Source of the DNA: Marsupella aquatica | Taxonomy: Eukaryota; Plantae; Marchantiophyta | DNA length: 64,000 nt | Direction: 5' to 3' | NCBI GenBank assembly: GCA_973895155.1 | Contig: OZ316892.1 | Span: 4,672,510 to 4,736,509 of the forward strand | In this document: in pieces, positions 1 to 64,000 of the stretch | Layout of the letters: every line of letters begins with the position of its first letter | How positions within the stretch are numbered: position 1 is the stretch's first letter | Program-made: the position numbers and the translations under genes | Notes under the pieces: generated by a model | What the model was told of the DNA's origin: nothing | Databases searched by the model: none | The model's input: only the letters and a program-made list of their open reading frames with translations

Positions 1-365
1 CCCGACCTTCGACTACTGCTCCCCCCTGGCCCTTCGACACTTTCTCCTCCCCCAGCCTTCCACTATTTCTCCATCTCCCCCGGCCCACTATTTCTCTCCC
101 CCAGCCTTCGACTATGTCTCTCCCCCAACCTTCGATAGTTGCTTCTCCCCGGGCCCTTCGACAATTTCTCCCCCCCGGCCTTCGACAATTTTCCGTCCCT
201 CCCCTGGCCTTCGATGATTTCTCCTCCCTCTCTTGGCCTTTGTTGATTTCTCCTCCCTCCCCCGGCCTTTGACAATTTCACCTCCTTCCCCCGGCCTTCA
301 ACAATTTTTGCTCCCTCCCCTGGCCTTCGCCAATTGCTTCCCCCCAGGCCGTTGACAATCCCTCC
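1..365. repeat. Degenerate C-rich tandem repeat, ~27-30 bp unit (consensus ~CCCCCGGCCTTCGACAATTTCTCCT)
   Basis: About a dozen copies of a GGCCTTCGAC/AGCCTTCGAC core separated by C/T-rich spacers; runs off the window start. Probably part of the Sola-like element downstream. Confidence 0.85.
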
Positions 366-1492
366 CCAAAATTAATTGCCTGCTGCGCTCTTAACACTCT
401 CCCGGGCGCAAACTCGCGAGCCAATTTTTGATCTTGCTGCCAAACTCCTAACCAAATTTCTTCCTCTGCCTTTCACGATTGATACTCCCTTCCACAAATT
501 GATCTGCGCCTCAACAGTCAGGCTCTTCCATTCCACTCCGAGCTTCCATTCCATTGCGAGATTAGATAGTTGCACCAGATGTTGGTCTGCCCCCGATTCA
601 GTGTGAAAATTTAGGGATTCAAACCAAGACTCAATTCAACTCCTGTTCAGACCACACCAATCACTAGGGGAAGAGCTTTCCACAGCACCAAGCCTCAGCC
701 CACCATAGCTCTTTGCCGTGCCTCCTTTCCCTTCGCACTTTGCAGATGCACGCCCAGACTCCAAGCAGCTGACAGTCCAATTTTTCTGAAACTTAGCAAT
801 TTCCAATTTTTGGGTTCATGAATTCATGAACCTTTCGCCACCTCCACTTCGGGAATTCCTGAAGGTGGGAACCCTTCATGAATTCATGAATGGGAATCAA
901 GTATCATTTTGAAAGAATCTAGATAAAAGTCAAAATTTGTACCCAAAATAACCAATACAATGGGGAAAAGAAATACAAGTAAAAACCAAGAAAAGGCCTA
1001 AAATAGGGGTCATCTAAGACATTTTTGGTTCCAATTGAATAGTCTGCAAAAACTGGAAAGAAAACATGAAGTAAATTTGACCAATCCATTACTGATACAC
1101 TATCTTAAGATTTTGGCACCAAAACATATGCTTTAAGTAAAAATAATAATTTTGACACCTTTGCTCACAAAATTTCAGGAGAAGACTTCAGGAATGAATA
1201 ACGCAAGTCTCCAAGAACTCTAATGAGTATTAGAAACCTGAAAACATAAGTAAACCTGTGAGATTTGGAGAAATAATAAACTACTTTCTCATGAAAGATT
1301 TCTTTCCTTGTCACTAATTCCTAATGAATGGCGTGGCACATTTCTTAATTTTTTTGCTAATTAATTTTTTGAGTTCTTTCCAAAACCTATAAAAGGGGCT
1401 TCTTATTCATGACTCTATCTCATTTCAATTTTTCAGTTTGAGTCAATTTGGTATTTTGGGTGTTCCCTTGTGATTTTGGTTCAATTTTTGAA

Positions 1493-4400
1493 ATGGCAGC
1501 CTGTTATGAGTCGGACGATTATTCGGATGGTATTTCGGATGATGTTTCCTTCCCGGATTGTCCTTGTACTGTTACTTCCCCAGATGCCCCTAGCAAAACC
1601 ACTATTTTGGAGATGCCTCCCCCAACTCCAATGAGTAAGTTGAAAGTCAAGGCTCTTAGTGTACCAAATAGTAAGCAAAAATTATTTGGTCCTAGTGTGA
1701 GTGAGCACTCTGAGTCTTCGGACTCATCTGAGAGTACAAGTCCCCCTGGCCGTCAAGTATTATCAAATCCTTCTCAAACTCGAGGTAAATTTGGTGTGCG
1801 TCCTGTTGGCCCTCAACATAGTGGAGAGCTGAAAAAAAGGACTCATGAATTCATGAAGGCCAGATCTGGAGATGTGCCAAAAAGGCCCAGTCAAAGCCCA
1901 AAAGTGGATTTTTGTGCACTGCGGGAAAGTCGTGGTGTGCAACATGCACCAATGAAAGAGAGTGAGTATTCTCGTCCTACATCTTTCAGATTTCAAGAAG
2001 GAGTGAGAGCGGAAACAAGGAGGCCTCTCGGAACTGAGACTAATTCGAACAAGGAGAGGATCAATTTGAGAAGATCTCCAGGGAACTTTGATCGTTTGGC
2101 TAAGGTTGGAAGCGGATCTAAGTTGGGATACAACAAGGGCAAGAAGAAGGTCTTTGAAGAGATTCCAAACAAGAGGGCAAGAGAGTCAACCGAAGGTGGT
2201 TTCGTTGGGGATTCAGATGGAAATCGATCAAACTCACTCCTTTTGAGAGTGAAGGAGGAGCCATTGAGTCCTCGAGGGCGGGTGAGGAGGGGTTTGTCTG
2301 CACACCAACTCAATAAACTTGTGGAGCTATCTTCTTCAATCGAAGAATCTTCTTCTGAGAGTGATGGAGAGCATGCAGAGAGAGTTATGATGGCTAATAA
2401 ACGACCGTAAAATCTCAGCTTGTGTGAAACAAAGATGACAGACGAGGATATCAAGAAGACAAATCGTAAGTACTGCTGTCAACGTCATTGTCTCCTGAGT
2501 CTTTCACCAAAACAAATTCGTGAAGCACGCTCAAAGTTTTTGAGGCAAAAATCTCAGGATCGATCTTTATCTTTGCAGTGGCTCATCAAGCAAGACGGAA
2601 ATGAAGAGGGGAGGTCCAATGTCACATACATGATTGGACAAAGAGATGTGTGTCGGAAAGCTTTCAAGATGGTCTTTTGTGTAGGAAATGAAAGATTGAA
2701 TAGGATCAAGAAGCTAGGCAATCAAGATCTTGCTTATCCTAGACCGGTTGGTCGACCTCAATCTGTGAGAACATTGGTATTGAGTTCTTGGTTGAAGTCT
2801 TTTTTTGAGACTCGTGTGGAGACTCTACCGAATAAAGATGTTTCACATTTGTCTGATAATTATTCCAAACTAGAAGTTTGGAAAATATATGATTCAAGCT
2901 ATGTGATCACTGATGAGTCATCCAAAATATCATATAGGCAATTTTTGAAAGTATGGTCCCAAGACTTTGGGCACGTGAAGATTCCTCCTGTGAATCGTTT
3001 CAGTGCTTGTGCGGACTGTGAGGAATTCAAAACTATTCGAGACAAAGGAGTCTCCGAAACTGAAAAACGTAAGTCATTTTCATTTTTGTTGTTTTGAACA
3101 TGTCTTTGTATTAGATTTGACAGGAAATCAATTGAGGAATGACTAAACATTAGGAATGAATTTCAAGTTAACAACTTTGCTCTACCATTTTTGGATTGAT
3201 TGCAGGGAGAGGAGAAATAATGTTACAAAAACATCTAGAGCAACAATCGAAAGAGCGGGAAAAACTAGCAAAGCATCGAAAGAAATGTTTCACAAACCCA
3301 GAAAAATATTTGGGAGTTGTGATTGACGGAATGGATCAAAAAAAGACTAGATTACCCCATTGGCCATGTCCTCCAAAATCCGTTGATGAGTCTTGTTTAA
3401 TCCAAATGCATGTGGTTGGTTGTCTTCTTTTCCACGGAGCACTATTTTCTAGGGTGTTCCTTAATTATCCAGTTCTCCATAATGATGGAAATCTTACCAT
3501 TACTATTTTACAAAGAGTATTCCTAGAATATCAAGAGAAGTATGGGGGCCTTCCACCAGTTTTTTACCTTCAGCTTGACAATACAAGTAGGGAAAACAAA
3601 AACAATTTACTTTTCACATATCTTCACATGCTGGTACAAAAAAAGGTATTTCGAAAAATCAAACTTGGATTCCTCTTAGTTGGACACACCCATGATCAAA
3701 TAGATCAGATGTTTAGTAGGTTCTCAAAAAGGCTTGGAAGATTTAAGGCCTTTACCTATGATAGTTTATGTAAGATTATTCGAGAATCTTACCAACCCCA
3801 ACCTGAAATTACCCTTTTAAATGAGACATACGATTTTTGAAAATTTTCTTTCTTAGAGCCTGCTTTGATCAGAGAGAGGATCCGAAATGTTACGTTTCAT
3901 CACCAGTATAAAATTTCTTTTGCTTGTGAAGATGATGAAGTTCCAACACAATGGGGGAAGAAATTTTCCACGGACACTGTTTGGAAACCAGAAGGAGGTG
4001 TTAAATTGTTGAAAGAAGACATGCCACCAAAGGTGATTGGGTGCTCTGATGGGATGCCACTTATCAAGAAAGGAGACAAGAAGCGAGATGACGGAAGGGC
4101 GGGAAATCAAGCTCATGTATCATCTTCAAGAAAAATGACCCTGTCCGAAATGGATGATTGTTTGAATGAAATTCAAAAAGGTATATTTGCAGCTCAGATA
4201 TTATTCTCGGAAGAAGAAGTTGTTTGGTGGACTTCTTTTTTTGAGGAACAAAGAGAATTCAATCGATTTCTCTTGCTTGAAGAAAGACCTTTGATCTCTC
4301 CATTTGAATGGCCCAAGGCACAAGGGGATACAAATGTTGAAGCTGATCTCGGAGCTGAACCTCTTACAACTATATTGAATGAGGAAGAAATTGAAGAGAG

Positions 4401-4953
4401 AGTGTACGGTCCAACTAGAGAAATTTATGTTGGTCCATATCGAAATCAAGAAAAGATAGATGCAGAGAAGGAGAATATGGAAGGTGATTTTTCGGATTTG
4501 GAAATCAACACATTTATTTCTGTGGCCGGAGAGAAGTCTGAATCATTTTGGGTGGCTAAAGTAGAAAAAATAGTTCTTTGCGATGAGGCTCACATCCCAA
4601 AGATTATCTCAGTTTTGTGGCATGCAGCAAAGAAAGGATCCGACCCTTGGAAAGGAAAATATCTGCCAGAAGTGTTGAGTTACGAGAAGAAAAAAAGTGG
4701 ACGAGGCAAGGGAACCTTGAAACCAGTTTGGTTTCATCAAGACCTTGATCTGTCTTCAACTACGGTCTTTGCATATAATTTTATGCTAACAAGGTCTGAT
4801 ACTCTTTACAAGAAAAAAATAGATCGTATTAAAATACGACTCTCAGAATTTCTCAAGGAGGAGAAAGACCAAGAAGGTGAAGGTAGCATAGTAAGAAATT
4901 ATCAACAAGAAACTTCAATGGAAGTTCCTCTCGAAATGAATGGTAGGAATTGA
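1493..4953 (+). pseudogene. Sola/DUF7869-type DDD transposase pseudogene (2 exons)
   Basis: ORFs 1448/2420 share one frame and 3196/3865 share another; a GT-AG intron 3069-3205 joins them in frame (EK|R RGEIM). Motifs CCQRHC, VCRKAF, CADC, IDGMDQ, LQLDNTSRENKN, VGHTHDQIDQMFS. In-frame stops at 2408-2410 (TAA) and 3838-3840 (TGA). TATA-like CTATAAAAG near 1388. Confidence 0.88.
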
Positions 4954-5631
4954 GATTTACCAATCTTAGCAATTTTGTCAAACAAGAGTATTTGCAATTT
5001 ATTATTATTTGAGTTGGTGGTAAACCATAAATGTTGTGAATGATGAATTCATGAATTCATGAATCATATTGAAAGAAGTTTGACATTTTGAGAATGTCCA
5101 TCGTGTGGGCAGTCTTGTTTGAGACATTCAAAAAATAAAATATCGACTAAAAGAGGTACCTTGTAGAATCTCATATATTTGGAAGCTTTTGATATATTCG
5201 TCATTCCCTTTGTGTGAATAATGGTTTTTCTTGGTAAATGAACCCTAGGATCCTACAAACTGCAAAATCCTTTGGAAATCTTGACCCTCTTTTAAAAACT
5301 TTACATAGTTGGGATGTCAATGAACTTTAGGGTGGTATTTCAAGGGTGAATGTGTTATTGAGCCGATTGAATGTGTGCAAGTAGTAAATTACAACATTGA
5401 AATATGTGGTATTTGATAATTAAATGTTTTCCACAACCAGTTTTGTGATTTTGAGTAGTCAAAATGATAGCCTATTTTGTGTTTTTTTGCAAGTTTTGAG
5501 TTTTGTCTAAAAAAAAGAGCTTGTTTTAGATGCAATTTTTGCCTTTTTCCATAATTTCAAGGTTTTTTATCATTAGTTCTTATACATTGGGCTTATTACC
5601 CATCCTTTAAGGCTTCGTGTTAGGTGTTCAA

Positions 5632-8600
5632 ATGTCCCGACAAGAACACAGATATACGGCCCCAACTTTGTTGTACAGGGCACTTACAGGAGGAGACGGG
5701 AATGATGACGTTGGAAGAAACGATTTGCAGGACCTGGATGTTGATGGGATTGGTCAGACGCTTCCCATGCAGTATGGTATCCACATAATGCCTCGAAGAA
5801 TACTGACCGTGGACGAAGCAATTTATCGACAGACTTGGAGATTACAATCAATGCTTGACGAGGCTAAAATGCCTCAGGCATTGCAGGATAGCATTTTGAA
5901 AATGCTATTCAGGAAGATTCAGATTCCCCCATCTACAAATTTGACACCTTCACCCGACCCTCCATCCGACATGGCAAATGTAGGACTGGGCGCACTCCTA
6001 AGGCACGCTGGTGTGACGTGGGACGGAGGACGCCATGGAATTGATGCATTGTCATCATTCAAGGGTTTGTGTGGCACGTTTGAGGCATATGGTATGCCAA
6101 AAATGCAGCGGTGGAGAATGTGTATTGGACAGAAGCCAAACTGGCATGCTCCCGTAGTCCTACCGCCGTCGCACCAAGATGACTACAATGTCCGAATTGG
6201 ATTGAAGTGCAGTTGTTCAATCGCAGGGACAAAGTGGCATCTAGCCAGGGATTGTTTGCGTTGTTCGGAACGTTGCCCATTGGATGGTTGCAGCACGGCT
6301 CACAAGGAGATGCTCCGGTTTGAATATTTCCCCATTGGTCCCCTGTTGCGGAAGTTATGTAGCAGTCGATCTGTTTGTCATGAGTTCCAGGCAATGTGGA
6401 GGGACAAAGATAAGTGGTTTAAGAAGGATTCCATGCCCAGACCTGTGTACAAGGAATGGTGGGACGGCTACCGTGCTTCCGAGCTATCCTACTTTTGGGA
6501 CACTGGCACACAGTTTGAGATTCCCGTGTTATGCCGAAACTGTTATGCTTGCTATTCAACAACACCAAATAAATGTCCTGAGTTGTTGGATACTGCCAAC
6601 TGGGATAATGTCAGTAAACAATACAACTTCCAATGCTCAGATTGCGGATCTCGAGTCACGGCCCCGAAACAATTTGCAAAGGTTAGTGATTTCTTCTTGC
6701 GTTACTGTTGTTGCGCACTTTTGTATGACCAGGGTATGGTCTGGGTATTTTTAGGGTATTTATGGGTTATGATAGAGTAACTTTTGTCTAACTAGTGTGA
6801 CCCACCGCATGCAGGGTGATCCCCGAAATATTGCACTCATGGCACACTGGATGGATTTCAGTCTGCCAAGACTGCCCACAAAAGCACCTAGACTGTAGAG
6901 GTCCAAGTTTTAAGCGCCGGGTCTCAAACCAAAATTCCACCTATCCCTGTTCTTTTTATCCCGCCATGTGATGACAACGACATAGGAAAAAAAAAGCTGA
7001 AATGCTTGGATGCTTTCTTAGAACCATTCATAAGAGAACTGGAGGAGTTGTTTGTGGATGGGATAGAGGTGGATTACAATTACCCTGTGGAATTATTGGC
7101 TGAAGAGGATAATGTACCGAATGACTCCAGGTGTGTGCTACGAGCACTGTTAGCAGTTTTCACTGGAGATCATCCCGCACAATGTAAATTTGGGGGCTGG
7201 AATGTTACAGGTTATTCCGCTTGTAGGAATTGTAAAATGAGCACTCGATGGATGAAGTGCAAGTTTGATCATCCTCGAAAGGAGACTGACCAATCACAAC
7301 CCCGAGGTTTTCTGGGAAGGGTTGTGTATGACAACAATAGGATGCAGATGAGATATCCACCACCTACACGGAAAATTGAAGAGGTGAGGGAGGCGGCCAG
7401 GAACATGACCAGGGCAGGAACAACTGCAGAGAGGATGAAGATAAGCAGGGAGTGCGGGATTTCAAACATGACCAGGGCTTGGCGATTACATGAGCTTACT
7501 AGATTTTGTTTGAGCAAGGATCTGGTGTATGATACAATGCATATCCTTGCCTTGTGCCTTTTCAAGAAATACTGCGAGCTTCTAGTTTCGAGTGTTCCCC
7601 GTCAACATCAAAAACAGTTTGAAGATGCTCTGGAGGAGGTTACTGCTAGGAAACCGAGAGGTTTTGATGGAAGGTGGCCTAAACAACCTTTTGAAAGATT
7701 GGGATACTTCAAGGCTGAAGAGTTCACGCGATTCATATTGTATTGTTTGCCTTATATCCTCCAACAGATGGACATTAGTGTCCACTCTGACCTTGGGACG
7801 CTTGGGATTCTTTTGGTAGAGATTGCACGCCTCTTTTATATCAGAAGTAGACAAGAGGGTTGGACTACAGCCACATTGAAAAAAGGCAGGTCTCTACTGG
7901 CTTCTTGGAGAGTTCGCTCAGAAGAGGCTTGGGGCCCAAATGGAGCAATTCTAGAGCATGTTGCTGGTGAGTCATTTTTTTTACACTTGCTACATGACCA
8001 TGATGACAGTGGGTATTCATTGTTGGTCGATCCATCATTGCACTGAGGTGATGTTCTAATCCCAATGTGTTTTGATCCCAATTTTTAGGGAGCGGAGAGA
8101 TATTTGATGGGATAGAACGACATGGCCCACACTATGTTTATTGGTGCTACCACTTCGAGAGGATGGTATCAGACTATGGACGCACCAGAACAAATCAGAA
8201 GGACCAGGAAGTCACTTATTCTCTTCATTTTGCACGACGCTTTTTCACAAAAATATCGTCATACATTTGGGAAGATGACGATGGACTTTTCCCTCATCAG
8301 AGGGCTTTGGAGAAAGTATACTTGCGGAGCATCGTAAGGAGCACAGGTGCAGAGTCACTGTACCACCATCTGAATGCCCACACTAGCACGAGAATTCGGT
8401 GCCAATAGTTTCAAGTCAAATTCTAGCGATGGAATTGTGGGATAGTATGATATCCTCTGTGGAGTCATATGGTTGCAAGCACATGTTGTTGAGCAAAGGG
8501 GTTGGCATAGGCTCAAACAGGAAGCTGACAAAGAAACTGGGGCTGTCCGCCAGGATGTCATTGAAGCAGCATTGGACAGATGTTGGAGTATTCAACATCA

Positions 8601-9454
8601 GTGAGGACCACGAAATTAGTGAATCTTGCACTCCATTGCGATCAGCTGTGTGGAGAGCTGAAGTGTACAGGCCTGGCGATCACGTTGTTGTACTGGTAGA
8701 TGGGAGTACAGATGCTTCACATCCTCAAAACTGGAAAGCAGTACTCCAAAAGATTTTCATGCATGAATTCGATGGCCACATGGACATATTCTTTGAGGCG
8801 GATTGGTACAAACAACAGTATACACAGGATCCTCGGCGAAATTTACTGTCTTGGGAACGAGATGAGTATTCCCTATTTACTCTTTTGGAACCAAAAGTAT
8901 ATCATGCACATGGCAACAACTGTAGGCCTATGTCAAGAATTCTACACAAGTTCTTCCCAATTTGAAGAGGCGGGAGGGAGGTTGTAGCCTTGGAGATTGG
9001 AGATACTTTAGTACGGAAACTCCCTACCACAATTGCAAACTGCCCTCCTTTCCCAGAGGTAGGGGACATAATGATTGCAATAGCGGACTCACTTTCCATC
9101 CCTGACATGTGTGTTGTAAGGGAAGTCCTCCTTCCCAGGCGCGATGCGGCAACGGAAATGCAAGCGGGGGATGTAGGAGTGGTCGGTGCTTCTGACGGGG
9201 AGGAGGAGGAGGAGGAGGAGGAGGGAGGGGATGACATGGTAGAATCGCACAATGCAAATGATAATGAGAAGGACCTCGGGAAGGTTGGTGTGAGCTGGTT
9301 GTCTGTACAGGGTTCTCGGTCAAGTTGCCCAATCTACAAGGCAGCGTCACAAATTGATGAACACATCACCTTTCAAAGATTAGTTGCGTTGAGGCTTGAT
9401 TTTCGTGCAATTGGACTTCACCATGGTATCCCTGTACGGTGGAATACCGTATAG
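5632..9454 (+). pseudogene. Divergent CACTA/CMC (Transposase_21-like) transposase pseudogene with C-terminal BAH-like domain
   Basis: Motifs YFPIGPLL, GDPRNIALMAHW-DGF (1-bp frameshift near 6850), FLEPFIRELEEL, VFTGDHPAQ, ACRNC, YDTMHILAL, GYFKAEEF, HGPHYVYWCYHFER, then YRPGDHVVV...WKAVLQKIF...FEADWY (BAH-like). GT-AG introns ~6682-6813 and ~7967-8088. Stops or frameshifts near 6888, 8400 and 8963. Confidence 0.82.
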
Positions 9455-10203
9455 TAATACCATGGAAAGTCCCAAGTACGACAAAAAGGAAGATACTATG
9501 GGATATGACAACACTTGAGAGGCGCCGTTTTGTCAATAACTGAATACTGACCAGGATGCAGACCGTAGGATGTGTGAGATGCAGGTCAGACGTGAGCCTG
9601 TGATGGTGACGCTATGGTGCTTCGCACGGGGTATGATCGGGGACGGCACGGGTCACGAATATCATTGGATTCTGGGTCGGACGTGACATAATGGATGGGT
9701 ATTACCAGGTTACTTGGGAACGTGATAAAATGTACGTTGGGGTAGTGAAAGGGCGGTGCCACCGATCGGAGACAGAATCTTTGTTGTGAGATCTACTACT
9801 AAAACTGCAGTGACTAAATGATGCATGCCACTGCGCACATGAACGCCCTATGAGGAATTCCTTATAAGCTTTGGGCAATGGTGCGAGCTCCTGAGCTCCA
9901 GTCTTTGATTGTGTAGGTTTCGTAGATCTTTGTGGCTGACAAGTCTGCCATTGGATAACACTTGGGGTGTTAGCGACGGAAGCAAGTATCGACGAGCGCG
10001 GGGTGACGTTGGAGGATTGGTGAAAGTATGGTTCGTTGACATGATCGTCCAGCACCGGTTGCATTGTTGATGCAGAGCGACGAGGATATCACAGATCGTA
10101 TGTACCCCTCTTTCACTCAACTCCTTTGGTTCTTAATTCCGCATGAAGTATATTGATCGATTGTTAGAATGGCGCAACTAAGGCCTGCTTTGTTTGTACA
10201 GTC

Positions 10204-11332
10204 ATGACGGAGACGATTTGGAAGTCATGCTCGGGGAGGGTAATACGGCATTATCTAGGGATGGCCCCTGCAGACCATAATTTAGCTAGAAAAGCTGGTT
10301 TGGTTCCATGTTTTGAACTCGACTGGCCCAGAGTTGCAATTCCTGCTGTAAAGGAGTTCGCAGTAGGGTATGATCAAGGTCAAAACTGTGTGTCATTCCG
10401 GGGTGCAACTCACACATTCAACAGAGAGGTATTGCGAGCTGCATTTGCTTTTCCGTCTGGAGAATGGGCCCGATTTAAACCTGGGTTGGTCCAAGGTCAA
10501 CTAAATTCCATGTTTTCTGCCAAGATGAAAGGCAACCCATACAGTCTAGACAAAATCACTGCGCCATATATGCAGTGGTGTGGGATAATCAGGGCGATTT
10601 CTGAATTGCTCTCAAGCAAGAGCAAACCCACTCAAGTCACCTCAAAAGACATGTGGGTATACTGGGCGTATTGGTGGGATACGATTAGGGTACGTGATCG
10701 TTTTAGAGGAGCTGAAACTCCCGTGGTGAAGCCCGATTGGGCACATTTGGTGTACGATAATCTGACGAGTGAGATCCTCAGGTTAAAGTCACACCTATCG
10801 AAGAATGGTGTCGTAGACAAACGACTTCCTTGCTACTGTGGCACTGCTATAACGCAGATTCTTGTACACTACGGGTATTCGTTGGAGGAGCTTATGGTCG
10901 AACAACACGAAGATGATCATGAGGAGGACGACAAGGAGAAAGGGGACAATGGCTCACAAGAGGACGAGGAAGGGGAGGCTGGCTCAAAAGAGGACAAGGA
11001 CGGGGACAGTGGCTCACAGGAGGACGAGGAAGGGGATGACGGATCACGAGAGGACGAGGAAGGAGAAGATGGCTCACGAGAGGACGAGGAAGGGGATGGT
11101 GCGTCTGACGGTGAGGGGCAGCCATCGGAGGTTGCGCCCCAATTCTCCAGGGATGAACAGAAATGTCCTCAGGGTGAGCACAAATCGCCGCCCTCTGTGC
11201 CAGAGTGCATGCGTGTTCTATCACAGCACATACGTGCGCTAGAGGTTGATCTTGCAGAAAAATCGGAATGCTACGAGAAGCAGTGGAGAATCATAAAAAA
11301 TTGGTCCTCGATTTGATGAAAGAAAACGACAG
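10204..11332 (+). pseudogene. 5' part of the SNF2-RING helicase gene that resumes at 24422 (split by the 11333-24417 insertion)
   Basis: 370-aa ORF with an acidic tandem repeat. After a 1-bp frameshift near 11265 it reads AVENHKKLVLDLMKEND and, with the insertion removed, continues RQRVRILELERQVG in frame with ORF 24444. Confidence 0.75.
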
Positions 11333-11473
11333 ATCAACCTATTCATTAAAAGTGTATTTTCTTTTGTTCACAAATGAGTCTTGAAATGTACACTTTCATG
11401 TCCCCAAATGTACACTTCAAGACACCCAAATGTACACTTTTGTGTCTCTAAATGTACACTTTATAGGCCAAAT
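11333..11473. repeat. Left TIR (11333-11358) plus subterminal AAATGTACACTT repeats
   Basis: TIR is the reverse complement of 24392-24417; four AAATGTACACTT copies between ~11385 and 11462. Confidence 0.9.
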
Positions 11474-11714
11474 CACATTAATATTATATTAATAAATAAT
11501 ACATATTATATTATTTAATAACTCACATAGAAATGGAGGATAAAAATTTATAAAGTTATTTCATCCCCATTTAAGGACCAGATATTCTGTGAACAAAATA
11601 ATATCATTCCAAATAGATTATAAAATATCTTTATACAATTATCTGCAAATTTACATTGAATACGAACATGTTTCTAGTACTATCCAAGGGGCTTAACACA
11701 AGTCAATTAAATAT

Positions 11715-12930
11715 CTAAACCAAGTGCTCCCTACAATGTGTATTTGAGCATGTGCCCCTGTCTCCTTTCCTATCTACCCTATTGTCACGGTTGCAACTCA
11801 CTTTATTTTCAGGGAGTTGAAATCTGGTGGTGTTGTTCCTAATGGCTATAATCTCCCGCAAAAAGTGTCTGGGATTTTCTCTATATGGACCTGAATAATC
11901 CTTTCCTAAAAATGATTTAGCAAGTGAGTTGACAAGTGCATTGTCAAGTTCCACCTCAGGACGTAAACTACATATACGGTGCTTTACATTCCAAGGGATC
12001 TCATTACTGTTGAGGTCCAACACACTATGTGTAAACTGTGACTTCCAAATTTTTGCTGCAAATCTCTTGCTAAGTTGATCATAAGTAATCTCATTTTTTG
12101 CCTTGTCTCTCTTCATGTGCAAAAGAGACCACTTTGGAGAGTTGAGAAGAAGATAGCATCGAATGTCACTTGCATGTGATAGTTTCTCAAGACATGGCCA
12201 AAGAATTGCTAGAAGAAAATTATCTCCACGATTGGCATGCGTGTAGGGCACTGGAAATAATCCGGTCATGTCTGGGTTGGCAAATGCCTTAAGGGGGGAG
12301 TCATCCACAAGGAGGGTGTTGGTTTCATCATATAGATTTCCAAATGCATTCCATACCACCTGAAAATCCTTCAGTAGCACATTTGCCTTTCCGTTTGTAA
12401 TGTCACGCCTTTGAATGCCTGTGTCAAAGGCTTCCACCTGTGTGAATACAAACTTAAGTTTCAACCGCTCCTCAACAGTGAACATCATGTTCAGCATTTT
12501 CACTGTTCGTTCTACCCCAGCACAAGTCCAAATTGCAACGTCAAATCTGTCAAAAACCAACTTTAGAAACTCATGGAGCCCTGGTCGTTCTGTATACATG
12601 CGACTAATACCATTTTTTCTATCCCAATGCACTCCACTTGAGGTGACAATATTCCTGGATGTGCCCTTGTTTTGGAATTCAATAGAATCCCAAAGTATTT
12701 TATTAAGGTCCAAAATCAGCAACTTCCGCTTGACGGGACCAGGTCTCGATTCTGCAAGTGCACCAAACACCATTCTCAGAGAAAAGACCAAAAGTGAACT
12801 TTGGATTAGGATTGTCTCAGTCCAAAAATACAACACAATGGCTGACAAAAACGAAAATTAACCTACATACCGTTTTTAGAAGCCTCACAATGTGTAGACG
12901 GATATGGAGACTTTAATTGGTGAGCCCATT
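11715..12930 (-). CDS. FCP1/NIF-family HAD phosphatase-like domain (probably terminal exons of the 18151-start gene)
   Basis: KLLILDLNKILWD (DxN variant of HAD motif I), RPGLHEFL...FDVAIWT, NTLLVDDSPLKAFANP. A 60-bp exon 12930-12871 (GTATGT donor) splices in phase to 12751-11715 and has no ATG of its own in frame. Confidence 0.8.
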
Positions 12931-12990
12931 CTGTGAGACCGAGAAGTATTTTAGATTGATATGAATAAATAGAAAGTCAAAGGCTGAATT

Positions 12991-15900
12991 TCATTCCAAA
13001 ATAAGAGATCCGTATTCATCAATAATCATGTCAGCACCAAGCTCCTGTTGGATTTCAAAATTGACATCTGAAGTACTTTGTTCTACCCAATAAGGAGAAG
13101 TCCAAACAGGAGTTATGAACCCCAATTCTCCCCTCTTATACTCCTCCTTATTGAGAATTGAAGGAGCAGCTTCCAATGATATTTCTTGGCCTCGATTTGG
13201 CCCACTTTTCCACACGTAACATCGTGCGTCGCGTTCCAATGACCTCCATCCAGTTGATCCAACTCTATTCCCTTTCTTTTTTGAGAACGGAAGGACAACA
13301 GGACTCCTCGAGTGTGAACGAACAAACACCAATTTGTCATCAGAAGCTGAAAAGAGTGTGTCAGGACAAGTTGAAGCACCTGCCTGGTTGTCAACAGCCG
13401 TTGATGCATTTCCTCCTGGATTGATGGGAATGTCAGGCAATCCGCCGGCTTCCCCACGAGTCAATTCGTTAGTTTCAGCTTCATTTGAATCTCCAAGCCT
13501 CGTTGCGCCTTCGTTGATCAGATTGGTTGAAGAAAGATGATCAAACATATCAACCCTTGCTCCTTCCAGTTGCTCCATCTGTCCTCCCGGCGTTGTTGGA
13601 TTGGGATCATCCTTGTCCAAGTTATCATCAACTTGAACTTCATGGGGCCCCGGAGGGATGTCATCTAAACCAGATGAACGGTTTGGTGCAAGTCCAATAT
13701 CATCATCTACATCGTAAGGCTCACCTTGACCAACACGGTCATCCAAATTTTTGACATATGCCTCGTCTGATGCCTCTACGCCTTTAGCCACTTTGTCAGC
13801 AACATCTTCAGACTCAGAACCGTCGGATTCAACAGCGACAGCTACAGCCGCAATAGTGGTAGCCCATTGTCGAGAATTTTCAGCAAGTGATTCACAATGG
13901 GCTTTAAGTGAGGGAACTCTCTCGCAAAGGTAGGAAGCAAAAGCTTCCACAAAATGCCTCTCGGACTGAGAGTCACAATAAACAAAGCATTCCCTATCGC
14001 AAAAAAATGATGTCTTCATGACTTGGCCACCGGAGAAAAAATCTAGAACCAAATCTCCCGGTTCTGATAAGGATTCAATAATCCTTCGGATCATCCGCGT
14101 GGGTTTGGCATGAGGATTAACCCATCCTCCGCGACTACCAACTGTCTCAAATCGAGGGGCCATATTCATAATCTTGACGGCCTCTTCCGGGTCCAAAACC
14201 ACTTTTAGGTCGTCGTTTTGTGTCCCCTCATCTGATTCCTTAGCTTTCCCCTTTCCCTTGTCGATCTTGCATACTTCATAATCAACATCCTTTGAAGTAT
14301 ACAAGAATTTTGGCTTTGGATAGTTGGGCTTGAAAACTTCATTCCAATTGACGTCTTCATCTCGAGAAATCCCTGCAAAGATAACTTCTTCAATCCCTCC
14401 ACCCCAACATGAGTCATGAGGGTGCGGTTGATCATCTCGTGAATAACTCCCATACTCAATGTGAATGGTCAAAGCTTTCTCTTGTCCCAATTTACGAAGG
14501 GCACCATGGACATTCAGTGCAAGTTGTCCAGGATGAACTGTTATCGTCACCACAATCGTGGGATTTTGTGGAAGCTCCACAATGTATTCAAAGAGAACAA
14601 GAATCTCTGCTTCAGTCCACTGTTTTTGTGGAAGCCGGCTAAAATCAACAATGGCAAGAGGGCAGGTCGGAGGAGCTTCTTGCAATGACTCTGGATCAAT
14701 GGTCTTCATGAGATTGTCGCTAAAAAATGTAACCCATGGTAGGGTCCGAGAACGTGATCCTCCGCCAAATCTCTGGCAGTATATATCATCTAGGCGGAAT
14801 ACCAATGCCGTCGGCAAGATTGCGCTCTCCCGCGTATGATTTGGCTTTAAAAGGTTGGCAAGATAGACCTCGCCAGCGGCTCTTCGACACCTGCTGAACT
14901 CTGAATCAATTGCTAGCGTAGGAAGAACTTCAACTACTTTCCCCCAATTAGTATTTGTCGGGAAATTCACCGCATCCTTGGTGCAATAGTAGTCTTCAAT
15001 AAGGGACTTGAGTTTCCGCACGATCTTCACATCTTTGGCCAACTCCTCTATAGATGGCATGTCTGATTTATTAGAGGCATCTTTCTTTAGCAATACCTTT
15101 CCTGACTTCACCCGCGTCAGTATTCTTGTGATGTCTCGTTGTGAGATCAACTCACCATCAAAACAACGAAACATGGCAACAGTAATTGCTTTTTCAGACT
15201 TCTCATTTCCTTCTACACCAGCTCCATCGGGAAGTTTCCCATCCAACCACAATTGGCATACCAAACTCCATAAATCAAAAAGAGCATTGTCGGCAAACAG
15301 TAACCAGTAGACATTACGACAATCTTTCCTTCCCATGGTCATTCTTGCAAGAGCCAACCAATCCTACAATTGCAAAGGAAAGTCTGTTAGTTCTCCATAA
15401 CTCAATTGTTTGAAAGCACTCAGGTGCGGACTGAGACCATCCCAGTCCAACACAGAAGTAGACAGTATCAGTGGAAATATTATATTGAATGTGCATGATT
15501 TAGTTTGGACTAGGACCATCCCAATCCAAAACAAAACTAGACGGTATCAGTGGAGAAATATTCTACTGAATGTGCATGAATCCATTTGGACTGGGACCAT
15601 CCCAGTCCAACACAAAACTAGACAATATCAGTGGAAATAGTCTATTGAATGTGCATGAATCCATTTGGACTGGGACCATCCCAGTCCAACACAAAACTAG
15701 ACGATATCAGTGGAAATATTCTACTGAATGTGAATGTATCCATTTGGACTCGGACCATCTCAATCCAAGGCAAACTTGAAGCTTTGTGGTCAAAGACTAC
15801 CATCTCAATTGTAATCACACATGGAGAGTCTACGGTATTGTGCCAATCAAGCAGTAACACTTCATACCTGAAATTTTTGATTGTCTTGAGCGTTTGTTTT

Positions 15901-18151
15901 GTTGTCCCCATGTTTTGGCCGGCTAGGTTTTCCACATTCCACAAATTGCCGCCTAGCATGAACGACTGTATCTTTGAAGCATGACTGAAACACCATCGTG
16001 CTATTGATAGCATTAGATCGCATTGAATGCTCAACTAATATTGATGATGGTGTTCGATGAGATAATATTCTTGACTTTCGAAATTCCAGCTTTTTTGCCA
16101 ATGCTGTTAGCTTGGCATCCTTGTTTGCCCATTCTCGAATCCATCTGGCTGCTCTGGCTGAATGTTGACCGCTAATGGCAAGGAATTGAACCTCCCCCTT
16201 TTTCACGGCTGCTACAAAGTCCCTCCTATCTGATTCCGTGTTGTCATATTGCATTAGGTTTCTATGTTTTGTAGTGTAAGGAATCAAGTCTGCTATGTGT
16301 GGTTCATGCCCCGGATTTCTTATCATGGAATTGGCCACCTCCTTTACATGGTCTGCATTCAACATTCTGTAACAGAGTCTTGCCGACGCAGGGAAAATAC
16401 TCTCTACGGGAATAGAAAATATCGAATTGATCCCAAACGTATAATATTGCTCCATTTGTTGTAGTACCTCATTACCTTCTAAGACCTTCTTCTCCTCAGG
16501 AGCGTCCAACTGCTCGTCCATATCTTGTGAATGCACTATCAGGTTTTCTGTAGTGTCATCCATGATGACACTGTCAATTTTCTGTTTCTTCTTTTGTCTT
16601 GGCCTCTTTTCACTTGCACTTGGCTTCTCAACCGGACGTTTCTTCTCAACTGGCTTCTCAACTTGGCTTCTCGTACTCGGCTTCTCAACTAGCTTCTGAA
16701 CTCGGCTTCTCGTACTCGGCTTCTCAACCAGCTTCTCAACTGGAAGTTTCTTTTCAACCGGAGGTTTCCTTTGGCTTTGTTTTTGTTTTCCCACTGCTCT
16801 TTGAGAGGTTGCTGCTGTAGTTCCCGCGGTCTCTGTTGTAGGTTCTGGAGCTTTCTCTGGCGCCTTCTCGGGCACAGGGTTTGTATTCACCGTTGGAAGG
16901 TTTCTCGTCTTTGACAAAGATTCTATCCATTGCTTTGCTTTGACTAAATCAAAGTTGGGATCAAATGCAACATCCTTATCAATTAAAACACCAGGCTCCT
17001 CTGACTCCAACGATAACAATCCAACTTTCTCAAGTAAATTGCTTAACGTCCAAGTAGTTGCAAAAGAGAAATTGCCTTGGTGCTTCATCATGTTGAGTTT
17101 CAAATATTGAAACCCATACATAATGTCTACTGGAAGCATACCAGTTACCCCGATGACCAACTTCTTTGTGTCATATGTCTTTGGAAAAAATCCCATTGAC
17201 AAAACGCTCAATTCACCACTTGCGTGCCATTCGACATTGAATTCTGAGGAGTATGCCTTTGACATAAGGTTAACTTTAACCCAGCATGACCTATCGTGCA
17301 TCTCCAGAATGACCGAATTCATCCCTCTCCCTCCAATGCCAACAGAGACCACAGGTCCGCAAACCAAAGTCAGGCTATCATTTGCTCTGCACTTTAAGGT
17401 CAAAACAGGTTCAATCGTGCTTGATGGCACTTCATTATTAAGCGGGGTTCTTGAGAACTCAAGCCCCCATCGGAAGCCTGGGGATCTCTCATCTAGTAAG
17501 AATCCGTCCCGGCAGTCGGTCGGTGCAATCGCGGGTTTGAAACCAACAAGATCGCTCCCTGCATCATAAAAACATCATCCATGTTAGACTTATTAAGTTT
17601 AAAACATTTGAATAACTCTTGTTGGATTAGGATGGTCCTAGTCCAACTTGAGATGGTTTTAGTCTTGCTCCTACAATCGAGATTCAATCTCCTGGATGGA
17701 TTAGGATCATCCGAGTCCAAGTTTGGATTGGGATCATCCGAGTCCACGTTTGAATTAGGATCATCTGAGTCCAAGTTCGGATTGGGATGGTCCGAGTCCA
17801 ACTTTGGATTGGGATCATCCGAGTCCAACTTTGGACTGGGATCATCCGAGTCCAACTTTGGATTGGGATCATCCGAGTCCATGTTTGGATTAGGATCATC
17901 TGAGTCCAAGTTCGGATTGGGATGGTCCGAGTCCAAGTTTGGATTGGGATCATCCGAGTCCAACTTTGGACTCGGATGGTCCCAGTCCTCTAAGACTTAG
18001 GGAGGATAGGTGATGGATACTTACTAGGGATTCTTGATTGAAATTGTTTGGAGTCTTCAAGTGCCAGTTCTACACTGTCGCTCATAGAGGAGAGGTCAAA
18101 CTCCTCTGTTGCTTCCACGGAGGACTTCACAAGGACGCGATTCGCTTCCAT
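12991..18151 (-). CDS. Transposon cargo protein: ParB/Srx-like domain plus DNA N6-adenine/N4-cytosine methyltransferase-like domain
   Basis: Predicted exons 18151-18025, 17558-15868 and 15363-12991, all GT-AG, phase-compatible and stop-free (~1396 aa). ParB-like: IPVESI...RMLNADHVKEVANSM...FLAISGQHS. MTase-like: NPHAKPTRMIRRIIESLSEPGDLVLDFFSGG (14119-14024), resembling HPTQKP...GDLVLDPFxGSG of beta-class amino-MTases. The DPPY-type motif is degenerate. Confidence 0.78.
15428..15770. repeat. ~78-bp tandem repeat inside intron 2 of the ParB-MTase gene
   Basis: 4-5 copies of TTTGGACTGGGACCATCCCAGTCCAACACAAAACTAGAC...ATCAGTGGAAATA...GAATGTGCATGAA; the core is the reverse complement of the 27-bp unit at 17690 and 19210. 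Confidence 0.9.
17690..17990. repeat. 27-bp tandem repeat inside intron 1 of the ParB-MTase gene
   Basis: About 10 copies of TTGGATTGGGATCATCCGAGTCCAAGT / TTGGATTGGGATGGTCCGAGTCCAACT. Confidence 0.95.
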
Positions 18152-18660
18152 CTTTCTGACACGTGGCAGAGTGACACGTGGCTTCTTAGCAGGCGTCCGA
18201 TTTAGGGCAATGAAAAAGAATGGAGGTGGAGGCGGAAGGCAGAGGCGGGGAGGCGGAGAGAGAGCGGAGAGCAAAGAGCGAGGAGAGCGAGCGAGTGAAG
18301 GCAAAGAGCAGAGAGCGGAGGCGGAGAGTGGAGAGCGTGAGCAGAGTGAGGAGCGAAAGAGTGAGAATGAGAATGAGGTCCTGGCTGGACCTCTCCGTCC
18401 CTTTACCCCCTCCTGCCTCACCCCGGCCTGCGTACGGCCGGTTGCCTCCTTCTCCTACGTACGGCCTGATAGTGCGTACGGCTTGCTCCTGCGTACGGCC
18501 CGTTGCCCGCACCCTACATACGGGCCTCCTTCCTTGATGTCCTGCCTACCTAACAGCCTTGCACGGTAGTCCCCGCGCAATTAGGCTCGTGAAGATAAGG
18601 TGTGCCGCAAGCTAAGGTGAAGGGGTACTCAACCCTTATCTTCACGCGATTTCCGTTTGA
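18152..18660. promoter_or_regulatory. Putative bidirectional promoter region between the cargo gene and the transposase
   Basis: GC-rich stretch between divergent genes, with a GA-rich tract, repeated CGTACGG motifs (18430-18525) and a 13-bp inverted repeat CGTGAAGATAAGG/CCTTATCTTCACG (18588-18600, 18634-18646). Function inferred from position. Confidence 0.45.
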
Positions 18661-19209
18661 GCCGACTCGAGCAAAGGGTATATTTCGGGAGACGCCCACT
18701 TCGGAGCTCATTCTTGTTCTAGTTTCCCAAATCTAAGCTCCATGTAATCCGGAGTTTCTCTTAAAGTGTTATGTATTGAGCCACTTACCTTCAATGGGTC
18801 AGCTTAGCCAGCTTCTTGACTTTTGGGGTCCTCTCAGTTTATCTTTTACAGACATGTGTGGTTTAGGGTTCAGTTTGTTTTTTACTCCCAAGATTTAGTG
18901 GCATATAGCTTGTATTTCAGGGTTCTGGGAAAGTTTTTACCAATCTACAGACAACAATGTATCCCCCTTGGATGTGATATTCATATTCTACCAGATCTTA
19001 ATACTAAGGTGAGTATAAGGTTAACACATTCAAATATAAGGCTAGGTTTCATTATTTCATGAAACTGTATGTAGACATTAGGGTCTACCTTAAGACCACG
19101 CAAACTTTAGGCTACACCATATAGGGAGATCCGTAAAATACGGAGTCTTCCTAAATTTGGAATTTTCTTAGCTTAAAATGTTTGAAGTTTATCTCCCGTT
19201 ACATTATGG

Positions 19210-19980
19210 GTTGGTCTAGGATGGTCCTAGTCCAAGTTTGGATTCAGATGTGGACTAGGATCATCCGAGTCCAACTTTGCATTGGGATCATCCGAGTCCA
19301 ACTTTGGATTGGGATGGTCCGAGTCCAAGTTTAAACTTGGATGGTCCAAGTCCTAGTTTGGATTGGGATGGTCCGAGTCCAAGTTTGGACTTGGATGGTC
19401 CAAGTCCTAGTTTGGATTGGGATGGTCCGAGTCCAAGTTTGGATTAGGATGGTTCAAGTCCAACTTTGGATTGGGATGGTCCGAGTCCAAGTTTGGACTT
19501 GGATGGTCCAAGTCCTAGTTTGGATTGGGATGGTCCGAGTCCAACTTTGGATTAGGATGGTCCGAGTCCAACTTTGGATTGGGATGGTCCGAGTCCAAGT
19601 TTGGACTTGGATGGTCCGAGTCCAAGTTTGGATTGGGATGGTCCGAGTCCAAGTTTGGATTGGGATGGTCCCAGTCCAAATCCAGAATCGGAGGATCGTA
19701 CTCCAAATCTAGACTCGGAGGATTCCAGTCCAAATCCGGACTCGGATGGTCCCAATCCAAATCCATAATCGGAGGATCGTAGTCCAAATCTAGACTCAGA
19801 GGATTGCAGTCCAAATCCGGACTTGGATGGTCCCGGTCAAAATCCGGACTCGGATGGTCCTAGTCCAAATCCAGAATCAGAGGATCGTAGTCCAAATCCG
19901 GACTTGGATGGTCCCGGTCCAAATCCGGAATTGAAGGATCGTAGTCCAAATCCAGACTTTGAGGATCGCAGTCTGAATCA
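19210..19980. repeat. Tandem array of the same 27-bp family (21/27-bp variants) upstream of the transposase, probably in a 5' UTR intron
   Basis: Many copies of TTGGATTGGGATGGTCCGAGTCCAAGT grading into GGAGGATCGTAGTCCAAATCCGGAC variants; splice acceptor TTTTCAGTGTGCAG ending at 20025. Confidence 0.93.
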
Positions 19981-20040
19981 AAATTTGCATGACTTTGGTT
20001 GTAATCCATTTTTTTCAGTGTGCAGGATAATAGGAAAAGG

Positions 20041-23000
20041 ATGTCTCAAAGGTTTTCTAGGGGCGATGATGTGACCTTGACAATGGATGGTTACGACGTT
20101 GGAAATGGGACAGTTCAAAAGACAGATCCGCAAGAGAGTGTTCAAAATATTGTGCTGGGAGAGAATCGAATTGGGGTTCTCATTGAGAAGGCCTTTGGTG
20201 AGACCAGGAAGCTCCCTTTTCCAATGCCTAGGGCGGAAAATCTTCATGATGCCATTGACTCATGTGTCATTTGGGATATGTCATGTGCATATCGATCTGC
20301 GGATAAGATTACTCAAAAACGCATCAGTATTGGTAGTTGTTCGACTCGAAAAGATAACAACATCCATAATTCTGCAAATGTACAGGAGGATGCTTCGACC
20401 ACCCTAAGGCCAGGTGATGAGGTTGAAATGTTTATCTCTGGCCATTGTGTGGCCTTTGGAGTTGTTTTCAACACTGATCCAATGGAGAGATGTCATAACA
20501 TATTACTCGGTGAGTCTCGGGTTAGTGTAAAAATCACAGATGTGATTCATGGTAGTAAGACTTTACCTTACGCACATGGTGGAGCTGCAACAATTGAAGA
20601 GGCAAAGGGCTCCTGGGTTCTATGGGATGTGGCTGACGTCCACAATAAAGTATGGAATGTTGATATCGATGGGAGCAACAAATCTTCCTCTAAGAAGCAG
20701 AAGGACAAGGCGGATTTTGTTTCACAGTCTTGTTCGGCAAACACCACAGACACTAAGTGTGACTATTTTCATCGGGCAAACTGGATGTCAGAGTTGGTTG
20801 AACTCTACACTGGTTTGGATCGAACCAAAATGGTTGCCACGGGAACGATCACTGTCCCTCAAGTGATGGCGGCAGTTGATGATGAAATTCTTGGTGATGA
20901 CCATGTTGGGATTGCTGTGAAAGATGTCGTGGCAGCACAATACTTTCCCAACATCCACAAGGGAGTAGTGAGTTTGATTCGATGGCGGATTGATTCAACA
21001 AAACTAGTTGCAAATGGAAAATTTTTGTCAGATATTTTGGTGGAAGGTTCTGAAAGGATGGACTCAATGGATAGGGATGAACTCAATGCGGATGTAAGTG
21101 ATAGAGGAGTACTGCGTTCAAGGCCCTACAATTTTAACAAGAGGAATCAAGTAGATCCAAATGAAAAGAAGAGGAGGTTGTTGGAAACCAAGGCAATTTC
21201 AAAAACAACAGAGGCGTCAATTGATGACGTGAAAAGAGAAAATTGTTGCAAGCAAAAATGTTGTCTCATTATGCCAAGGGAAAACATCGAAGATATTAGG
21301 ATGGAATTTCATGGGATGTCAAGCGAGTCAAAAACGTCACACATTTTCAACCTCTTTCACTATAGAGAGGATGATGTTCGTGATAAGGGACACCATGTTC
21401 TTAAGGGTATGGTCGTATGCAGACATGCATTTGCAATTATCCACGGTTTTAGCCACACCAAATATTATGATTACAAAAGGAGATATGTGGAGGGTTGCAA
21501 AATTGGGTTCCATGGCAATACGGGCTTGATGAAAACAAGGGCAAATACCTTGCATGCACGAGCTCTGTTGGAGGCTTTTTTGACTCGAAATGCAGAGCCC
21601 ATGCCTCATATGCCTTATGGAGGGGCACATGGGACAGACTCTATTGAGTACCGTCTTCCGGCGTGTTACAAAAAGCTAGAGATTCTGGAAGATGTGAGAA
21701 CAAAGATGAAGGAAGAAGGGCTTCCTCCTGTCACAGAGAATACTCTCTACAAGATCTGGAGTAACTCATTTGCAAACTTCAGTTTTCATAAAGATGGTGC
21801 ATTTGCCAAGTGTACTCTTTGTTGTGAATACAAAGACAGTTTGATGCGAGAAAGAAGGAAAAAAGAACGTGCTGAAATTGAAGAAAAACGAGCGCAACAT
21901 CTTCGTGAGCAAATGTCACGTAGATATGTTTACTACGCTCATCGAGTGATGGCCAAACAACACCCAGGAGAATATCTTTGCATTATTCACGACAAGATGG
22001 ATCAAGCAAAGACATGGATTCCAAAAATGGTTAGTACTCCTAAATCTCTTTCGGGTCATGGAATGCCGCTACCTATTGCTCTCACAGGGATGTTGACCCA
22101 CGGGAGGGATCCAGGAGTTTATGCACACTTTAGTGTCACTGGCCTTTGGCCAGGAGATGCCGATTTCACGGTGACATCCTTGGCTAAGTGTCTTCGAGAC
22201 CTTGAAGAGTACAATGGAGACAAGACAGGTGACATGTTGGATGGCCTTCATTGGGAACCTCATAGACCTTTCTTTCAAGCCCTACTTGACTTTGAAGCAT
22301 TTTTGACGGGTTATTTGGAACCAAAGAATATACCGGTGAATAGGTATATTGGTTCTGAAGATGGAGCTGAGAGTCGGACTGAGACCGTCCCAAACCAGCA
22401 AGATGAGGATGATGGAGAAGACATGCAAGGAGAGCAAGGCAGTCCATCGTTCAAGCCCTTGCCAAGGCACCTAACATTGCAGATGGATAATTCAGCAAAG
22501 GACAACAAAAACCAGACTGTCATGGCATTTTGTAGCGAGCTTGTGAGTAGAGGAGTATTTGAAACTGTTCAAATGTCTTTTCTAATGGTTGGTCATACGC
22601 ATGAAGATGTTGATGCACTCTTTTCAAAGGTATCATATCAAGTTCAGCACAAAGAAGTTGCAACCCTCCTTGCTCTTATGGCAGAGGTATGGGAATGCGA
22701 GAGCATTCATCCAGTTCCCAGATTGATACAAGAAGTTGCATCTTACAAAGAATATCTTCAAACTTTCAAGGTGAAAGATATTCAAGGTCACTCAAAACCT
22801 GTATCATTTCTTTTCTCTATGAGAGATAATGTACCAATATTTCAGTATAAGTCCCATGTAAAGCAAGCTTGGGCTCCACTTGGTGGAAGGTGCATTTGGG
22901 CAACAGATCTGACAACAAATTCTCTTCTTTTACCAAGTGGAGAGCCCTTAGCTAAATCCATTGGAGAGATACACAAAAAATCTGAAGAGATTATCCCATT

Positions 23001-23802
23001 TCTTAACAAGTACCTTGATTTTTTGAGAAGGAGTTGCACTGATGAGACATCTATAGCATATAAGGAAAGATTTCCTCTTGTGAAATATTGGGAGAGAATT
23101 GTGGAGTTGTTGACAAATGGGCTCGCACTAGAAGGGGAGGGAAGTACTCAATTTCCCTTGGAAAACAGATTTTGGCCTAAGACTAACCACGGCACTGGTT
23201 ACAAGGTCAACCAACCGGAACAAAGTGGTCCTCCAAGTGAAGATGAGGAGAATGCAGAGATGACGGCTCTTCAAAATGAGGTCTTGGAAGAGATGGAAGA
23301 TCAGGCAGCACCATTTGTTGGATCTCGAGCTGAGAGAGAACAAGGACGATGGATTCCTTTACAAGATATTTGTGAAGGAAACTTTGTATTTCTTCGACCC
23401 GAGGATGACTGGGAGAATAAAAATGGTGGAGGTCATTTCTGGTTGGTGAGAGCTTTGGGTTTGGTGGACCCAAAGCATGAAGTCCCAACTACATCTTCAA
23501 CAAACCCTTCTCTGCCTCGACAGTACGCTCCAATGTTCCCAGTTGAATGGTGGAGGCCTAAACACTCTAGTAAACTTGATGTGACTGAGAGTGCGCGGTA
23601 TCTAAATTGTTTCATGTCCACTAAGACATGGGAACGAGATCCAGGGTTTGGTGAGAATACTCAACATTGGCAGTATGCAAATTCTGCAATGTATGGTTTT
23701 AAATCTGGAATGAAAGAAGAAAACATGGCAGGCAGAGGTTTGAAGATCCCTCGAAATGTTCTACAAACTGTCCAAAATTATCTTCAAAGGATGGACAAGT
23801 AG
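20041..23802 (+). CDS. Intact Sola/DUF7869-type DDD transposase with three N-terminal repeated domains
   Basis: Uninterrupted ~1253-aa ORF. CCKQKCC, VCRHAF, CTLC..H, IIHDKMDQ, LQMDNSAKDNKN and VGHTHEDVDALFS match the motifs of the pseudogene at 1493-4953. N-terminal repeats (G.V..DP....LGE...V......LP......A....V.W) resemble the En/Spm TnpA-type (DUF8039-like) domain. Confidence 0.92.
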   Translation: MSQRFSRGDDVTLTMDGYDVGNGTVQKTDPQESVQNIVLGENRIGVLIEKAFGETRKLPFPMPRAENLHDAIDSCVIWDMSCAYRSADKITQKRISIGSCSTRKDNNIHNSANVQEDASTTLRPGDEVEMFISGHCVAFGVVFNTDPMERCHNILLGESRVSVKITDVIHGSKTLPYAHGGAATIEEAKGSWVLWDVADVHNKVWNVDIDGSNKSSSKKQKDKADFVSQSCSANTTDTKCDYFHRANWMSELVELYTGLDRTKMVATGTITVPQVMAAVDDEILGDDHVGIAVKDVVAAQYFPNIHKGVVSLIRWRIDSTKLVANGKFLSDILVEGSERMDSMDRDELNADVSDRGVLRSRPYNFNKRNQVDPNEKKRRLLETKAISKTTEASIDDVKRENCCKQKCCLIMPRENIEDIRMEFHGMSSESKTSHIFNLFHYREDDVRDKGHHVLKGMVVCRHAFAIIHGFSHTKYYDYKRRYVEGCKIGFHGNTGLMKTRANTLHARALLEAFLTRNAEPMPHMPYGGAHGTDSIEYRLPACYKKLEILEDVRTKMKEEGLPPVTENTLYKIWSNSFANFSFHKDGAFAKCTLCCEYKDSLMRERRKKERAEIEEKRAQHLREQMSRRYVYYAHRVMAKQHPGEYLCIIHDKMDQAKTWIPKMVSTPKSLSGHGMPLPIALTGMLTHGRDPGVYAHFSVTGLWPGDADFTVTSLAKCLRDLEEYNGDKTGDMLDGLHWEPHRPFFQALLDFEAFLTGYLEPKNIPVNRYIGSEDGAESRTETVPNQQDEDDGEDMQGEQGSPSFKPLPRHLTLQMDNSAKDNKNQTVMAFCSELVSRGVFETVQMSFLMVGHTHEDVDALFSKVSYQVQHKEVATLLALMAEVWECESIHPVPRLIQEVASYKEYLQTFKVKDIQGHSKPVSFLFSMRDNVPIFQYKSHVKQAWAPLGGRCIWATDLTTNSLLLPSGEPLAKSIGEIHKKSEEIIPFLNKYLDFLRRSCTDETSIAYKERFPLVKYWERIVELLTNGLALEGEGSTQFPLENRFWPKTNHGTGYKVNQPEQSGPPSEDEENAEMTALQNEVLEEMEDQAAPFVGSRAEREQGRWIPLQDICEGNFVFLRPEDDWENKNGGGHFWLVRALGLVDPKHEVPTTSSTNPSLPRQYAPMFPVEWWRPKHSSKLDVTESARYLNCFMSTKTWERDPGFGENTQHWQYANSAMYGFKSGMKEENMAGRGLKIPRNVLQTVQNYLQRMDK

Positions 23803-24054
23803 ACTTAGTTGTTAGAAGCTATAATAATTAAATAGATAGTTACTAGTTTTTATGTAACTAAGATAGTCACTCATTCAAACATAGTAATTTATGTACTAGT
23901 TATTTACTATTCTAATAGTTTTAATGTGATACTATCTCCTCATTTTCTAAACTTTTGATCATTATAAATATGAATGTTTGCTTTTTCTACATAATTAAAA
24001 ATGTTTTTCTATTCATTCCTTTCTTTTAAATGATTATAATAAGAGTTGGTAGGC

Positions 24055-24417
24055 AAATGTACACTTTTTAGGCCAAATGTACACTTTATTGCACTAAAAG
24101 TTACACTTTCTAGACCAAATGCACTTAAATGTACACTTGTTAAGCCAAATGTATGCATTTTGCACTCAAATGTACACTTTCTAGGCCAAATGTACTCAAA
24201 TGTACACTTTTAAAGCCAAATGTATCTATTTTGATGTTCAAATTTACACTTTTCATTGCCCAAATGTACACTCTTTAGGCCAATTGTAAACTTTTCTATC
24301 CCCAAATGTACACTTTTCATTGGCCAAATGTACACTTTTCCAAGCCCAAAAGTACACTTTTCACTGCCCAAATGTACATAAATCAAATAATAATACACTT
24401 TTAATGAATAGGCTGAT
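24055..24417. repeat. Right subterminal CCAAATGTACACTTT array and right TIR (24392-24417)
   Basis: More than 10 copies of (CC)AAATGTACACTTT with ~21-bp spacing, ending in the TIR. Confidence 0.92.
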
Positions 24418-24421
24418 ACAG

Positions 24422-27400
24422 ACAGAGAGTCCGCATATTAGAATTGGAAAGGCAGGTTGGGTTGCATTCAGAACAAGTTGGCAGTGAGACATCGAGTGGA
24501 GAAGGTGAGAGCGGAGGTGATGAGAGATGTTGTGAGGTTCTGGTAGGTCTTGGTGCCAGGGTACATGCAGGTTATGATGCAAAGGCATCACAGCGTAGCC
24601 CAATTTCAGAGTTACCGCCAGTTTCTGGTGTTCCAGCTATAGTAGAGGTACCAGCAGCAGCACCAGCAGAAGCAGGTACTTTCCCAATTTATTATCCTGG
24701 TGTTCCCGCTATAGTAGAGGTACCAGTAGTAGCACCAGCAGAAGTAGGTACTTTCCCAATTCATTATCCTACTTCAAAGATACAGCGAGAGGAGTCTATG
24801 TCGAGTGGATGTGACTCACCAGTTTTGGTAGAGTTACAGGCAGCCGCACCACCAGTACTGGCAGAGGTACCGGCATCAGAAGAAGAGATGTCACTTTTAG
24901 AAGGAGAGGCACCAAATGTTGCACCAACATCAAAAGTAGAGGTCTTAGCTACAGAGGAGGACAAATCGTTGGGTGCAATTGCATCAGAAGTACCAGGGTC
25001 ACCTCCGATTTCTGTTCTATTTCATGTTCCAACTAAGAGTCCGGGATGGGAGGCTAGGACGAGTCACATTTCACGACAACCAAATTTGCCTCGTGCTTCA
25101 AAGAGAGGGCAAGAGGACTCTATTCCGAGTGGCAGTCACTCACTAGCGAAGAGGAGGGCTATCGAAGTGGAGGAAGAGGAAGAGGTAGAGGAAGAAGAAG
25201 AAGAAGATGAAGTGGAGGATGGCGAGCATTCAGAACAAGACATTCACTGGGAAGAGTGTGCCACAGAGAGTGGAAAGGTTAGCGATTTTTTTCCTTTGTT
25301 GTGTGATTACTGTTTTTCCAGAAACAATGTTCAAGCATATCTAACTTGGCTGTGAGCGGGATCCGCAGATTGATATCCAAGGGTCTCACTTGACAGAGGA
25401 GGCATGCCCTCCACCTGGTACAATGACTATAGCTCTATATCCACACCAACGGATTGGTCTTGCATGGATGTTGGAACGCGAATCCGGAAAAAGCTCTCCA
25501 ATTGGTGGGATGTTGGCGGATGACCAGGTACAAAAGCCCCCAAATTAAGCCGAAGTCGCACTCATTATTTTCATTCAGCGGGATACTTTGGGGGTATTTT
25601 TGGAGTATGTTAGGGGTACGCGCGCACCTTGTCTGCAAGTGAGTGGGTCCCTGACCGTTTTCTTGGCTTGGATTTTTTTAGGGAATGGGGAAAACCATGC
25701 ATGTCAGAGCGCTATTTCTCGTGAATCGCCCTCATAAGTGTGGGCCAACTCTAGTTGTTTGTCCAGCCAGCGTGGTGATTCAATGGGGCCAAGAAATAGC
25801 TGCAAGGACCTCCAAGATAGCAAAAGTGAAGGTCCTCCTCTACCACAACAAGAGGAATAAAGACATCAACTTTATTTCAAGCCATGACGTGGTTGTCACT
25901 ACGTACTCAATCATGACAGGGGAGTCTCCCATTGCTCCAAAGACGTCCAGCGTGCCAAAAGGGAGTATGAAGAGACCTGTAAAAAAACCTAGACTTGCAG
26001 GTCCACTATTTAAGATTAGTTGGCTTAGAGTAGTCCTGGATGAGTGTCATGTCATGAAAAATAAAACTAGTCAAAATTTCAAGGCCTCGCGTTGTCTCAA
26101 GGCAGAGAGGAGGTGGTGCCTAAGCGGTACACCCATATAGAACGAGGCTTCTGATCTGTTTCCTTACTTCAGTTTTCTGAGGTATTATCCTCTAGGAGAG
26201 TGGAAGGAATTCTCGTAGTTAAAGAAGCTGCTGAAGACAAGGCCAAAGATAGCGAATGGCATCCTCTCGAAACACTTGGTTGCGATTGCGCTCAGGAGAG
26301 ACAAAAGTAAGCGTGCATGCATATATCATGGTAGAGTTCACTTTGTTTAATCCCAAGCCTGATTTCTTTATCAATTGTGCATTTACCCTGCCACTGTGCT
26401 TACATGCAGGCATACTCCCACTGCCCCCTAAGACGATCGAGGTGCAAATTGTTGAATGGAGAACACAGCAAGAACGAAACGCTTATTTTGATCAGGAGGA
26501 AAAGAGTAAGGAGTTATACAAGGTACGTAAGGCTCTTAATAATCCCCAATGTTGAAGACATATGAGAGTTCAATTTGATCCCTTGAAGGTGTCTGTTCGG
26601 TGGCAATTAATGTGCCTGTAATGTTGTAGGAATTCCGTGACGCCGAAAGAGGTGCCTTATCGAATGTGTTGAGCGTTCTGCTCCGGTTGCGACAATTTGC
26701 AGTGCACCCGAAACTTCCTTCCTTATGTAAAATTCGCGAAGAGGAGATCGGGAACAAAGTGCAAAGAACGCCCCTTAGTGAGCCTCAACGAGCCCGACTC
26801 GTGTCAGAGTTTCAGCAATTGAAGATTGGAAGTGCTTGCGTGGACTGCAAGGTGAGTACAGTCACTCTGTGTATGGGGTATGATTGGGGTATTATTGGGG
26901 TATGATTGAGGTATTTCAATTAACGTGCTTTGCCTAACAATTTCTGCACGCACTCACTTTAACGGTTGGATTGTGCAGGGGGGCTTGATTGGAAGTCCAT
27001 TTCAGATTTCTGGCTGTGGCCATGTATACTGTGGCATTTGTGCAATAGACCGGGAAGCTGGAACCTGCAAATCGGCAAAATGTTCAAAATACGTGACAGC
27101 CCAGGTCCTATACAGGCCAGCTGATTTGAGGCTAGTGAATGGTGGTGTGGAGTCAAAAGGGAAGGCGCAAAGAGAATATGATGTCCGACACCCACCTTCT
27201 CCAAAATTTGATGCAGTCTTGGAATACCTGAAGTCGATTCCGCTGGACACTACAAGACAGGGCAGCAGCGAAAGCTTTGTGCCCAGGCAGAAGGCTCTTG
27301 TTTTCTCACAATGGACTTCGTGTCTCGACATGCTTGAGCCACACATTCTGAAGGCTGGTCTAAAGTTCACAAGGATTGATGGAGGAATGAATTCCAATGT

Positions 27401-28060
27401 CAGAGAACAAGCCTTGAATGATTTCAAGACGACCCCAGAGGTACAACCGTCATTATCCGTGCAGATCGGTGTCTGTATTTGTTCAAAGGGTAAACTCTTC
27501 ATATTCTAATTAAACTGTTTCTACTCATTTCATGCAGATCAGCATTATCCTCTTGTCCTTGATGGCAACAAACACAGGACTCAACATCACTGAGGCTACA
27601 CATGTTCTTATGGTAGACGGGTGGTGGAATCCCACGGTAGAGGACCAGGCCGTCGATTGGTCACATCGTATAGGGCAAACAAGGCCGGTGAAAGTCGTCA
27701 GGTTTATCGCCAAAGATTTGATTGAGTTGAAGATTTTGGAGCTGCAGGTAAGATTAGAAGTGCTTGCGTGGACTGCAAGGTGAATAAAGTCACTCTGTGT
27801 ATGGGGTATTATTGGGGTATTTCAGTTCGCGTGCTTTGCCTAACAATTCCTGCACGCACTCACTAGTAATGATGAATTACAAATTCCATATATGTGGTCT
27901 CTAATTGTACGCATGTTGCATGTTTTGTTCAGAACAAAAAACGAGTGATGATCAGGGACATCATGTATGGCTGTGCAACCGGGAAAAAAGATAACATGGA
28001 ACAAAATCTGGAGTTCATTCTGGGAGAGAATCGGCAGCAGAGGTTCAATGCATCAGAGTA
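24422..28060 (+). pseudogene. SNF2-RING helicase (RAD5/RAD16/CHR27-28-like) pseudogene, 3' part
   Basis: Spliced exons give LYPHQRIGLAWM...GGMLADDQ|GMGKT, TLVVCPASV, VVTTYS, VVLDECH, LSGTPI*N (TAG at 26138), LLRLRQFAVHP, RING (CVDC..CGHVYC..C), KALVFSQWT, RIDG, GLNITEATHV, WWNPTVEDQAVD.SHRIGQ. Confidence 0.88.
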
Positions 28061-28583
28061 GCTAGATGAGTTTTAGCTAAGGTTCTCTTCGGTGCTTGAG
28101 TCAGTTAGGCAGTGACACTCTTACTGTTCGTTTACTTGTCAGTGCCACTCTCGTTTCCTCCCGTTGTGATTTTAGTGCAGCGGGACAACGATGAGACTAG
28201 GAGGACAGAGCCTGAGTGGGTCTTTCCTTGCCACATATGTACCTGTTCGAGCCTCCTGCGGGAGCATTATGAATTGAACACTTCATCTTTGAATCATGTC
28301 CACTGTTTCTCATGTCCACTGTTTCTTTGGTATTCTTTCTTGTGTTCTTTTGTGTGTGTTTAGGGTTTAGGTTATGCACTTGCAAGACACACCGAATGAT
28401 TACCCTAGGGACATAGGTAATTTACAAGCATAGCAGCCCGTCCACTACAAGTAGATTTGGTTCCCTACTAAATATGAGACAAATACCTTACCATGAATCG
28501 CTTTGATAAGAGGGGAATGAATTCCCAACTCATCTTCTGGAAATTACCAAAGAAAGAATACCGTGCATTTAAAGCCCTAATTG

Positions 28584-29255
28584 CCCTGGGCCCCCACTCT
28601 TAGGTAAAACGGATCGGACGTGAGAACGATTCAAGGGTCAATTTAATTCATATTGAAGTAATTTTTAGAATTGGCTTGTAACTAAGCAACCCACTCTTTT
28701 ATACAAATGTCACTTTCCAAATAAGGAAGGGCACTTGATATTCCGCTCCCATTCGATTTGGGGAAGGGGGTATATAATCATCTCCGCCACACGACATCAT
28801 CTTAGTGGTACACATGGCATCATCTAATATGTACATGTGTCTATGCCTTTTGGTATGCTGTTGTAAGTTGTGGGCGGGGTTGTGGGTGGGGTTGTGGGGA
28901 TCTTCCCTCCCTCAGATCCAATGGGCAGGGATTTGCCCCATGTGTTTCCTCATAGGGCAGTTCAAAACCCATGAGGAACTGCCCTATGAGGACACACATG
29001 GGGCAAATCCCTGCCCATTGGATCCGAGGGAGGGAAGATCTTTGAACAAATAAAATGTAACTAATGAAGCCTATATAAAAATCCTCAAATCTGGATTTTA
29101 TAATTATCGCAAGGATATTAAGTATTGTCAAAACGTGTTTTTTTCTAAATAACAAGGCAAATTTTTATTGTTTCAAAAATAATAACAAGGGGTACTAGAG
29201 GGGGTTCCGTTCACAGGGGGGGTAGAGATTTTTTACTGGGAGTGGGGGCCCAGGG
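28584..29255. mobile_element. 672-bp MITE, perfect 16-bp TIR, 8-bp TSD
   Basis: TIR CCCTGGGCCCCCACTC / GAGTGGGGGCCCAGGG; TSD CCTAATTG at 28576-28583 and 29256-29263. Confidence 0.9.
28899..29040. repeat. Near-perfect 142-bp hairpin inside the MITE
   Basis: Arms of ~65 bp (GATCTTCCCTCCCTC...GGGCAGTTC / GAACTGCCC...GAGGGAGGGAAGATC) around a ~12-nt loop, with few mismatches. Confidence 0.9.
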
Positions 29256-32096
29256 CCTAATTGCCCACCTTTGAAAGCTTTGCTACATAAGAAGCCATAA
29301 ACCCTACCTCCATGCCCTCATTAAAATCACTCACTATCACTTAATTAAATCAGTGCTCCTAATGGCGCTACAGATATCTTCAAATATTTTCTTGGCACTC
29401 CCCTGTTTCTCACCCTGTTTATGTGTGCTAGATCTGCCTGGTGCGTGGTAAGGTGTAGATTTTTGTGGAGTAGACATGGATCTTCCTGGTGTGGGGTAAG
29501 AACTGCTACTACCGATTGCTTCAGGAGTCTGCATGTCAAGCGTCAAGCAAACTTACTCACGACTGTTGATTCAAGCTCGCTAGCATTGGCATCCCGTCGA
29601 TGATAAGCTCGCTGGCATTGGCATCCCATCTCGACAGGTGGTTGTCGATGCTAAACTCTCCGTCGACACACGCTTCATCCCTCTGATCAATTCGCAATCG
29701 TTGACGATAAGCTCCCAACCTGATCATGATAGCGTTTCCCCTCTTGTGAGAGCGAAAGTTTGTGTATGACAGGATAGTTACCATGTGGATATGACCACCA
29801 ATTCAAATTGCGCGGACCATTCGGGCCAAATGGGTCACGGGGAATGGTAAACTGCCGCAGTCGGAGTGTGCGGGCCACGCAGATTGAGTGCCGCACAAGT
29901 TTTAGCCGCATCCGCCCGAACCTCAAACAGTTGTCCATAGGAATCGCCCGGACCAATATTTGAGACCCCCTATTTGTTGGGCAAGTCCAAACCGGGTCCC
30001 ATCCCTTCCAAGTCCCTACGTCCTCCCTCGTGACGCAGCCCGACCAGCCAGGAGCGAGGACTGAGGCCTGACCAGCAAGGAGACGGAGCAGGGAGATGGA
30101 GGGGAGTTGAGAGTGGGTCGACAAGCGAGGGAGGGGAGTCAACAAGTGAGGAGGGAGGGAGGGAGGAGTCGACGAGTGAGGGAGGGGAGTCAACAGGTGA
30201 GGGCCGGAAGAGGAGTCGGCGAGCATGGGAGAGGAGTGAGTCCCGATGATCGAGGAGGAGGGAAGAGCTTGGTCGACCAAGCCAGGGAGGAGCAAGGGTC
30301 ACAGAACAGGGGAAGAGGAGCGGCACCGAGCAAGGGAGGGAGGAGCAAGGCCACACTCACCCAACTTCCCAAGTGCAGCCTGACCGCGCAGCGACCAAGT
30401 GCGGCCCGACGATGAGATCCTCTTCCCTTCTTAATATCTATCCCCAGGTCCCCACCTTCGGTCACATATATCGATCCTGCAGTCTTTGCTCCCGTCCTTG
30501 CTACTCTATTGCAGAAATCCGCCCAAACTGACAGCTGTCTCGATAGATGAAATTTATGTGGAAGCAAATCGAACTTACAAGAAGGCTTCCGCCAACTTAA
30601 TTTCAGGATAACAATTATATAAGCCTTCAAAATGTTCAGGATATTGTACAGTGCCCTGATAGATCTGTCAGGATACTTAAATAGGAGAAGGTCACCATTC
30701 CACATCTACTGACCGTACAAAGAGCTGGGAATGGAAACTGACAAATGACCGATTCTACACCATACCACATCGACTGGTAGAAAGAGTTAGGGATGGAATC
30801 TGACGAATGATGATCTACATGTACATTACCACATATCTGCTGGTACAAAGAGTTAATGGAACTGACAAATGATCGATTATAGTCTGGCCTACGCTTACAA
30901 TGAATTACACTTCTCTAGCAGTAAATCCCACTTTCTGAAATAAATTTCCGGATAAAAGGGTAGCTCGGTACACCGGGCTCATACTCACAGTGAACTATAT
31001 TTGATTTGGTATACTGTTAAGTCTGGGACTGTTACAATCCTACTTGGGCTACCTTAACGCACAGCGAATTTCTTCATACCAGGCAGTAAATCCCAACCGA
31101 AACCTCACTTTCTGGGAAAACCTCTGCACTGAATCATGTCATGCGCCAAGCAAGCTAGCTTGAACCATACTGAAAGTTAGCTAAAGGTACTGAAAGTGAG
31201 GTTTAGAGATTATCATAAGTTTATGTATTCAAGTATTTGCAACCATGTACTTTAAATCAGGACAACAATAGGACCAGCTCGAGCAAGGTTTTGTTAATCT
31301 GATGTACGCTCCCCTATCACATCTTTTACCAATTCATTTATCTCTTCCAAATTCATATGTTCTTGAAAACATATATTTTAAGTGACTGTGTCTTCAGCAG
31401 GCCCCAGGTTATTAGAAACACTTAATAAGCGGGTTAATAAGCTCCTCAATCCTCAGGAAGTGTGTGTGCATGTGTGTTCGTATGAAATCAAGGGGCAATC
31501 TAAAAAATTTGAAATGATCTCTGCTTTTGTAATTTTGGCTTAATATCATGTGGGAAAGGTTAACTCAAGGTTTGAGAATGATGATGGTTCACGAATTATT
31601 TTAGATTCGATTGCACAGGAAATTAAATTAACAAATTGTTTAGATTGGAGACCTTTCGTCCTGAGATGGTGCATTCAACACAAAGTACCACAATCACCGG
31701 TCCTGGACACAAGCTGCTACAATATTTTGTACATGCATGTGAACCCGTTACATATGCTTTGATGAACATGTAAATGCAACATCAAAATGGAATGGCATAG
31801 TAAAATCTTCGGAACAATCTGGAACATGCAAAAATACCATATAACTTCCAAATTAAATTACAACATCTATTCACTCACGCGTACACAATTATCTAATAGC
31901 AACATTTTGCCAAGCCGGAATAACGTTAATCCTGGCCCAATCCGAATAAGGATATGGGAAAATAAAAGCTACTCTGAACACTGACAAATAACTCTACAGC
32001 TGATAAACCACTGGAAAGTTTACTATGCAACGCCCTCTTAATTGTCATCTTACATCACTGGGCTCTTTGCCGGATCGACCTGCGCGCTGCTACTGC

Positions 32097-33194
32097 TCAA
32101 AGCCAAATGGGACAAATGCCAAAAAACAGGCTTGGCTCAATGGGAAAAGAGTGCGGTATTCTCTCCCATGCTATTTCTTTGCTATCCGTTCCAAGCCCTC
32201 TACTTTGAAGAAGCTCGTAGCCAGACTGCCGGCCTCTCGCCAAACGAGCTATTATAAGAACCTCGTTATTTACAGGGACCGCAAAAGTGGGGTCAATTAT
32301 GAGGTGATTATGGGGATCCTCTCCAAGTTCACGGGCAACTTCGTCACATGAAACCGAATGCTGCTGTGCCCATAATTTGGAATTGATATCTTGGACGTAA
32401 ATCTTAGGATATCCAAGTGTCGGGCTTGTCATGAGATACTTTTTGGGTTCACCGTTTACCCTTCTTGGGTCACCTGTGAAGCACATTTCTGGGACTTCGT
32501 CCAAAGATAGAATCTCAGAAGGCTCTTCTAGTCTCCATGCATCAACTACGCTCCAGAAAGTGTTGAAACGATCTGGGCACCAGTCGACGTATCCTTGCCG
32601 CCAAAATTCATGATGTGGCTTACCTTCTGCTCGGAAATGGCAATTGATTACGCAACGCGTGTCCACCCCTTCTTGTCCTGGAATGTTTGTGCACTCTTTC
32701 CACAGCCCCTGCCCGGTCAGATCTAAGACATACACCTTTTCCTCGTCCTGGTCAAACATCTGTCTTGTGTGGTTGCTTTTCGTTTCTGTGCTCTGTGGAC
32801 TTTTCTGTTTGTGAGAACAAACATATAAGTTACCACTGGATGCAATTAACTGGCAAAACCTTTCGTTATCGCCAGGAAGATGTGGGATTGGAGGAAGTTC
32901 ATAGAATTGTTTCTCTCTCATTGAATAGAGAGAAATTGCATTCCTGTATGTGCAGTCATGGTGTAGCACATTGTTACATTTGACCTCATTGCTGTGCTTA
33001 ACAGCTAGAAACTCTTCCCGTGAATGGGACCGAAACCTCTCATTGTAGACCTCTCGGCTTTGAATTGCTTCTTGCCAATCGGGACTCACTGAACGCAATT
33101 CATGAAAATCTGTCCAACGCAACTTTGTGGCAATGTGGGTCAAAGTAACGTCGTCTGGGATCCCTGGAAGAAGCTCTTCGAAGAAAGAAGGCAT
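32097..33194 (-). CDS. F-box protein with degenerate kelch-like repeats
   Basis: 365-aa ORF; N-terminal ELLPGIPDDVTLTHIATKL...LRSVSPDW F-box; LPPIP...GNLYV...VYVLDL..W kelch-like segments typical of plant F-box/kelch proteins. Confidence 0.82.
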   Translation of the reverse strand: MPSFFEELLPGIPDDVTLTHIATKLRWTDFHELRSVSPDWQEAIQSREVYNERFRSHSREEFLAVKHSNEVKCNNVLHHDCTYRNAISLYSMREKQFYELPPIPHLPGDNERFCQLIASSGNLYVCSHKQKSPQSTETKSNHTRQMFDQDEEKVYVLDLTGQGLWKECTNIPGQEGVDTRCVINCHFRAEGKPHHEFWRQGYVDWCPDRFNTFWSVVDAWRLEEPSEILSLDEVPEMCFTGDPRRVNGEPKKYLMTSPTLGYPKIYVQDINSKLWAQQHSVSCDEVARELGEDPHNHLIIDPTFAVPVNNEVLIIARLARGRQSGYELLQSRGLGTDSKEIAWERIPHSFPIEPSLFFGICPIWL

Positions 33195-34532
33195 TTTGTT
33201 GAAACTTCAGTGAAGAATGTATCGGCAAACCTCTGGAAAAATATGATCACATCAAATCAGATTGGTGAGATTGATATAATAATGTACTTAGACATATTAG
33301 ACATATTTCAAATGTCATACCTAGCTGCAAATCAGTCTCATTTAATTGCCCTTAATTAAAGCAGGAATGATAGTTGCAATGCATGCATGCCAAAGTACAT
33401 GGAGAAGACTTTTGTTGCTTATGTGTATGTAAAGGAAACTACTAAGTGCACCACTTCTATCAAAACAACGAAATTCCTGGCGTTGCTACCGGAAACTGTT
33501 CAAGCTTTGCACTGGCCAGAATGAAAGATAAGGGAATTAATAACAAACCCGGGTTGCTAGCCTCTTACAAATGAAAGCAGTTGGAATTTTTAGACTGGAA
33601 AACAAAAGAGAACAAAGGCGTAGAGGTCATAGAAAAGACTAACAGATATTTATCACCATGAAAACTTAGATACTGCACCTGAATTGAAGAGACTTTAATT
33701 GGAGGCGAATCAAATTGGTTCTGGTCGTCCGGCCAATTAATCCTGTCAGAATTTAAGCTTTTGCTTGTGCACTCCTCTGCAACATCTCCTGCGTATATCG
33801 GTTAATTCTAGCTAGGAGGTAAGCACGAACTACATCCCCCATTTACAGTAGACCTCTTGATAGGTAGAAGTTGATGCGCAACAACGTGATACTCTAGGTG
33901 AGTGGGCTGTCGCCAAGAGACAGAAGTGGGAGCTAGAAAGAGAGAGAATGACGAATAGGGCCCCGAGACCCTCGTTATATATCGGGGTGGGGTTGGGGGG
34001 GGGGGAGGGATCCACAGTGGCTGATCGGAACTGATCAATGACCTAAAACATAAGTACGTTCCTGACATCCTTCCATGGACCAGGTAGTTGAAGCATATAC
34101 TAACCAATGACAGGAAGGAAATGACTAGCAACCATACCCCGCTAGTTAATTAGGGCAGCATTTGAGTACGATTGAAGGTGACTCGGTGAACAGCTGGCAA
34201 GATAGAGGCTTGCTCGTGAGCGCAAGAAACCAGATCTCCAGCGTCTCGCTGCAAGCATCCCGGCCTGCATTACTCTTAAATTTAATTTAATATCTTATTG
34301 CTAAGTCAATCACCTAGCTCTAACTAGTTCAGGGAAGGGAAGGGAAGCAAGCACAAGATGTTGATCCATCGATCACAATACGTACGTACAGCTAGCATTC
34401 GATCTGTCATCGATCAGTCAGTCTTGTGTTTCGATTAATTGGTTGCAACGCCGTGTTGAGAAACTAGATACATGTCCTTCCTGTCAGTGATTAGTATTTG
34501 CTTCAATTAGTTGTAGCACTGTATTGACGAGC

Positions 34533-34535
<3 letters not shown>

Positions 34536-34569
<34 letters not shown>
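34536..34569. repeat. (AT)17 microsatellite
   Basis: Directly visible; only a few AT units at the matching position of the other arm (~44320). Confidence 0.95.
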
Positions 34570-34574
<5 letters not shown>

Positions 34575-35047
34575 GCATTGCTTGTTCACTCATTCCTCGA
34601 GTCATTTGTCAGTTTTACTTTGAAGCTATTGGAGTTTAGAGTAAGAAGCTATCCCTCTATTTCTCGTCCTTCACTTTCACTTTCTCTTCTCTGAATTGCT
34701 TGTCCGGCCGATCAGTCATTCGTCAGTACATTTTAATCTCAATCTGTTGAAGTTAGATCGAATATAAGTAGCTATCCCTCTCTCTCTTCCCTCACTTTCA
34801 CTTCTAGATCCCACCAGTCTACGCACCCTCTCTTCCCTCACTTTCACTTGTCGATCCCACCAGTCTATGCACCCGTAGTCAGGGTCGGCATTGAATTTAG
34901 CTCTTGCATGAGTCGGGCGATTGCTAAGCTTCTATTATGGTTGCTGATTGATCGAGGCAGCCTCACACTTAATTTTAGTCTGCGCTAGCACTACAGTACT
35001 TCCGGGCCTTTGCACAGAGAGCAGACGAATCCATAAGTCTATCCCTT

Positions 35048-35817
35048 ATGGCATTCATCAGACAAAACATACTTCTGCAGGTATGAGCAATATTTCTGAT
35101 TAATGTATGATTGATCTAGGCTTTTTTAAAAGATTCCGAGTGATGTAAGATTTGATGCCATTTCTGAAATTAAATCAAACACGATGACTGTATCTGATTG
35201 TCTATATATTGTAGGGACAAGGCAATGAGAACCCATTGCGTGACGCCTTCAGTACATTTATGCGCGCCTTGCCTGACGATATCGCAAGTGACATTGTAGC
35301 TGAGGGAGGCGGATGGACAAACTCTGAAAATAGGCATCCTGAGGAGTGTAGAAGCTTCCGGATTACAACACCTTGTGTTATGTACACGAAGTTGGAATGG
35401 TTGATGCTTAGGGAGGAAGGCTTGAACAACGTGATATACTACTTATGCCTAGGATTTGTCCACAAGGTCGTAGTTCATTTGTGTCATGGCAGGATTCCGG
35501 TGCTACCGGGATATATATGGACAGAATGCACATGCCCCCTTCACGAGGTCACCAGGAGAGAGCAAGAAGTACTGGATGCCTTGAGTCTAGTATGCACACA
35601 AGGCAGAGTTCCTTGTGTACTGGAAATAGAGAATTGCTGTACCCAAATTGATCGTTTGCCAAGAGATCACTTGGGTGCAATCTGTGTCAATGGCATCTTA
35701 ACTGATAAGAGGTTATGTCCATGTTGCTCTGGAGAATGTAAATATATGAATGGTGACAGGGACGGTTTGGAAGATTGGGATGCGGGCGTTGAGATCGAGG
35801 AGGGTTGGTATGATTAA
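35048..35817 (+). CDS. Cys-rich protein of unknown function (copy 1, 2 exons)
   Basis: ATG at 35048, exon to 35080, GT-AG intron 35081-35214, then in frame with ORF 35236-35817. Structure and open frame are conserved in the inverted paralogue. Confidence 0.68.
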
Positions 35818-38800
35818 ATATATTGCTTAGGACGTACTGTGAAGATTCCCTGTATGATTAAATATATTGCTTAGGACGTACTGTGAAGGTTCCCTGTTAG
35901 ATGCTCGTCAAAACATGGGTGCCGGTTCAGAGTGTCCGCCTTAAATGAAAACTAGTGCTAGCTCGGTTTGAATTTACTGTAGCCAGATGGCAGCAGCGGG
36001 ACAACTGACGGTGAGCATAGGACTGAGGATAGTCCAGCTTGACATATGTACTCAGGCCAGGATTATAATAAAATGAGCATTCTAATGTTCAATTGCTTAC
36101 GTACCAAGAGTTTTATTCTCGTGTGTGGTTTGTGGATGTACGTACTGAGTCCATAGCTATGGGCCTTACATTTGCGTCTTTGGGTTCACAAAGCTACTCA
36201 ATTTCTTCTGGACATATATATTTCATTTTCTCAATTCTTCATGTGTGGATACAGTTTCGCGCTATTCTGCACACCTACTCGATTCCAAAGTTTGATGAGT
36301 GACGCATTATTGGAAGATACTTGTCTCGACCTTAATAATGCGGCTCCTGGAAGTTTATCGATGGCACTGCTGTAAAAGGAAGGATCATCAGTTTGTAGCT
36401 AGAGGAAGGCGCAAACTAACGATTTAATGGGGAATTAGTTACTTGAACTTAAGGATCGGAACTGAACACTTCACCCCCCAGAGCCAGGCCTGCGAAGATG
36501 CACATGTTCATAATAACATGTTTACTCCTTGTGACGGGTAACCTACAATACTGACACAGTTCCTTTGAACTAGTGGGGAGACTCGACCAGGATGAGGAGC
36601 AGCATCAATTTGAACGGTAGCAACCTGGAGAGTAGCACGGGTTTGACGTTCTTGGCGTGCCTTGAACTCATCCTACAAAAATATTCCACCTCATGTTCTC
36701 ATGCATATTCGTAACCCAATGATCAAAATGTGGATTGAGAATATGCAAAAATTGCATTACCTGAACTGGATCAATAGTCATACCAGCATACCAGCAGAGA
36801 TGCATCGATCGATTGTATCCCGATATTGTTAGCCAAATACCTCCATCTCTTCGCCATTGTATTGATAATTGACAAATTGAACCCACTAAGATCGATCATG
36901 AGTCTGAGTCCCTGCGATTCTTACTGCTTCTTCAATTTATCCCAACAAGCCTTAGTTGTAGGAACTTAGCAAGTGCAGTCTGGATGTGCGGCTTACATGT
37001 GCACAGAACAATCATTCGAGCATGAACCGCCTTCTCATGGTATGTTTCAAGACGAGCCTGAAACAAATATGCCTTTTCGTCAGCTTCCCGGACTGGTGGA
37101 ACTGCTGTGTTCCATCCACGAATTTCCATCCGCCAGTTGATGCAAGACTTGCAGAGACAAGAACTTGCCATGCGTTGCCGGGGGAGCCGGGTGCGGGGCC
37201 GGGCCGGGCCGGGCCGGGCCGGGTCTGGGGATCGAGGTTTGGTTAGCTAAATGTTGAGGACAACGATTGAACTCAATGTTTTGACACATTACAGTCAGTA
37301 GGAAGATGTGCTTTTCGGCGCAAACGTGTGAGGCGCTAACTCGTCATATGGATCCAGAGATGGGATCAACATCCACTTAAACCACACCTGCAATTAAACC
37401 ACACCTGCCCCTATAAAGGGCTAGGGGTAACTTGTAACTTTCATTCTAAAGAATACAACTTCAGAAATGTGTTTTGAGCTCTACAAAAGTCAGAAATGTG
37501 TTTTGAGCTCCACAAAAAGTGCTGACAGCAAAACCTTTTTTGACAAGTACTTCACACAAAGTGTTAGGTTTTCACCTTTTATGGTGAGTAATGAGACTTG
37601 GAATGAAGCTTTTATAATGGCAGGTGTGATTTAATTGGTTGAATCATTGTTGTCCTTGCAATTTACACTCTATAATATGCGAGCCCACAAAATCTTAACT
37701 TTTGTCTCATTACAAAAGACTAAAAAGGCGGGAGTGATTTGTATCCATCCCGGTATCCTTTAGATATACAATGTGTATAACTGTGAGATTTATAAAAGAA
37801 AGATACAAGGGACCATAGACAATAATGGGAGACATGATGTGCAATTGGAAGTGTAAGACCAGGTGTAAGATAATCATAAGTACAATAATAGTTATGTATA
37901 GATTTTTTTGAAGCAACTTTCAGTATTTTGTCTTATTCAAACTTCTTTTGTTATGCACTTTTATTTCAATGTGTCTTACCAAGGTGCATCTCTTGTATAG
38001 TTTAGATTTCCAATTTATTCTGGCACCCCTCTAATTTTTTTAAATCTTTGCTATATTTTAAGATCATCCACCTTGTAACAAAGCTCGTTGAATTTCTAGC
38101 CCTTATTCTCATGAGTACAGAATAAATGATCTAAATAATGTGCACACCTTATGTCTCTAAGTACCACTCATGGTTTTGTGTCCTAAATTTATGGTTTAAT
38201 TATTTTGAGTGTCATTACCTAAACTAAGTACATAAGTATCTCTACTCATGTACATTATGTGCACATCCCAAAACCATAAACTTAAACTTTCTTGTTCATT
38301 ATTATTTTTCTTTACATGTGTACTTTTATTTTGTACCTTATGTGCACAAGTTTCTATATCACAAACGTACTGTACATCTTCCTAGTCAATGTCCTATTTA
38401 TATTTTAATTACAACACCTGTATATCACTAAAAAAACAAAAAATCAAATATGTTCCAGAATGAGCATGCTATATGTAAGTTGCATGGAAAGGCTGCCCAT
38501 GGGACAGAGGCACATTGGAAAGCATGTCTCTTCTCCAAGTTTTCTTTAAAAAAACATCTCATTAAAATATCATTTTTGGAGGACCATATTAGATCTGGAA
38601 AGTCGCACCATAGGGGGGGCGCGGGTATAGGAGGAGCTTGAAGAGATATGGAATTCGTCCACAAACTTTAATTAAGGTGGGGTGAATTCCTTCCCCTGTG
38701 ATATTTTAAATTGTTATTTTTATAATAATTATATGATTTACGAATGAAGTTTGGAGGTAAAATCTTGCCTTTCACTGGTGTAATTTTTAATAATTATTTG

Positions 38801-39028
38801 CATTTTGAAAATGGGTAGGGAGCATACAGGAATGATCCTATCTGTTTTTAGTTTTGTTCTTTTAATTATAAGAAATGAGAGATTTTTTTTCCTCTTCATT
38901 TCATTTTGTTGGAACAAGGCAATAATTTTATTTTTGCACATGTAGGATTTCTTTTTCTATATCTTGTTTTTGCCCACAATCTGACTTGCAATGTGTAGTG
39001 TTGGAGAAAGCTATTTTTGGGTGGCGGA

Positions 39029-40380
39029 TGTTAAGGATTGCTCTTAGTCTTGTGACTCAAAGGTTACGACACTTAGGCTAACCACAGTTAGGGTCTTAGC
39101 TGAGGTTAGGTTAGTCATGTGTGACCTTGTATATACCAGGGCTAGTGTAAACCGCTGGTGTGTGGTGCTTACTCATTGTAACGGAGCAACTTGAGGAAGA
39201 GGGAGAGCATGTGTGTTCGTCTACTCTTGAAGTAAAGTTTGAGTGTTTGTGTGGACGTAGCCTTGGAGAAGAGGTGAACCACGTAGAGATTGTGTCGACT
39301 ACGTGTACATGGAATGAGTAACGATTGGATCATCATGAAGGAAGACATCATAGTTCAACAGAGGATGACAACCAGAGCAGAAACCTGTATCTTCGCACAA
39401 CTTCTACCTCTCCTCCCCACTCACAACTCACTTTCACATTCTCATCAATTGTGTGCTTCAACAGCTTACATAAAGTTTGTTTGGTAGCACTGTTTTCTGC
39501 TTATCACTTTGTGTCAATTATGTAAGTTCTTCTTGAATAACACTTCTCTTGGTGCAATGCACTAGAATCTGACTCTTATATTTTCTTATTAGACACTCTC
39601 ACTCTTTTTCAACCACAAATTTTTGTCTCCATTGTGTTCAAATTATAATTGTTCATTTCTGCATTATACTTCCACCAGTCTCCTCCCTCCCCTGTAATTC
39701 ATGCTCTAATTTTCTTTAATTTGATAAATGAATCCTTTCTACCTGCACTCTTTCCCCTAATGCTAACACCACTTTGCTACTACCAACATTTCATGAATGC
39801 ATGATACACTTCCAAAAATGACATCACTTTCTTTTCGCTGACTTACTGCTTTAATTAAAGCAATTTCATTCAATAGCACATCCATACCAAATCAATTACA
39901 ACTTAAGAAGACCTTTACTTGAGAACTCTGTTGTAGAACAATACATTTGCTTATCAACAATTATGCTCTATATATTTTTGGCTCAACAAACTTTTGCTTG
40001 ACACTACTGTGCAGCATAAAGGCATTAACCTCACCTGAGAGCTCACGGTCTACATTTATTAATATGGAATCCCCCAAAAGAAGTCAGCCTATGTTTACAA
40101 AGTAACTAGCTTTTAGTGGGAATTCATGACCACCATAAATTGTTTTTAGAGTAAATTACAAGGGTATAGTCCGTGTGATAGAGTACATGACAATGCAAGT
40201 ACCTGGCTATGCTACTATACCTAATTTATAAATAACTTACTTAGAGTATTGTCTTGCATGGCATGAAGCATTTAAGTTGTCTTGGCATGAAGCAACAAAG
40301 TTGTCTTGGCAATGGAACATTAAAGTGAAAATAGATTGAACTGAGATAGAATTTTGGAGCGAGCACTAAAGGGGATGTAG
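39029..40380 (-). mobile_element. Degraded LTR retrotransposon remnant: LTR (39029-39542) plus decayed internal region
   Basis: TGTTA...TAACA termini, followed by a purine tract on the minus strand. Downstream sequence has faint copia RT/RNaseH-like traces. No TSD. Confidence 0.45.
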
Positions 40381-40389
40381 ATGACTAAG

Positions 40390-41796
40390 CTTGGGGGTCT
40401 CACTATATGGATGTCACCCCATCACCTGCAATGATTTTAGGCCTCAGACCCCCTAAAATGTAAGATTCAAAAAATAAAATCAACTCCTATAAAGTTAGAA
40501 TATTCTTGGAATATTCCAAAAATTGGTTACAAAGACCCTAATACCCTAATGTTTTTATTATTCTCAAAATTAGATTTAAAATACCCTCAATATTGTTTCT
40601 GAGAAAATTCTTAAGTCTTCACTTTGAAACAATAAAACAACCATATCCTTTGTCGCACATGATCTGCCATTTTTGGGAAGTGAAACCCCCTTTGGTTTTT
40701 GTTCTTGAGAAGTGAATTTCATCGTTTGGAGGTCAATTTTGTCTTTTCTTTCCAAATTTTTTTCTCTTTTTAAGGATGTTGAAGGAAAGCAAAGGGGACT
40801 GAGAGGGTCGAGGCACTGGGAGGGCAAGGGGGACAATTATAGGAGGAAAGAAAGGGAGAGCATGGGGCTTGACATGGGGCAACTAGAGGGAAAAATAGGG
40901 AGGCAAATAAAAGTTCTCCCTCCATATAGCATCCGGCAACCCCACCTAGGCCCCACAATGCCTGAACATCCTTACTAGACTTGATCCTCCTGCCCTTCGG
41001 CGTGCTCGCCCCTTGGCTCGCCCTCCCAAACAACATCACTTTCACATTCAATAACAACAACAACAACACTAACAACACTGACACTTTGATTTACAACCAT
41101 AACATGATAACATATTCAAATGTTGAAATGACTTTCAGAACCATTACACAGCTGTAGTGACAACTAGGCCTCAAGCACAACACACTTGCAATGATAATTG
41201 TGCAATGCATGGACATTGGACTCAGAAGTTCACCTCGCCTAAGTCACTACACGTCTTTTTGTCAATGACTTCCTCGGACATGACATATTCTGCAGCACAA
41301 TGACATATTTTACATATTAACAACAGTTTCTCCACATTGACATTTTTTGCACTGACAGTGACATGTTTTGTGCAATGACAAATTTTTTGCATAATTTTTT
41401 TTTGCACAACAACATCTTTTACACAAATGTGTGAAATAGTTTTGTGCAACCACACTTGACCCTATGATGCCCACTGCCTCTATCATGCACTCCCCCACCC
41501 TTGGGGGTTTCATTTCCAAAAAAATGACACATCACGTGCGGTGAAATATAGGGTCATTTTATTGGTTCAAAAGGAAGACTTAAGAATTTTCTGAGAAGAA
41601 CAATAAGGTTTTTTAAATCCAATTTTGAGACTTATAAGAACATTAGGGTCCTTATAACCAATTTTTAAAAATATTCTAAGAATATTCCAACTTTATAGGG
41701 GTTGAATTTTTTTTTATAAATCTTACATTTTAGGGGGTCCGAGGCCTAAAAACGTCGTAGGTGATGGGGAGGCATCCATATAGTGAGACCCCCGAG
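40390..41796. mobile_element. Non-autonomous DNA transposon with ~260-bp imperfect TIRs
   Basis: CTTGGGGGTCTCACTATATGGATG... at 40390 mirrors ...CATCCATATAGTGAGACCCCCGAG at 41796. TIR interior is similar to the MITE at 49624-49929. No TSD seen. Confidence 0.82.
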
Positions 41797-43026
41797 CCCC
41801 ACCTCAACATTTTTGCTTTCTCTTGACAGTTTTTTCTTATCTTGACATTTTTTCTCTCCTCGACATCTTATCTTGACCTTAACATATTTTTCTCATCTTA
41901 TCATCTTTTTCTCATTTTGACATCTTTGTCCCACCACAACATCTTTTATTCTCTCCTTAACATCTTCTCCTTGCCTCAATCTCGGGGCCTCAATATTGTT
42001 TTCTCACCTTGACATATTTTCTCTTCTCGACACCTTTTCTCTCCTTAACATTTTCTCTTCACCTCAACATAGTTTTTCAATGTCGGTGACATCTATTTTT
42101 CCACCTTGATATCTTTCCTCTCTTTCACATCTTTTCTCACATTGATATCTTTTTTCATCGTCGGTGGTATCTTTCCTCTCCTTGAAATCTTTTCATCTTC
42201 TTCACACATTTTCCTATCCTTGACATCTTTTTTATCTGGGTTTGCAACATCTTTTGCTCACCTTGATCAATATCTTTTTTCTCTCAACATCTTTTACTCT
42301 CTTTGATATATGTCTTTTGCTCACCTTGACATCTTTTTCTCACCGTACTCACAACTTTCATGTGAAGCACGGGCTAGTTGTACTATAACTTGCATGATGT
42401 GCAAGGTGAAGTGTTTAGTTCTGAACCTTAAGTTCAAGTAACTAATCCCCCTTAAATCGTTAGTTTGTGCCTTCCTCTAGCTACAAATTGATGATCCCTC
42501 CTTTTACAGGCAGGGCCATCGATAAACTTCTAGGAGCCACAATCATGATTGAACCAGTATCTCTCCAACCATGAGTCGGTCATACTTGACACGGCCTTCA
42601 ATCTTTGGAATCGAGTACGTGTGCAGAATAGTACGAAACTTTATTAACATATGAAAAATTGAGAAAATGAAATATATATGTCCAGAAGAAATTGAGTAGC
42701 TTTGTCAACCCAAAGATGCAAATGTAAGGCCCATAGCCTATGGACTCAGTACATCCACAAACCACACACGAGAATAAAACTCCGGTACGTAAGCAATTGA
42801 ACATTAGAATGCTCATTTTATTATGATCCTGGCCTGAGTATATATGTCAAGCTGGACTATCCTCAGTCCTGTGCTCACCGTCAGTTGTACGTACCGCTGC
42901 TGCCATCTGACTACAGCAAATTCAAACCGAGAGAGCACTAGTTTCCATTTAAGGCTGACACTCCTAACCTGCACCCATGTTTTGACGAGCACTTAACAGG
43001 GAACCTTCACAGTCTAAGCAATATAC

Positions 43027-43862
43027 TTAATCATACTGACCCTCCTTGACCTCAACGCCCGCATCCCAATCTTCCAAACCGTCTCTGTCACCATTCATAT
43101 AGTTACATTCTCCAGAGCAACATGGACATAACCTCTTATCAGTTAAGATCCCATTGACACAGATTGCACCCAAGTGATCTCTTCGCAAACGGTCGATTTG
43201 GGGACAGCAATTCTCGATTTCCAGTACGCAAGGAACTCTGCCTTGTGTGCATACTAGACTCAAGGCATCCAGTACTTCTTGCTCTCTGCTGGTGACCTCG
43301 TGAGGGGGGCGTGTGACTTCTGTCCATATATATCCCGGTAGCACCGGAATCCTGCCATGACACAAATGAACTACGACCTTGTGGACAAATCCTAGGCGTA
43401 AGTAGTATATCACGTTGTTCAAGCCTTTATCCCTAAGCATCAACCATTCCAACTTCGTATACATAACACAAGGTGTTGTAATCCGAAAGCTTCTACACTC
43501 CTCAGGATGCCTATTCTCAGAGTTTGTGCCTTCAGCTACAATGTCACTTGCGATATCGTCAGGCAAGGCGCGCATAAATGTACTGAAGGCGTCACGCAAG
43601 GGGTTCTCATTGCCTTGTCCCTACAATATATAGACAATCAGATACCAGTCATCGTGTACGTGTTGGATTTAATTTCAGAAATGGCATCAAATCTTACATC
43701 ACTAATATATAGACAATCAGATACAGTAATCGTGTTGGATTAATTTCAGAAATGGCATCAAATCTTACATCACTTGGAAGCTTTTAAAAAAGCGTAGATC
43801 AATCATGCACTAATCAGAAATATTGCTCATACCTGAAGTATGATTTGTCTGATGAATGCCAT
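43027..43862 (-). CDS. Cys-rich protein of unknown function (copy 2, 2 exons)
   Basis: ATG at 43862, exon to 43833, intron 43832-43621 (with internal ~75-bp duplication), ORF to 43027. Highly similar to 35048-35817, with in-frame indels only. Confidence 0.68.
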
Positions 43863-44799
43863 AAGAGATGGACTTATGGATTCGTCTGCTCTCTGTGCAA
43901 GGCCCGGAGGTACTGTAGTCCTAGCGCAGACTAAAATTAAGCTGTAGTTCCAATAAGTGTGAGGCTCCCCCGATCAATCAGCAACCATCATAGATGCTCA
44001 GCGATCGACTCATTCAAGAGCTAATACACTGCCGACCCTGACTACGGGCGCATAGACGTACTAGTGGGATCGAGAAGTGAAAGTGAGGGAAGAGAGAGAG
44101 GGATAGCTTCTTATATTCTAACTTCAACAGATTGAGAGTAAAACGTACTGACGAATGACTGATCGGACAAGCAATGCAGAGAAGAGAAAGTGAAAGTGAA
44201 GGCCCTAGGACGAGAGATAGACGGATAGCTTCTTACTCTAAACTCCAATAGCTTCAGAGTAAAACCCCGACTAAAACTGACGAATAACTCAAGGAATGAA
44301 TGAACAAGTGATGCATTTCATATATGTCGCTCGTCAATACACTGCTGCAACTAATTGAAGCAAATACTAACGTACTAATGACAGGCCGGAAGGACATGAA
44401 GCTAGCTTCTCAATACGGCGCCGCGACCAATTAATTGAAACAAGGAATGACTGATCGATGACAAGAAGCTAGCTAGCTGTATTGTGACAAATAGATCATG
44501 CAACATCTCGTGCCTGTTTCCCTTCCCTGAACTACTTAGAGCGAGGTGATTTACATAGCAATAAGGGTTTATATTAAGTTTAAGAGCTATGCAGGGATAC
44601 TTGCAGCTAGAGGCTTGAGATCTGGTTTCTTGCGCTCACCAGCAAGCCTCTATCTTGCCAGCTGTTCACCGGGTCACCTAAAATCGACTACTCAAATGCT
44701 ACCTAAGTAATTAGCGGGGTATTGTTGCTAGTCATTTTCGCATTTGCTGCAACTCCCAGGTCCAGGGAAGGAGGTCAGGAACGTAGGCACTAATCTTCT

Positions 44800-45316
44800 T
44801 AAATTCTTCGGGGAGCTACTTCCAGGGATCCCAGATGGCGTTACTTTGTCCCACATTATTACACGGTTCCGCTGGACCGATTTTCGTGAACTGCAGTCAG
44901 TGAGCCCGAATTGGCAAGGAGCATTTCAAAGTCGAGAGGTCTACAATGAGAAGATTGGGTCCCATTCAGGAGAAGAGTTTCTAGCTGTCCAGCACAGCAA
45001 TGAGGTCAGATGTGCCGATGTTCTACACCATGACTGCACATACTGGAATGCAATTTCTCTCCATTCAATGACAGAGAAACAACTATGAACTAGCTTCCTC
45101 CAATCCCACAACTTCCTGGCTGTAACGACAGGTTTTGCCAGTTAATTGCATCCAGTACATGATAACTTATATGTTTGTTCTCACAAACAAACAATTCCAC
45201 AGAGCACAGAAAAGAAAATCAACTACAGACAAATTAATGTTTGACCAGGAAGAGGGAAAGGTGCATATCTTAGATCTGACCGCGCGGGCCGGGGCTGTGG
45301 AAATTAAGAGTGCACA
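44800..45316 (+). pseudogene. Truncated F-box pseudogene, paralogue of 32097-33194
   Basis: FFGELLPGIPDGVTLSHI...; original start lost by deletion, frameshifts from ~45085, 3' half deleted. Confidence 0.85.
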
Positions 45317-46164
45317 AATTACAGCCAGGGACGTGTAATTCGTTGTAACGGCAGGCCAGACTATAATCGATCATTTCTCACTTCCATTCCCAACTCTTTG
45401 TACCAGTAGGTGCATGTGTTACTGTGTACAATCGATCATTTGTCAGTTTCCATTCCCAACTCTTTGTACCAATTCAATAGATGTGGTATGCATGGTGTAG
45501 AATCGGTCATTTGTCAGCTTCCATTCCCAACTCTTTGTACCAGTAGATGTGGTATAGCGTAGAATCGGTAATTTGTCAGTTTCCATTCCCAACTCAAAGT
45601 ACGTACGATATGGAATGGTGAACCTTCACGTATTTAAGCATCCAGACAGATCTATCAGGGGCACTGTACACTGTCCTGAAATTTTTGCAAGCTTGTTATC
45701 CTGAAAGTTGGCGGATCGGAAGCCTTCTCACATAAGTTTTTCACAGGGAGAGCTTTCACTTTGGGCGGATTTCTGCAATAGAGTAGCAAGGACTGCAGGA
45801 TCTGAACGAAGGTGGGGACGTGGGGATCTAAGGAAGGGAAGAGGATATGGACGGGGATAGTGGAGGCCTGGAGCTAGTGCAACCAGATCGAAGTGGGGTG
45901 CAGAGAATTGATACGTAGGTACGTGCAGACACGAGGCAATAACCAGGGAAGAAACAAGAGAAGGAACCTGTAGTTCCTAAAACCTTCTATGGAGGTGAGA
46001 TCTGCAGCTGGGAGCAACAGTCCGACGAGAGATTGCAATAAACTTCAGAGCATCTAAAACCAGTATAGGAGGAGAAACTCCCAAAGGATATATAGACTGC
46101 AGAACCTCGATCTGCTAGAGATTTGTGACATATTCGCAGCTAGCTGAAACGAAAGCTCTAGAAA

Positions 46165-47202
46165 ATGGACTCAGACTCAGACTGGTCTGACGAGGACATA
46201 CATAGATATTTCAGCTCGGCACTTGACGTGTTGCCAGAGTTCGACGAACCACTACAAACTCATGGGAGCATTCAGGTTCCCAATGTGCACCATTTTCAAT
46301 CTGGAGGGCCAGATCGGGATACATACCGTTTGGACGAATCAAAGATGGTCGATGTAGGCCCTCAAGCTCCAAGTTTTCCAACGGATTTTTCCGGACCAGA
46401 GCTAAGAGATGGTTGCGGGCAACGACGTCCTAACAATCCAGCACACCACGAATCAGAGATGAGGCAAGCTCTCTCCAGCTCACCGGTGGCTGGACCTGAT
46501 CAAGGAGAAGCTCCAGAGACATCCGCTCCAGCTGTATCCAACTTTGAAGGCATGACGGAACATTCAGCACTCATCACTGAAGACATGATTATGGAAGCCA
46601 CGCTATTAGCTTCCAAAATGGTGGGAAAGGTCTTCTATGAAAAGATGGAGGCGGCAAGATCGCCAATTCTTCCACAGTTACTGAGCAGTGTTGATTCAAC
46701 TCTTCAGAAATTACAGCATGATAATGTTCCAGCCACAATGGAAATATTCACAAAGGAGGCTTGCAAATGGATTTACAGATACATGAGAGGCCAGAAGGAC
46801 AGAAGAGTTGCAGTGCATCCTCAGCACATCAAGGATATACCAAAAAATTGGCGGCTTCAGAACCCTGGCAGCTTTTACCCCTCGGAAAAAGAATTTGAAG
46901 ACATAGCACTAGACAACGGAATGGAGAAGCGCCAGGTCTCGAGCCTTTTTGAAAATGACAGGAAGAGGAATCTGAAGGAGAGCACTGAGCTCGAAGGAAA
47001 ACTGAAATCTCACTTTCAACCGCACATCACTAACGCTCTTAAATATTGGCAAGCCCAGAATCCACGGCGTCGACATTCAAATAACGACCAACGAAAAGTT
47101 TTGATGGAGGACACTGGATTGAACATAAAACAGATCGTGGATTGGTTTAATAACCACAGAGTTGGAAGAAATCGCTCCAGGAGAAGGACCATCCAGGTAT
47201 GA
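46165..47202 (+). CDS. Protein with two tandem divergent TALE-type homeodomains
   Basis: HD1: KNWRLQNPGSFYPSEKEFEDIALDNGMEKRQVSSLFENDRKR. HD2: LKYWQAQNPRRRHSNNDQRKVLMEDTGLNIKQIVDWFNNHRVGR. TATA-like at ~46088. The ORF end coincides with a CAG|GTATGA donor, so further exons are possible. Confidence 0.8.
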   Translation: MDSDSDWSDEDIHRYFSSALDVLPEFDEPLQTHGSIQVPNVHHFQSGGPDRDTYRLDESKMVDVGPQAPSFPTDFSGPELRDGCGQRRPNNPAHHESEMRQALSSSPVAGPDQGEAPETSAPAVSNFEGMTEHSALITEDMIMEATLLASKMVGKVFYEKMEAARSPILPQLLSSVDSTLQKLQHDNVPATMEIFTKEACKWIYRYMRGQKDRRVAVHPQHIKDIPKNWRLQNPGSFYPSEKEFEDIALDNGMEKRQVSSLFENDRKRNLKESTELEGKLKSHFQPHITNALKYWQAQNPRRRHSNNDQRKVLMEDTGLNIKQIVDWFNNHRVGRNRSRRRTIQV

Positions 47203-48112
47203 GATCTTTCAGCTTTGAGAAAAGTAGGTGTACACGTACACTCCTTGTTCCAGAGAATTGAATGTTATGCTAGGAATTCAAAGCAACCTGGTTTGCTTTG
47301 GCTTAATGAGCCAAACTGGTTTTTTCCATCCCTGATTAACAATTTAAGTAGTGTTAAGTTTGGTGTACCGTAGGTGGTAGACAGGGGGGCGATCATCCAC
47401 TTGTCATGATTAGAGGTGAGTCTCAAGTTGGCAGAGATCGGACTAGATTAGATTCGTGGGAGAAACCCTCCGCAACTATTGCACGTACTTGAAGATTATC
47501 ATGTGAAGACTATCATGGAGACAAGAGGAGACAAAATTTGTTCTGTAGTCATTTTTTAATCCGCTTTCCTGTCTTCCAATCCCAACCTCGAAATAAAAAA
47601 TGATTCTATACGTTTGGGAAATCAACTTGGTAAGACGCCCTGCAAAAATGAGACTGTCTAACAAGGCGTTTGCAAAGGAGGAATCACGTACTTGCTTTGT
47701 TTAATATGGGATAATGTGTAGTAATGGCAATTTGTTTGGGAATCTTCTCAGAGAGCATTGTCAAAATAAGACCAAATAATTATGGACTGTAAGTATTTGG
47801 TTATATTGCTAGGTGTTGAAACACCACTACAATAATGCACACATTCTCATTCATATGGATTTATACATCAAGGTAGTTATCTCAGTATAACTACCTAAGG
47901 TTTGATTCTAAACCTTACCCTAAAGTAGACTTAACCAATGAGTTCTAACACTCCCCCTTGGGTGCATCGCATCATAGTGGTCGAGGTGATACATCCATGT
48001 TTAGTCTACTATGGGGAATTAACCATTTTGTTTGTACAATATGGTTTGAGTAAAAGAATGAGAAGGTAGCCTAGATGTAGCCTCATTAAATTAAAACCTC
48101 CTCTCCTTTCTT

Positions 48113-48441
48113 TTTTTTTGTCTTGAACGGAAATGGGGAGGAAATACAATTAGACTCCCCCCATCCCAATGTGACAGTTTTTCTGTAGGGAACCCAGACC
48201 AGGGTGAGCCCCAACGGATCCGACAGGGACCCGCACCAGGAAGGAGAGAGGATTAAATCAGGGCCACAAAGTGGACGACCAGGGGCCGAGCAGATAATCA
48301 GAACTCCAATCCACTACCCACAAAACCCATCCCACCCACACACAAATACCCTCCACACCCCAGTGTGTGGAGGGGGGATTGAACCTGGGACCTCTCAGTT
48401 CCAGGCAAATCCCCTAGCCAATTGACCTAAGCCAATTGGTT
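48113..48441 (-). mobile_element. tRNA-derived SINE
   Basis: 16-bp TSD CCTCCTCTCCTTTCTT (48097-48112, 48442-48457). On the minus strand, an A-box-like head and B box GGTTCAATCCC, ending in a short poly(A). Confidence 0.88.
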
Positions 48442-49623
48442 CCTCCTCTCCTTTCTTGTAGGAGGAAAGAGTGCTACCATCTATGGATGAAAAAATAAAT
48501 AGAATGTCATATTGTAATTTGCTAAGGGAAGATGGGTTGAAACGGGTGTTGTTTGTTATGTTGGTGAGTTGGTGAAGAGCCCATGTACAGTAGGTTCTTG
48601 GTGTTTGTGGTGTTCGCTGTGTATTCTCTACTATAGAGTGTTGTTACTCATGTTCGGCAAGATGTTCGGGGGTTTGGCAATCGAATAGAGTGTTATGGCA
48701 TTTTCCCGAGTAGTTTCGCGTACATCCGTATTCGTTAGCATTGTGCCCTAGTCTTGGTTGGAGCTTGTGAGTTCTTGGAGGTCGTGAGCTGCATTTCAGT
48801 CGTCAGCTCCTGTTCTCTGGTGAGTGATAGTTGGTTGTCTGTTCTGGAGGTTGTTCTCATCGCTTTTGTGAATTGGTTTATGTTCGGAGTCTTCCACTTG
48901 TCGTTGTGGTGAGGCTGACTAGGATGGATCCTTTCCAATGCTCTTGTCCCGTTGTGTTCTCCCCCTGACTGTAGTATCCCGTGATTCTTTTGCAGTTCAA
49001 TGCGATTCCTGTAAAAGAATGGAAAGATGACACATACCAATTGAATGGGATAGTGATTTGTGTATGGCAGGTGGTAGCAATTTGGTTAGCAGATCGGCAT
49101 TGTTCGATTTGCTCGGGATCCATTGCACGTCGATGATGTTTCCATGCTGTTTTCGTGCAAAGAAGAACTTGGGGGCAATATGCTTAGTGCGTTCTCCCTT
49201 GATGAAGCCGGCTACGATTTGCTCCACACAAGGTTGGTTGTCTTCAAAGATGACAGTCAAAGAGGTGAGTATTGGCATACCTGTGTGATGTAATATGTGA
49301 TTAATTATATTTCTCAGCCACAAGCATTTGCGACTTGCTTTGTACAGTGCTATGATCTCTGAATGATTGGACGATGTGGTAGTCAGACTCTGTTTTGTGC
49401 TCTTCGATGATATGGCCGTGGGTCCAGCAAGGAAGATGCATGTATCCTGTCTGTGATTTTGCATTGGGTCCGAGAGATAGCCTGCATCTGCATAGTCATT
49501 GATAGTTGGTGTCAAGTTAGTAGGGAAGTATAAGCCTAAATCAATAGTGCCACAAAGGTAACAAAGTATCCTTTTGACTCCATTCCAACGTCGAATGGTC
49601 GGCTGTGAACTGTGCCTTGCTAG

Positions 49624-49929
49624 CTCGGGGGCCTCAATCCAAGGGGTGTCTCATATCACGCTTGAAGTTTGGGGGGAATATACACCCTAAAAGTTAAGTC
49701 AATAAAGTTTTTTTAGTAATTTGTTAACCCCTAACTTAATGGAATACTCCAAGAATATTCTCATATTTGATTTTAAAAAACCCTATGATTCTTATAATTC
49801 TCAAAATTGGATTAAAATAACCCTAATGTTCCTCAACAAAAATTTAAAAGTATTTCACTAAACCCAATAAAAAAACCCTATACTTATTCGCGCGTGATGG
49901 GTCGAAAGAAAAGAAGTGAGGACCCCGGG
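49624..49929. mobile_element. 306-bp MITE with 8-bp TSD inserted in the copia RT
   Basis: TSD CTTGCTAG (49616-49623, 49930-49937); TIR CTCGGGGGCCTCA / TGAGGACCCCGGG. Removal restores NLLA-RHSSQPT. Confidence 0.9.
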
Positions 49930-50169
49930 CTTGCTAGTAGGTTTATAGCAAAGGCAATATCTAGCCGGGTCTTAGTTGCCAAGAACATGAGCGCTCCTAT
50001 TGCAGACAGGTAGGGCTTGTCTGAGCCAAGTAGTGGCTCATTCTCTGTGCGCTTTCTAAACATGTCTTTGTCCCTATCTAGGGATCTGATGTCCATGGGT
50101 GAATTCATAGCATGTGCTTTGTCCATGTTAAATTGCAGTAGCATTCTCCTTACAGTATATGTGGACTTC

Positions 50170-51080
50170 AATCTTTCTGAGTTGCATCGTTCAGTTTGCG
50201 GTTGTCTTGGCAGATGCAAATCTTGGGCTTCCCATCCGTACCTCCCTTCTTTGGTATGATGACGATAGGGGACACCCAATCACTGGCCATCACCGGGTAC
50301 AGATGATATTCACTGCTAATTTATAGTCGATCTATCTCCTCTTTTACCAAGATGGAGTACCTCAGGTTCATGCGCCGCTATCTCTGTCGCACGGCATGGG
50401 CTCCTAGGTTCAAATCAATGGTGTGTTCGCCCAACTCGGGGGAGACACCGGTTAGATTGTGATGACTCCAAGCGAACACGTCCTCATACTCCTTCAGTAG
50501 TGCTTGGATAGACTTCTCCGCATCCCCTTTCAAAGCGTGTCCTAGATTAAAAGACTTATCCATGCCAATGGTGTACTTTCAGTAGTGTTCCTTCCTTATG
50601 ACCTCCACTTGATTCCGCAAGCTGGGATCCAAACTAGCATCTAGTTCAGCTAACCGGACTCCTCCATACGTTGGAGGGATTGGTGTCGGCCTCGGAATTG
50701 GGGATACTTCCTCTACTAACAGGGGCGGGAACGGGGGGATGGATGGGTCCCAAGAGACCCACTTCTTATGCTTCAGTTTTGGGGTTTTGGATTTGGGTGG
50801 TGCCTGAGCAGGCACTGGGATAGTGGAGTCGGGTTTGGCTCCCCGCTTAGCTGGAGCCGTAGCCTCCATATCCTTGGTAGTGATGGCTTCCTCTTGCTGT
50901 TCATCTGTTGTGGTACTATAGAGGTTCAAGGTGGGGATGTCCTCTACTATCTTTGGATAGTTCAGGAGGTGCGTCTCCCGGGTCGCCTCTACATCTTCCT
51001 CGGAAAGGGATGAAATAATTTTGATCATATTGAGCTCTTCTTCCTCCGAGGTCTCCGAACCATACTCTTCAGGTCCTTGT
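50170..51080 (-). mobile_element. Ty3/gypsy pol fragment (pre-RT and RT N-terminus), decayed
   Basis: LLKEYEDVFAWS...GVSPELGEHTIDL...VRQR*RRMN...VKEEIDRL, followed by WVSPIVIIPKK-like sequence with frameshifts. Confidence 0.8.
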
Positions 51081-51099
51081 GGTCACTTGGTAAGTCCAA

Positions 51100-51301
51100 C
51101 CCCCACCACAAATGATTTGGATTTCTGCATCATTGACAGTGGGACAACCCACACCATTCTGCGAGAGAGAAGATATTTTAGTAAAATAATTCCTTCCCAA
51201 AGACGAGCTACTACTATATTGGGGCAACACCAACTCAAGGATGGCCATGGCCCTGCAATAATAATACTACCAAGAGGAACAGCCATCCATATATCAGCAA
51301 C
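51100..51301 (+). mobile_element. Copia protease fragment cut by the CACTA insertion
   Basis: FCIIDSGTTHTILRERRYF...GHGPAIIILPRGT; similarity stops at the CACTA terminus. Confidence 0.75.
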
Positions 51302-54300
51302 CACTAGTAGAAACCGGGGCCATTTAGACCATACCTTATAGGACTAAGCCCACTAAGTCCTTTTTCCATACTTGAAACGACTCGCTCTCATTGTGCCGGT
51401 TTTGTTGAAAACTACAAAAGACTATTAGTGTTATATGGTTCTCTAAATGACTATGAGAAGGGTCCTTGCTACTTTGTGAACGGTGAATAGTCTAGCACTA
51501 CATGGGTAATGATCACTTATGTTGAAGAGGGTTAATTCTATAAAGATGGTGATAGCAAGGGGCATAACTCATTAGATGGCCTTATTTGTGACCAAAAAGG
51601 TTCATGGTTCCAATTACTCCATTGGCCTACTTTCTCCATGGTCCCTTAAATACTAAATTTCACAAAGTTCACATGAGGAGTTACATTATAATAACAGACC
51701 ATGGAACCCCCAACAACATGCAATGTGGGTGAAATGAAAACATTTAGGCTCTTAATGAACATGGTTGGGCACAAGTGACTACATTGGGCCTAAGTTGTTA
51801 GGAGTTGTTTTGTACTTGGGGTAGGAGAGTGGATGTTATGTGCACGACATCCAAGTTTAGGGATGAGGGTAAATATGCCAACCCTTCAAAAATGTCTTGT
51901 CCCCTGGTGTCTCATATAGTACCCAACTATGTCCATGTGGATTTTGAATGAGTGATGCTTGACTTAATTACATTGGCCCCCTCTTCTTCATGGTCCCTTT
52001 ACTTCTGATTATCTTTCAACTCTCAAAACAGGTCCATGTAACGGGTACTTTTCATAACTTAGGGTACTTTTGATAGAGGTAATTCCATGAGGGGGGCCCG
52101 GAGGGGGGGGGGGGGGTTAGGGTGGGGCACAACTGATTAAGTGGCCTCATCTTTGTCACCAAAGGGATTTATTTAAGTTATCCTTTACCCTCACCCAAAT
52201 GTACTCATTTGTTGCCTAATTAAGTCCACATTGTTCCCCTACATCAAGACTTTGGCCATGACTTATCAAGCCTAACGGCTCAACTCAACGGAAACGGGCC
52301 CTGGATTAGCGTTTAGGGTCCTGTTTGCACTAAGTCTTGGGTTAGGGTGAGTATGCTTTGGTCATCGTATGAAACTGGGTTTTTGTGAAGGGAAGTATCG
52401 AGTGTCCGCGCCCCATGCGTTTGGGCCCCATCATTTGTGCTTTGCGACAGAACGACCTGCGGAATGTTTGTGAGTTTAGCATACGAGCAGAGTTTAGGGT
52501 AAGCATTTTGCGAGGGAAGGTCGGAGCTCATTCACTTCACATTGCTGCGTCCACTACTGCGAGCGCTTTTGACAGTTCTGCCTCTGTTTGGACACAGTGT
52601 ATTAGATTGCAAGGGGTTTGCATTGGTTTGGGAGAGCCTTGAGAGTTGTTAGGTGGTAAGGACATTGTTGCGAGGCATCCCCGAGAAGCGCTTGGTGGTA
52701 AGGAGCTTCCTGAAGTACGCGGAAGGTCGGGTGGTGGAGGGTTTTTGATGCAGAGGATGACAAGCTCCGTCAATTGTAGAGCTAGGTCAACCAAGCTTTG
52801 AAGAGGGAGGCTCTTCAATCAACGGAGTAGAGATTGCAGCTACGATCAGGGTTTGCGGAGCTGCCAGCCGGGTGCTTGGACTGCAGAGAAGAGCAGCCAC
52901 AATCATTCAGTTCTTCTCCTAGCTCAGCTGCGCATTGTCAACCATCGAGCGCTTGGTTGGTGGAATTAGAGACAAAGGATTTGGTGTGCCAGGGATGCTA
53001 CGGTAACAACGTGAACCGGTCATTTTTTACAGTCCTGCAATGTTAGTGAGCTGTGAAGGTTGCGCTTGAGAGCTGACAGTCTCGTCGCCGCCTGCTCCCA
53101 TTGTTGTGACTTCATTCAAGTTGCTCGAGCATAGGTGATTTCTACTGCTACGGAAGGCAAGCTGCTTGAAGGGAGGCGACATTGTCTGCAAACATTGCAG
53201 AAGGCCATCAAAGGCTGGGCCTAGCAGCTGCAAGAGCTATGGTCTAGGAGGACCTCAATGCGGGGAGAAGCTGCGGGTGGGGACGAGCTGCGGGCGGGGA
53301 CGATCTGCGATCAGGGAGGATACATTGGGTCATCACTTACATTTTAGGTGTTGACGTGAGGGAGACCTTGAGGTCGGAGGTGGTCTGCAATTGACAAGAA
53401 GGTTGACATTCCCTCCCGCTGCGGATTGGTACTTCATTCAGGTGATTCCTATTGCTGCCTCCCACCGCCATTGCCGATTGCCGCTATCATCATTGATTGC
53501 TTGCTTGCCACTGCCTTTGCTAGTTGCCACCGCCTGTGCTTGTCACTGCCTTTTGTATTGTCTGTGGCTTTTGGTACCCTATTGAGAAATACTGGTCAGC
53601 TTAGTCACGCATTGCACTGAAGATTTCTGCCAGGTCTACGCATGTAATCCTTTGTCTATTGGTCGCTGTCATTTGCATTTTTTTAGGGACCGTCCACAGT
53701 TGCGGTGGGAGTGGATAGTGCTGGTCACCTGTTCAGGAGGTGCAAGGTGAGAGGGTGGAGAGGACCTGCGCTGCTCAGAATAGAAGTGGCGAGGTTGAGG
53801 GGAGCACCCGGGGGAGCAGCTGCAAGCTTACCATCTTCAGAGTGGGGATTTTCTTGGGGATTTCTGCTAAACTGCTCTGGCTTTCTTCTCGGAGGTAAGC
53901 TACTCCGGACTGTCACTTAGCGAGTTGGTCGCGCTACTAGAAGTACTACCACTTTTACTATAACGCCAACCTCAGTGCTTTTTATAGAATGCTTTGTTGT
54001 TCTTCTACTCGGCATGGCATCATCCTGATTGCCCGTCGCGCTGTGACCAGCAATGGAAAGCGTAGACTATCTCCCTTTGCTAGTCAAAAGGCTGCGAGGT
54101 CTGATTTATGTCTTGCTGGAGTTTTGCTCCTCTATGTGCTTTGTTGTGTTAGCTTCGTTTGTTGTGATCTGTCTTACCCTACTGAGTACTAGTTTTACAC
54201 TCTGTGATCCGACTTCATTCCCTACAAATAAATGGACACGACACTGTCTTGCTGGAGTTTTGGTGGTCTAGCTCCGTGCTTTGTTTGCTGTGATCGGTCT

Positions 54301-54816
54301 TACCCTGTTGAGTACTAGTTTCGCACCCTGTGATCCGACTTCATTGCCCCGGTGATTTTCTCTGTCTCTATCCTCTACATTCAGCTTGCGGGTGGGTTTT
54401 GTTATGATTTGATTGGATGACTGATTGTTTTGGAGTTGTAGCCGTGGTCAAACGCACGTCTATTAAAAACAAGTTCATGGAGCTCAGGTTGCTGCTGTAT
54501 ATAAAGTGCAGCAGGATCTAGAACTGCTTGCAGTCCCAGTGAATCATACATGCTACAATCACAGGATATGACTTCAATAAGTCTTCATAGTTTCTCATTT
54601 TTGTAGAATCTGAGATGTTGCTGGCCCAGGAGATGAGTTTCCCTTAAGAGTCAGGGACATCAGCAGTGTGGGCCATGTAATACAGTTGAGAATGATGGCA
54701 AGTATAATTTGTTAATGGGTCCAATGCCATGTTTGTGAGCTATTGAGTTGGGTAGGAGAAAATTACCAAAACATTGTCGCAATTGCTTCCAGAACAATCA
54801 TTCGTGGTTAGACTAA

Positions 54817-55159
54817 ATCAATCTATTCATTAAAAGTGAATTATTATTCAATTTGTGAACATTTCGGCAATAGAAAGTGTACATTTGGCTTTCAAAAAGT
54901 GTACATTTGGGCAAGAAATAGAGGTGATGGCCATCAAACATACCACCATGTTCATCTTTTATAACTGAACTAGGATGAGACTCCTTCTAGTAAAGATCAT
55001 TTTTTCTCCCTCAAATTTACAATTGACTATGTAGGTGTAGAGTATTGTACTATAGTGTACCTTTTGGGGTTAAAAAGTGTACATTTAGAGACCAAAAAGT
55101 GTACATTTCGAGGCCTAAAAGTGAACAAAATAAAATACACTTTTAATGAATAGGGTGAT
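54817..55159 (-). mobile_element. 343-bp MITE derived from the 11333-24417 family
   Basis: Ends ATCAATCTATTCATTAAAAGTG and CACTTTTAATGAATAGGGTGAT; 4-bp TSD CTAA (54813-54816, 55160-55163); internal AAGTGTACATTT repeats; reversed relative to the large element. Confidence 0.92.
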
Positions 55160-56074
55160 CTAAGCTCGGCTGAACACCCCTCGCTTGCATGGGACGGACA
55201 CAATGCGGAATAGGCTATCATGGAGTTGTTGAATGGATCTTCAATTTTCATGAGAAATGTCCTGGGTTTCCATCCTATGTGTAGATTTCAGAATTAGAAC
55301 GAAACTACTATTAAGAATACTGTACTTAGCGATTCTTCTTTTCCTGTGAAGACATTGCCACAAATGTTTCCTTGAGTTCCTGTCATACTAGTGTATTGCG
55401 GAACAACTGTCCAAGTATGCTGCAATGGTCGGTCTTGCGCAGCTGAATGAGCCAATTTCATTTTCCCTGTGCACTTCTATTTCTCAGAGAATTCCCTGGT
55501 CATGCTCATTTTCCCCAGAGTTAGAAAACAAAGAAGAAGAGCTGACTAATTGTAATTCCAATCCATATCCTGATCGGTCAAGGATTGTTCACTACATTGG
55601 CCTTGTCATTGGCCGAGGTCACCAAATTTTGCTTGGTTTCATTCCTGTGGAGCACTGCTGTGATGGATTTGTCGTAGCATTCTGCAAACTCTCACGGTTT
55701 GCTTATGGCCATTATTTGCAATTTGCTGCTACTAATATGTCTTCTTCTGAGCAGCATACACCAGAAGTAAGCAATAGTGGAGGTTTAACTACACATCAAC
55801 ACATCTAGTGAACTACCTCTCTGCTGCTCACTGGAGGGTGAGACTTTCACTCTTTCTGGATATTGTAGTTTGTAAGCAAGTTGATTAGGAGTGTTTCATG
55901 CTATGTTTACACTGTGACCCCTAGCTGGAACCAATGGAATGACACAGTGAGTGGGAACTGATAATTTAAGGTTGGTTGCTGTTGGTGAGGCAAGTACAGC
56001 TCCTGCTCACCTTGCTGATCGAAGGTGCTTATCAGAGGACGTGAACACACGACATCTCCACAAAAGCAACACTT

Positions 56075-56524
56075 ATGGTGAGGACCCGCAACGCTGAACA
56101 TGTGCGGCTTGCACGCAAGGCAGAGATGTTGCGCCTTGAGTATGTCAGACTTGGGATCCTTCCAGCCCAGTCTGCATGGTACTTTGAGTACCCAGTTGTT
56201 GCCAGGAACAACTACAGCCGGCCTGTACCTGCTTCTCCACCCTTCCCAACATCCTTGGTATTTCTGTCTCTTGTACATGACCCGCCACAAATTAGGGCCC
56301 AAGGGTGTGTGCACAGTTGCCAATATGACTGTCCTGCCTGTAGGGCTTCTGGCCTAGAGTTGGATGACCGTTCTCTTGGATGTCGGTTTTTTCACAGAGC
56401 ACAATGTATCATCTGGAACCACTCGCCATCCTGCAGTGTGCCTGGCGATGTCACTTGTCCTGCCCTCCCAGACCCCACCACCGGTCACTTTGGTGTCTAC
56501 ACATGTTTGGATCACACGCTCTAG
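56075..56524 (+). CDS. Possible Cys/His-rich CACTA cargo ORF, unknown function
   Basis: 149-aa ATG-initiated ORF, co-oriented with the other cargo genes; no recognisable family. Confidence 0.3.
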   Translation: MVRTRNAEHVRLARKAEMLRLEYVRLGILPAQSAWYFEYPVVARNNYSRPVPASPPFPTSLVFLSLVHDPPQIRAQGCVHSCQYDCPACRASGLELDDRSLGCRFFHRAQCIIWNHSPSCSVPGDVTCPALPDPTTGHFGVYTCLDHTL

Positions 56525-57193
56525 AGGACCACTTGTCACACCGCATGCACAAACCAGAGACCATTGACCTATAACTTAACACTTTGACTTGAACAGAGAG
56601 GATATTTACTTAAGATTTTGAATTATGACCAATTTTGGGTCCAGGGTTTAGGGTCAACAGTACATAACTTATCCTATTATGGCTGCACTAAGTACAATAT
56701 CCTAATTTAAGAGGCTAGCACGCTCACTTAAAAGTCTCCTTTCAAAGACTGGAATTAATGGGCCATGTGATAACCTGGAAAAAGTGATTTATGCCTAACT
56801 TATTTGTCTCATTCACTATCATAGCCTATTTAGGATGTATAAATTACAACCCTGATCACACTGCTTGATACCAATCCTATTCAAAAAATGCCTGTTTTAC
56901 ATGTCACGACTGTTATATGTGATTCAAATGCATTAAATCTTGTTGCAGATCTCCTTTGGTGAATCATAGCCACAAAATTGAGGTGTAGGTGGAGCTATTG
57001 TACGAGGGGATCAGTTTTTAGTGTGGGCTCAACAAACCAAAAAGTATGTCTACTCTGCACATGTGTGTGAACATTTCATTGTAGTAGCAATTGCCACTCT
57101 AGTCTATATGCTACACTGTACTTTTTGTACACTACACTAAATTGTATTGTCCGTGCACTCTGCTAAATTGTACTATCTGTCTCATGCGTAGGC

Positions 57194-57874
57194 ATGGCAC
57201 GCCCTAAAATCCGAGCCAAGAAGCGGGGGACAGAGGTGAGCAACACAGGTGTAGTTGGGCCAGATGGTAGTAACTTCTCCGCAAGTCAGATTTTCCAGAA
57301 GGCAGCTCATTGTTGTGCCATTTGTGACGATGGTGGTGGCTTAGCCATATGTGAGGGCCCTTGCATGAGGCATTTCCACCTCAACCCGGAGTCTGACCTT
57401 GCTGCAGAAAACAACTGTCCAGGGGTGGGCCTCCCGTCAGCACACCAGGGAGGCTGGATGTGCACTGATTGTTTGGAGAAGCAGGCTAAGTGTGCACAGT
57501 GTGGGAAGTTGGGGTCTTATGAGGGCTCTGTTGATGCTCCACCACTTGTTAGGAAATGCCCTGACAGATATTGTGTGAGGTTCTTTTGTTTTTCATGTTT
57601 GCCCGATCTTGCCACAGCTTGCCCACTTCATAAGTGCAAGGCATGTGGTCAGCATGATGAAGATTTCTGGGTGGACATAGTCCACTGTGTTAGGTGTCCC
57701 ACCATGTGGCACTTTCATTGTTTGAAGGAGGGTCAAGCAGAAGGCTGTGCTTGTGACAGACACATCTATGATCACTCTGCACATGGTGTTGATCGATGGA
57801 TCTTCTATTGTCATCGCCATGCCATAGATCCTACTTTGCACACTCCCATGAGAGATCACATTTCTTGGCTTTGA
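57194..57874 (+). CDS. Stand-alone EDM2/NSD-like tandem PHD finger protein
   Basis: CAICDDGGGLAICEGPCMRHFH...CTDC..KQAKCAQCGKLGS...CPLHKCKAC...CVRCPTMWHFHC...IFYCHRHAIDPTLHTPMRDHI, following the PHD cassette of plant EDM2 including the terminal TPxRDHI. Confidence 0.85.
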   Translation: MARPKIRAKKRGTEVSNTGVVGPDGSNFSASQIFQKAAHCCAICDDGGGLAICEGPCMRHFHLNPESDLAAENNCPGVGLPSAHQGGWMCTDCLEKQAKCAQCGKLGSYEGSVDAPPLVRKCPDRYCVRFFCFSCLPDLATACPLHKCKACGQHDEDFWVDIVHCVRCPTMWHFHCLKEGQAEGCACDRHIYDHSAHGVDRWIFYCHRHAIDPTLHTPMRDHISWL

Positions 57875-58472
57875 ACCTGAATAATATACATGCATAGTGC
57901 ACCTGATGTGGATACCTTGGAGATTGCAGACATTCCAATTTTGAGAAGAAGGACCTCTGTAGGAGAGGATGCTTAGGCAACAAGTACCCTAAGTTCATTA
58001 CTTGTTCCTGGGTACATGCCTTCAAAAACTGCCCTTAAGCCTTCTAGGAACTTTTTTAACTTTGCAATCATTTTGATCACGACTTACATGACACTGCTTA
58101 AATTAAATCAGGACTTCTCATTATGAGCATATAAGTTACAAGGCTATTTAATTTGCGAGAATTCCCTTAAAGTGTACCAACATTTTGTATTCTCATTGAA
58201 TGTCTGCCCATTTACAACATTTGTATGTGGCATCACAAAACAATTGCACTTGTCACCTTCAATATTGTGAAGGCACATATTCAAACTATGAGGTGCATGC
58301 TTGCAGGTGTCTAGTACGTTTGTCCCAATATTTCTCCCGTTTGGAATCGGAGCAGAGACTCACCAGACGACTGGACTGGACCAAGTTATAAACACAGCAT
58401 TTTAAGGGCCCTCCGATTATCAGGTGAATGCATTATCTTCCGGTCTGCAGTGATTAGGTGGCCCGTGTGTAC

Positions 58473-59318
58473 ATGGCCTCTAGGAAACGTACAAAGGTTG
58501 ACCACCCGCCTCTGTTGGCTGGAATCAAAGCCATTTTGATTCCTGGCCACTATGGGTTCACCCAAGTGAGTTGGCCAATCGTACAAAAACGATTCTCAGA
58601 GTTCCATGGGACTGAAGTCAAGGACATCACTCCACAGACTACACATGTTGCGGGGACATGGCTGGATGTGATGAACAAGTGGTCATGGTCCTTCATTGAT
58701 TCTGCCATTACCAACCAAGGTCTAAAAGTAGTTGAAGTCTCTTGGCTGACCGATTCTGTTAAACATAGGTGTGTACAGAGTACTGAGCAATATGAGTTGT
58801 GGGAGAGTGAGGAGGCCACTGCAGAGGCTTTGGCTGAAAAGGAAGCCTATGAAGCAGCGGCAAAGAAACCCAACTTTGCTTCTGTCCAATATGGACCTGT
58901 TGTCAACATAGGACACCATCCTATGCGTGCAGATGCTATATTGAATGAGCATGGCAAGGAGAGAAATACCATTATGAAGGGGTTCAGTGTGGTATTTGCA
59001 GAAGAAGGAATTGGGGAGACTAAGTGCAGACTGTACAAGTCTATAGTTGTTGAGCTAGGTGGGACAGTGGAGGAGAGTCTAACAGAAACCTCCACTCATG
59101 TTGTAGGTCTGTCATACATGAAAATATGCAGAAAATTCTTTAAGACAACAGTGCGTGATTTTGTCATGAACAACAATCTTTGGGTGCTTTCCCCTGATTG
59201 GCTTCTGGAATCAGCAGCTAGAGGGAAGCGACAGAATGCTTGGGACTTTGATATTTTTGAGGCCTGGCCCTCCAAGATTCAGCGGAGATGTATGCTTAGC
59301 AAAGGTGGGAGAGAGTGA
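58473..59318 (+). CDS. Tandem BRCT-domain protein
   Basis: Two repeats: FHGTEVKDITPQTTHV...VVEVSWLTDSV...YEL and ELGGTVEESLTETSTHVV...VLSPDWLLESA...FDI. Confidence 0.85.
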   Translation: MASRKRTKVDHPPLLAGIKAILIPGHYGFTQVSWPIVQKRFSEFHGTEVKDITPQTTHVAGTWLDVMNKWSWSFIDSAITNQGLKVVEVSWLTDSVKHRCVQSTEQYELWESEEATAEALAEKEAYEAAAKKPNFASVQYGPVVNIGHHPMRADAILNEHGKERNTIMKGFSVVFAEEGIGETKCRLYKSIVVELGGTVEESLTETSTHVVGLSYMKICRKFFKTTVRDFVMNNNLWVLSPDWLLESAARGKRQNAWDFDIFEAWPSKIQRRCMLSKGGRE

Positions 59319-59458
59319 GGAGTAGGAGTCCCTCATATTTTTGTATAAAACACAATTTTGTAATAAATGTGATCCTTGAACTAACTCATCTTGTCATGGT
59401 TGGTCGCAGTTGAAGTGATTGTTGTTTCCTGCTGCGTGGGGTGTGACTGTGAATCTAC

Positions 59459-60028
59459 TTGCTGGGCTCTGTTTGGCTGAAGACTTTGGTGGGTATGCTG
59501 CCTCTTCCAGACCGTCAGGCCCTATGTAGGGTCCTCCTACGGGTTGCATCGTGCATGGCTACTGCTTGGGCTTACTTGTGTGGATTGGTAACCAGACAGA
59601 GTGTAGCTCCATCCGAGATAATGCCTGTAGACCTTGGATGTGTTGTGAATGCTGTGGTGAATGAGGATGCACAGTCGGAAGAGGACATTTACTTTTCAGC
59701 AGATGAGTTAGACAAGCACGATGCTGTAGGTGGTTCCTTGTTGCCTGATTTGGCAGATGATATAGTTCTTACACATGTCTGGCCGAGGGTTCTTGTGGTG
59801 TCTGGCGCACAAGATATCTGCAAATATAGACTAATTAGTACCCAGTGGAGGGACTTGGTAGCAACATGTGCACCATGGAGGGCACTGCTGCCACTGCTTG
59901 TAGGCACGGATCGAAGACCACCATGGCATGAGCAGGGTTTAGACCTTGATGACTTAATGTACATGCCTGAGTACCTCAGGGCTGAGTGGCATCGACAACA
60001 GGATTGGTATCCGTATTTGATGTGGTAG
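59459..60028 (+). CDS. F-box-like small protein (CACTA cargo)
   Basis: LLPDLADDIVLTHVWPRV...YRLISTQWRDLV resembles plant F-box motifs; start codon uncertain. Confidence 0.6.
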   Translation: MLGSVWLKTLVGMLPLPDRQALCRVLLRVASCMATAWAYLCGLVTRQSVAPSEIMPVDLGCVVNAVVNEDAQSEEDIYFSADELDKHDAVGGSLLPDLADDIVLTHVWPRVLVVSGAQDICKYRLISTQWRDLVATCAPWRALLPLLVGTDRRPPWHEQGLDLDDLMYMPEYLRAEWHRQQDWYPYLMW

Positions 60029-60354
60029 TAAGATGAGGACATCTCACACCGGTCTCGCACCTGGCACCTGTGTCTATGACTATACATGATTGGACTCTGA
60101 TATGGTCATGGATGTACGTGCAGAGGCAGTACATGTGAGGACAGCGGAGGAGTTGATACCCTCAAACATTTAGGAATTTTGTCTCATTCACTTGAGAATA
60201 GGTACATGACTCAGGCACCTATATTTTTTGTTTTTTTGTTTTTTTGGAACGTTACGTATTTTGGCAAGTACAGTCGGGGGTGAAATCCTTAACAGGAAGT
60301 GTATTTTTCACTTGCATAATAAAATGACAGGGTGCTGAGTGCGTGTGTATAGTG

Positions 60355-63300
60355 ATGGCTCCAAGGTTGCCTCTTCACAACCCATTTAGGATTAGGCATC
60401 ATGATTCTAAATTGTGGATGCGTGAACAAGCCCGGGCCGCCCAAGGTAGGAGTAGGAGGATGAGATGCCCATGCACACAGTGCCAAGGATTCAAGTCGTT
60501 GAGTTTGAACACTGTGCACCTTCACCTGCTGCGGCATGAAAGGCACCCTCGGTGGAGGGTTTGGAATGTACCAGTAGAAGAAGACTCCTCTGATGAAGAG
60601 TGGAGAGCTGACTTTGTGGATTCTAATACAGCTAGGCGTAGAGACTACGTAGAGCAGGACATAGACTGTGCAGAGGATGGTCCTGGGGTCCAACATGAGA
60701 ACGTGGATGACCAAGATGGAGATGCAGAGGCAGTCACTGAGGACGGTGGGATGGATGTCCCAAGAATGGTTCAAGAGATTTTTGAAGACCTTGATGCTTT
60801 TTACGACACAGTGGAATCAGAAGAGGACAATGAACCGCAGCCACACATTGGCGACGGCCAAGCTGAACCTGACTTTGACATTGGGGAAGGTGCAGCAGAG
60901 AGGGAGTGGGTGTTTGGGGGCCCAAAACACATCAAAGAAGCTTGCATTCCTATCTACGAGGGGTCGAACTGCTCCAAGCTGGGTTTTGTCGTGTTGTTGT
61001 TGAACATCTGTGGCAATCACAATGTTCCCAATATATTTGTGACAGAGTTGTTGACCTTCCTGCGCCGAAATGTGTTACCAGATGGTAATTCAATTCCAAA
61101 AAATATGTATGAGGCTAGGAAATTGATGTCTAACCTTGGGCTGAACTATGTGTCTATTGACGCATGCCCTGATGGGTGTGTTCTCTTTCACAAAGAGCAT
61201 GCAGATAAATTGACATGCCCTCATTGTGGTAAGCACAGGTACAAGAATGTAGGGAAATGTACACACCCTGCCAAGGTTCTTCGTCATTTTCCTCTCATTC
61301 CTAGACTACAACGTCTGTTTAGATGCCCTGCCCTTTCCAAGCTGATGACATGGACTCCTGATAACAAGAGCAGTGATGGCCTGCAGCGTCACATTGGAGA
61401 TTCCAACCATTGGAAATTTGTTGATGAGAGGTGGCTACAGTTTGCTGCAGAGAAGCGGAACTTTCGATTTGGTCTATCACTGGATGGAGTAAACCCATTT
61501 GGAGACAAAAACAACCGTTATTCATGTTGGCCAGTTACGCTGCTAAATTACAACCTTCCCCCATGGATGACTACAAAGAGGTTTTTTGTCATGATGGTGC
61601 TGTTAATCCCTGGACCAGCTTCTGTGACCGAGCAATTCATAGATATCATGTTGGCTCCAGCAGTGGAAGAGTGGAAGACTTTGTGGATAGAAGGGGTGTT
61701 AACCCATGATGTTCTGAAGGGGCTTCTTCGACCCAGCCCCTTTAGACTGCATGCAATTTGTTTGCTGGATATAGCAGATTACCCAGGCCATGGCATCATA
61801 TCTGGACGAGTGACAAAGGGCTATGTGGGGTGCACACCATGTGGGAAAAATGTGACAAGTGAGTGGTCGCATGCCCTGCACAGTATGAAATTTCAGGGGC
61901 ATAGAAGGTATCTGCCTGTTGATCATCCTTACAGGCACACACGGTCTCAAATTGCACACTTCAACAACAAAACAGAGCTTCGTGGCCCACCACAGAGGGT
62001 CACCAGAGAGCAAGTCCTGAGGTGGGCAGCCAGGAAGGCTGATTGGGACAAGAGAAGTGCCACTGATCGAGAACCTGAGGATCCAGTGGTGAAACACGGT
62101 GTGAAAAGACAGACCTTGATGGACTTGGAGTTGGAGTACTGGAGGGTAATGTACTTAGCCTCCAGCCCCTGTATGATTGCAATTTTAGATTGGAGCAATG
62201 GTGGATTGATGTTGGTTACAATCCTCCTATGTGGTTAATTAGTGTTTCTGTTGTTGAATTCTTTGCTTTGTGGAGTGCAAGAATTCGAGCCCAGCAAACA
62301 CAATGTGGACGTCATGCACATTGAGAAAAATATTTGTGAGAGCTTGCTGAAGTTCTTGTCGGGTGAGAAAGATACAGGAGCAGTTCGAGCTGATATGCAA
62401 CAGAAGGGGATTCGCCCTCACCTTTGGTTGAAGCCCCATGCAAGCAATCCCAATGTACTTCTCAAGTTCCAAGCTCCCTATGTGTGCACACAGGATGAAT
62501 GGAAGACATTCTTGTATAGATTGAGCTGTCTGAAAGTGCCCTCTGGCTATGCTGGTGCCTTCAAGAAGCATATTACAAAGAATAAACTTGGCAGTATGAA
62601 AACACATGACTACCATGTGTTGATGCAGCACATTCTGCCCCTATGCCTCAGAGGTCTCATGCAAAAACCAGTCCGTAATGTCATTCTTCGACTGTGCAAT
62701 GTATTTCGCCGTATATGTGTGAAAGTGTGGGATCCCCAAGGATTGGAGCAGTTGAAGCAGGATGCTGCTTATGTCCTCTGTGACTTGGAGATATACTTCC
62801 CCCCTGCTTTCTTTGATGTTATGACTCATCTCCTAATCCATGTGGTAGAAGAGCTAGGGCAGTATGGGCCAGTCAGTACCAGATGGATGTACCCTATGGA
62901 GCGATACATGAAGTTGTTGAAAGGTCATGTGAGAACATACTATAGGCCAGAGGCTTCCATGGCATTGGGGTACATTAAGGATGAGACGTTGGGATTCCTA
63001 ACAGAGTACATGGCTGGGTCTGGTGAAGCTATGACAAGAGTTTGGAAATCTGGTGAAGATGATGGAGTGAGTGGCGAGGTTGTTGAAGGTGTGGGACGTG
63101 CTGTTCAGCTGCCTATTGCGATTCGAGACAAGGCTCATTCATATGTGCTGGCAAACACAGAGCCTATGCAACCATGGTGGAGGTGAGTGATTGAATTGAC
63201 TTGCCTTTGTTGTGATGCTTCTTGTCTGTTCCAAGGGTGATCTTAGGTTGTCATGTGTTGTTTAGACCTAACTATGCCTGTACCTCATATTGCAGGGAAT

Positions 63301-64000
63301 ATGATATGCAAAAAGCTGCACACTCTGGGCAGCAGGATCCCTTCCCACAGTTCGAGCAGTGGATTCGGGTGACAATTCGAGAGCATAGTAGACATCACCC
63401 AGATATGGAGAAGGATTTGTATCTTCTATCTGTGCCACCACGATTGTCTATTCTGACCTACAAACGGATGAGAGCTTATGGAAATCATTATCGAGTGAGG
63501 GATGAGCAGGGTGACCATTGTGTATCATATGATTGTGGTTTGATTTCTGTGTTTGAGCAGAGAACCTCTGAAGAACAGAGGGGGTGGATGAAGATGGGTT
63601 ACGTGGGGGAGTTGACCGACATTTGGGTGTTGAATTATGGTAACACAAGTGTCCCAGTGATATTGATGAAGGGATCATGGGTGAAATTAGAGTGGCAGAG
63701 ACCAAGGGCCATCATGAAGCGTGATCATGATGGGTTCTTGTTGGCCAATTTTAGGTCCAGAGTACCAGAATGGTATGAGCCTTTTGTTTTCCCTAGCCAA
63801 GTTGAACATGCTTTCTTTGCAGATGTGGAGGAGTCACATGGCTGGAGGGTGGTATGCCATAGCCAAGCACGGAATAGGCGGATGGATGGAAGTAAAGTAG
63901 AGTTCAGTTTGGATGACCATGCTGCATTCGAGCATCCTAGTCATGAGACTGTACTTCCAACTCGGGCAGGGACTGACTACATCCCCTTAACATTGAGAGA
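60355..64000 (+). CDS. CACTA transposase (transposase-associated Zn domain, Transposase_21, DUF4218, DUF4216), 3 exons, runs off window
   Basis: RCPCTQC, IDACPDGCVLF, LRHFPLIPRLQRLF, RNFRFGLSLDGVNPF, YNLPPW, DYPG, DVMHIEKNICE, MKTHDYHVLMQ, FPPAFFDVMTHL, WMYPMERYM, EPFVFPSQV. Introns 62146-62280 (acceptor reads CAA, possibly mutated) and 63183-63295. Confidence 0.93.

Follow-up and report, generated by a model that had tools for sequence, protein, structure and literature searches.

Sola transposons are DNA elements with a DDD-type transposase, 4-bp target-site duplications (TSDs) and terminal inverted repeats (TIRs) within 11-1124 bp; most are 2-9 kb long, and they occur in moss (PMC10741241, PMC4455052). 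Sola1-1_Ec32, a giant member in Ectocarpus (21.5 kb, 4-bp TSD, imperfect TIRs of 282 bp, AACCG termini), carries on the opposite strand a gene for a protein of 1104 aa with ParB-like and N4C/N6A methyltransferase domains, and its best transposase match is Physcomitrella Sola1 (PMC12477816). Such ParB-methylase accessory genes were proposed in 2025 to let algal transposons methylate themselves (PMC12477816). In Arabidopsis, VANDAL elements of the Mutator superfamily carry an accessory gene for VANC, a protein of demonstrated function whose targets are 9-bp motifs of one orientation, placed as tandem repeats in the introns of vanB and vanC and upstream of vanA (PMC5735166).

A window of 64,000 nucleotides from the liverwort Marsupella aquatica (contig OZ316892.1, positions 4,672,510 to 4,736,509) contains an intact Sola-like element of 13.1 kb at 11333-24417 (Table 1). 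It resembles Sola1-1_Ec32 in layout, with large size, 4-bp TSDs and, on the strand opposite to the transposase, an accessory gene that includes an N4C/N6A-type domain, and differs from it in size, in its short TIRs with ATCA termini, in its liverwort host, in the loss of the methylase motif and in the presence of a NIF-like open reading frame (ORF) and of palindrome arrays in introns. The preliminary description had presented the locus as the window's best candidate for an undescribed system, which is not supported because the layout has already been published for Ectocarpus (PMC12477816). So far the design has been described mainly in algae, and this element type was not described in the liverwort literature covered by our incomplete search; the present locus extends the ParB-methylase design from algae to a land plant. 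What is new is that a land plant has an intact and polymorphic copy, that catalytic motifs have eroded in a liverwort family, that palindromes are arrayed within introns and that the accessory gene has a NIF partner.

Table 1. Positions of features in the window (strand "." = unstranded)
Feature	Position	Strand	Remarks
Degenerate CACTA-like host element, with the transposon within its second ORF	5611..26140 (approximate limits)	+	Transposase_21 match; ORFs 10168-11316 and 24417-25355
Left TSD	11329..11332	.	ACAG; single copy retained at empty-site joint
Left TIR	11333..11358	+	26 bp, ATCA start; 25/26 against right TIR
Left subterminal repeats	11384..11462	+	core AAATGTACACTT, 4 copies; core also in MITE
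NIF/FCP1-like HAD ORF	11715..12773	-	352 aa from Met; Pfam NIF
Exon 3 of accessory gene	12991..15363	-	helical region, methyltransferase fold, acidic linker, conserved C-terminal domain of ~110 aa, stop
Intron 2	15364..15867	-	phase 0; 5 palindrome copies in 79-bp repeat; position shared by L001
Exon 2	15868..17558	-	N-terminal domain (conserved, fold unknown), linker rich in Lys, ParB-like domain
Predicted intron 1	17559..18024	-	12 palindrome copies, 27-bp tandem array; splice sites from sequence alone
Predicted exon 1	18025..18151	-	ATG at 18151; frame continues into exons 2 and 3
Region between the divergent genes	18152..19008	.	G+C-richer; presumed bidirectional promoter (inferred role)
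Palindrome array upstream of transposase ORF	19212..19948	+	24 copies, 27-bp tandem array
Transposase	20041..23802	+	1253 aa from Met, stop-free; DUF7869
Right subterminal repeats	24054..24378	+	12 core copies
Right TIR	24392..24417	-	25/26 against left TIR
Right TSD	24418..24421	.	ACAG
MITE	54817..55159	.	343 bp; TIRs and subterminal core as in the 13-kb element; TSD CTAA; no palindromes

The two TIRs differ at a single position, with 88% identity across 34 nt, and are flanked by identical TSDs. The subterminal core, counted with up to two mismatches, recurs with a period of 22 bp at both ends (four copies on the left and 12 on the right), and these repeats are likely to be transposase-binding sites. 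TIRs, TSDs and subterminal repeats were thus recovered as first described, and chance was ruled out by the MITE, which shares the TIRs at a different 4-bp TSD, and by an empty version of the site in sequencing runs. A search for relatives elsewhere with the TIR motif gave no match.

The exact empty joint (11328 to 24418, with the element and one TSD gone) was present in three of the four public runs compared (X1, X2 and X4) and absent from X5. In X1, a single contig of 2302 nt spans the empty site at a depth of 198, and near-identical contigs were found for the cargo (four differences in 812 nt, depth 431) and the transposase (three differences in 991 nt, depth 455), both at about twice the depth of the empty-site contig, contig depth not being copy number. 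No contig linking transposase to cargo was found in X1, X2, X4 or X5; in X4, a contig with about 14% divergence connects the left subterminal repeats' region with the end of the NIF-like ORF. Because X2 and X4 also carry a second, diverged empty version, the host element must have paralogs, and the empty joint is therefore not necessarily the orthologous locus. A variant of the empty site reading AAAAA was considered as an excision footprint; its length equals that of the empty allele, and a paralog of the host element that has diverged explains it better.

The interrupted ORF was considered as a cellular gene and found to belong to a degenerate CACTA-like element, in which Transposase_21 matches at 6892-8046 (E 1.3e-7). 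The insertion had been placed inside another gene; that gene is part of the CACTA-like element and carries a frameshift ahead of the insertion point. Removal of the transposon does restore the local frame, as had been stated, but the long upstream ORF lies in a different frame and reaches a stop ahead of the insertion. With its TIRs and TSDs, the empty joint and the palindromes described below, the earlier picture of a recently active cut-and-paste element of the Sola/DUF7869 type, with internal repeats and an accessory module linked to it, was borne out. The element is almost certainly real and mobile, and is likely to be an autonomous, recently mobile Sola-like DNA transposon.

The transposase is open throughout its 1253 aa, as claimed before, and matches DUF7869 with 148 bits (cut-off 26). 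Cys/His clusters lie at residues 402-408, 460-464 and 591-597, and candidate catalytic residues, suggested by Sola motifs, are D654, D816 and D858 in HDKMD, QMDN and GHTHEDVD. This enzyme would bind the 22-bp subterminal repeats, cut at the TIRs and leave the 4-bp TSD. Searches found no relative with a solved structure and no match among six candidates in viral contigs, and a Sola1, Sola2 or Sola3 label is absent from the two searched supplements of PMC3985635.

Divergent from the transposase, the accessory gene consists of three exons with GT-AG introns and encodes 1396 aa without an internal stop, in keeping with the multi-exon cargo gene reported earlier. Natural proteins (P0001, P0116 and P0119) are continuous across the junction at intron 2, and domain order and intron position are conserved among relatives at 25-45% identity. 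Alignment of the cargo gave no match among 45 candidate stretches in viral contigs or 113 in bacterial genomes, and one among 225 in metagenomes, on a contig whose 1.8 kb leave no room for neighbouring genes; among longer proteins, none of 5325 candidates was retained, which is weak evidence. The cargo had been described as free of disabling mutations, which is true of the reading frames but not of the catalytic motifs.

A beta-class amino-methyltransferase fold occupies residues about 212-479 of the exon-3 ORF, and this domain is conserved in 108 representatives at E <= 0.001. Its predicted model matched CcrM (Foldseek E 7.5e-6), and superposition aligned 188 residues (Z 14.1, rmsd 3.2), with the permuted beta-class fold present. 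Fold and motif order are like those of CcrM, M.RsrI, M.PvuII, bdelloid N4CMT and Marchantia DN4MT1, whereas the absence of DPPY/SPPY, the short glycine loop, the ParB-like fusion and the carriage by a transposon set the liverwort protein apart. Motif IV, assigned by strand position in the model and by whole-domain superposition, reads DFSR; (D/N/S)PP(Y/F/W) occurs in none of the 34 aligned family rows, and PP(Y/F/W) was found nowhere in 66 proteins searched end to end. Motif I reads DFFSG-G, compared with DFFAGSG in RsrI, and is one residue short of FxGxG, a gap seen in 40 of 41 family rows. A global profile alignment to five intact methylases was trustworthy only around motif I, so that the assignment of motif IV depends on the model and the superposition. 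In the bdelloid N4CMT, a change of SPPY to APPA abolishes activity (PMC8885841). The domain is probably not a normal methylase, and, with motif IV lost across the family, the initial view of a functional DNA-modifying module is not supported.

Self-marking of the element by an active N4C or N6A methyltransferase with an atypical active site, as suggested in the preliminary description and for Ectocarpus (PMC12477816), appears improbable. The complete beta-class fold would speak for such an enzyme, as would the first Asp of motif IV, which 31 of 34 rows retain at the strand end, the highly conserved SAM-side motif, and the conserved NPxxKP and DFFSGG segments; this Asp and the SAM-side motif could form an unusual active site, and SAM binding may persist despite the shortened motif I. 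It is also compatible with the bacterial-type 4mC enzyme used by liverworts (bioRxiv 2021.02.12.428880) and with the atypical strand-4 motifs of some eukaryotic clades (PMC4738411). However, the glycine loop is short, PP(Y/F/W) is missing from every row and protein examined, and the Marchantia enzyme DN4MT1 itself retains TSPPY (bioRxiv 2021.02.12.428880). Self-methylation is unlikely because motif IV is absent, motif I is short, and the ParB-like and phosphatase motifs are altered as well. As the liverwort family has kept the fold and lost the catalytic motif, binding is indicated over marking.

The phosphatase had been included in the same gene as the methylase-like domain; exon 3, however, ends at 12991 as in the closest homologs, and the NIF-like ORF occupies a separate frame (12773-11715). 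It matches Pfam NIF with 57.4 bits (cut-off 21.8) and UBLCP1 at E 1.2e-9. Phosphatases of the FCP/SCP type carry the signature DxDx(T/V), which is absent here, the site reading LLILDLNKIL (DLNKI). A predicted Riccia protein (P0096) contains methylase-like and NIF domains within one chain; in Marsupella, the ORF may be a separate gene or an alternative last exon of the accessory gene, a fusion being unproven.

The ParB-like domain (about 16488-15868) has ISGQHS in place of the GERR of ParB, which is present in the ParB comparison set. The arginine patch of ParB CTPases has the form GxxRxxA; at its position the family shows G(Q/A)HS or RQHS, with H-S shared by all 11 rows and the arginine patch absent. 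Both ParB boxes are in register, with scores barely above those of shuffled sequences (one profile comparison scored 22.4, where 30 shuffles reached at most 21.9, and a second scored 12.5, where 40 shuffles reached 11.0), so that the ParB assignment is weakly supported. A DndB match (E 0.031) was obtained with a homolog, and a plasmid match at E 4 came without a Pfam family. The domain had no sequence match in the PDB or in phages and no alignment to P1 ParB alone, and its structure model (pLDDT 43.8) gave no structural match. The closest named Atlas families are DUF3723 (score 0.95, a feature similarity without alignment), conserved accessories of the large mobile elements called Starships; these are fungal tyrosine-recombinase elements, and Pfam DUF3723 had no match in the accessory protein.

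A 23-bp palindrome, TGGAYTNGGA-N3-TCCNARTCCA, a pattern derived from the element itself, occurs at 44 sites in the window (up to four mismatches), all of them within the element; 41 lie in three non-coding arrays, one in each of introns 1 and 2 and one preceding the transposase, and the MITE and the rest of the window contain none. The upstream array is likely to lie within a predicted 5'-UTR intron, with its donor at about 19009 and its acceptor at about 20018 or 20025. As in VANDAL elements, a DNA transposon combines an accessory gene with a motif of its own, which is densely repeated in tandem in non-coding DNA, namely in introns and ahead of the transposase. The parallel is one of layout alone: no sequence link of the accessory protein to VANC was found, the superfamily is different, the VANC motif is shorter and arrayed in one orientation, and a function demonstrated for VANC is inferred here.

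The explanation that we favour, tentatively and at somewhat less than an even chance, is a Sola-like transposon with a non-catalytic accessory protein that binds the element's own palindromes and sustains both divergent genes. Taken by itself, a sequence-specific self-binding, anti-silencing role of this protein is a real possibility of slightly lower standing; anti-silencing had already been raised in the preliminary description. The protein would dimerise via its ParB-like domain and read the palindromes, which would suit a dimer and would not be needed for mobility of the MITE. Its methylase fold would provide a scaffold for binding DNA or SAM and, in the manner of VANC, would shield the bidirectional promoter or open it, and the NIF-like protein, whose catalytic signature is also lost, would be a phosphoprotein-binding partner. 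A bolder version, which we consider unlikely, is a second, independently evolved and sequence-specific anti-silencing system of land plants in liverwort Sola elements, all of whose parts would be disarmed enzymes: a clamp derived from ParB would load on intronic palindromes resembling parS, an inactive bacterial methylase would grip or shield the DNA, and an inactive CTD-phosphatase domain, joined by splicing or produced separately, would hold RNA polymerase II at the promoter.

The same palindromes might be read during transposition instead, by a helper that binds them or the transposase and pairs ends or chooses targets, or by the transposase itself, an alternative that we find rather doubtful. 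CACTA and Harbinger elements employ a second protein that aids transposition, ParB-type proteins bridge DNA, and a 2026 preprint reportedly found cognate copies to be activated by the transposases themselves, which would count for a helper. DUF3723 genes, being conserved auxiliaries in the giant Starship elements, point the same way, although the Atlas match is a feature similarity without alignment. A helper is harder to reconcile with the MITE, which moved without a palindrome, and with arrays that lie beside promoters and away from the ends.

Loss of signature residues from all three enzyme-like domains could also mean that the accessory protein is a decoy, or a METTL14-like inactive partner, that binds, inhibits or redirects a host amino-methyltransferase or chromatin factor, with the NIF-like protein as a substrate trap. 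Inactive methylase domains have precedents in DIRS1 retrotransposons and METTL14 (PMC4738411), and the Riccia protein that unites methylase-like and NIF domains would fit. Such a role alone leaves the palindrome arrays unaccounted for, and its partner is hypothetical; we regard it as improbable. For the favoured self-binding explanation, materials for testing are at hand in the intact polymorphic copy, the MITE, the element-confined 23-bp candidate target and a plant group with a transformable model. If the system is VANC-like, sequence-specific anti-silencing would have arisen a second time in plants, and a small tool for targeted gene activation might be derived from it.

A cargo without any function for the element, whether carried as a neutral passenger or nested there by chance, is very improbable. 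In favour of this reading, the catalytic motifs are lost, relatives in Calypogeia and Riccia come without demonstrated transposase linkage, and, among the 29 coding variants classified out of 40 listed, exon 3 carries ten non-synonymous and four synonymous changes, compared with three and eight in the transposase, in a small and biased sample whose exon-3 sites lie mostly in the linker. Against a passenger, reading frames are open across 4.2 kb in the accessory gene and 1.06 kb in the NIF-like ORF, intron position and domain order have been kept among diverged relatives, and no internal TIR or TSD surrounds the cargo among the repeats listed. The layout recurs in Ectocarpus (PMC12477816), depth is raised over the whole element, and one palindrome is common to the cargo introns and the region preceding the transposase.

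The transposon itself is real, and its preliminary description was found to be largely right. The TIRs and TSD reported there were confirmed by comparison of the two ends, and the same TIRs with a different 4-bp duplication are present on a MITE in the window, which fixes the termini and the TSD length of the element independently. The subterminal repeats were also recovered, a 12-bp core (AAATGTACACTT) occurring 4 times within the left end and 12 times within the right end. The 4-bp TSD and TIRs fit Sola elements as characterized in the available text of a published account (PMC10741241). The transposase ORF is uninterrupted as stated before: on the + strand it starts with the Met at 20041, runs for 1253 aa without a stop and matches the DUF7869 profile with an E-value of 2.9e-43. 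Proteins of the DUF7869 group with these motifs are presumably Sola transposases. A second, distant DUF7869 gene (1490-4953; 165 bits) shares 22-29% identity with the main transposase over three stretches. It appears to have an intron near 3070-3205, and its frame is broken by stops at 2408-2410 and 3838-3840; no transposon ends were found around it.

Features of the element, its accessory gene and its insertion site (window coordinates)
Feature	Position	Strand	Remarks
CACTA/Tnp2-like transposase gene, host of the insertion	5611-9454		spliced; in-frame stops
TIRs, 26 bp	ends at 11333 and 24417		25/26 positions matching; end comparison
TSD ACAG	both flanks of the element (11333-24417)		sequence
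Accessory gene exons	18151-18025, 17558-15868, 15363-12991	-	GT-AG introns; 1396 aa, stop-free
N-terminal domain of accessory protein	17571-16900	-	conserved; unknown fold; common to 5 collected relatives
C-terminal domain of accessory protein, ~110-130 aa	12994-13383	-	no Pfam name; beta-rich in model, pLDDT ~70-80
NIF ORF	12773-11715	-	own reading frame after exon 3
MITE, 343 bp	54817-55159		element's TIRs and subterminal core; TSD CTAA

The element moved recently, in agreement with the activity proposed for it. Four of the six public sequencing runs containing part of this DNA were compared, and in three of the four the sequence passes from 11328 directly to 24418, the element and one TSD being gone. 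In run X1, one 2302-nt contig spans the empty site (14 other letters and one gap; depth 198), and contigs of the cargo gene (14441-15252, 4 differences, depth 431) and of the transposase (20403-21393, 3 differences, depth 455) were also present; their few differences and similar depth imply near-identical copies of both genes elsewhere at matching depth, bearing in mind that contig depth does not equal copy number and that the two genes are never spanned by one contig. In a contig of run X4, ~14% diverged, the NIF ORF end is linked to the subterminal region on the left. Runs X2 and X4 contain an additional diverged empty version of the insertion site. Paralogs of the host sequence therefore exist, and an empty joint need not be an orthologous allele in the strict sense.

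The insertion is nested in a degenerate CACTA-like element, as indicated by a Transposase_21 profile match at 6892-8046. Removal of the transposon joins a local open frame as previously described, but it does not restore an interrupted gene, since the upstream long ORF (10168-11316) lies in a different frame and ends 16 bases short of the insertion. Directly to the right of the host element is a SNF2/RAD5-like RING and Helicase_C fragment (26910-27509). Another CACTA transposase (60328-63186; Transposase_21, 198 bits, and DUF4218) is interrupted by a stop in its frame at 62236-62238. PHD-like fingers and a BRCT domain are encoded in ORFs next to each other at 57167-59318, perhaps as part of a gene for a chromatin protein or of the cargo of a further transposon.

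The cargo gene was confirmed as a divergent open gene of three exons, the first of which is a prediction only, but the phosphatase-like NIF ORF included in it before is best taken as a separate gene, because the nearest homologs terminate at the exon 3 stop. The intron at the second exon junction has the same position in a related locus (L001), and the natural proteins P0001, P0116, and P0119 continue through this junction. The link between the methylase-like domain and NIF is old: Riccia protein P0096 contains both domains, P0097 finishes with the beginning of a NIF motif, and an in-frame splice from a strong donor (13724) to an acceptor (12843) would be possible. The family comprises 108 representatives at E <= 0.001, a few of the weakest (e.g., P0101 and P0111) being ordinary methylases. 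Twenty relatives were checked for a name, which 13 of them had; all 13 belong to two liverworts, Calypogeia fissa and Riccia sorocarpa, so that the window itself is likely liverwort DNA. The R. sorocarpa relatives (P0044, P0076, P0084, P0086, P0090, P0096, P0097, P0108, P0110, and P0126) occupy ten dispersed loci on four large contigs, a transposon-like distribution. The C-terminal domain is kept in 11 of the collected proteins and had no match among the Riccia proteins examined.

The methylase-domain model (mean pLDDT 48.8) resembles beta-class amino-methyltransferases, with CcrM as the best match (E 7.5e-6; Z 14.1, rmsd 3.2, 188 residues). Motif IV reads DFSR, its Asp being kept in 31 of 34 aligned rows; (D/N/S)PP(Y/F/W) was found in none of the 34 family rows and none of 66 proteins scanned over their full length, and in 40 of 41 rows the glycine loop lacks one residue compared with M.RsrI. 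The self-marking enzyme suggested earlier is therefore unsupported. An atypical active methylase, consistent with the fold and the retained Asp, is improbable in view of these motifs, and a protein acting as a decoy or as the inactive partner of some host enzyme is barely less so. The preceding domain is likely ParB-like. Pfam ParB had no match on the cargo and the structure model of this region was unusable. In an alignment to a profile built from 86 ParB N-terminal domains, the two conserved boxes are in register (GQHS facing GERR), with scores barely above shuffles (22.4 versus at most 21.9 in 30 shuffles; 12.5 versus 11.0 in 40). Atlas placed the domain near DUF3723 (0.95), an auxiliary gene of Starships according to the accessible part of the source. 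The NIF ORF scored above the Pfam cut-off, its nearest solved relative being UBLCP1. It reads DLNKI at the position of the NIF phosphatase signature DxDx(T/V). Each of the three enzyme-like domains is without its own signature, and the accessory family has lost its catalytic motifs. Variants between copies (29 coding sites out of 40 listed, a small sample with exon 3 sites mostly in a variable linker) comprised 10 non-synonymous and 4 synonymous in exon 3 and 3 and 8, respectively, in the transposase, a tendency that speaks against exon 3 being strongly constrained. Such a tally might suit a passenger gene, a very improbable reading considering the stop-free frame and conserved domains.

A 23-bp palindrome, TGGAYTNGGA-N3-TCCNARTCCA, is common to the internal 27-bp and 79-bp repeats; on average, 7.75 of the 10 positions in its arms are complementary. 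All 44 sites with <=4 mismatches lie within the element: intron 1 has 12, intron 2 has 5, the stretch upstream of the transposase has 24, and 3 occur singly. This presence is partly by construction, since the element itself supplied the pattern; the absence of sites from the other 51 kb of the window, MITE included, cannot be explained in that way. The MITE moved without the palindromes, so they are probably dispensable for excision; regulation is left as their role, with the accessory protein as the suggested reader. A transposition helper is rather unlikely beside this probable dispensability. In Arabidopsis VANDAL transposons, target motifs of the anti-silencing protein VANC lie within vanB and vanC introns and ahead of vanA, as far as the available text describes (PMC5735166), and the palindromes occupy equivalent places in introns and upstream of the transposase. 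We tentatively favor a mechanism in which the transposase would act on the TIRs and subterminal repeats, while the accessory protein would bind the palindromes as a dimer and sustain activity of the divergent promoter by a means other than DNA methylation.

The architecture is of a known, recently named kind, and the claim of an undescribed system was not sustained. In the accessible text on Ectocarpus (PMC12477816), Sola1-1_Ec32 belongs to Sola1, is 21.5 kb long, has a 4-bp TSD and carries on the opposite strand a gene for a 1104-aa protein with ParB-like and N4C/N6A-methyltransferase domains; its authors cite comparable proteins from green and red algae and propose self-modification. The present element shares the 4-bp TSD and an opposite-strand accessory gene with a methyltransferase fold, next to which its own product has a likely ParB-like domain. 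A literature search returned no account of this element type in liverworts, and the same search also missed the Ectocarpus paper. What is new here is an intact, polymorphic, likely liverwort member whose accessory family is without its catalytic motifs, together with candidate target sites and an additional NIF partner. Elsewhere in the window, a long interrupted inverted repeat (32900-36300 / 42600-45100) has arms 86-98% complementary in blocks of <=514 nt, and an ORF at 46162-47202 has two homeodomain-like matches (Homeobox_KN, 2.9e-10).

Follow-up and report, generated by a model that had tools for sequence, protein, structure and literature searches.

What is a spliced gene that appears to join a ParB-like domain to a methyltransferase fold of prokaryotic type doing in the genome of a liverwort? 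A preliminary description, made from the letters of a 64,000-nucleotide window (the whole stretch of Marsupella aquatica DNA analysed here), had taken it for a eukaryotic gene. It does read as a spliced gene but, as we argue below, it almost certainly belongs to a mobile DNA transposon, as its accessory gene, rather than being a domesticated gene of the host.

The predicted gene has three exons:

18025..18151, minus strand: exon 1 (predicted), without homologue matches in the alignment made
15868..17558, minus strand: exon 2, with a conserved N-terminal region (about 17530-16910, without known fold), a basic low-complexity linker and the ParB-like domain
12991..15363, minus strand: exon 3, with a helical domain, a methyltransferase-like core, an acidic disordered linker and a conserved C-terminal domain

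These exons (18151-18025, 17558-15868 and 15363-12991) had been described as phase-compatible and coding for about 1396 amino acids, and they do join in phase, 4191 nt encoding 1396 residues plus a stop without any internal stop codon. Both introns run GT...AG (donors GTAAGT and GTATGA). At the sequence level, homologues confirm the predicted junction 15868/15363 (intron 2): it is spanned by three Calypogeia gene models (P0002, P0011, P0036) and by a single 1009-aa ORF (P0168), and similarity stops at it in four unspliced homologous ORFs (P0010, P0012, P0014, P0016). For the junction 18025/17558 support is indirect. The first in-frame Met that exon 2 offers is at 17322, whereas homologue conservation already begins farther upstream, near 17530-17480, so that a preceding exon is needed; exon 1 itself, with no homologue matches in the comparison spanning the conserved region, stays a prediction.

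For exon 3, 245 relatives reach E<=0.001, and the Pfam N6_N4_Mtase cut-off is passed (28.1 bits over 26.7, across just 29 residues), which places the gene beyond chance; a chance ORF was rejected. Among the best-supported coding variants between copies, synonymous changes make up 13 of 25, where 6.3 would be expected (p 0.004), and 7 of the 8 listed within aa 400-1095, and the exon indels seen preserve the frame; note that these variants, like the empty site below, were read from assembled contigs. The relatives are liverworts and a fern, and the cores are conserved in no fewer than three named genera and in two liverwort classes. Many of the Riccia relatives are partial gene models. Bacterial contamination is excluded by the introns and by the named relatives, all of which are plants. 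Pattern scans for relatives found none in viral contigs (74 candidate stretches) or prokaryote genomes (57), and one among 135 candidates in metagenomes, on a 1.8-kb contig that lacks context. In phages, tblastn with the methyltransferase-like part gave weak motif-I matches alone (best E 0.03) and with the ParB region no matches. With no close prokaryotic or viral relative in these searches the donor cannot be named, and our tree, a quick one of 33 of 146 matches (those with at least 250 columns) lacking a prokaryotic outgroup, supports no claim on donor or direction.

The gene sits inside a cut-and-paste DNA transposon of 13,085 bp, which has itself landed within an ORF belonging to a larger and older element; when the flanks are joined, they form one ORF.

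11333..24417, no strand: whole DNA transposon (terminal inverted repeats, target-site duplication, empty-site contigs)
11329..11332, plus strand: left target-site duplication ACAG
24418..24421, plus strand: right target-site duplication ACAG
11333..11358, plus strand: left terminal inverted repeat, 26 bp, 25 of 26 letters identical to the right one
24392..24417, minus strand: right terminal inverted repeat, 26 bp
11384..11462, plus strand: left subterminal 22-bp repeats, core AAATGTACACTTT, common to the MITE
24054..24378, plus strand: right subterminal 22-bp repeats, core AAATGTACACTTT
54817..55159, minus strand: MITE, a 343-bp non-autonomous relative with ends similar to the transposon's and its own 4-bp target-site duplication TTAG
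20005..23802, plus strand: transposase-like ORF, 1265 aa stop to stop, first ATG 20041 (Pfam DUF7869, E 2.9e-43)
11715..12857, minus strand: second cargo ORF, stop to stop, with a NIF/FCP1-like phosphatase domain (Pfam NIF, E 1.8e-15)

In three of four sequencing runs (X1, X2, X4) contigs join 11328 to 24418, and the element is still present in some related sequences and absent from others. Summed contig depth, which does not measure copy number, is greater within it (333-2250 in X1) than beside it (198-248). The transposase-like ORF has acidic motifs at 21985, 22477 and 22579, and a PDB search with it gave no match. Its DUF7869 domain, which we take to be tied to Sola superfamily transposases, goes together with the Sola traits of terminal inverted repeats and a 4-bp target-site duplication, and the transposase is probably Sola-type. 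The subterminal 22-bp repeats are likely to be its sites. Accessory gene and transposase lie on opposite strands, divergent and head-to-head. The NIF/FCP1-like ORF (first Met near 12773, motif DLNKIL) has a counterpart of sorts elsewhere, in that 3 of 30 relatives scanned carry a NIF domain and a methyltransferase-like part within a single gene model. A host gene or an orthologue of Marchantia DN4MT1 is excluded because the gene sits inside the element and SPPY is absent.

The element also contains 42 copies of a 25-bp palindrome:

15426..15768, no strand: five palindromes in 79-bp units, intron 2
17622..17990, no strand: twelve palindromes in intron 1, one of them standing apart from a 27-bp array
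19211..19922, no strand: twenty-two palindromes between accessory gene and transposase
12801, 13596 and 22374: single palindromes

The palindrome is absent from the window's other 50,915 bases and from three shuffles; 25 of the 42 sites had served to train the profile, and copies in tandem do not count as independent. The introns and the stretch that separates the divergent genes hold nearly all sites (39/42). The sites come in 27-bp units, in 79-bp units or singly, and as much as 9.5 kb lies between isolated ones.

What kind of protein, then, accompanies these sites? Exon 3 is the clearer part.

13894..14751, minus strand: beta-class amino-methyltransferase fold (VIA and Foldseek on the predicted model)
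14635..14646, minus strand: motif IV position, DFSR instead of DPPY/SPPY, at the end of core strand 2 in the model
14023..14046, minus strand: motif I (SAM-binding loop), LDFFSGGQ
14752..15363, minus strand: all-helical domain (model), about 200 aa, that separates the ParB-like domain from the methyltransferase-like one
12994..13362, minus strand: C-terminal domain conserved in the homologue alignment, about 110 aa, outside any known family

The predicted structure argues strongly for a beta-class amino-methyltransferase fold, in agreement with the N6A/N4C fold of prokaryotic type suspected beforehand: residues 206-489 of the exon-3 model superpose on residues 3-258 of CcrM (6pbd) with a VIA Z of 16.8 (rmsd 3.4, 197 aligned), Z is 16.6 for M.MboIIA and 14.6 for rotifer N4CMT against at most 5.7 in unrelated rows, and Foldseek returns 47 matches at E<=0.001 (M.MboIIA, E 2.1e-7). 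The Rossmann order is permuted, motif IV coming ahead of motif I. The helical domain gave no clear fold match in structural comparison, and the C-terminal domain nothing significant in PDB profile search or Pfam.

The motifs that the preliminary description had picked out lie where it placed them (ISGQHS at 16176-16159, LAIVDFSR at 14658-14635, VNPHAKP at 14121-14101), and its reading of a missing DPPY/SPPY holds well beyond this copy: none of the 171 proteins that the family searches yielded has [DNS]PP[YFW], which a phage control does have, and the loss is family-wide. The placement of motif IV rests on the model; in CcrM it likewise follows strand 2 (PMC10406627), and hhalign against three phage methylases aligned the motif X/I region alone with confidence, giving no residue-level match at the motif IV position that could be relied on. 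Across 51 segments covering the site, Asp is found in 47, PP in none and an aromatic fourth residue in one, and, according to PMC4738411, the mechanism requires both PP and the aromatic; in rotifer N4CMT, changing SPPY to APPA abolished activity (PMC8885841). Given the DFSR loop and the lack of any relative with DPPY/SPPY, canonical methylation is unlikely, and we are rather confident that the accessory protein performs none. Motif I, which had been called shortened, reads DFFSGGQV against the consensus DxFxGxG, one residue fewer than in M.RsrI; SAM binding is putative.

Might the protein nevertheless be an active, non-canonical amino-methyltransferase that writes 4mC or 6mA on its own element, at the palindromes or close to them, as has been suggested for the algal proteins? 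The conserved motif IV Asp and the conservation of motif I (D, G and G in 59, 61 and 59 of 64 segments) fit a retained ligand site or even unusual chemistry; an acidic residue past the next strand is present in 6 of 7 aligned sequences, the entire fold is retained across two liverwort classes, and 4mC is present in Marchantia (bioRxiv 2021.02.12.428880). We nonetheless consider this unlikely in view of the missing PP and aromatic residue, and of a short motif I that has decayed further in the most divergent members (e.g. ELYCGGVV).

The ParB assignment is weaker than that of the methyltransferase.

15925..16452, minus strand: ParB/DndB/DUF3723-like domain, YR at 16371, SGQHS at 16173-16159

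The proposed fusion is seen in homologues, albeit shorter ones (0 of 129 candidates were long fused homologues including the ParB region), and at the SGQHS that had been likened to the ParB motif the arginine of the P motif GxxR is absent, GQHS being found in 9 of 9 aligned sequences. As this arginine is required for nucleotide binding (PMC12704722), a CTP clamp is not to be assumed. The window's own AlphaFold model of the region is poor (pLDDT 42), with no Foldseek matches at E<=0.001; its non-significant rows include sulfiredoxin (E 3.1) and Noc (E 4.3). Profile search against PDB gave low-complexity or non-significant rows, and Pfam nothing of note. A ParB-like fold is predicted with moderate support, resting on the Atlas model of a homologue (P0011, 63% identical), which reaches TM 0.50-0.61 to ParB_N or DndB clusters, with family scores under the naming bar. 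DndB is matched at E 0.031, and DUF3723 is both a structural neighbour of the homologue's model (TM 0.59) and among the nearest clusters in language-model features of the region (0.95).

We suggest the following scenario. The accessory protein would dimerise in the manner of beta-class enzymes, and the dimer would recognise the two-fold symmetric 25-bp site. Its likely ParB-type domain and a methyltransferase fold without catalytic motif would both contact the palindromes in the element, the dead fold perhaps serving as a DNA-binding, dimerising or SAM-sensing scaffold, and binding would keep the two divergent genes on despite host silencing. That the protein binds its own palindromes seems somewhat more probable than not. 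The least certain step, an anti-silencing outcome resembling that of VANC, we put forward tentatively, simple auto-regulation being the alternative; the reading as a whole, a transposon accessory protein that binds palindromes and keeps both genes active against silencing, could in our judgement equally well be right or wrong.

CACTA and Harbinger elements encode second proteins acting in transposition. A comparable cofactor, bridging or bending the element for the transposase, would suit a gene that lies head-to-head with the transposase in one element, and ParB-type proteins do bridge and spread along DNA (PMC12704722). Its probability is low, however, since the palindromes are internal (none at the element ends: the last 600 bp on the right are empty and the leftmost site is at 12801), the ends bear a different, 22-bp repeat, and the 343-bp MITE moved, as its own duplication attests, without a single palindrome. 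Less probable again is a METTL14-like partner or decoy that pairs with an active methyltransferase of host or element, or sequesters SAM or a reader, and is aimed by the ParB-like part: beta-class enzymes are dimers whose subunits divide the labour (PMC10406627), the structural matches of exon 3 include METTL3-METTL14 and MTA1-complex chains, and DIRS1 elements have inactive amino-methyltransferase domains (PMC4738411), but a second amino-methyltransferase gene is absent among the 28 window ORFs scanned. A decaying passenger gene amid neutral minisatellites is equally improbable, for although slippage generates tandem arrays, Riccia models are often partial and both catalytic-type motifs are degenerate, the 1396-aa frame is unbroken, synonymous variants are in excess, cores are conserved across at least three genera, and the same palindrome recurs at two periods and at isolated sites separated by as much as 9.5 kb.

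Returning to the scenario of palindrome binding, the closest published design is that of Sola1-1_Ec32 from Ectocarpus: as described in PMC12477816, with the 4-bp duplication given in a supplement row, this too is a large element with terminal inverted repeats, whose gene, coding for 1104 aa (ours too exceeds 1000), combines ParB-like and N4C/N6A methyltransferase domains and lies on the strand opposite the transposase; its product has been suggested to act by binding and modifying the element itself. Unlike ours, it belongs to a brown alga, is 21.5 kb long with 282-bp inverted repeats and AACCG termini, and its domain is described as a predicted producer of 4mC/6mA where the present family lacks the catalytic motif; the NIF phosphatase-like gene of our element is a further difference, and the likeness is judged by description, not sequence. 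In red-algal Plavaka elements, by the account of bioRxiv 2025.02.11.637652, PAG2/PAG3 similarly place a transposon ParB-like domain beside inverted-repeat arrays (Bostrychia PAG3 adjoins tandem inverted repeats) with a PF01555 methylase in the same element, but in those EnSpm/Plavaka elements the ParB part shares one gene with a 2OG oxygenase, and the methylase shares another with SET. Among 26 clusters looked up, 14 carry a name, and none of these 14 is algal.

Phage and prophage fusions of ParB with N6_N4_Mtase have canonical GxxR and DPPY motifs. They share both folds in one protein of a mobile element (PMC12704722; BFVD match A0A6J5MMM5), but lack introns as well as long linkers of acidic and basic character. 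Marchantia DN4MT1 and rotifer N4CMT, suggested earlier as parallels, do have a bacterial-type beta-class fold in a eukaryote, but prove less apt than the algal transposon proteins: they are described as active host enzymes that keep TSPPY/SPPY and have no ParB-like domain, in contrast to transposon cargo with DFSR (bioRxiv 2021.02.12.428880; PMC8885841; PMC10406627). Arabidopsis VANDAL VANC is alike in likely logic, an element-encoded protein whose targets are arranged as tandem repeats amplified inside the element; for VANC hypomethylation has been shown where here it would be inferred, and kinship of fold or sequence is not expected (PMC5735166). Finally, DUF3723, one of the neighbours of the ParB-like region, is a conserved gene of giant fungal Starships, which are tyrosine-recombinase elements for which the text of PMC9156397 consulted reports no methyltransferase part.

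The ParB-methyltransferase accessory design is already in print, from Ectocarpus Sola1-1 and from elements of red algae. What this element adds is a land-plant version that is intact and mobile, the loss of the catalytic motif throughout the family, and a set of candidate sites for binding. That loss argues that the job, in land plants at least, is binding and not writing 4mC/6mA, and cautions against counting such genes as 4mC/6mA writers in plant genome annotation. The element is compact and intact and offers an explicit candidate binding site, and Marchantia is a genetic test host for liverworts. If silencing were removed or blocked at a defined 25-bp site, this would be a second, independent anti-silencing system of transposons and possibly an epigenome-targeting tool. 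More speculatively, and rather doubtfully, an old liverwort/fern transposon family may have built sequence-specific anti-silencing from prokaryotic parts, a ParB-like and pseudo-methyltransferase protein loading at amplified parS-like palindromes and shielding the element from host DNA methylation, convergent with VANC but unrelated to it, with the DUF3723 module perhaps serving fungal Starships likewise. Weighing against the scenario proposed above, the CpG observed/expected ratio of the element (0.56) resembles that of its surroundings (0.50-0.59), and this equal depletion implies that the element has not been free of methylation in the long run.

The accessory gene, which the preliminary description had read as a spliced fusion of a ParB-like and a methyltransferase-like domain, is a real feature, and it is housed in a discrete 13,085-bp transposon. 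The parts of this element, along with a short non-autonomous relative (MITE) elsewhere in the window, are as follows.

The transposon, its genes and its relative
11333-24417: discrete element; bounded by 26-bp inverted repeats that differ at one position; ACAG duplicated on both flanks
18151-12991, minus strand: accessory gene
Plus strand of the element: DUF7869 ORF, 1265 aa (Pfam E 2.9e-43)
11715-12857, minus strand, downstream of the accessory gene: NIF phosphatase-like ORF (Pfam E 1.8e-15)
54817-55159: MITE, 343 bp; ends similar to those of the element; its own 4-bp duplication

The accessory gene and the DUF7869 ORF, the latter presumably a Sola-type transposase, stand head-to-head. Contigs from three of four runs connect 11328 straight to 24418, as expected of an element-free site, and the two flanks, once joined, form a single ORF; an older repeat was therefore already in place, and the element landed in one of its genes. 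Its 4-bp target duplication is consistent with Sola1-1_Ec32 of Ectocarpus (PMC12477816). As for the NIF/FCP1-like ORF, 3 of 30 scanned relatives (one of them from Riccia) carry a methyltransferase-like region and NIF within one gene model, the former recognised by Pfam in two of the three and by profile in all three, which suggests that this gene order is old. Active NIF/FCP1-type phosphatases carry DxDx(T/V) at the phosphatase motif; since DLNKIL takes its place here, the element may contain, in this ORF, a third enzyme domain that has degenerated.

The proposed gene structure holds up as a predicted reading frame: three minus-strand exons (18151-18025, 17558-15868 and 15363-12991), separated by GT-AG introns, would splice into 1396 stop-free codons, and the motifs previously cited lie exactly where they had been located. 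Sequence comparison backs the junction 15868/15363 of intron 2, which is spanned by three Calypogeia fissa gene models and by a 1009-aa single ORF on an ENA contig (P0168), while in four unspliced homologous ORFs similarity ends there. Exon 1 has no match among the 17 relatives aligned to the window. The predicted intron 1 is supported only indirectly, because the relatives' similarity begins near 17530-17480, upstream of 17322, where exon 2 has its first in-frame Met. Two CCACGTGTC motifs (18157-18182, minus strand), which we take to be G-box/ABRE-like, follow a pyrimidine-rich stretch and lie no more than 30 bases ahead of the predicted start codon.

That the gene encodes a methyltransferase fold is borne out by structure prediction. 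In an AlphaFold model of exon-3 residues 1-500 (seven sequences, pLDDT 71), residues 205-490 match beta-class enzymes, and Foldseek agrees. The match to CcrM has a Z of 16.8 (rmsd 3.4, 197 aligned), followed by M.MboIIA (16.6), M.RsrI (15.4) and the rotifer methyltransferase N4CMT (14.6); the range for MT-A70-type proteins is 8.8-11.7, with unrelated folds at 5.7 or below. In CcrM, strand 2 is followed by motif IV (PMC10406627), and in our model the D of DFSR is the end of strand 2. At the motif IV site thus modelled, the D is kept in 47 of 51 family segments and PP occurs in none; 46 carry R, H or K in fourth place. As had been suspected, the catalytic motif is missing: [DNS]PP[YFW] is absent from all 171 family proteins searched and present in the phage control. 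The base is held in place by the prolines and the aromatic residue (PMC4738411), and an SPPY-to-APPA change abolishes N4CMT activity (PMC8885841); canonical methylation by this domain is therefore unlikely. Two points count against a loss of activity: conservation is high both for motif I (the SAM-binding loop, of the DFFSGG type) and for the motif IV Asp, and the placement of motif IV is not independently fixed by residue-level profile alignment. An unusual but active methyltransferase nevertheless strikes us as improbable.

The ParB-like fold we assign tentatively, on evidence of moderate strength. What speaks for it is predicted fold similarity: an Atlas model of the Calypogeia homologue P0011 (63% identical, pTM 0.67) reaches TM 0.50-0.61 to clusters with ParB_N or DndB, though no family score attains the naming bar. 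Pfam gave no ParB match for the accessory protein, and the P motif lacks its arginine, being GQHS in all nine aligned sequences. DndB matches weakly in one homologue (E 0.031), and the AlphaFold model of the window's own region is of low confidence (pLDDT 42). ParB-fold proteins that have been tested need this arginine to bind nucleotides (PMC12704722); the region therefore looks like a ParB-fold domain that lacks a defining feature of ParB CTPases. By language-model features its near neighbours include an unnamed basidiomycete cluster (0.96) and DUF3723 (0.95). DUF3723 (PF12520), a cargo family of Starships, is close to the region in features and predicted structure, and may therefore have a ParB fold and an accessory role of its own; no paper in the literature searched names both DUF3723 and ParB.

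What might such a protein bind? One imperfect palindrome of 25 bp, with the consensus TTGGACTCGGAT-N-ATCCGAGTCCAA, is common to the repeats that lie upstream of the gene and in its two introns. Scanning with a profile built from 25 array units gives 42 sites within the element, none in the remaining 50,915 bases and none in three shuffles.

Candidate palindromes from the profile scan
Between the divergent genes: 22
Intron 1: 12
Intron 2: 5, in 79-bp units
12801, 13596 and 22374: single sites

The element ends and the MITE have a different repeat, of 22 bp, and lack the palindrome, and this separation suggests that end repeats serve the transposase and internal palindromes the accessory protein. 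A role as transposition cofactor has, in our judgement, only a small chance of being correct. To the predicted accessory protein as a self-binding regulator of its own element we would give about an even chance. In this scenario, a dimer would recognise the palindromes, the dead methyltransferase fold would act as scaffold or sensor, and the divergent promoters would likely be held active in the fashion of VANC, the Arabidopsis VANDAL anti-silencing proteins, whose targets occur as tandem repeats (PMC5735166). The anti-silencing outcome we hold to be less likely than the regulator role as such. One result speaks against this mechanism: CpG depletion in the element equals that of its surroundings (observed/expected 0.56 vs 0.50-0.59). 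A METTL14-like partner or decoy we regard as quite unlikely.

At E<=0.001 an exon-3 profile search gives 245 representatives, 150 of them listed; 14 were named among the 26 clusters looked up (11 Riccia sorocarpa, 2 Calypogeia fissa, 1 Ceratopteris richardii), and a ParB-region search added three further Calypogeia models. A quick tree built from 33 of the 146 matches spreads the Riccia members over several deep clades and, in a 16-row set, groups the window sequence with Calypogeia (support 99); a leafy liverwort is therefore the probable host. The ParB-like region occurs in 18 of 167 proteins; 11 of the 18 have exon-3 regions too and 8 the methyltransferase core, some holding just the tail of the ParB region, and P0168 has all three parts complete and in the same order. 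Scans of viral contigs, phages and prokaryote genomes found no close relative. Conserved N-terminal (16909-17532, minus strand, about 200 aa) and C-terminal (12994-13362, minus strand, about 110 aa, ending EYGS) regions match no known family. Of 80 variant rows, the best-supported part of two listings of about 900 each, 25 are coding, 13 of them synonymous against 6.3 expected when weighted for transitions and transversions (p 0.004); in residues 400-1095, 7 of 8 listed coding variants are synonymous, and listed exon indels preserve the frame. That the gene is a decaying passenger we hold to be very doubtful.

The architecture itself is already known: Sola1-1_Ec32 of Ectocarpus has a 1104-aa gene with ParB-like and N4C/N6A methyltransferase parts opposite its transposase, with similar proteins cited from green and red algae (PMC12477816), and Bostrychia ParB-like accessory genes adjoin tandem inverted repeats (bioRxiv 2025.02.11.637652). 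These counterparts were compared by their published descriptions. No land-plant or catalytic-motif-lost version was described in the literature searched, which covered few subscription journals; further background is in bioRxiv 2021.02.12.428880, PMC9156397, PMC4455052, PMC5751038 and bioRxiv 2021.09.26.461848. An intact, mobile land-plant copy with explicit candidate sites opens this proposed class of transposon accessory proteins to direct experiment.

Besides subterminal-type repeats (1-367), the older, larger host element (1-11332 and 24422 to about 27900) has a second, fragmented DUF7869 gene (2411-4953), one gene resembling Transposase_21 (5611-9454) and an SNF2/RING/helicase-C gene (25682-27500). 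It also contains the ORF that is interrupted (10168-11316 and 24422-25355), in which other copies carry an extra base at 11267. A large inverted duplication (30417-36475 vs 42405-45846, 74-95% identity in blocks) takes in part of a 369-aa ORF (32097-33206) and duplicates a 200-aa ORF (35215-35817 and 43027-43620). A KN-type homeobox ORF lies at 46162-47202; the minus-strand ORF at 48997-49650, without a Pfam match, resembles what we assume is a Ty1/copia RNase H remnant. At 57167-63998, PHD, BRCT and weak F-box ORFs directly precede a CACTA Transposase_21/DUF4218/DUF4216 gene, possibly marking another cargo-rich giant element.
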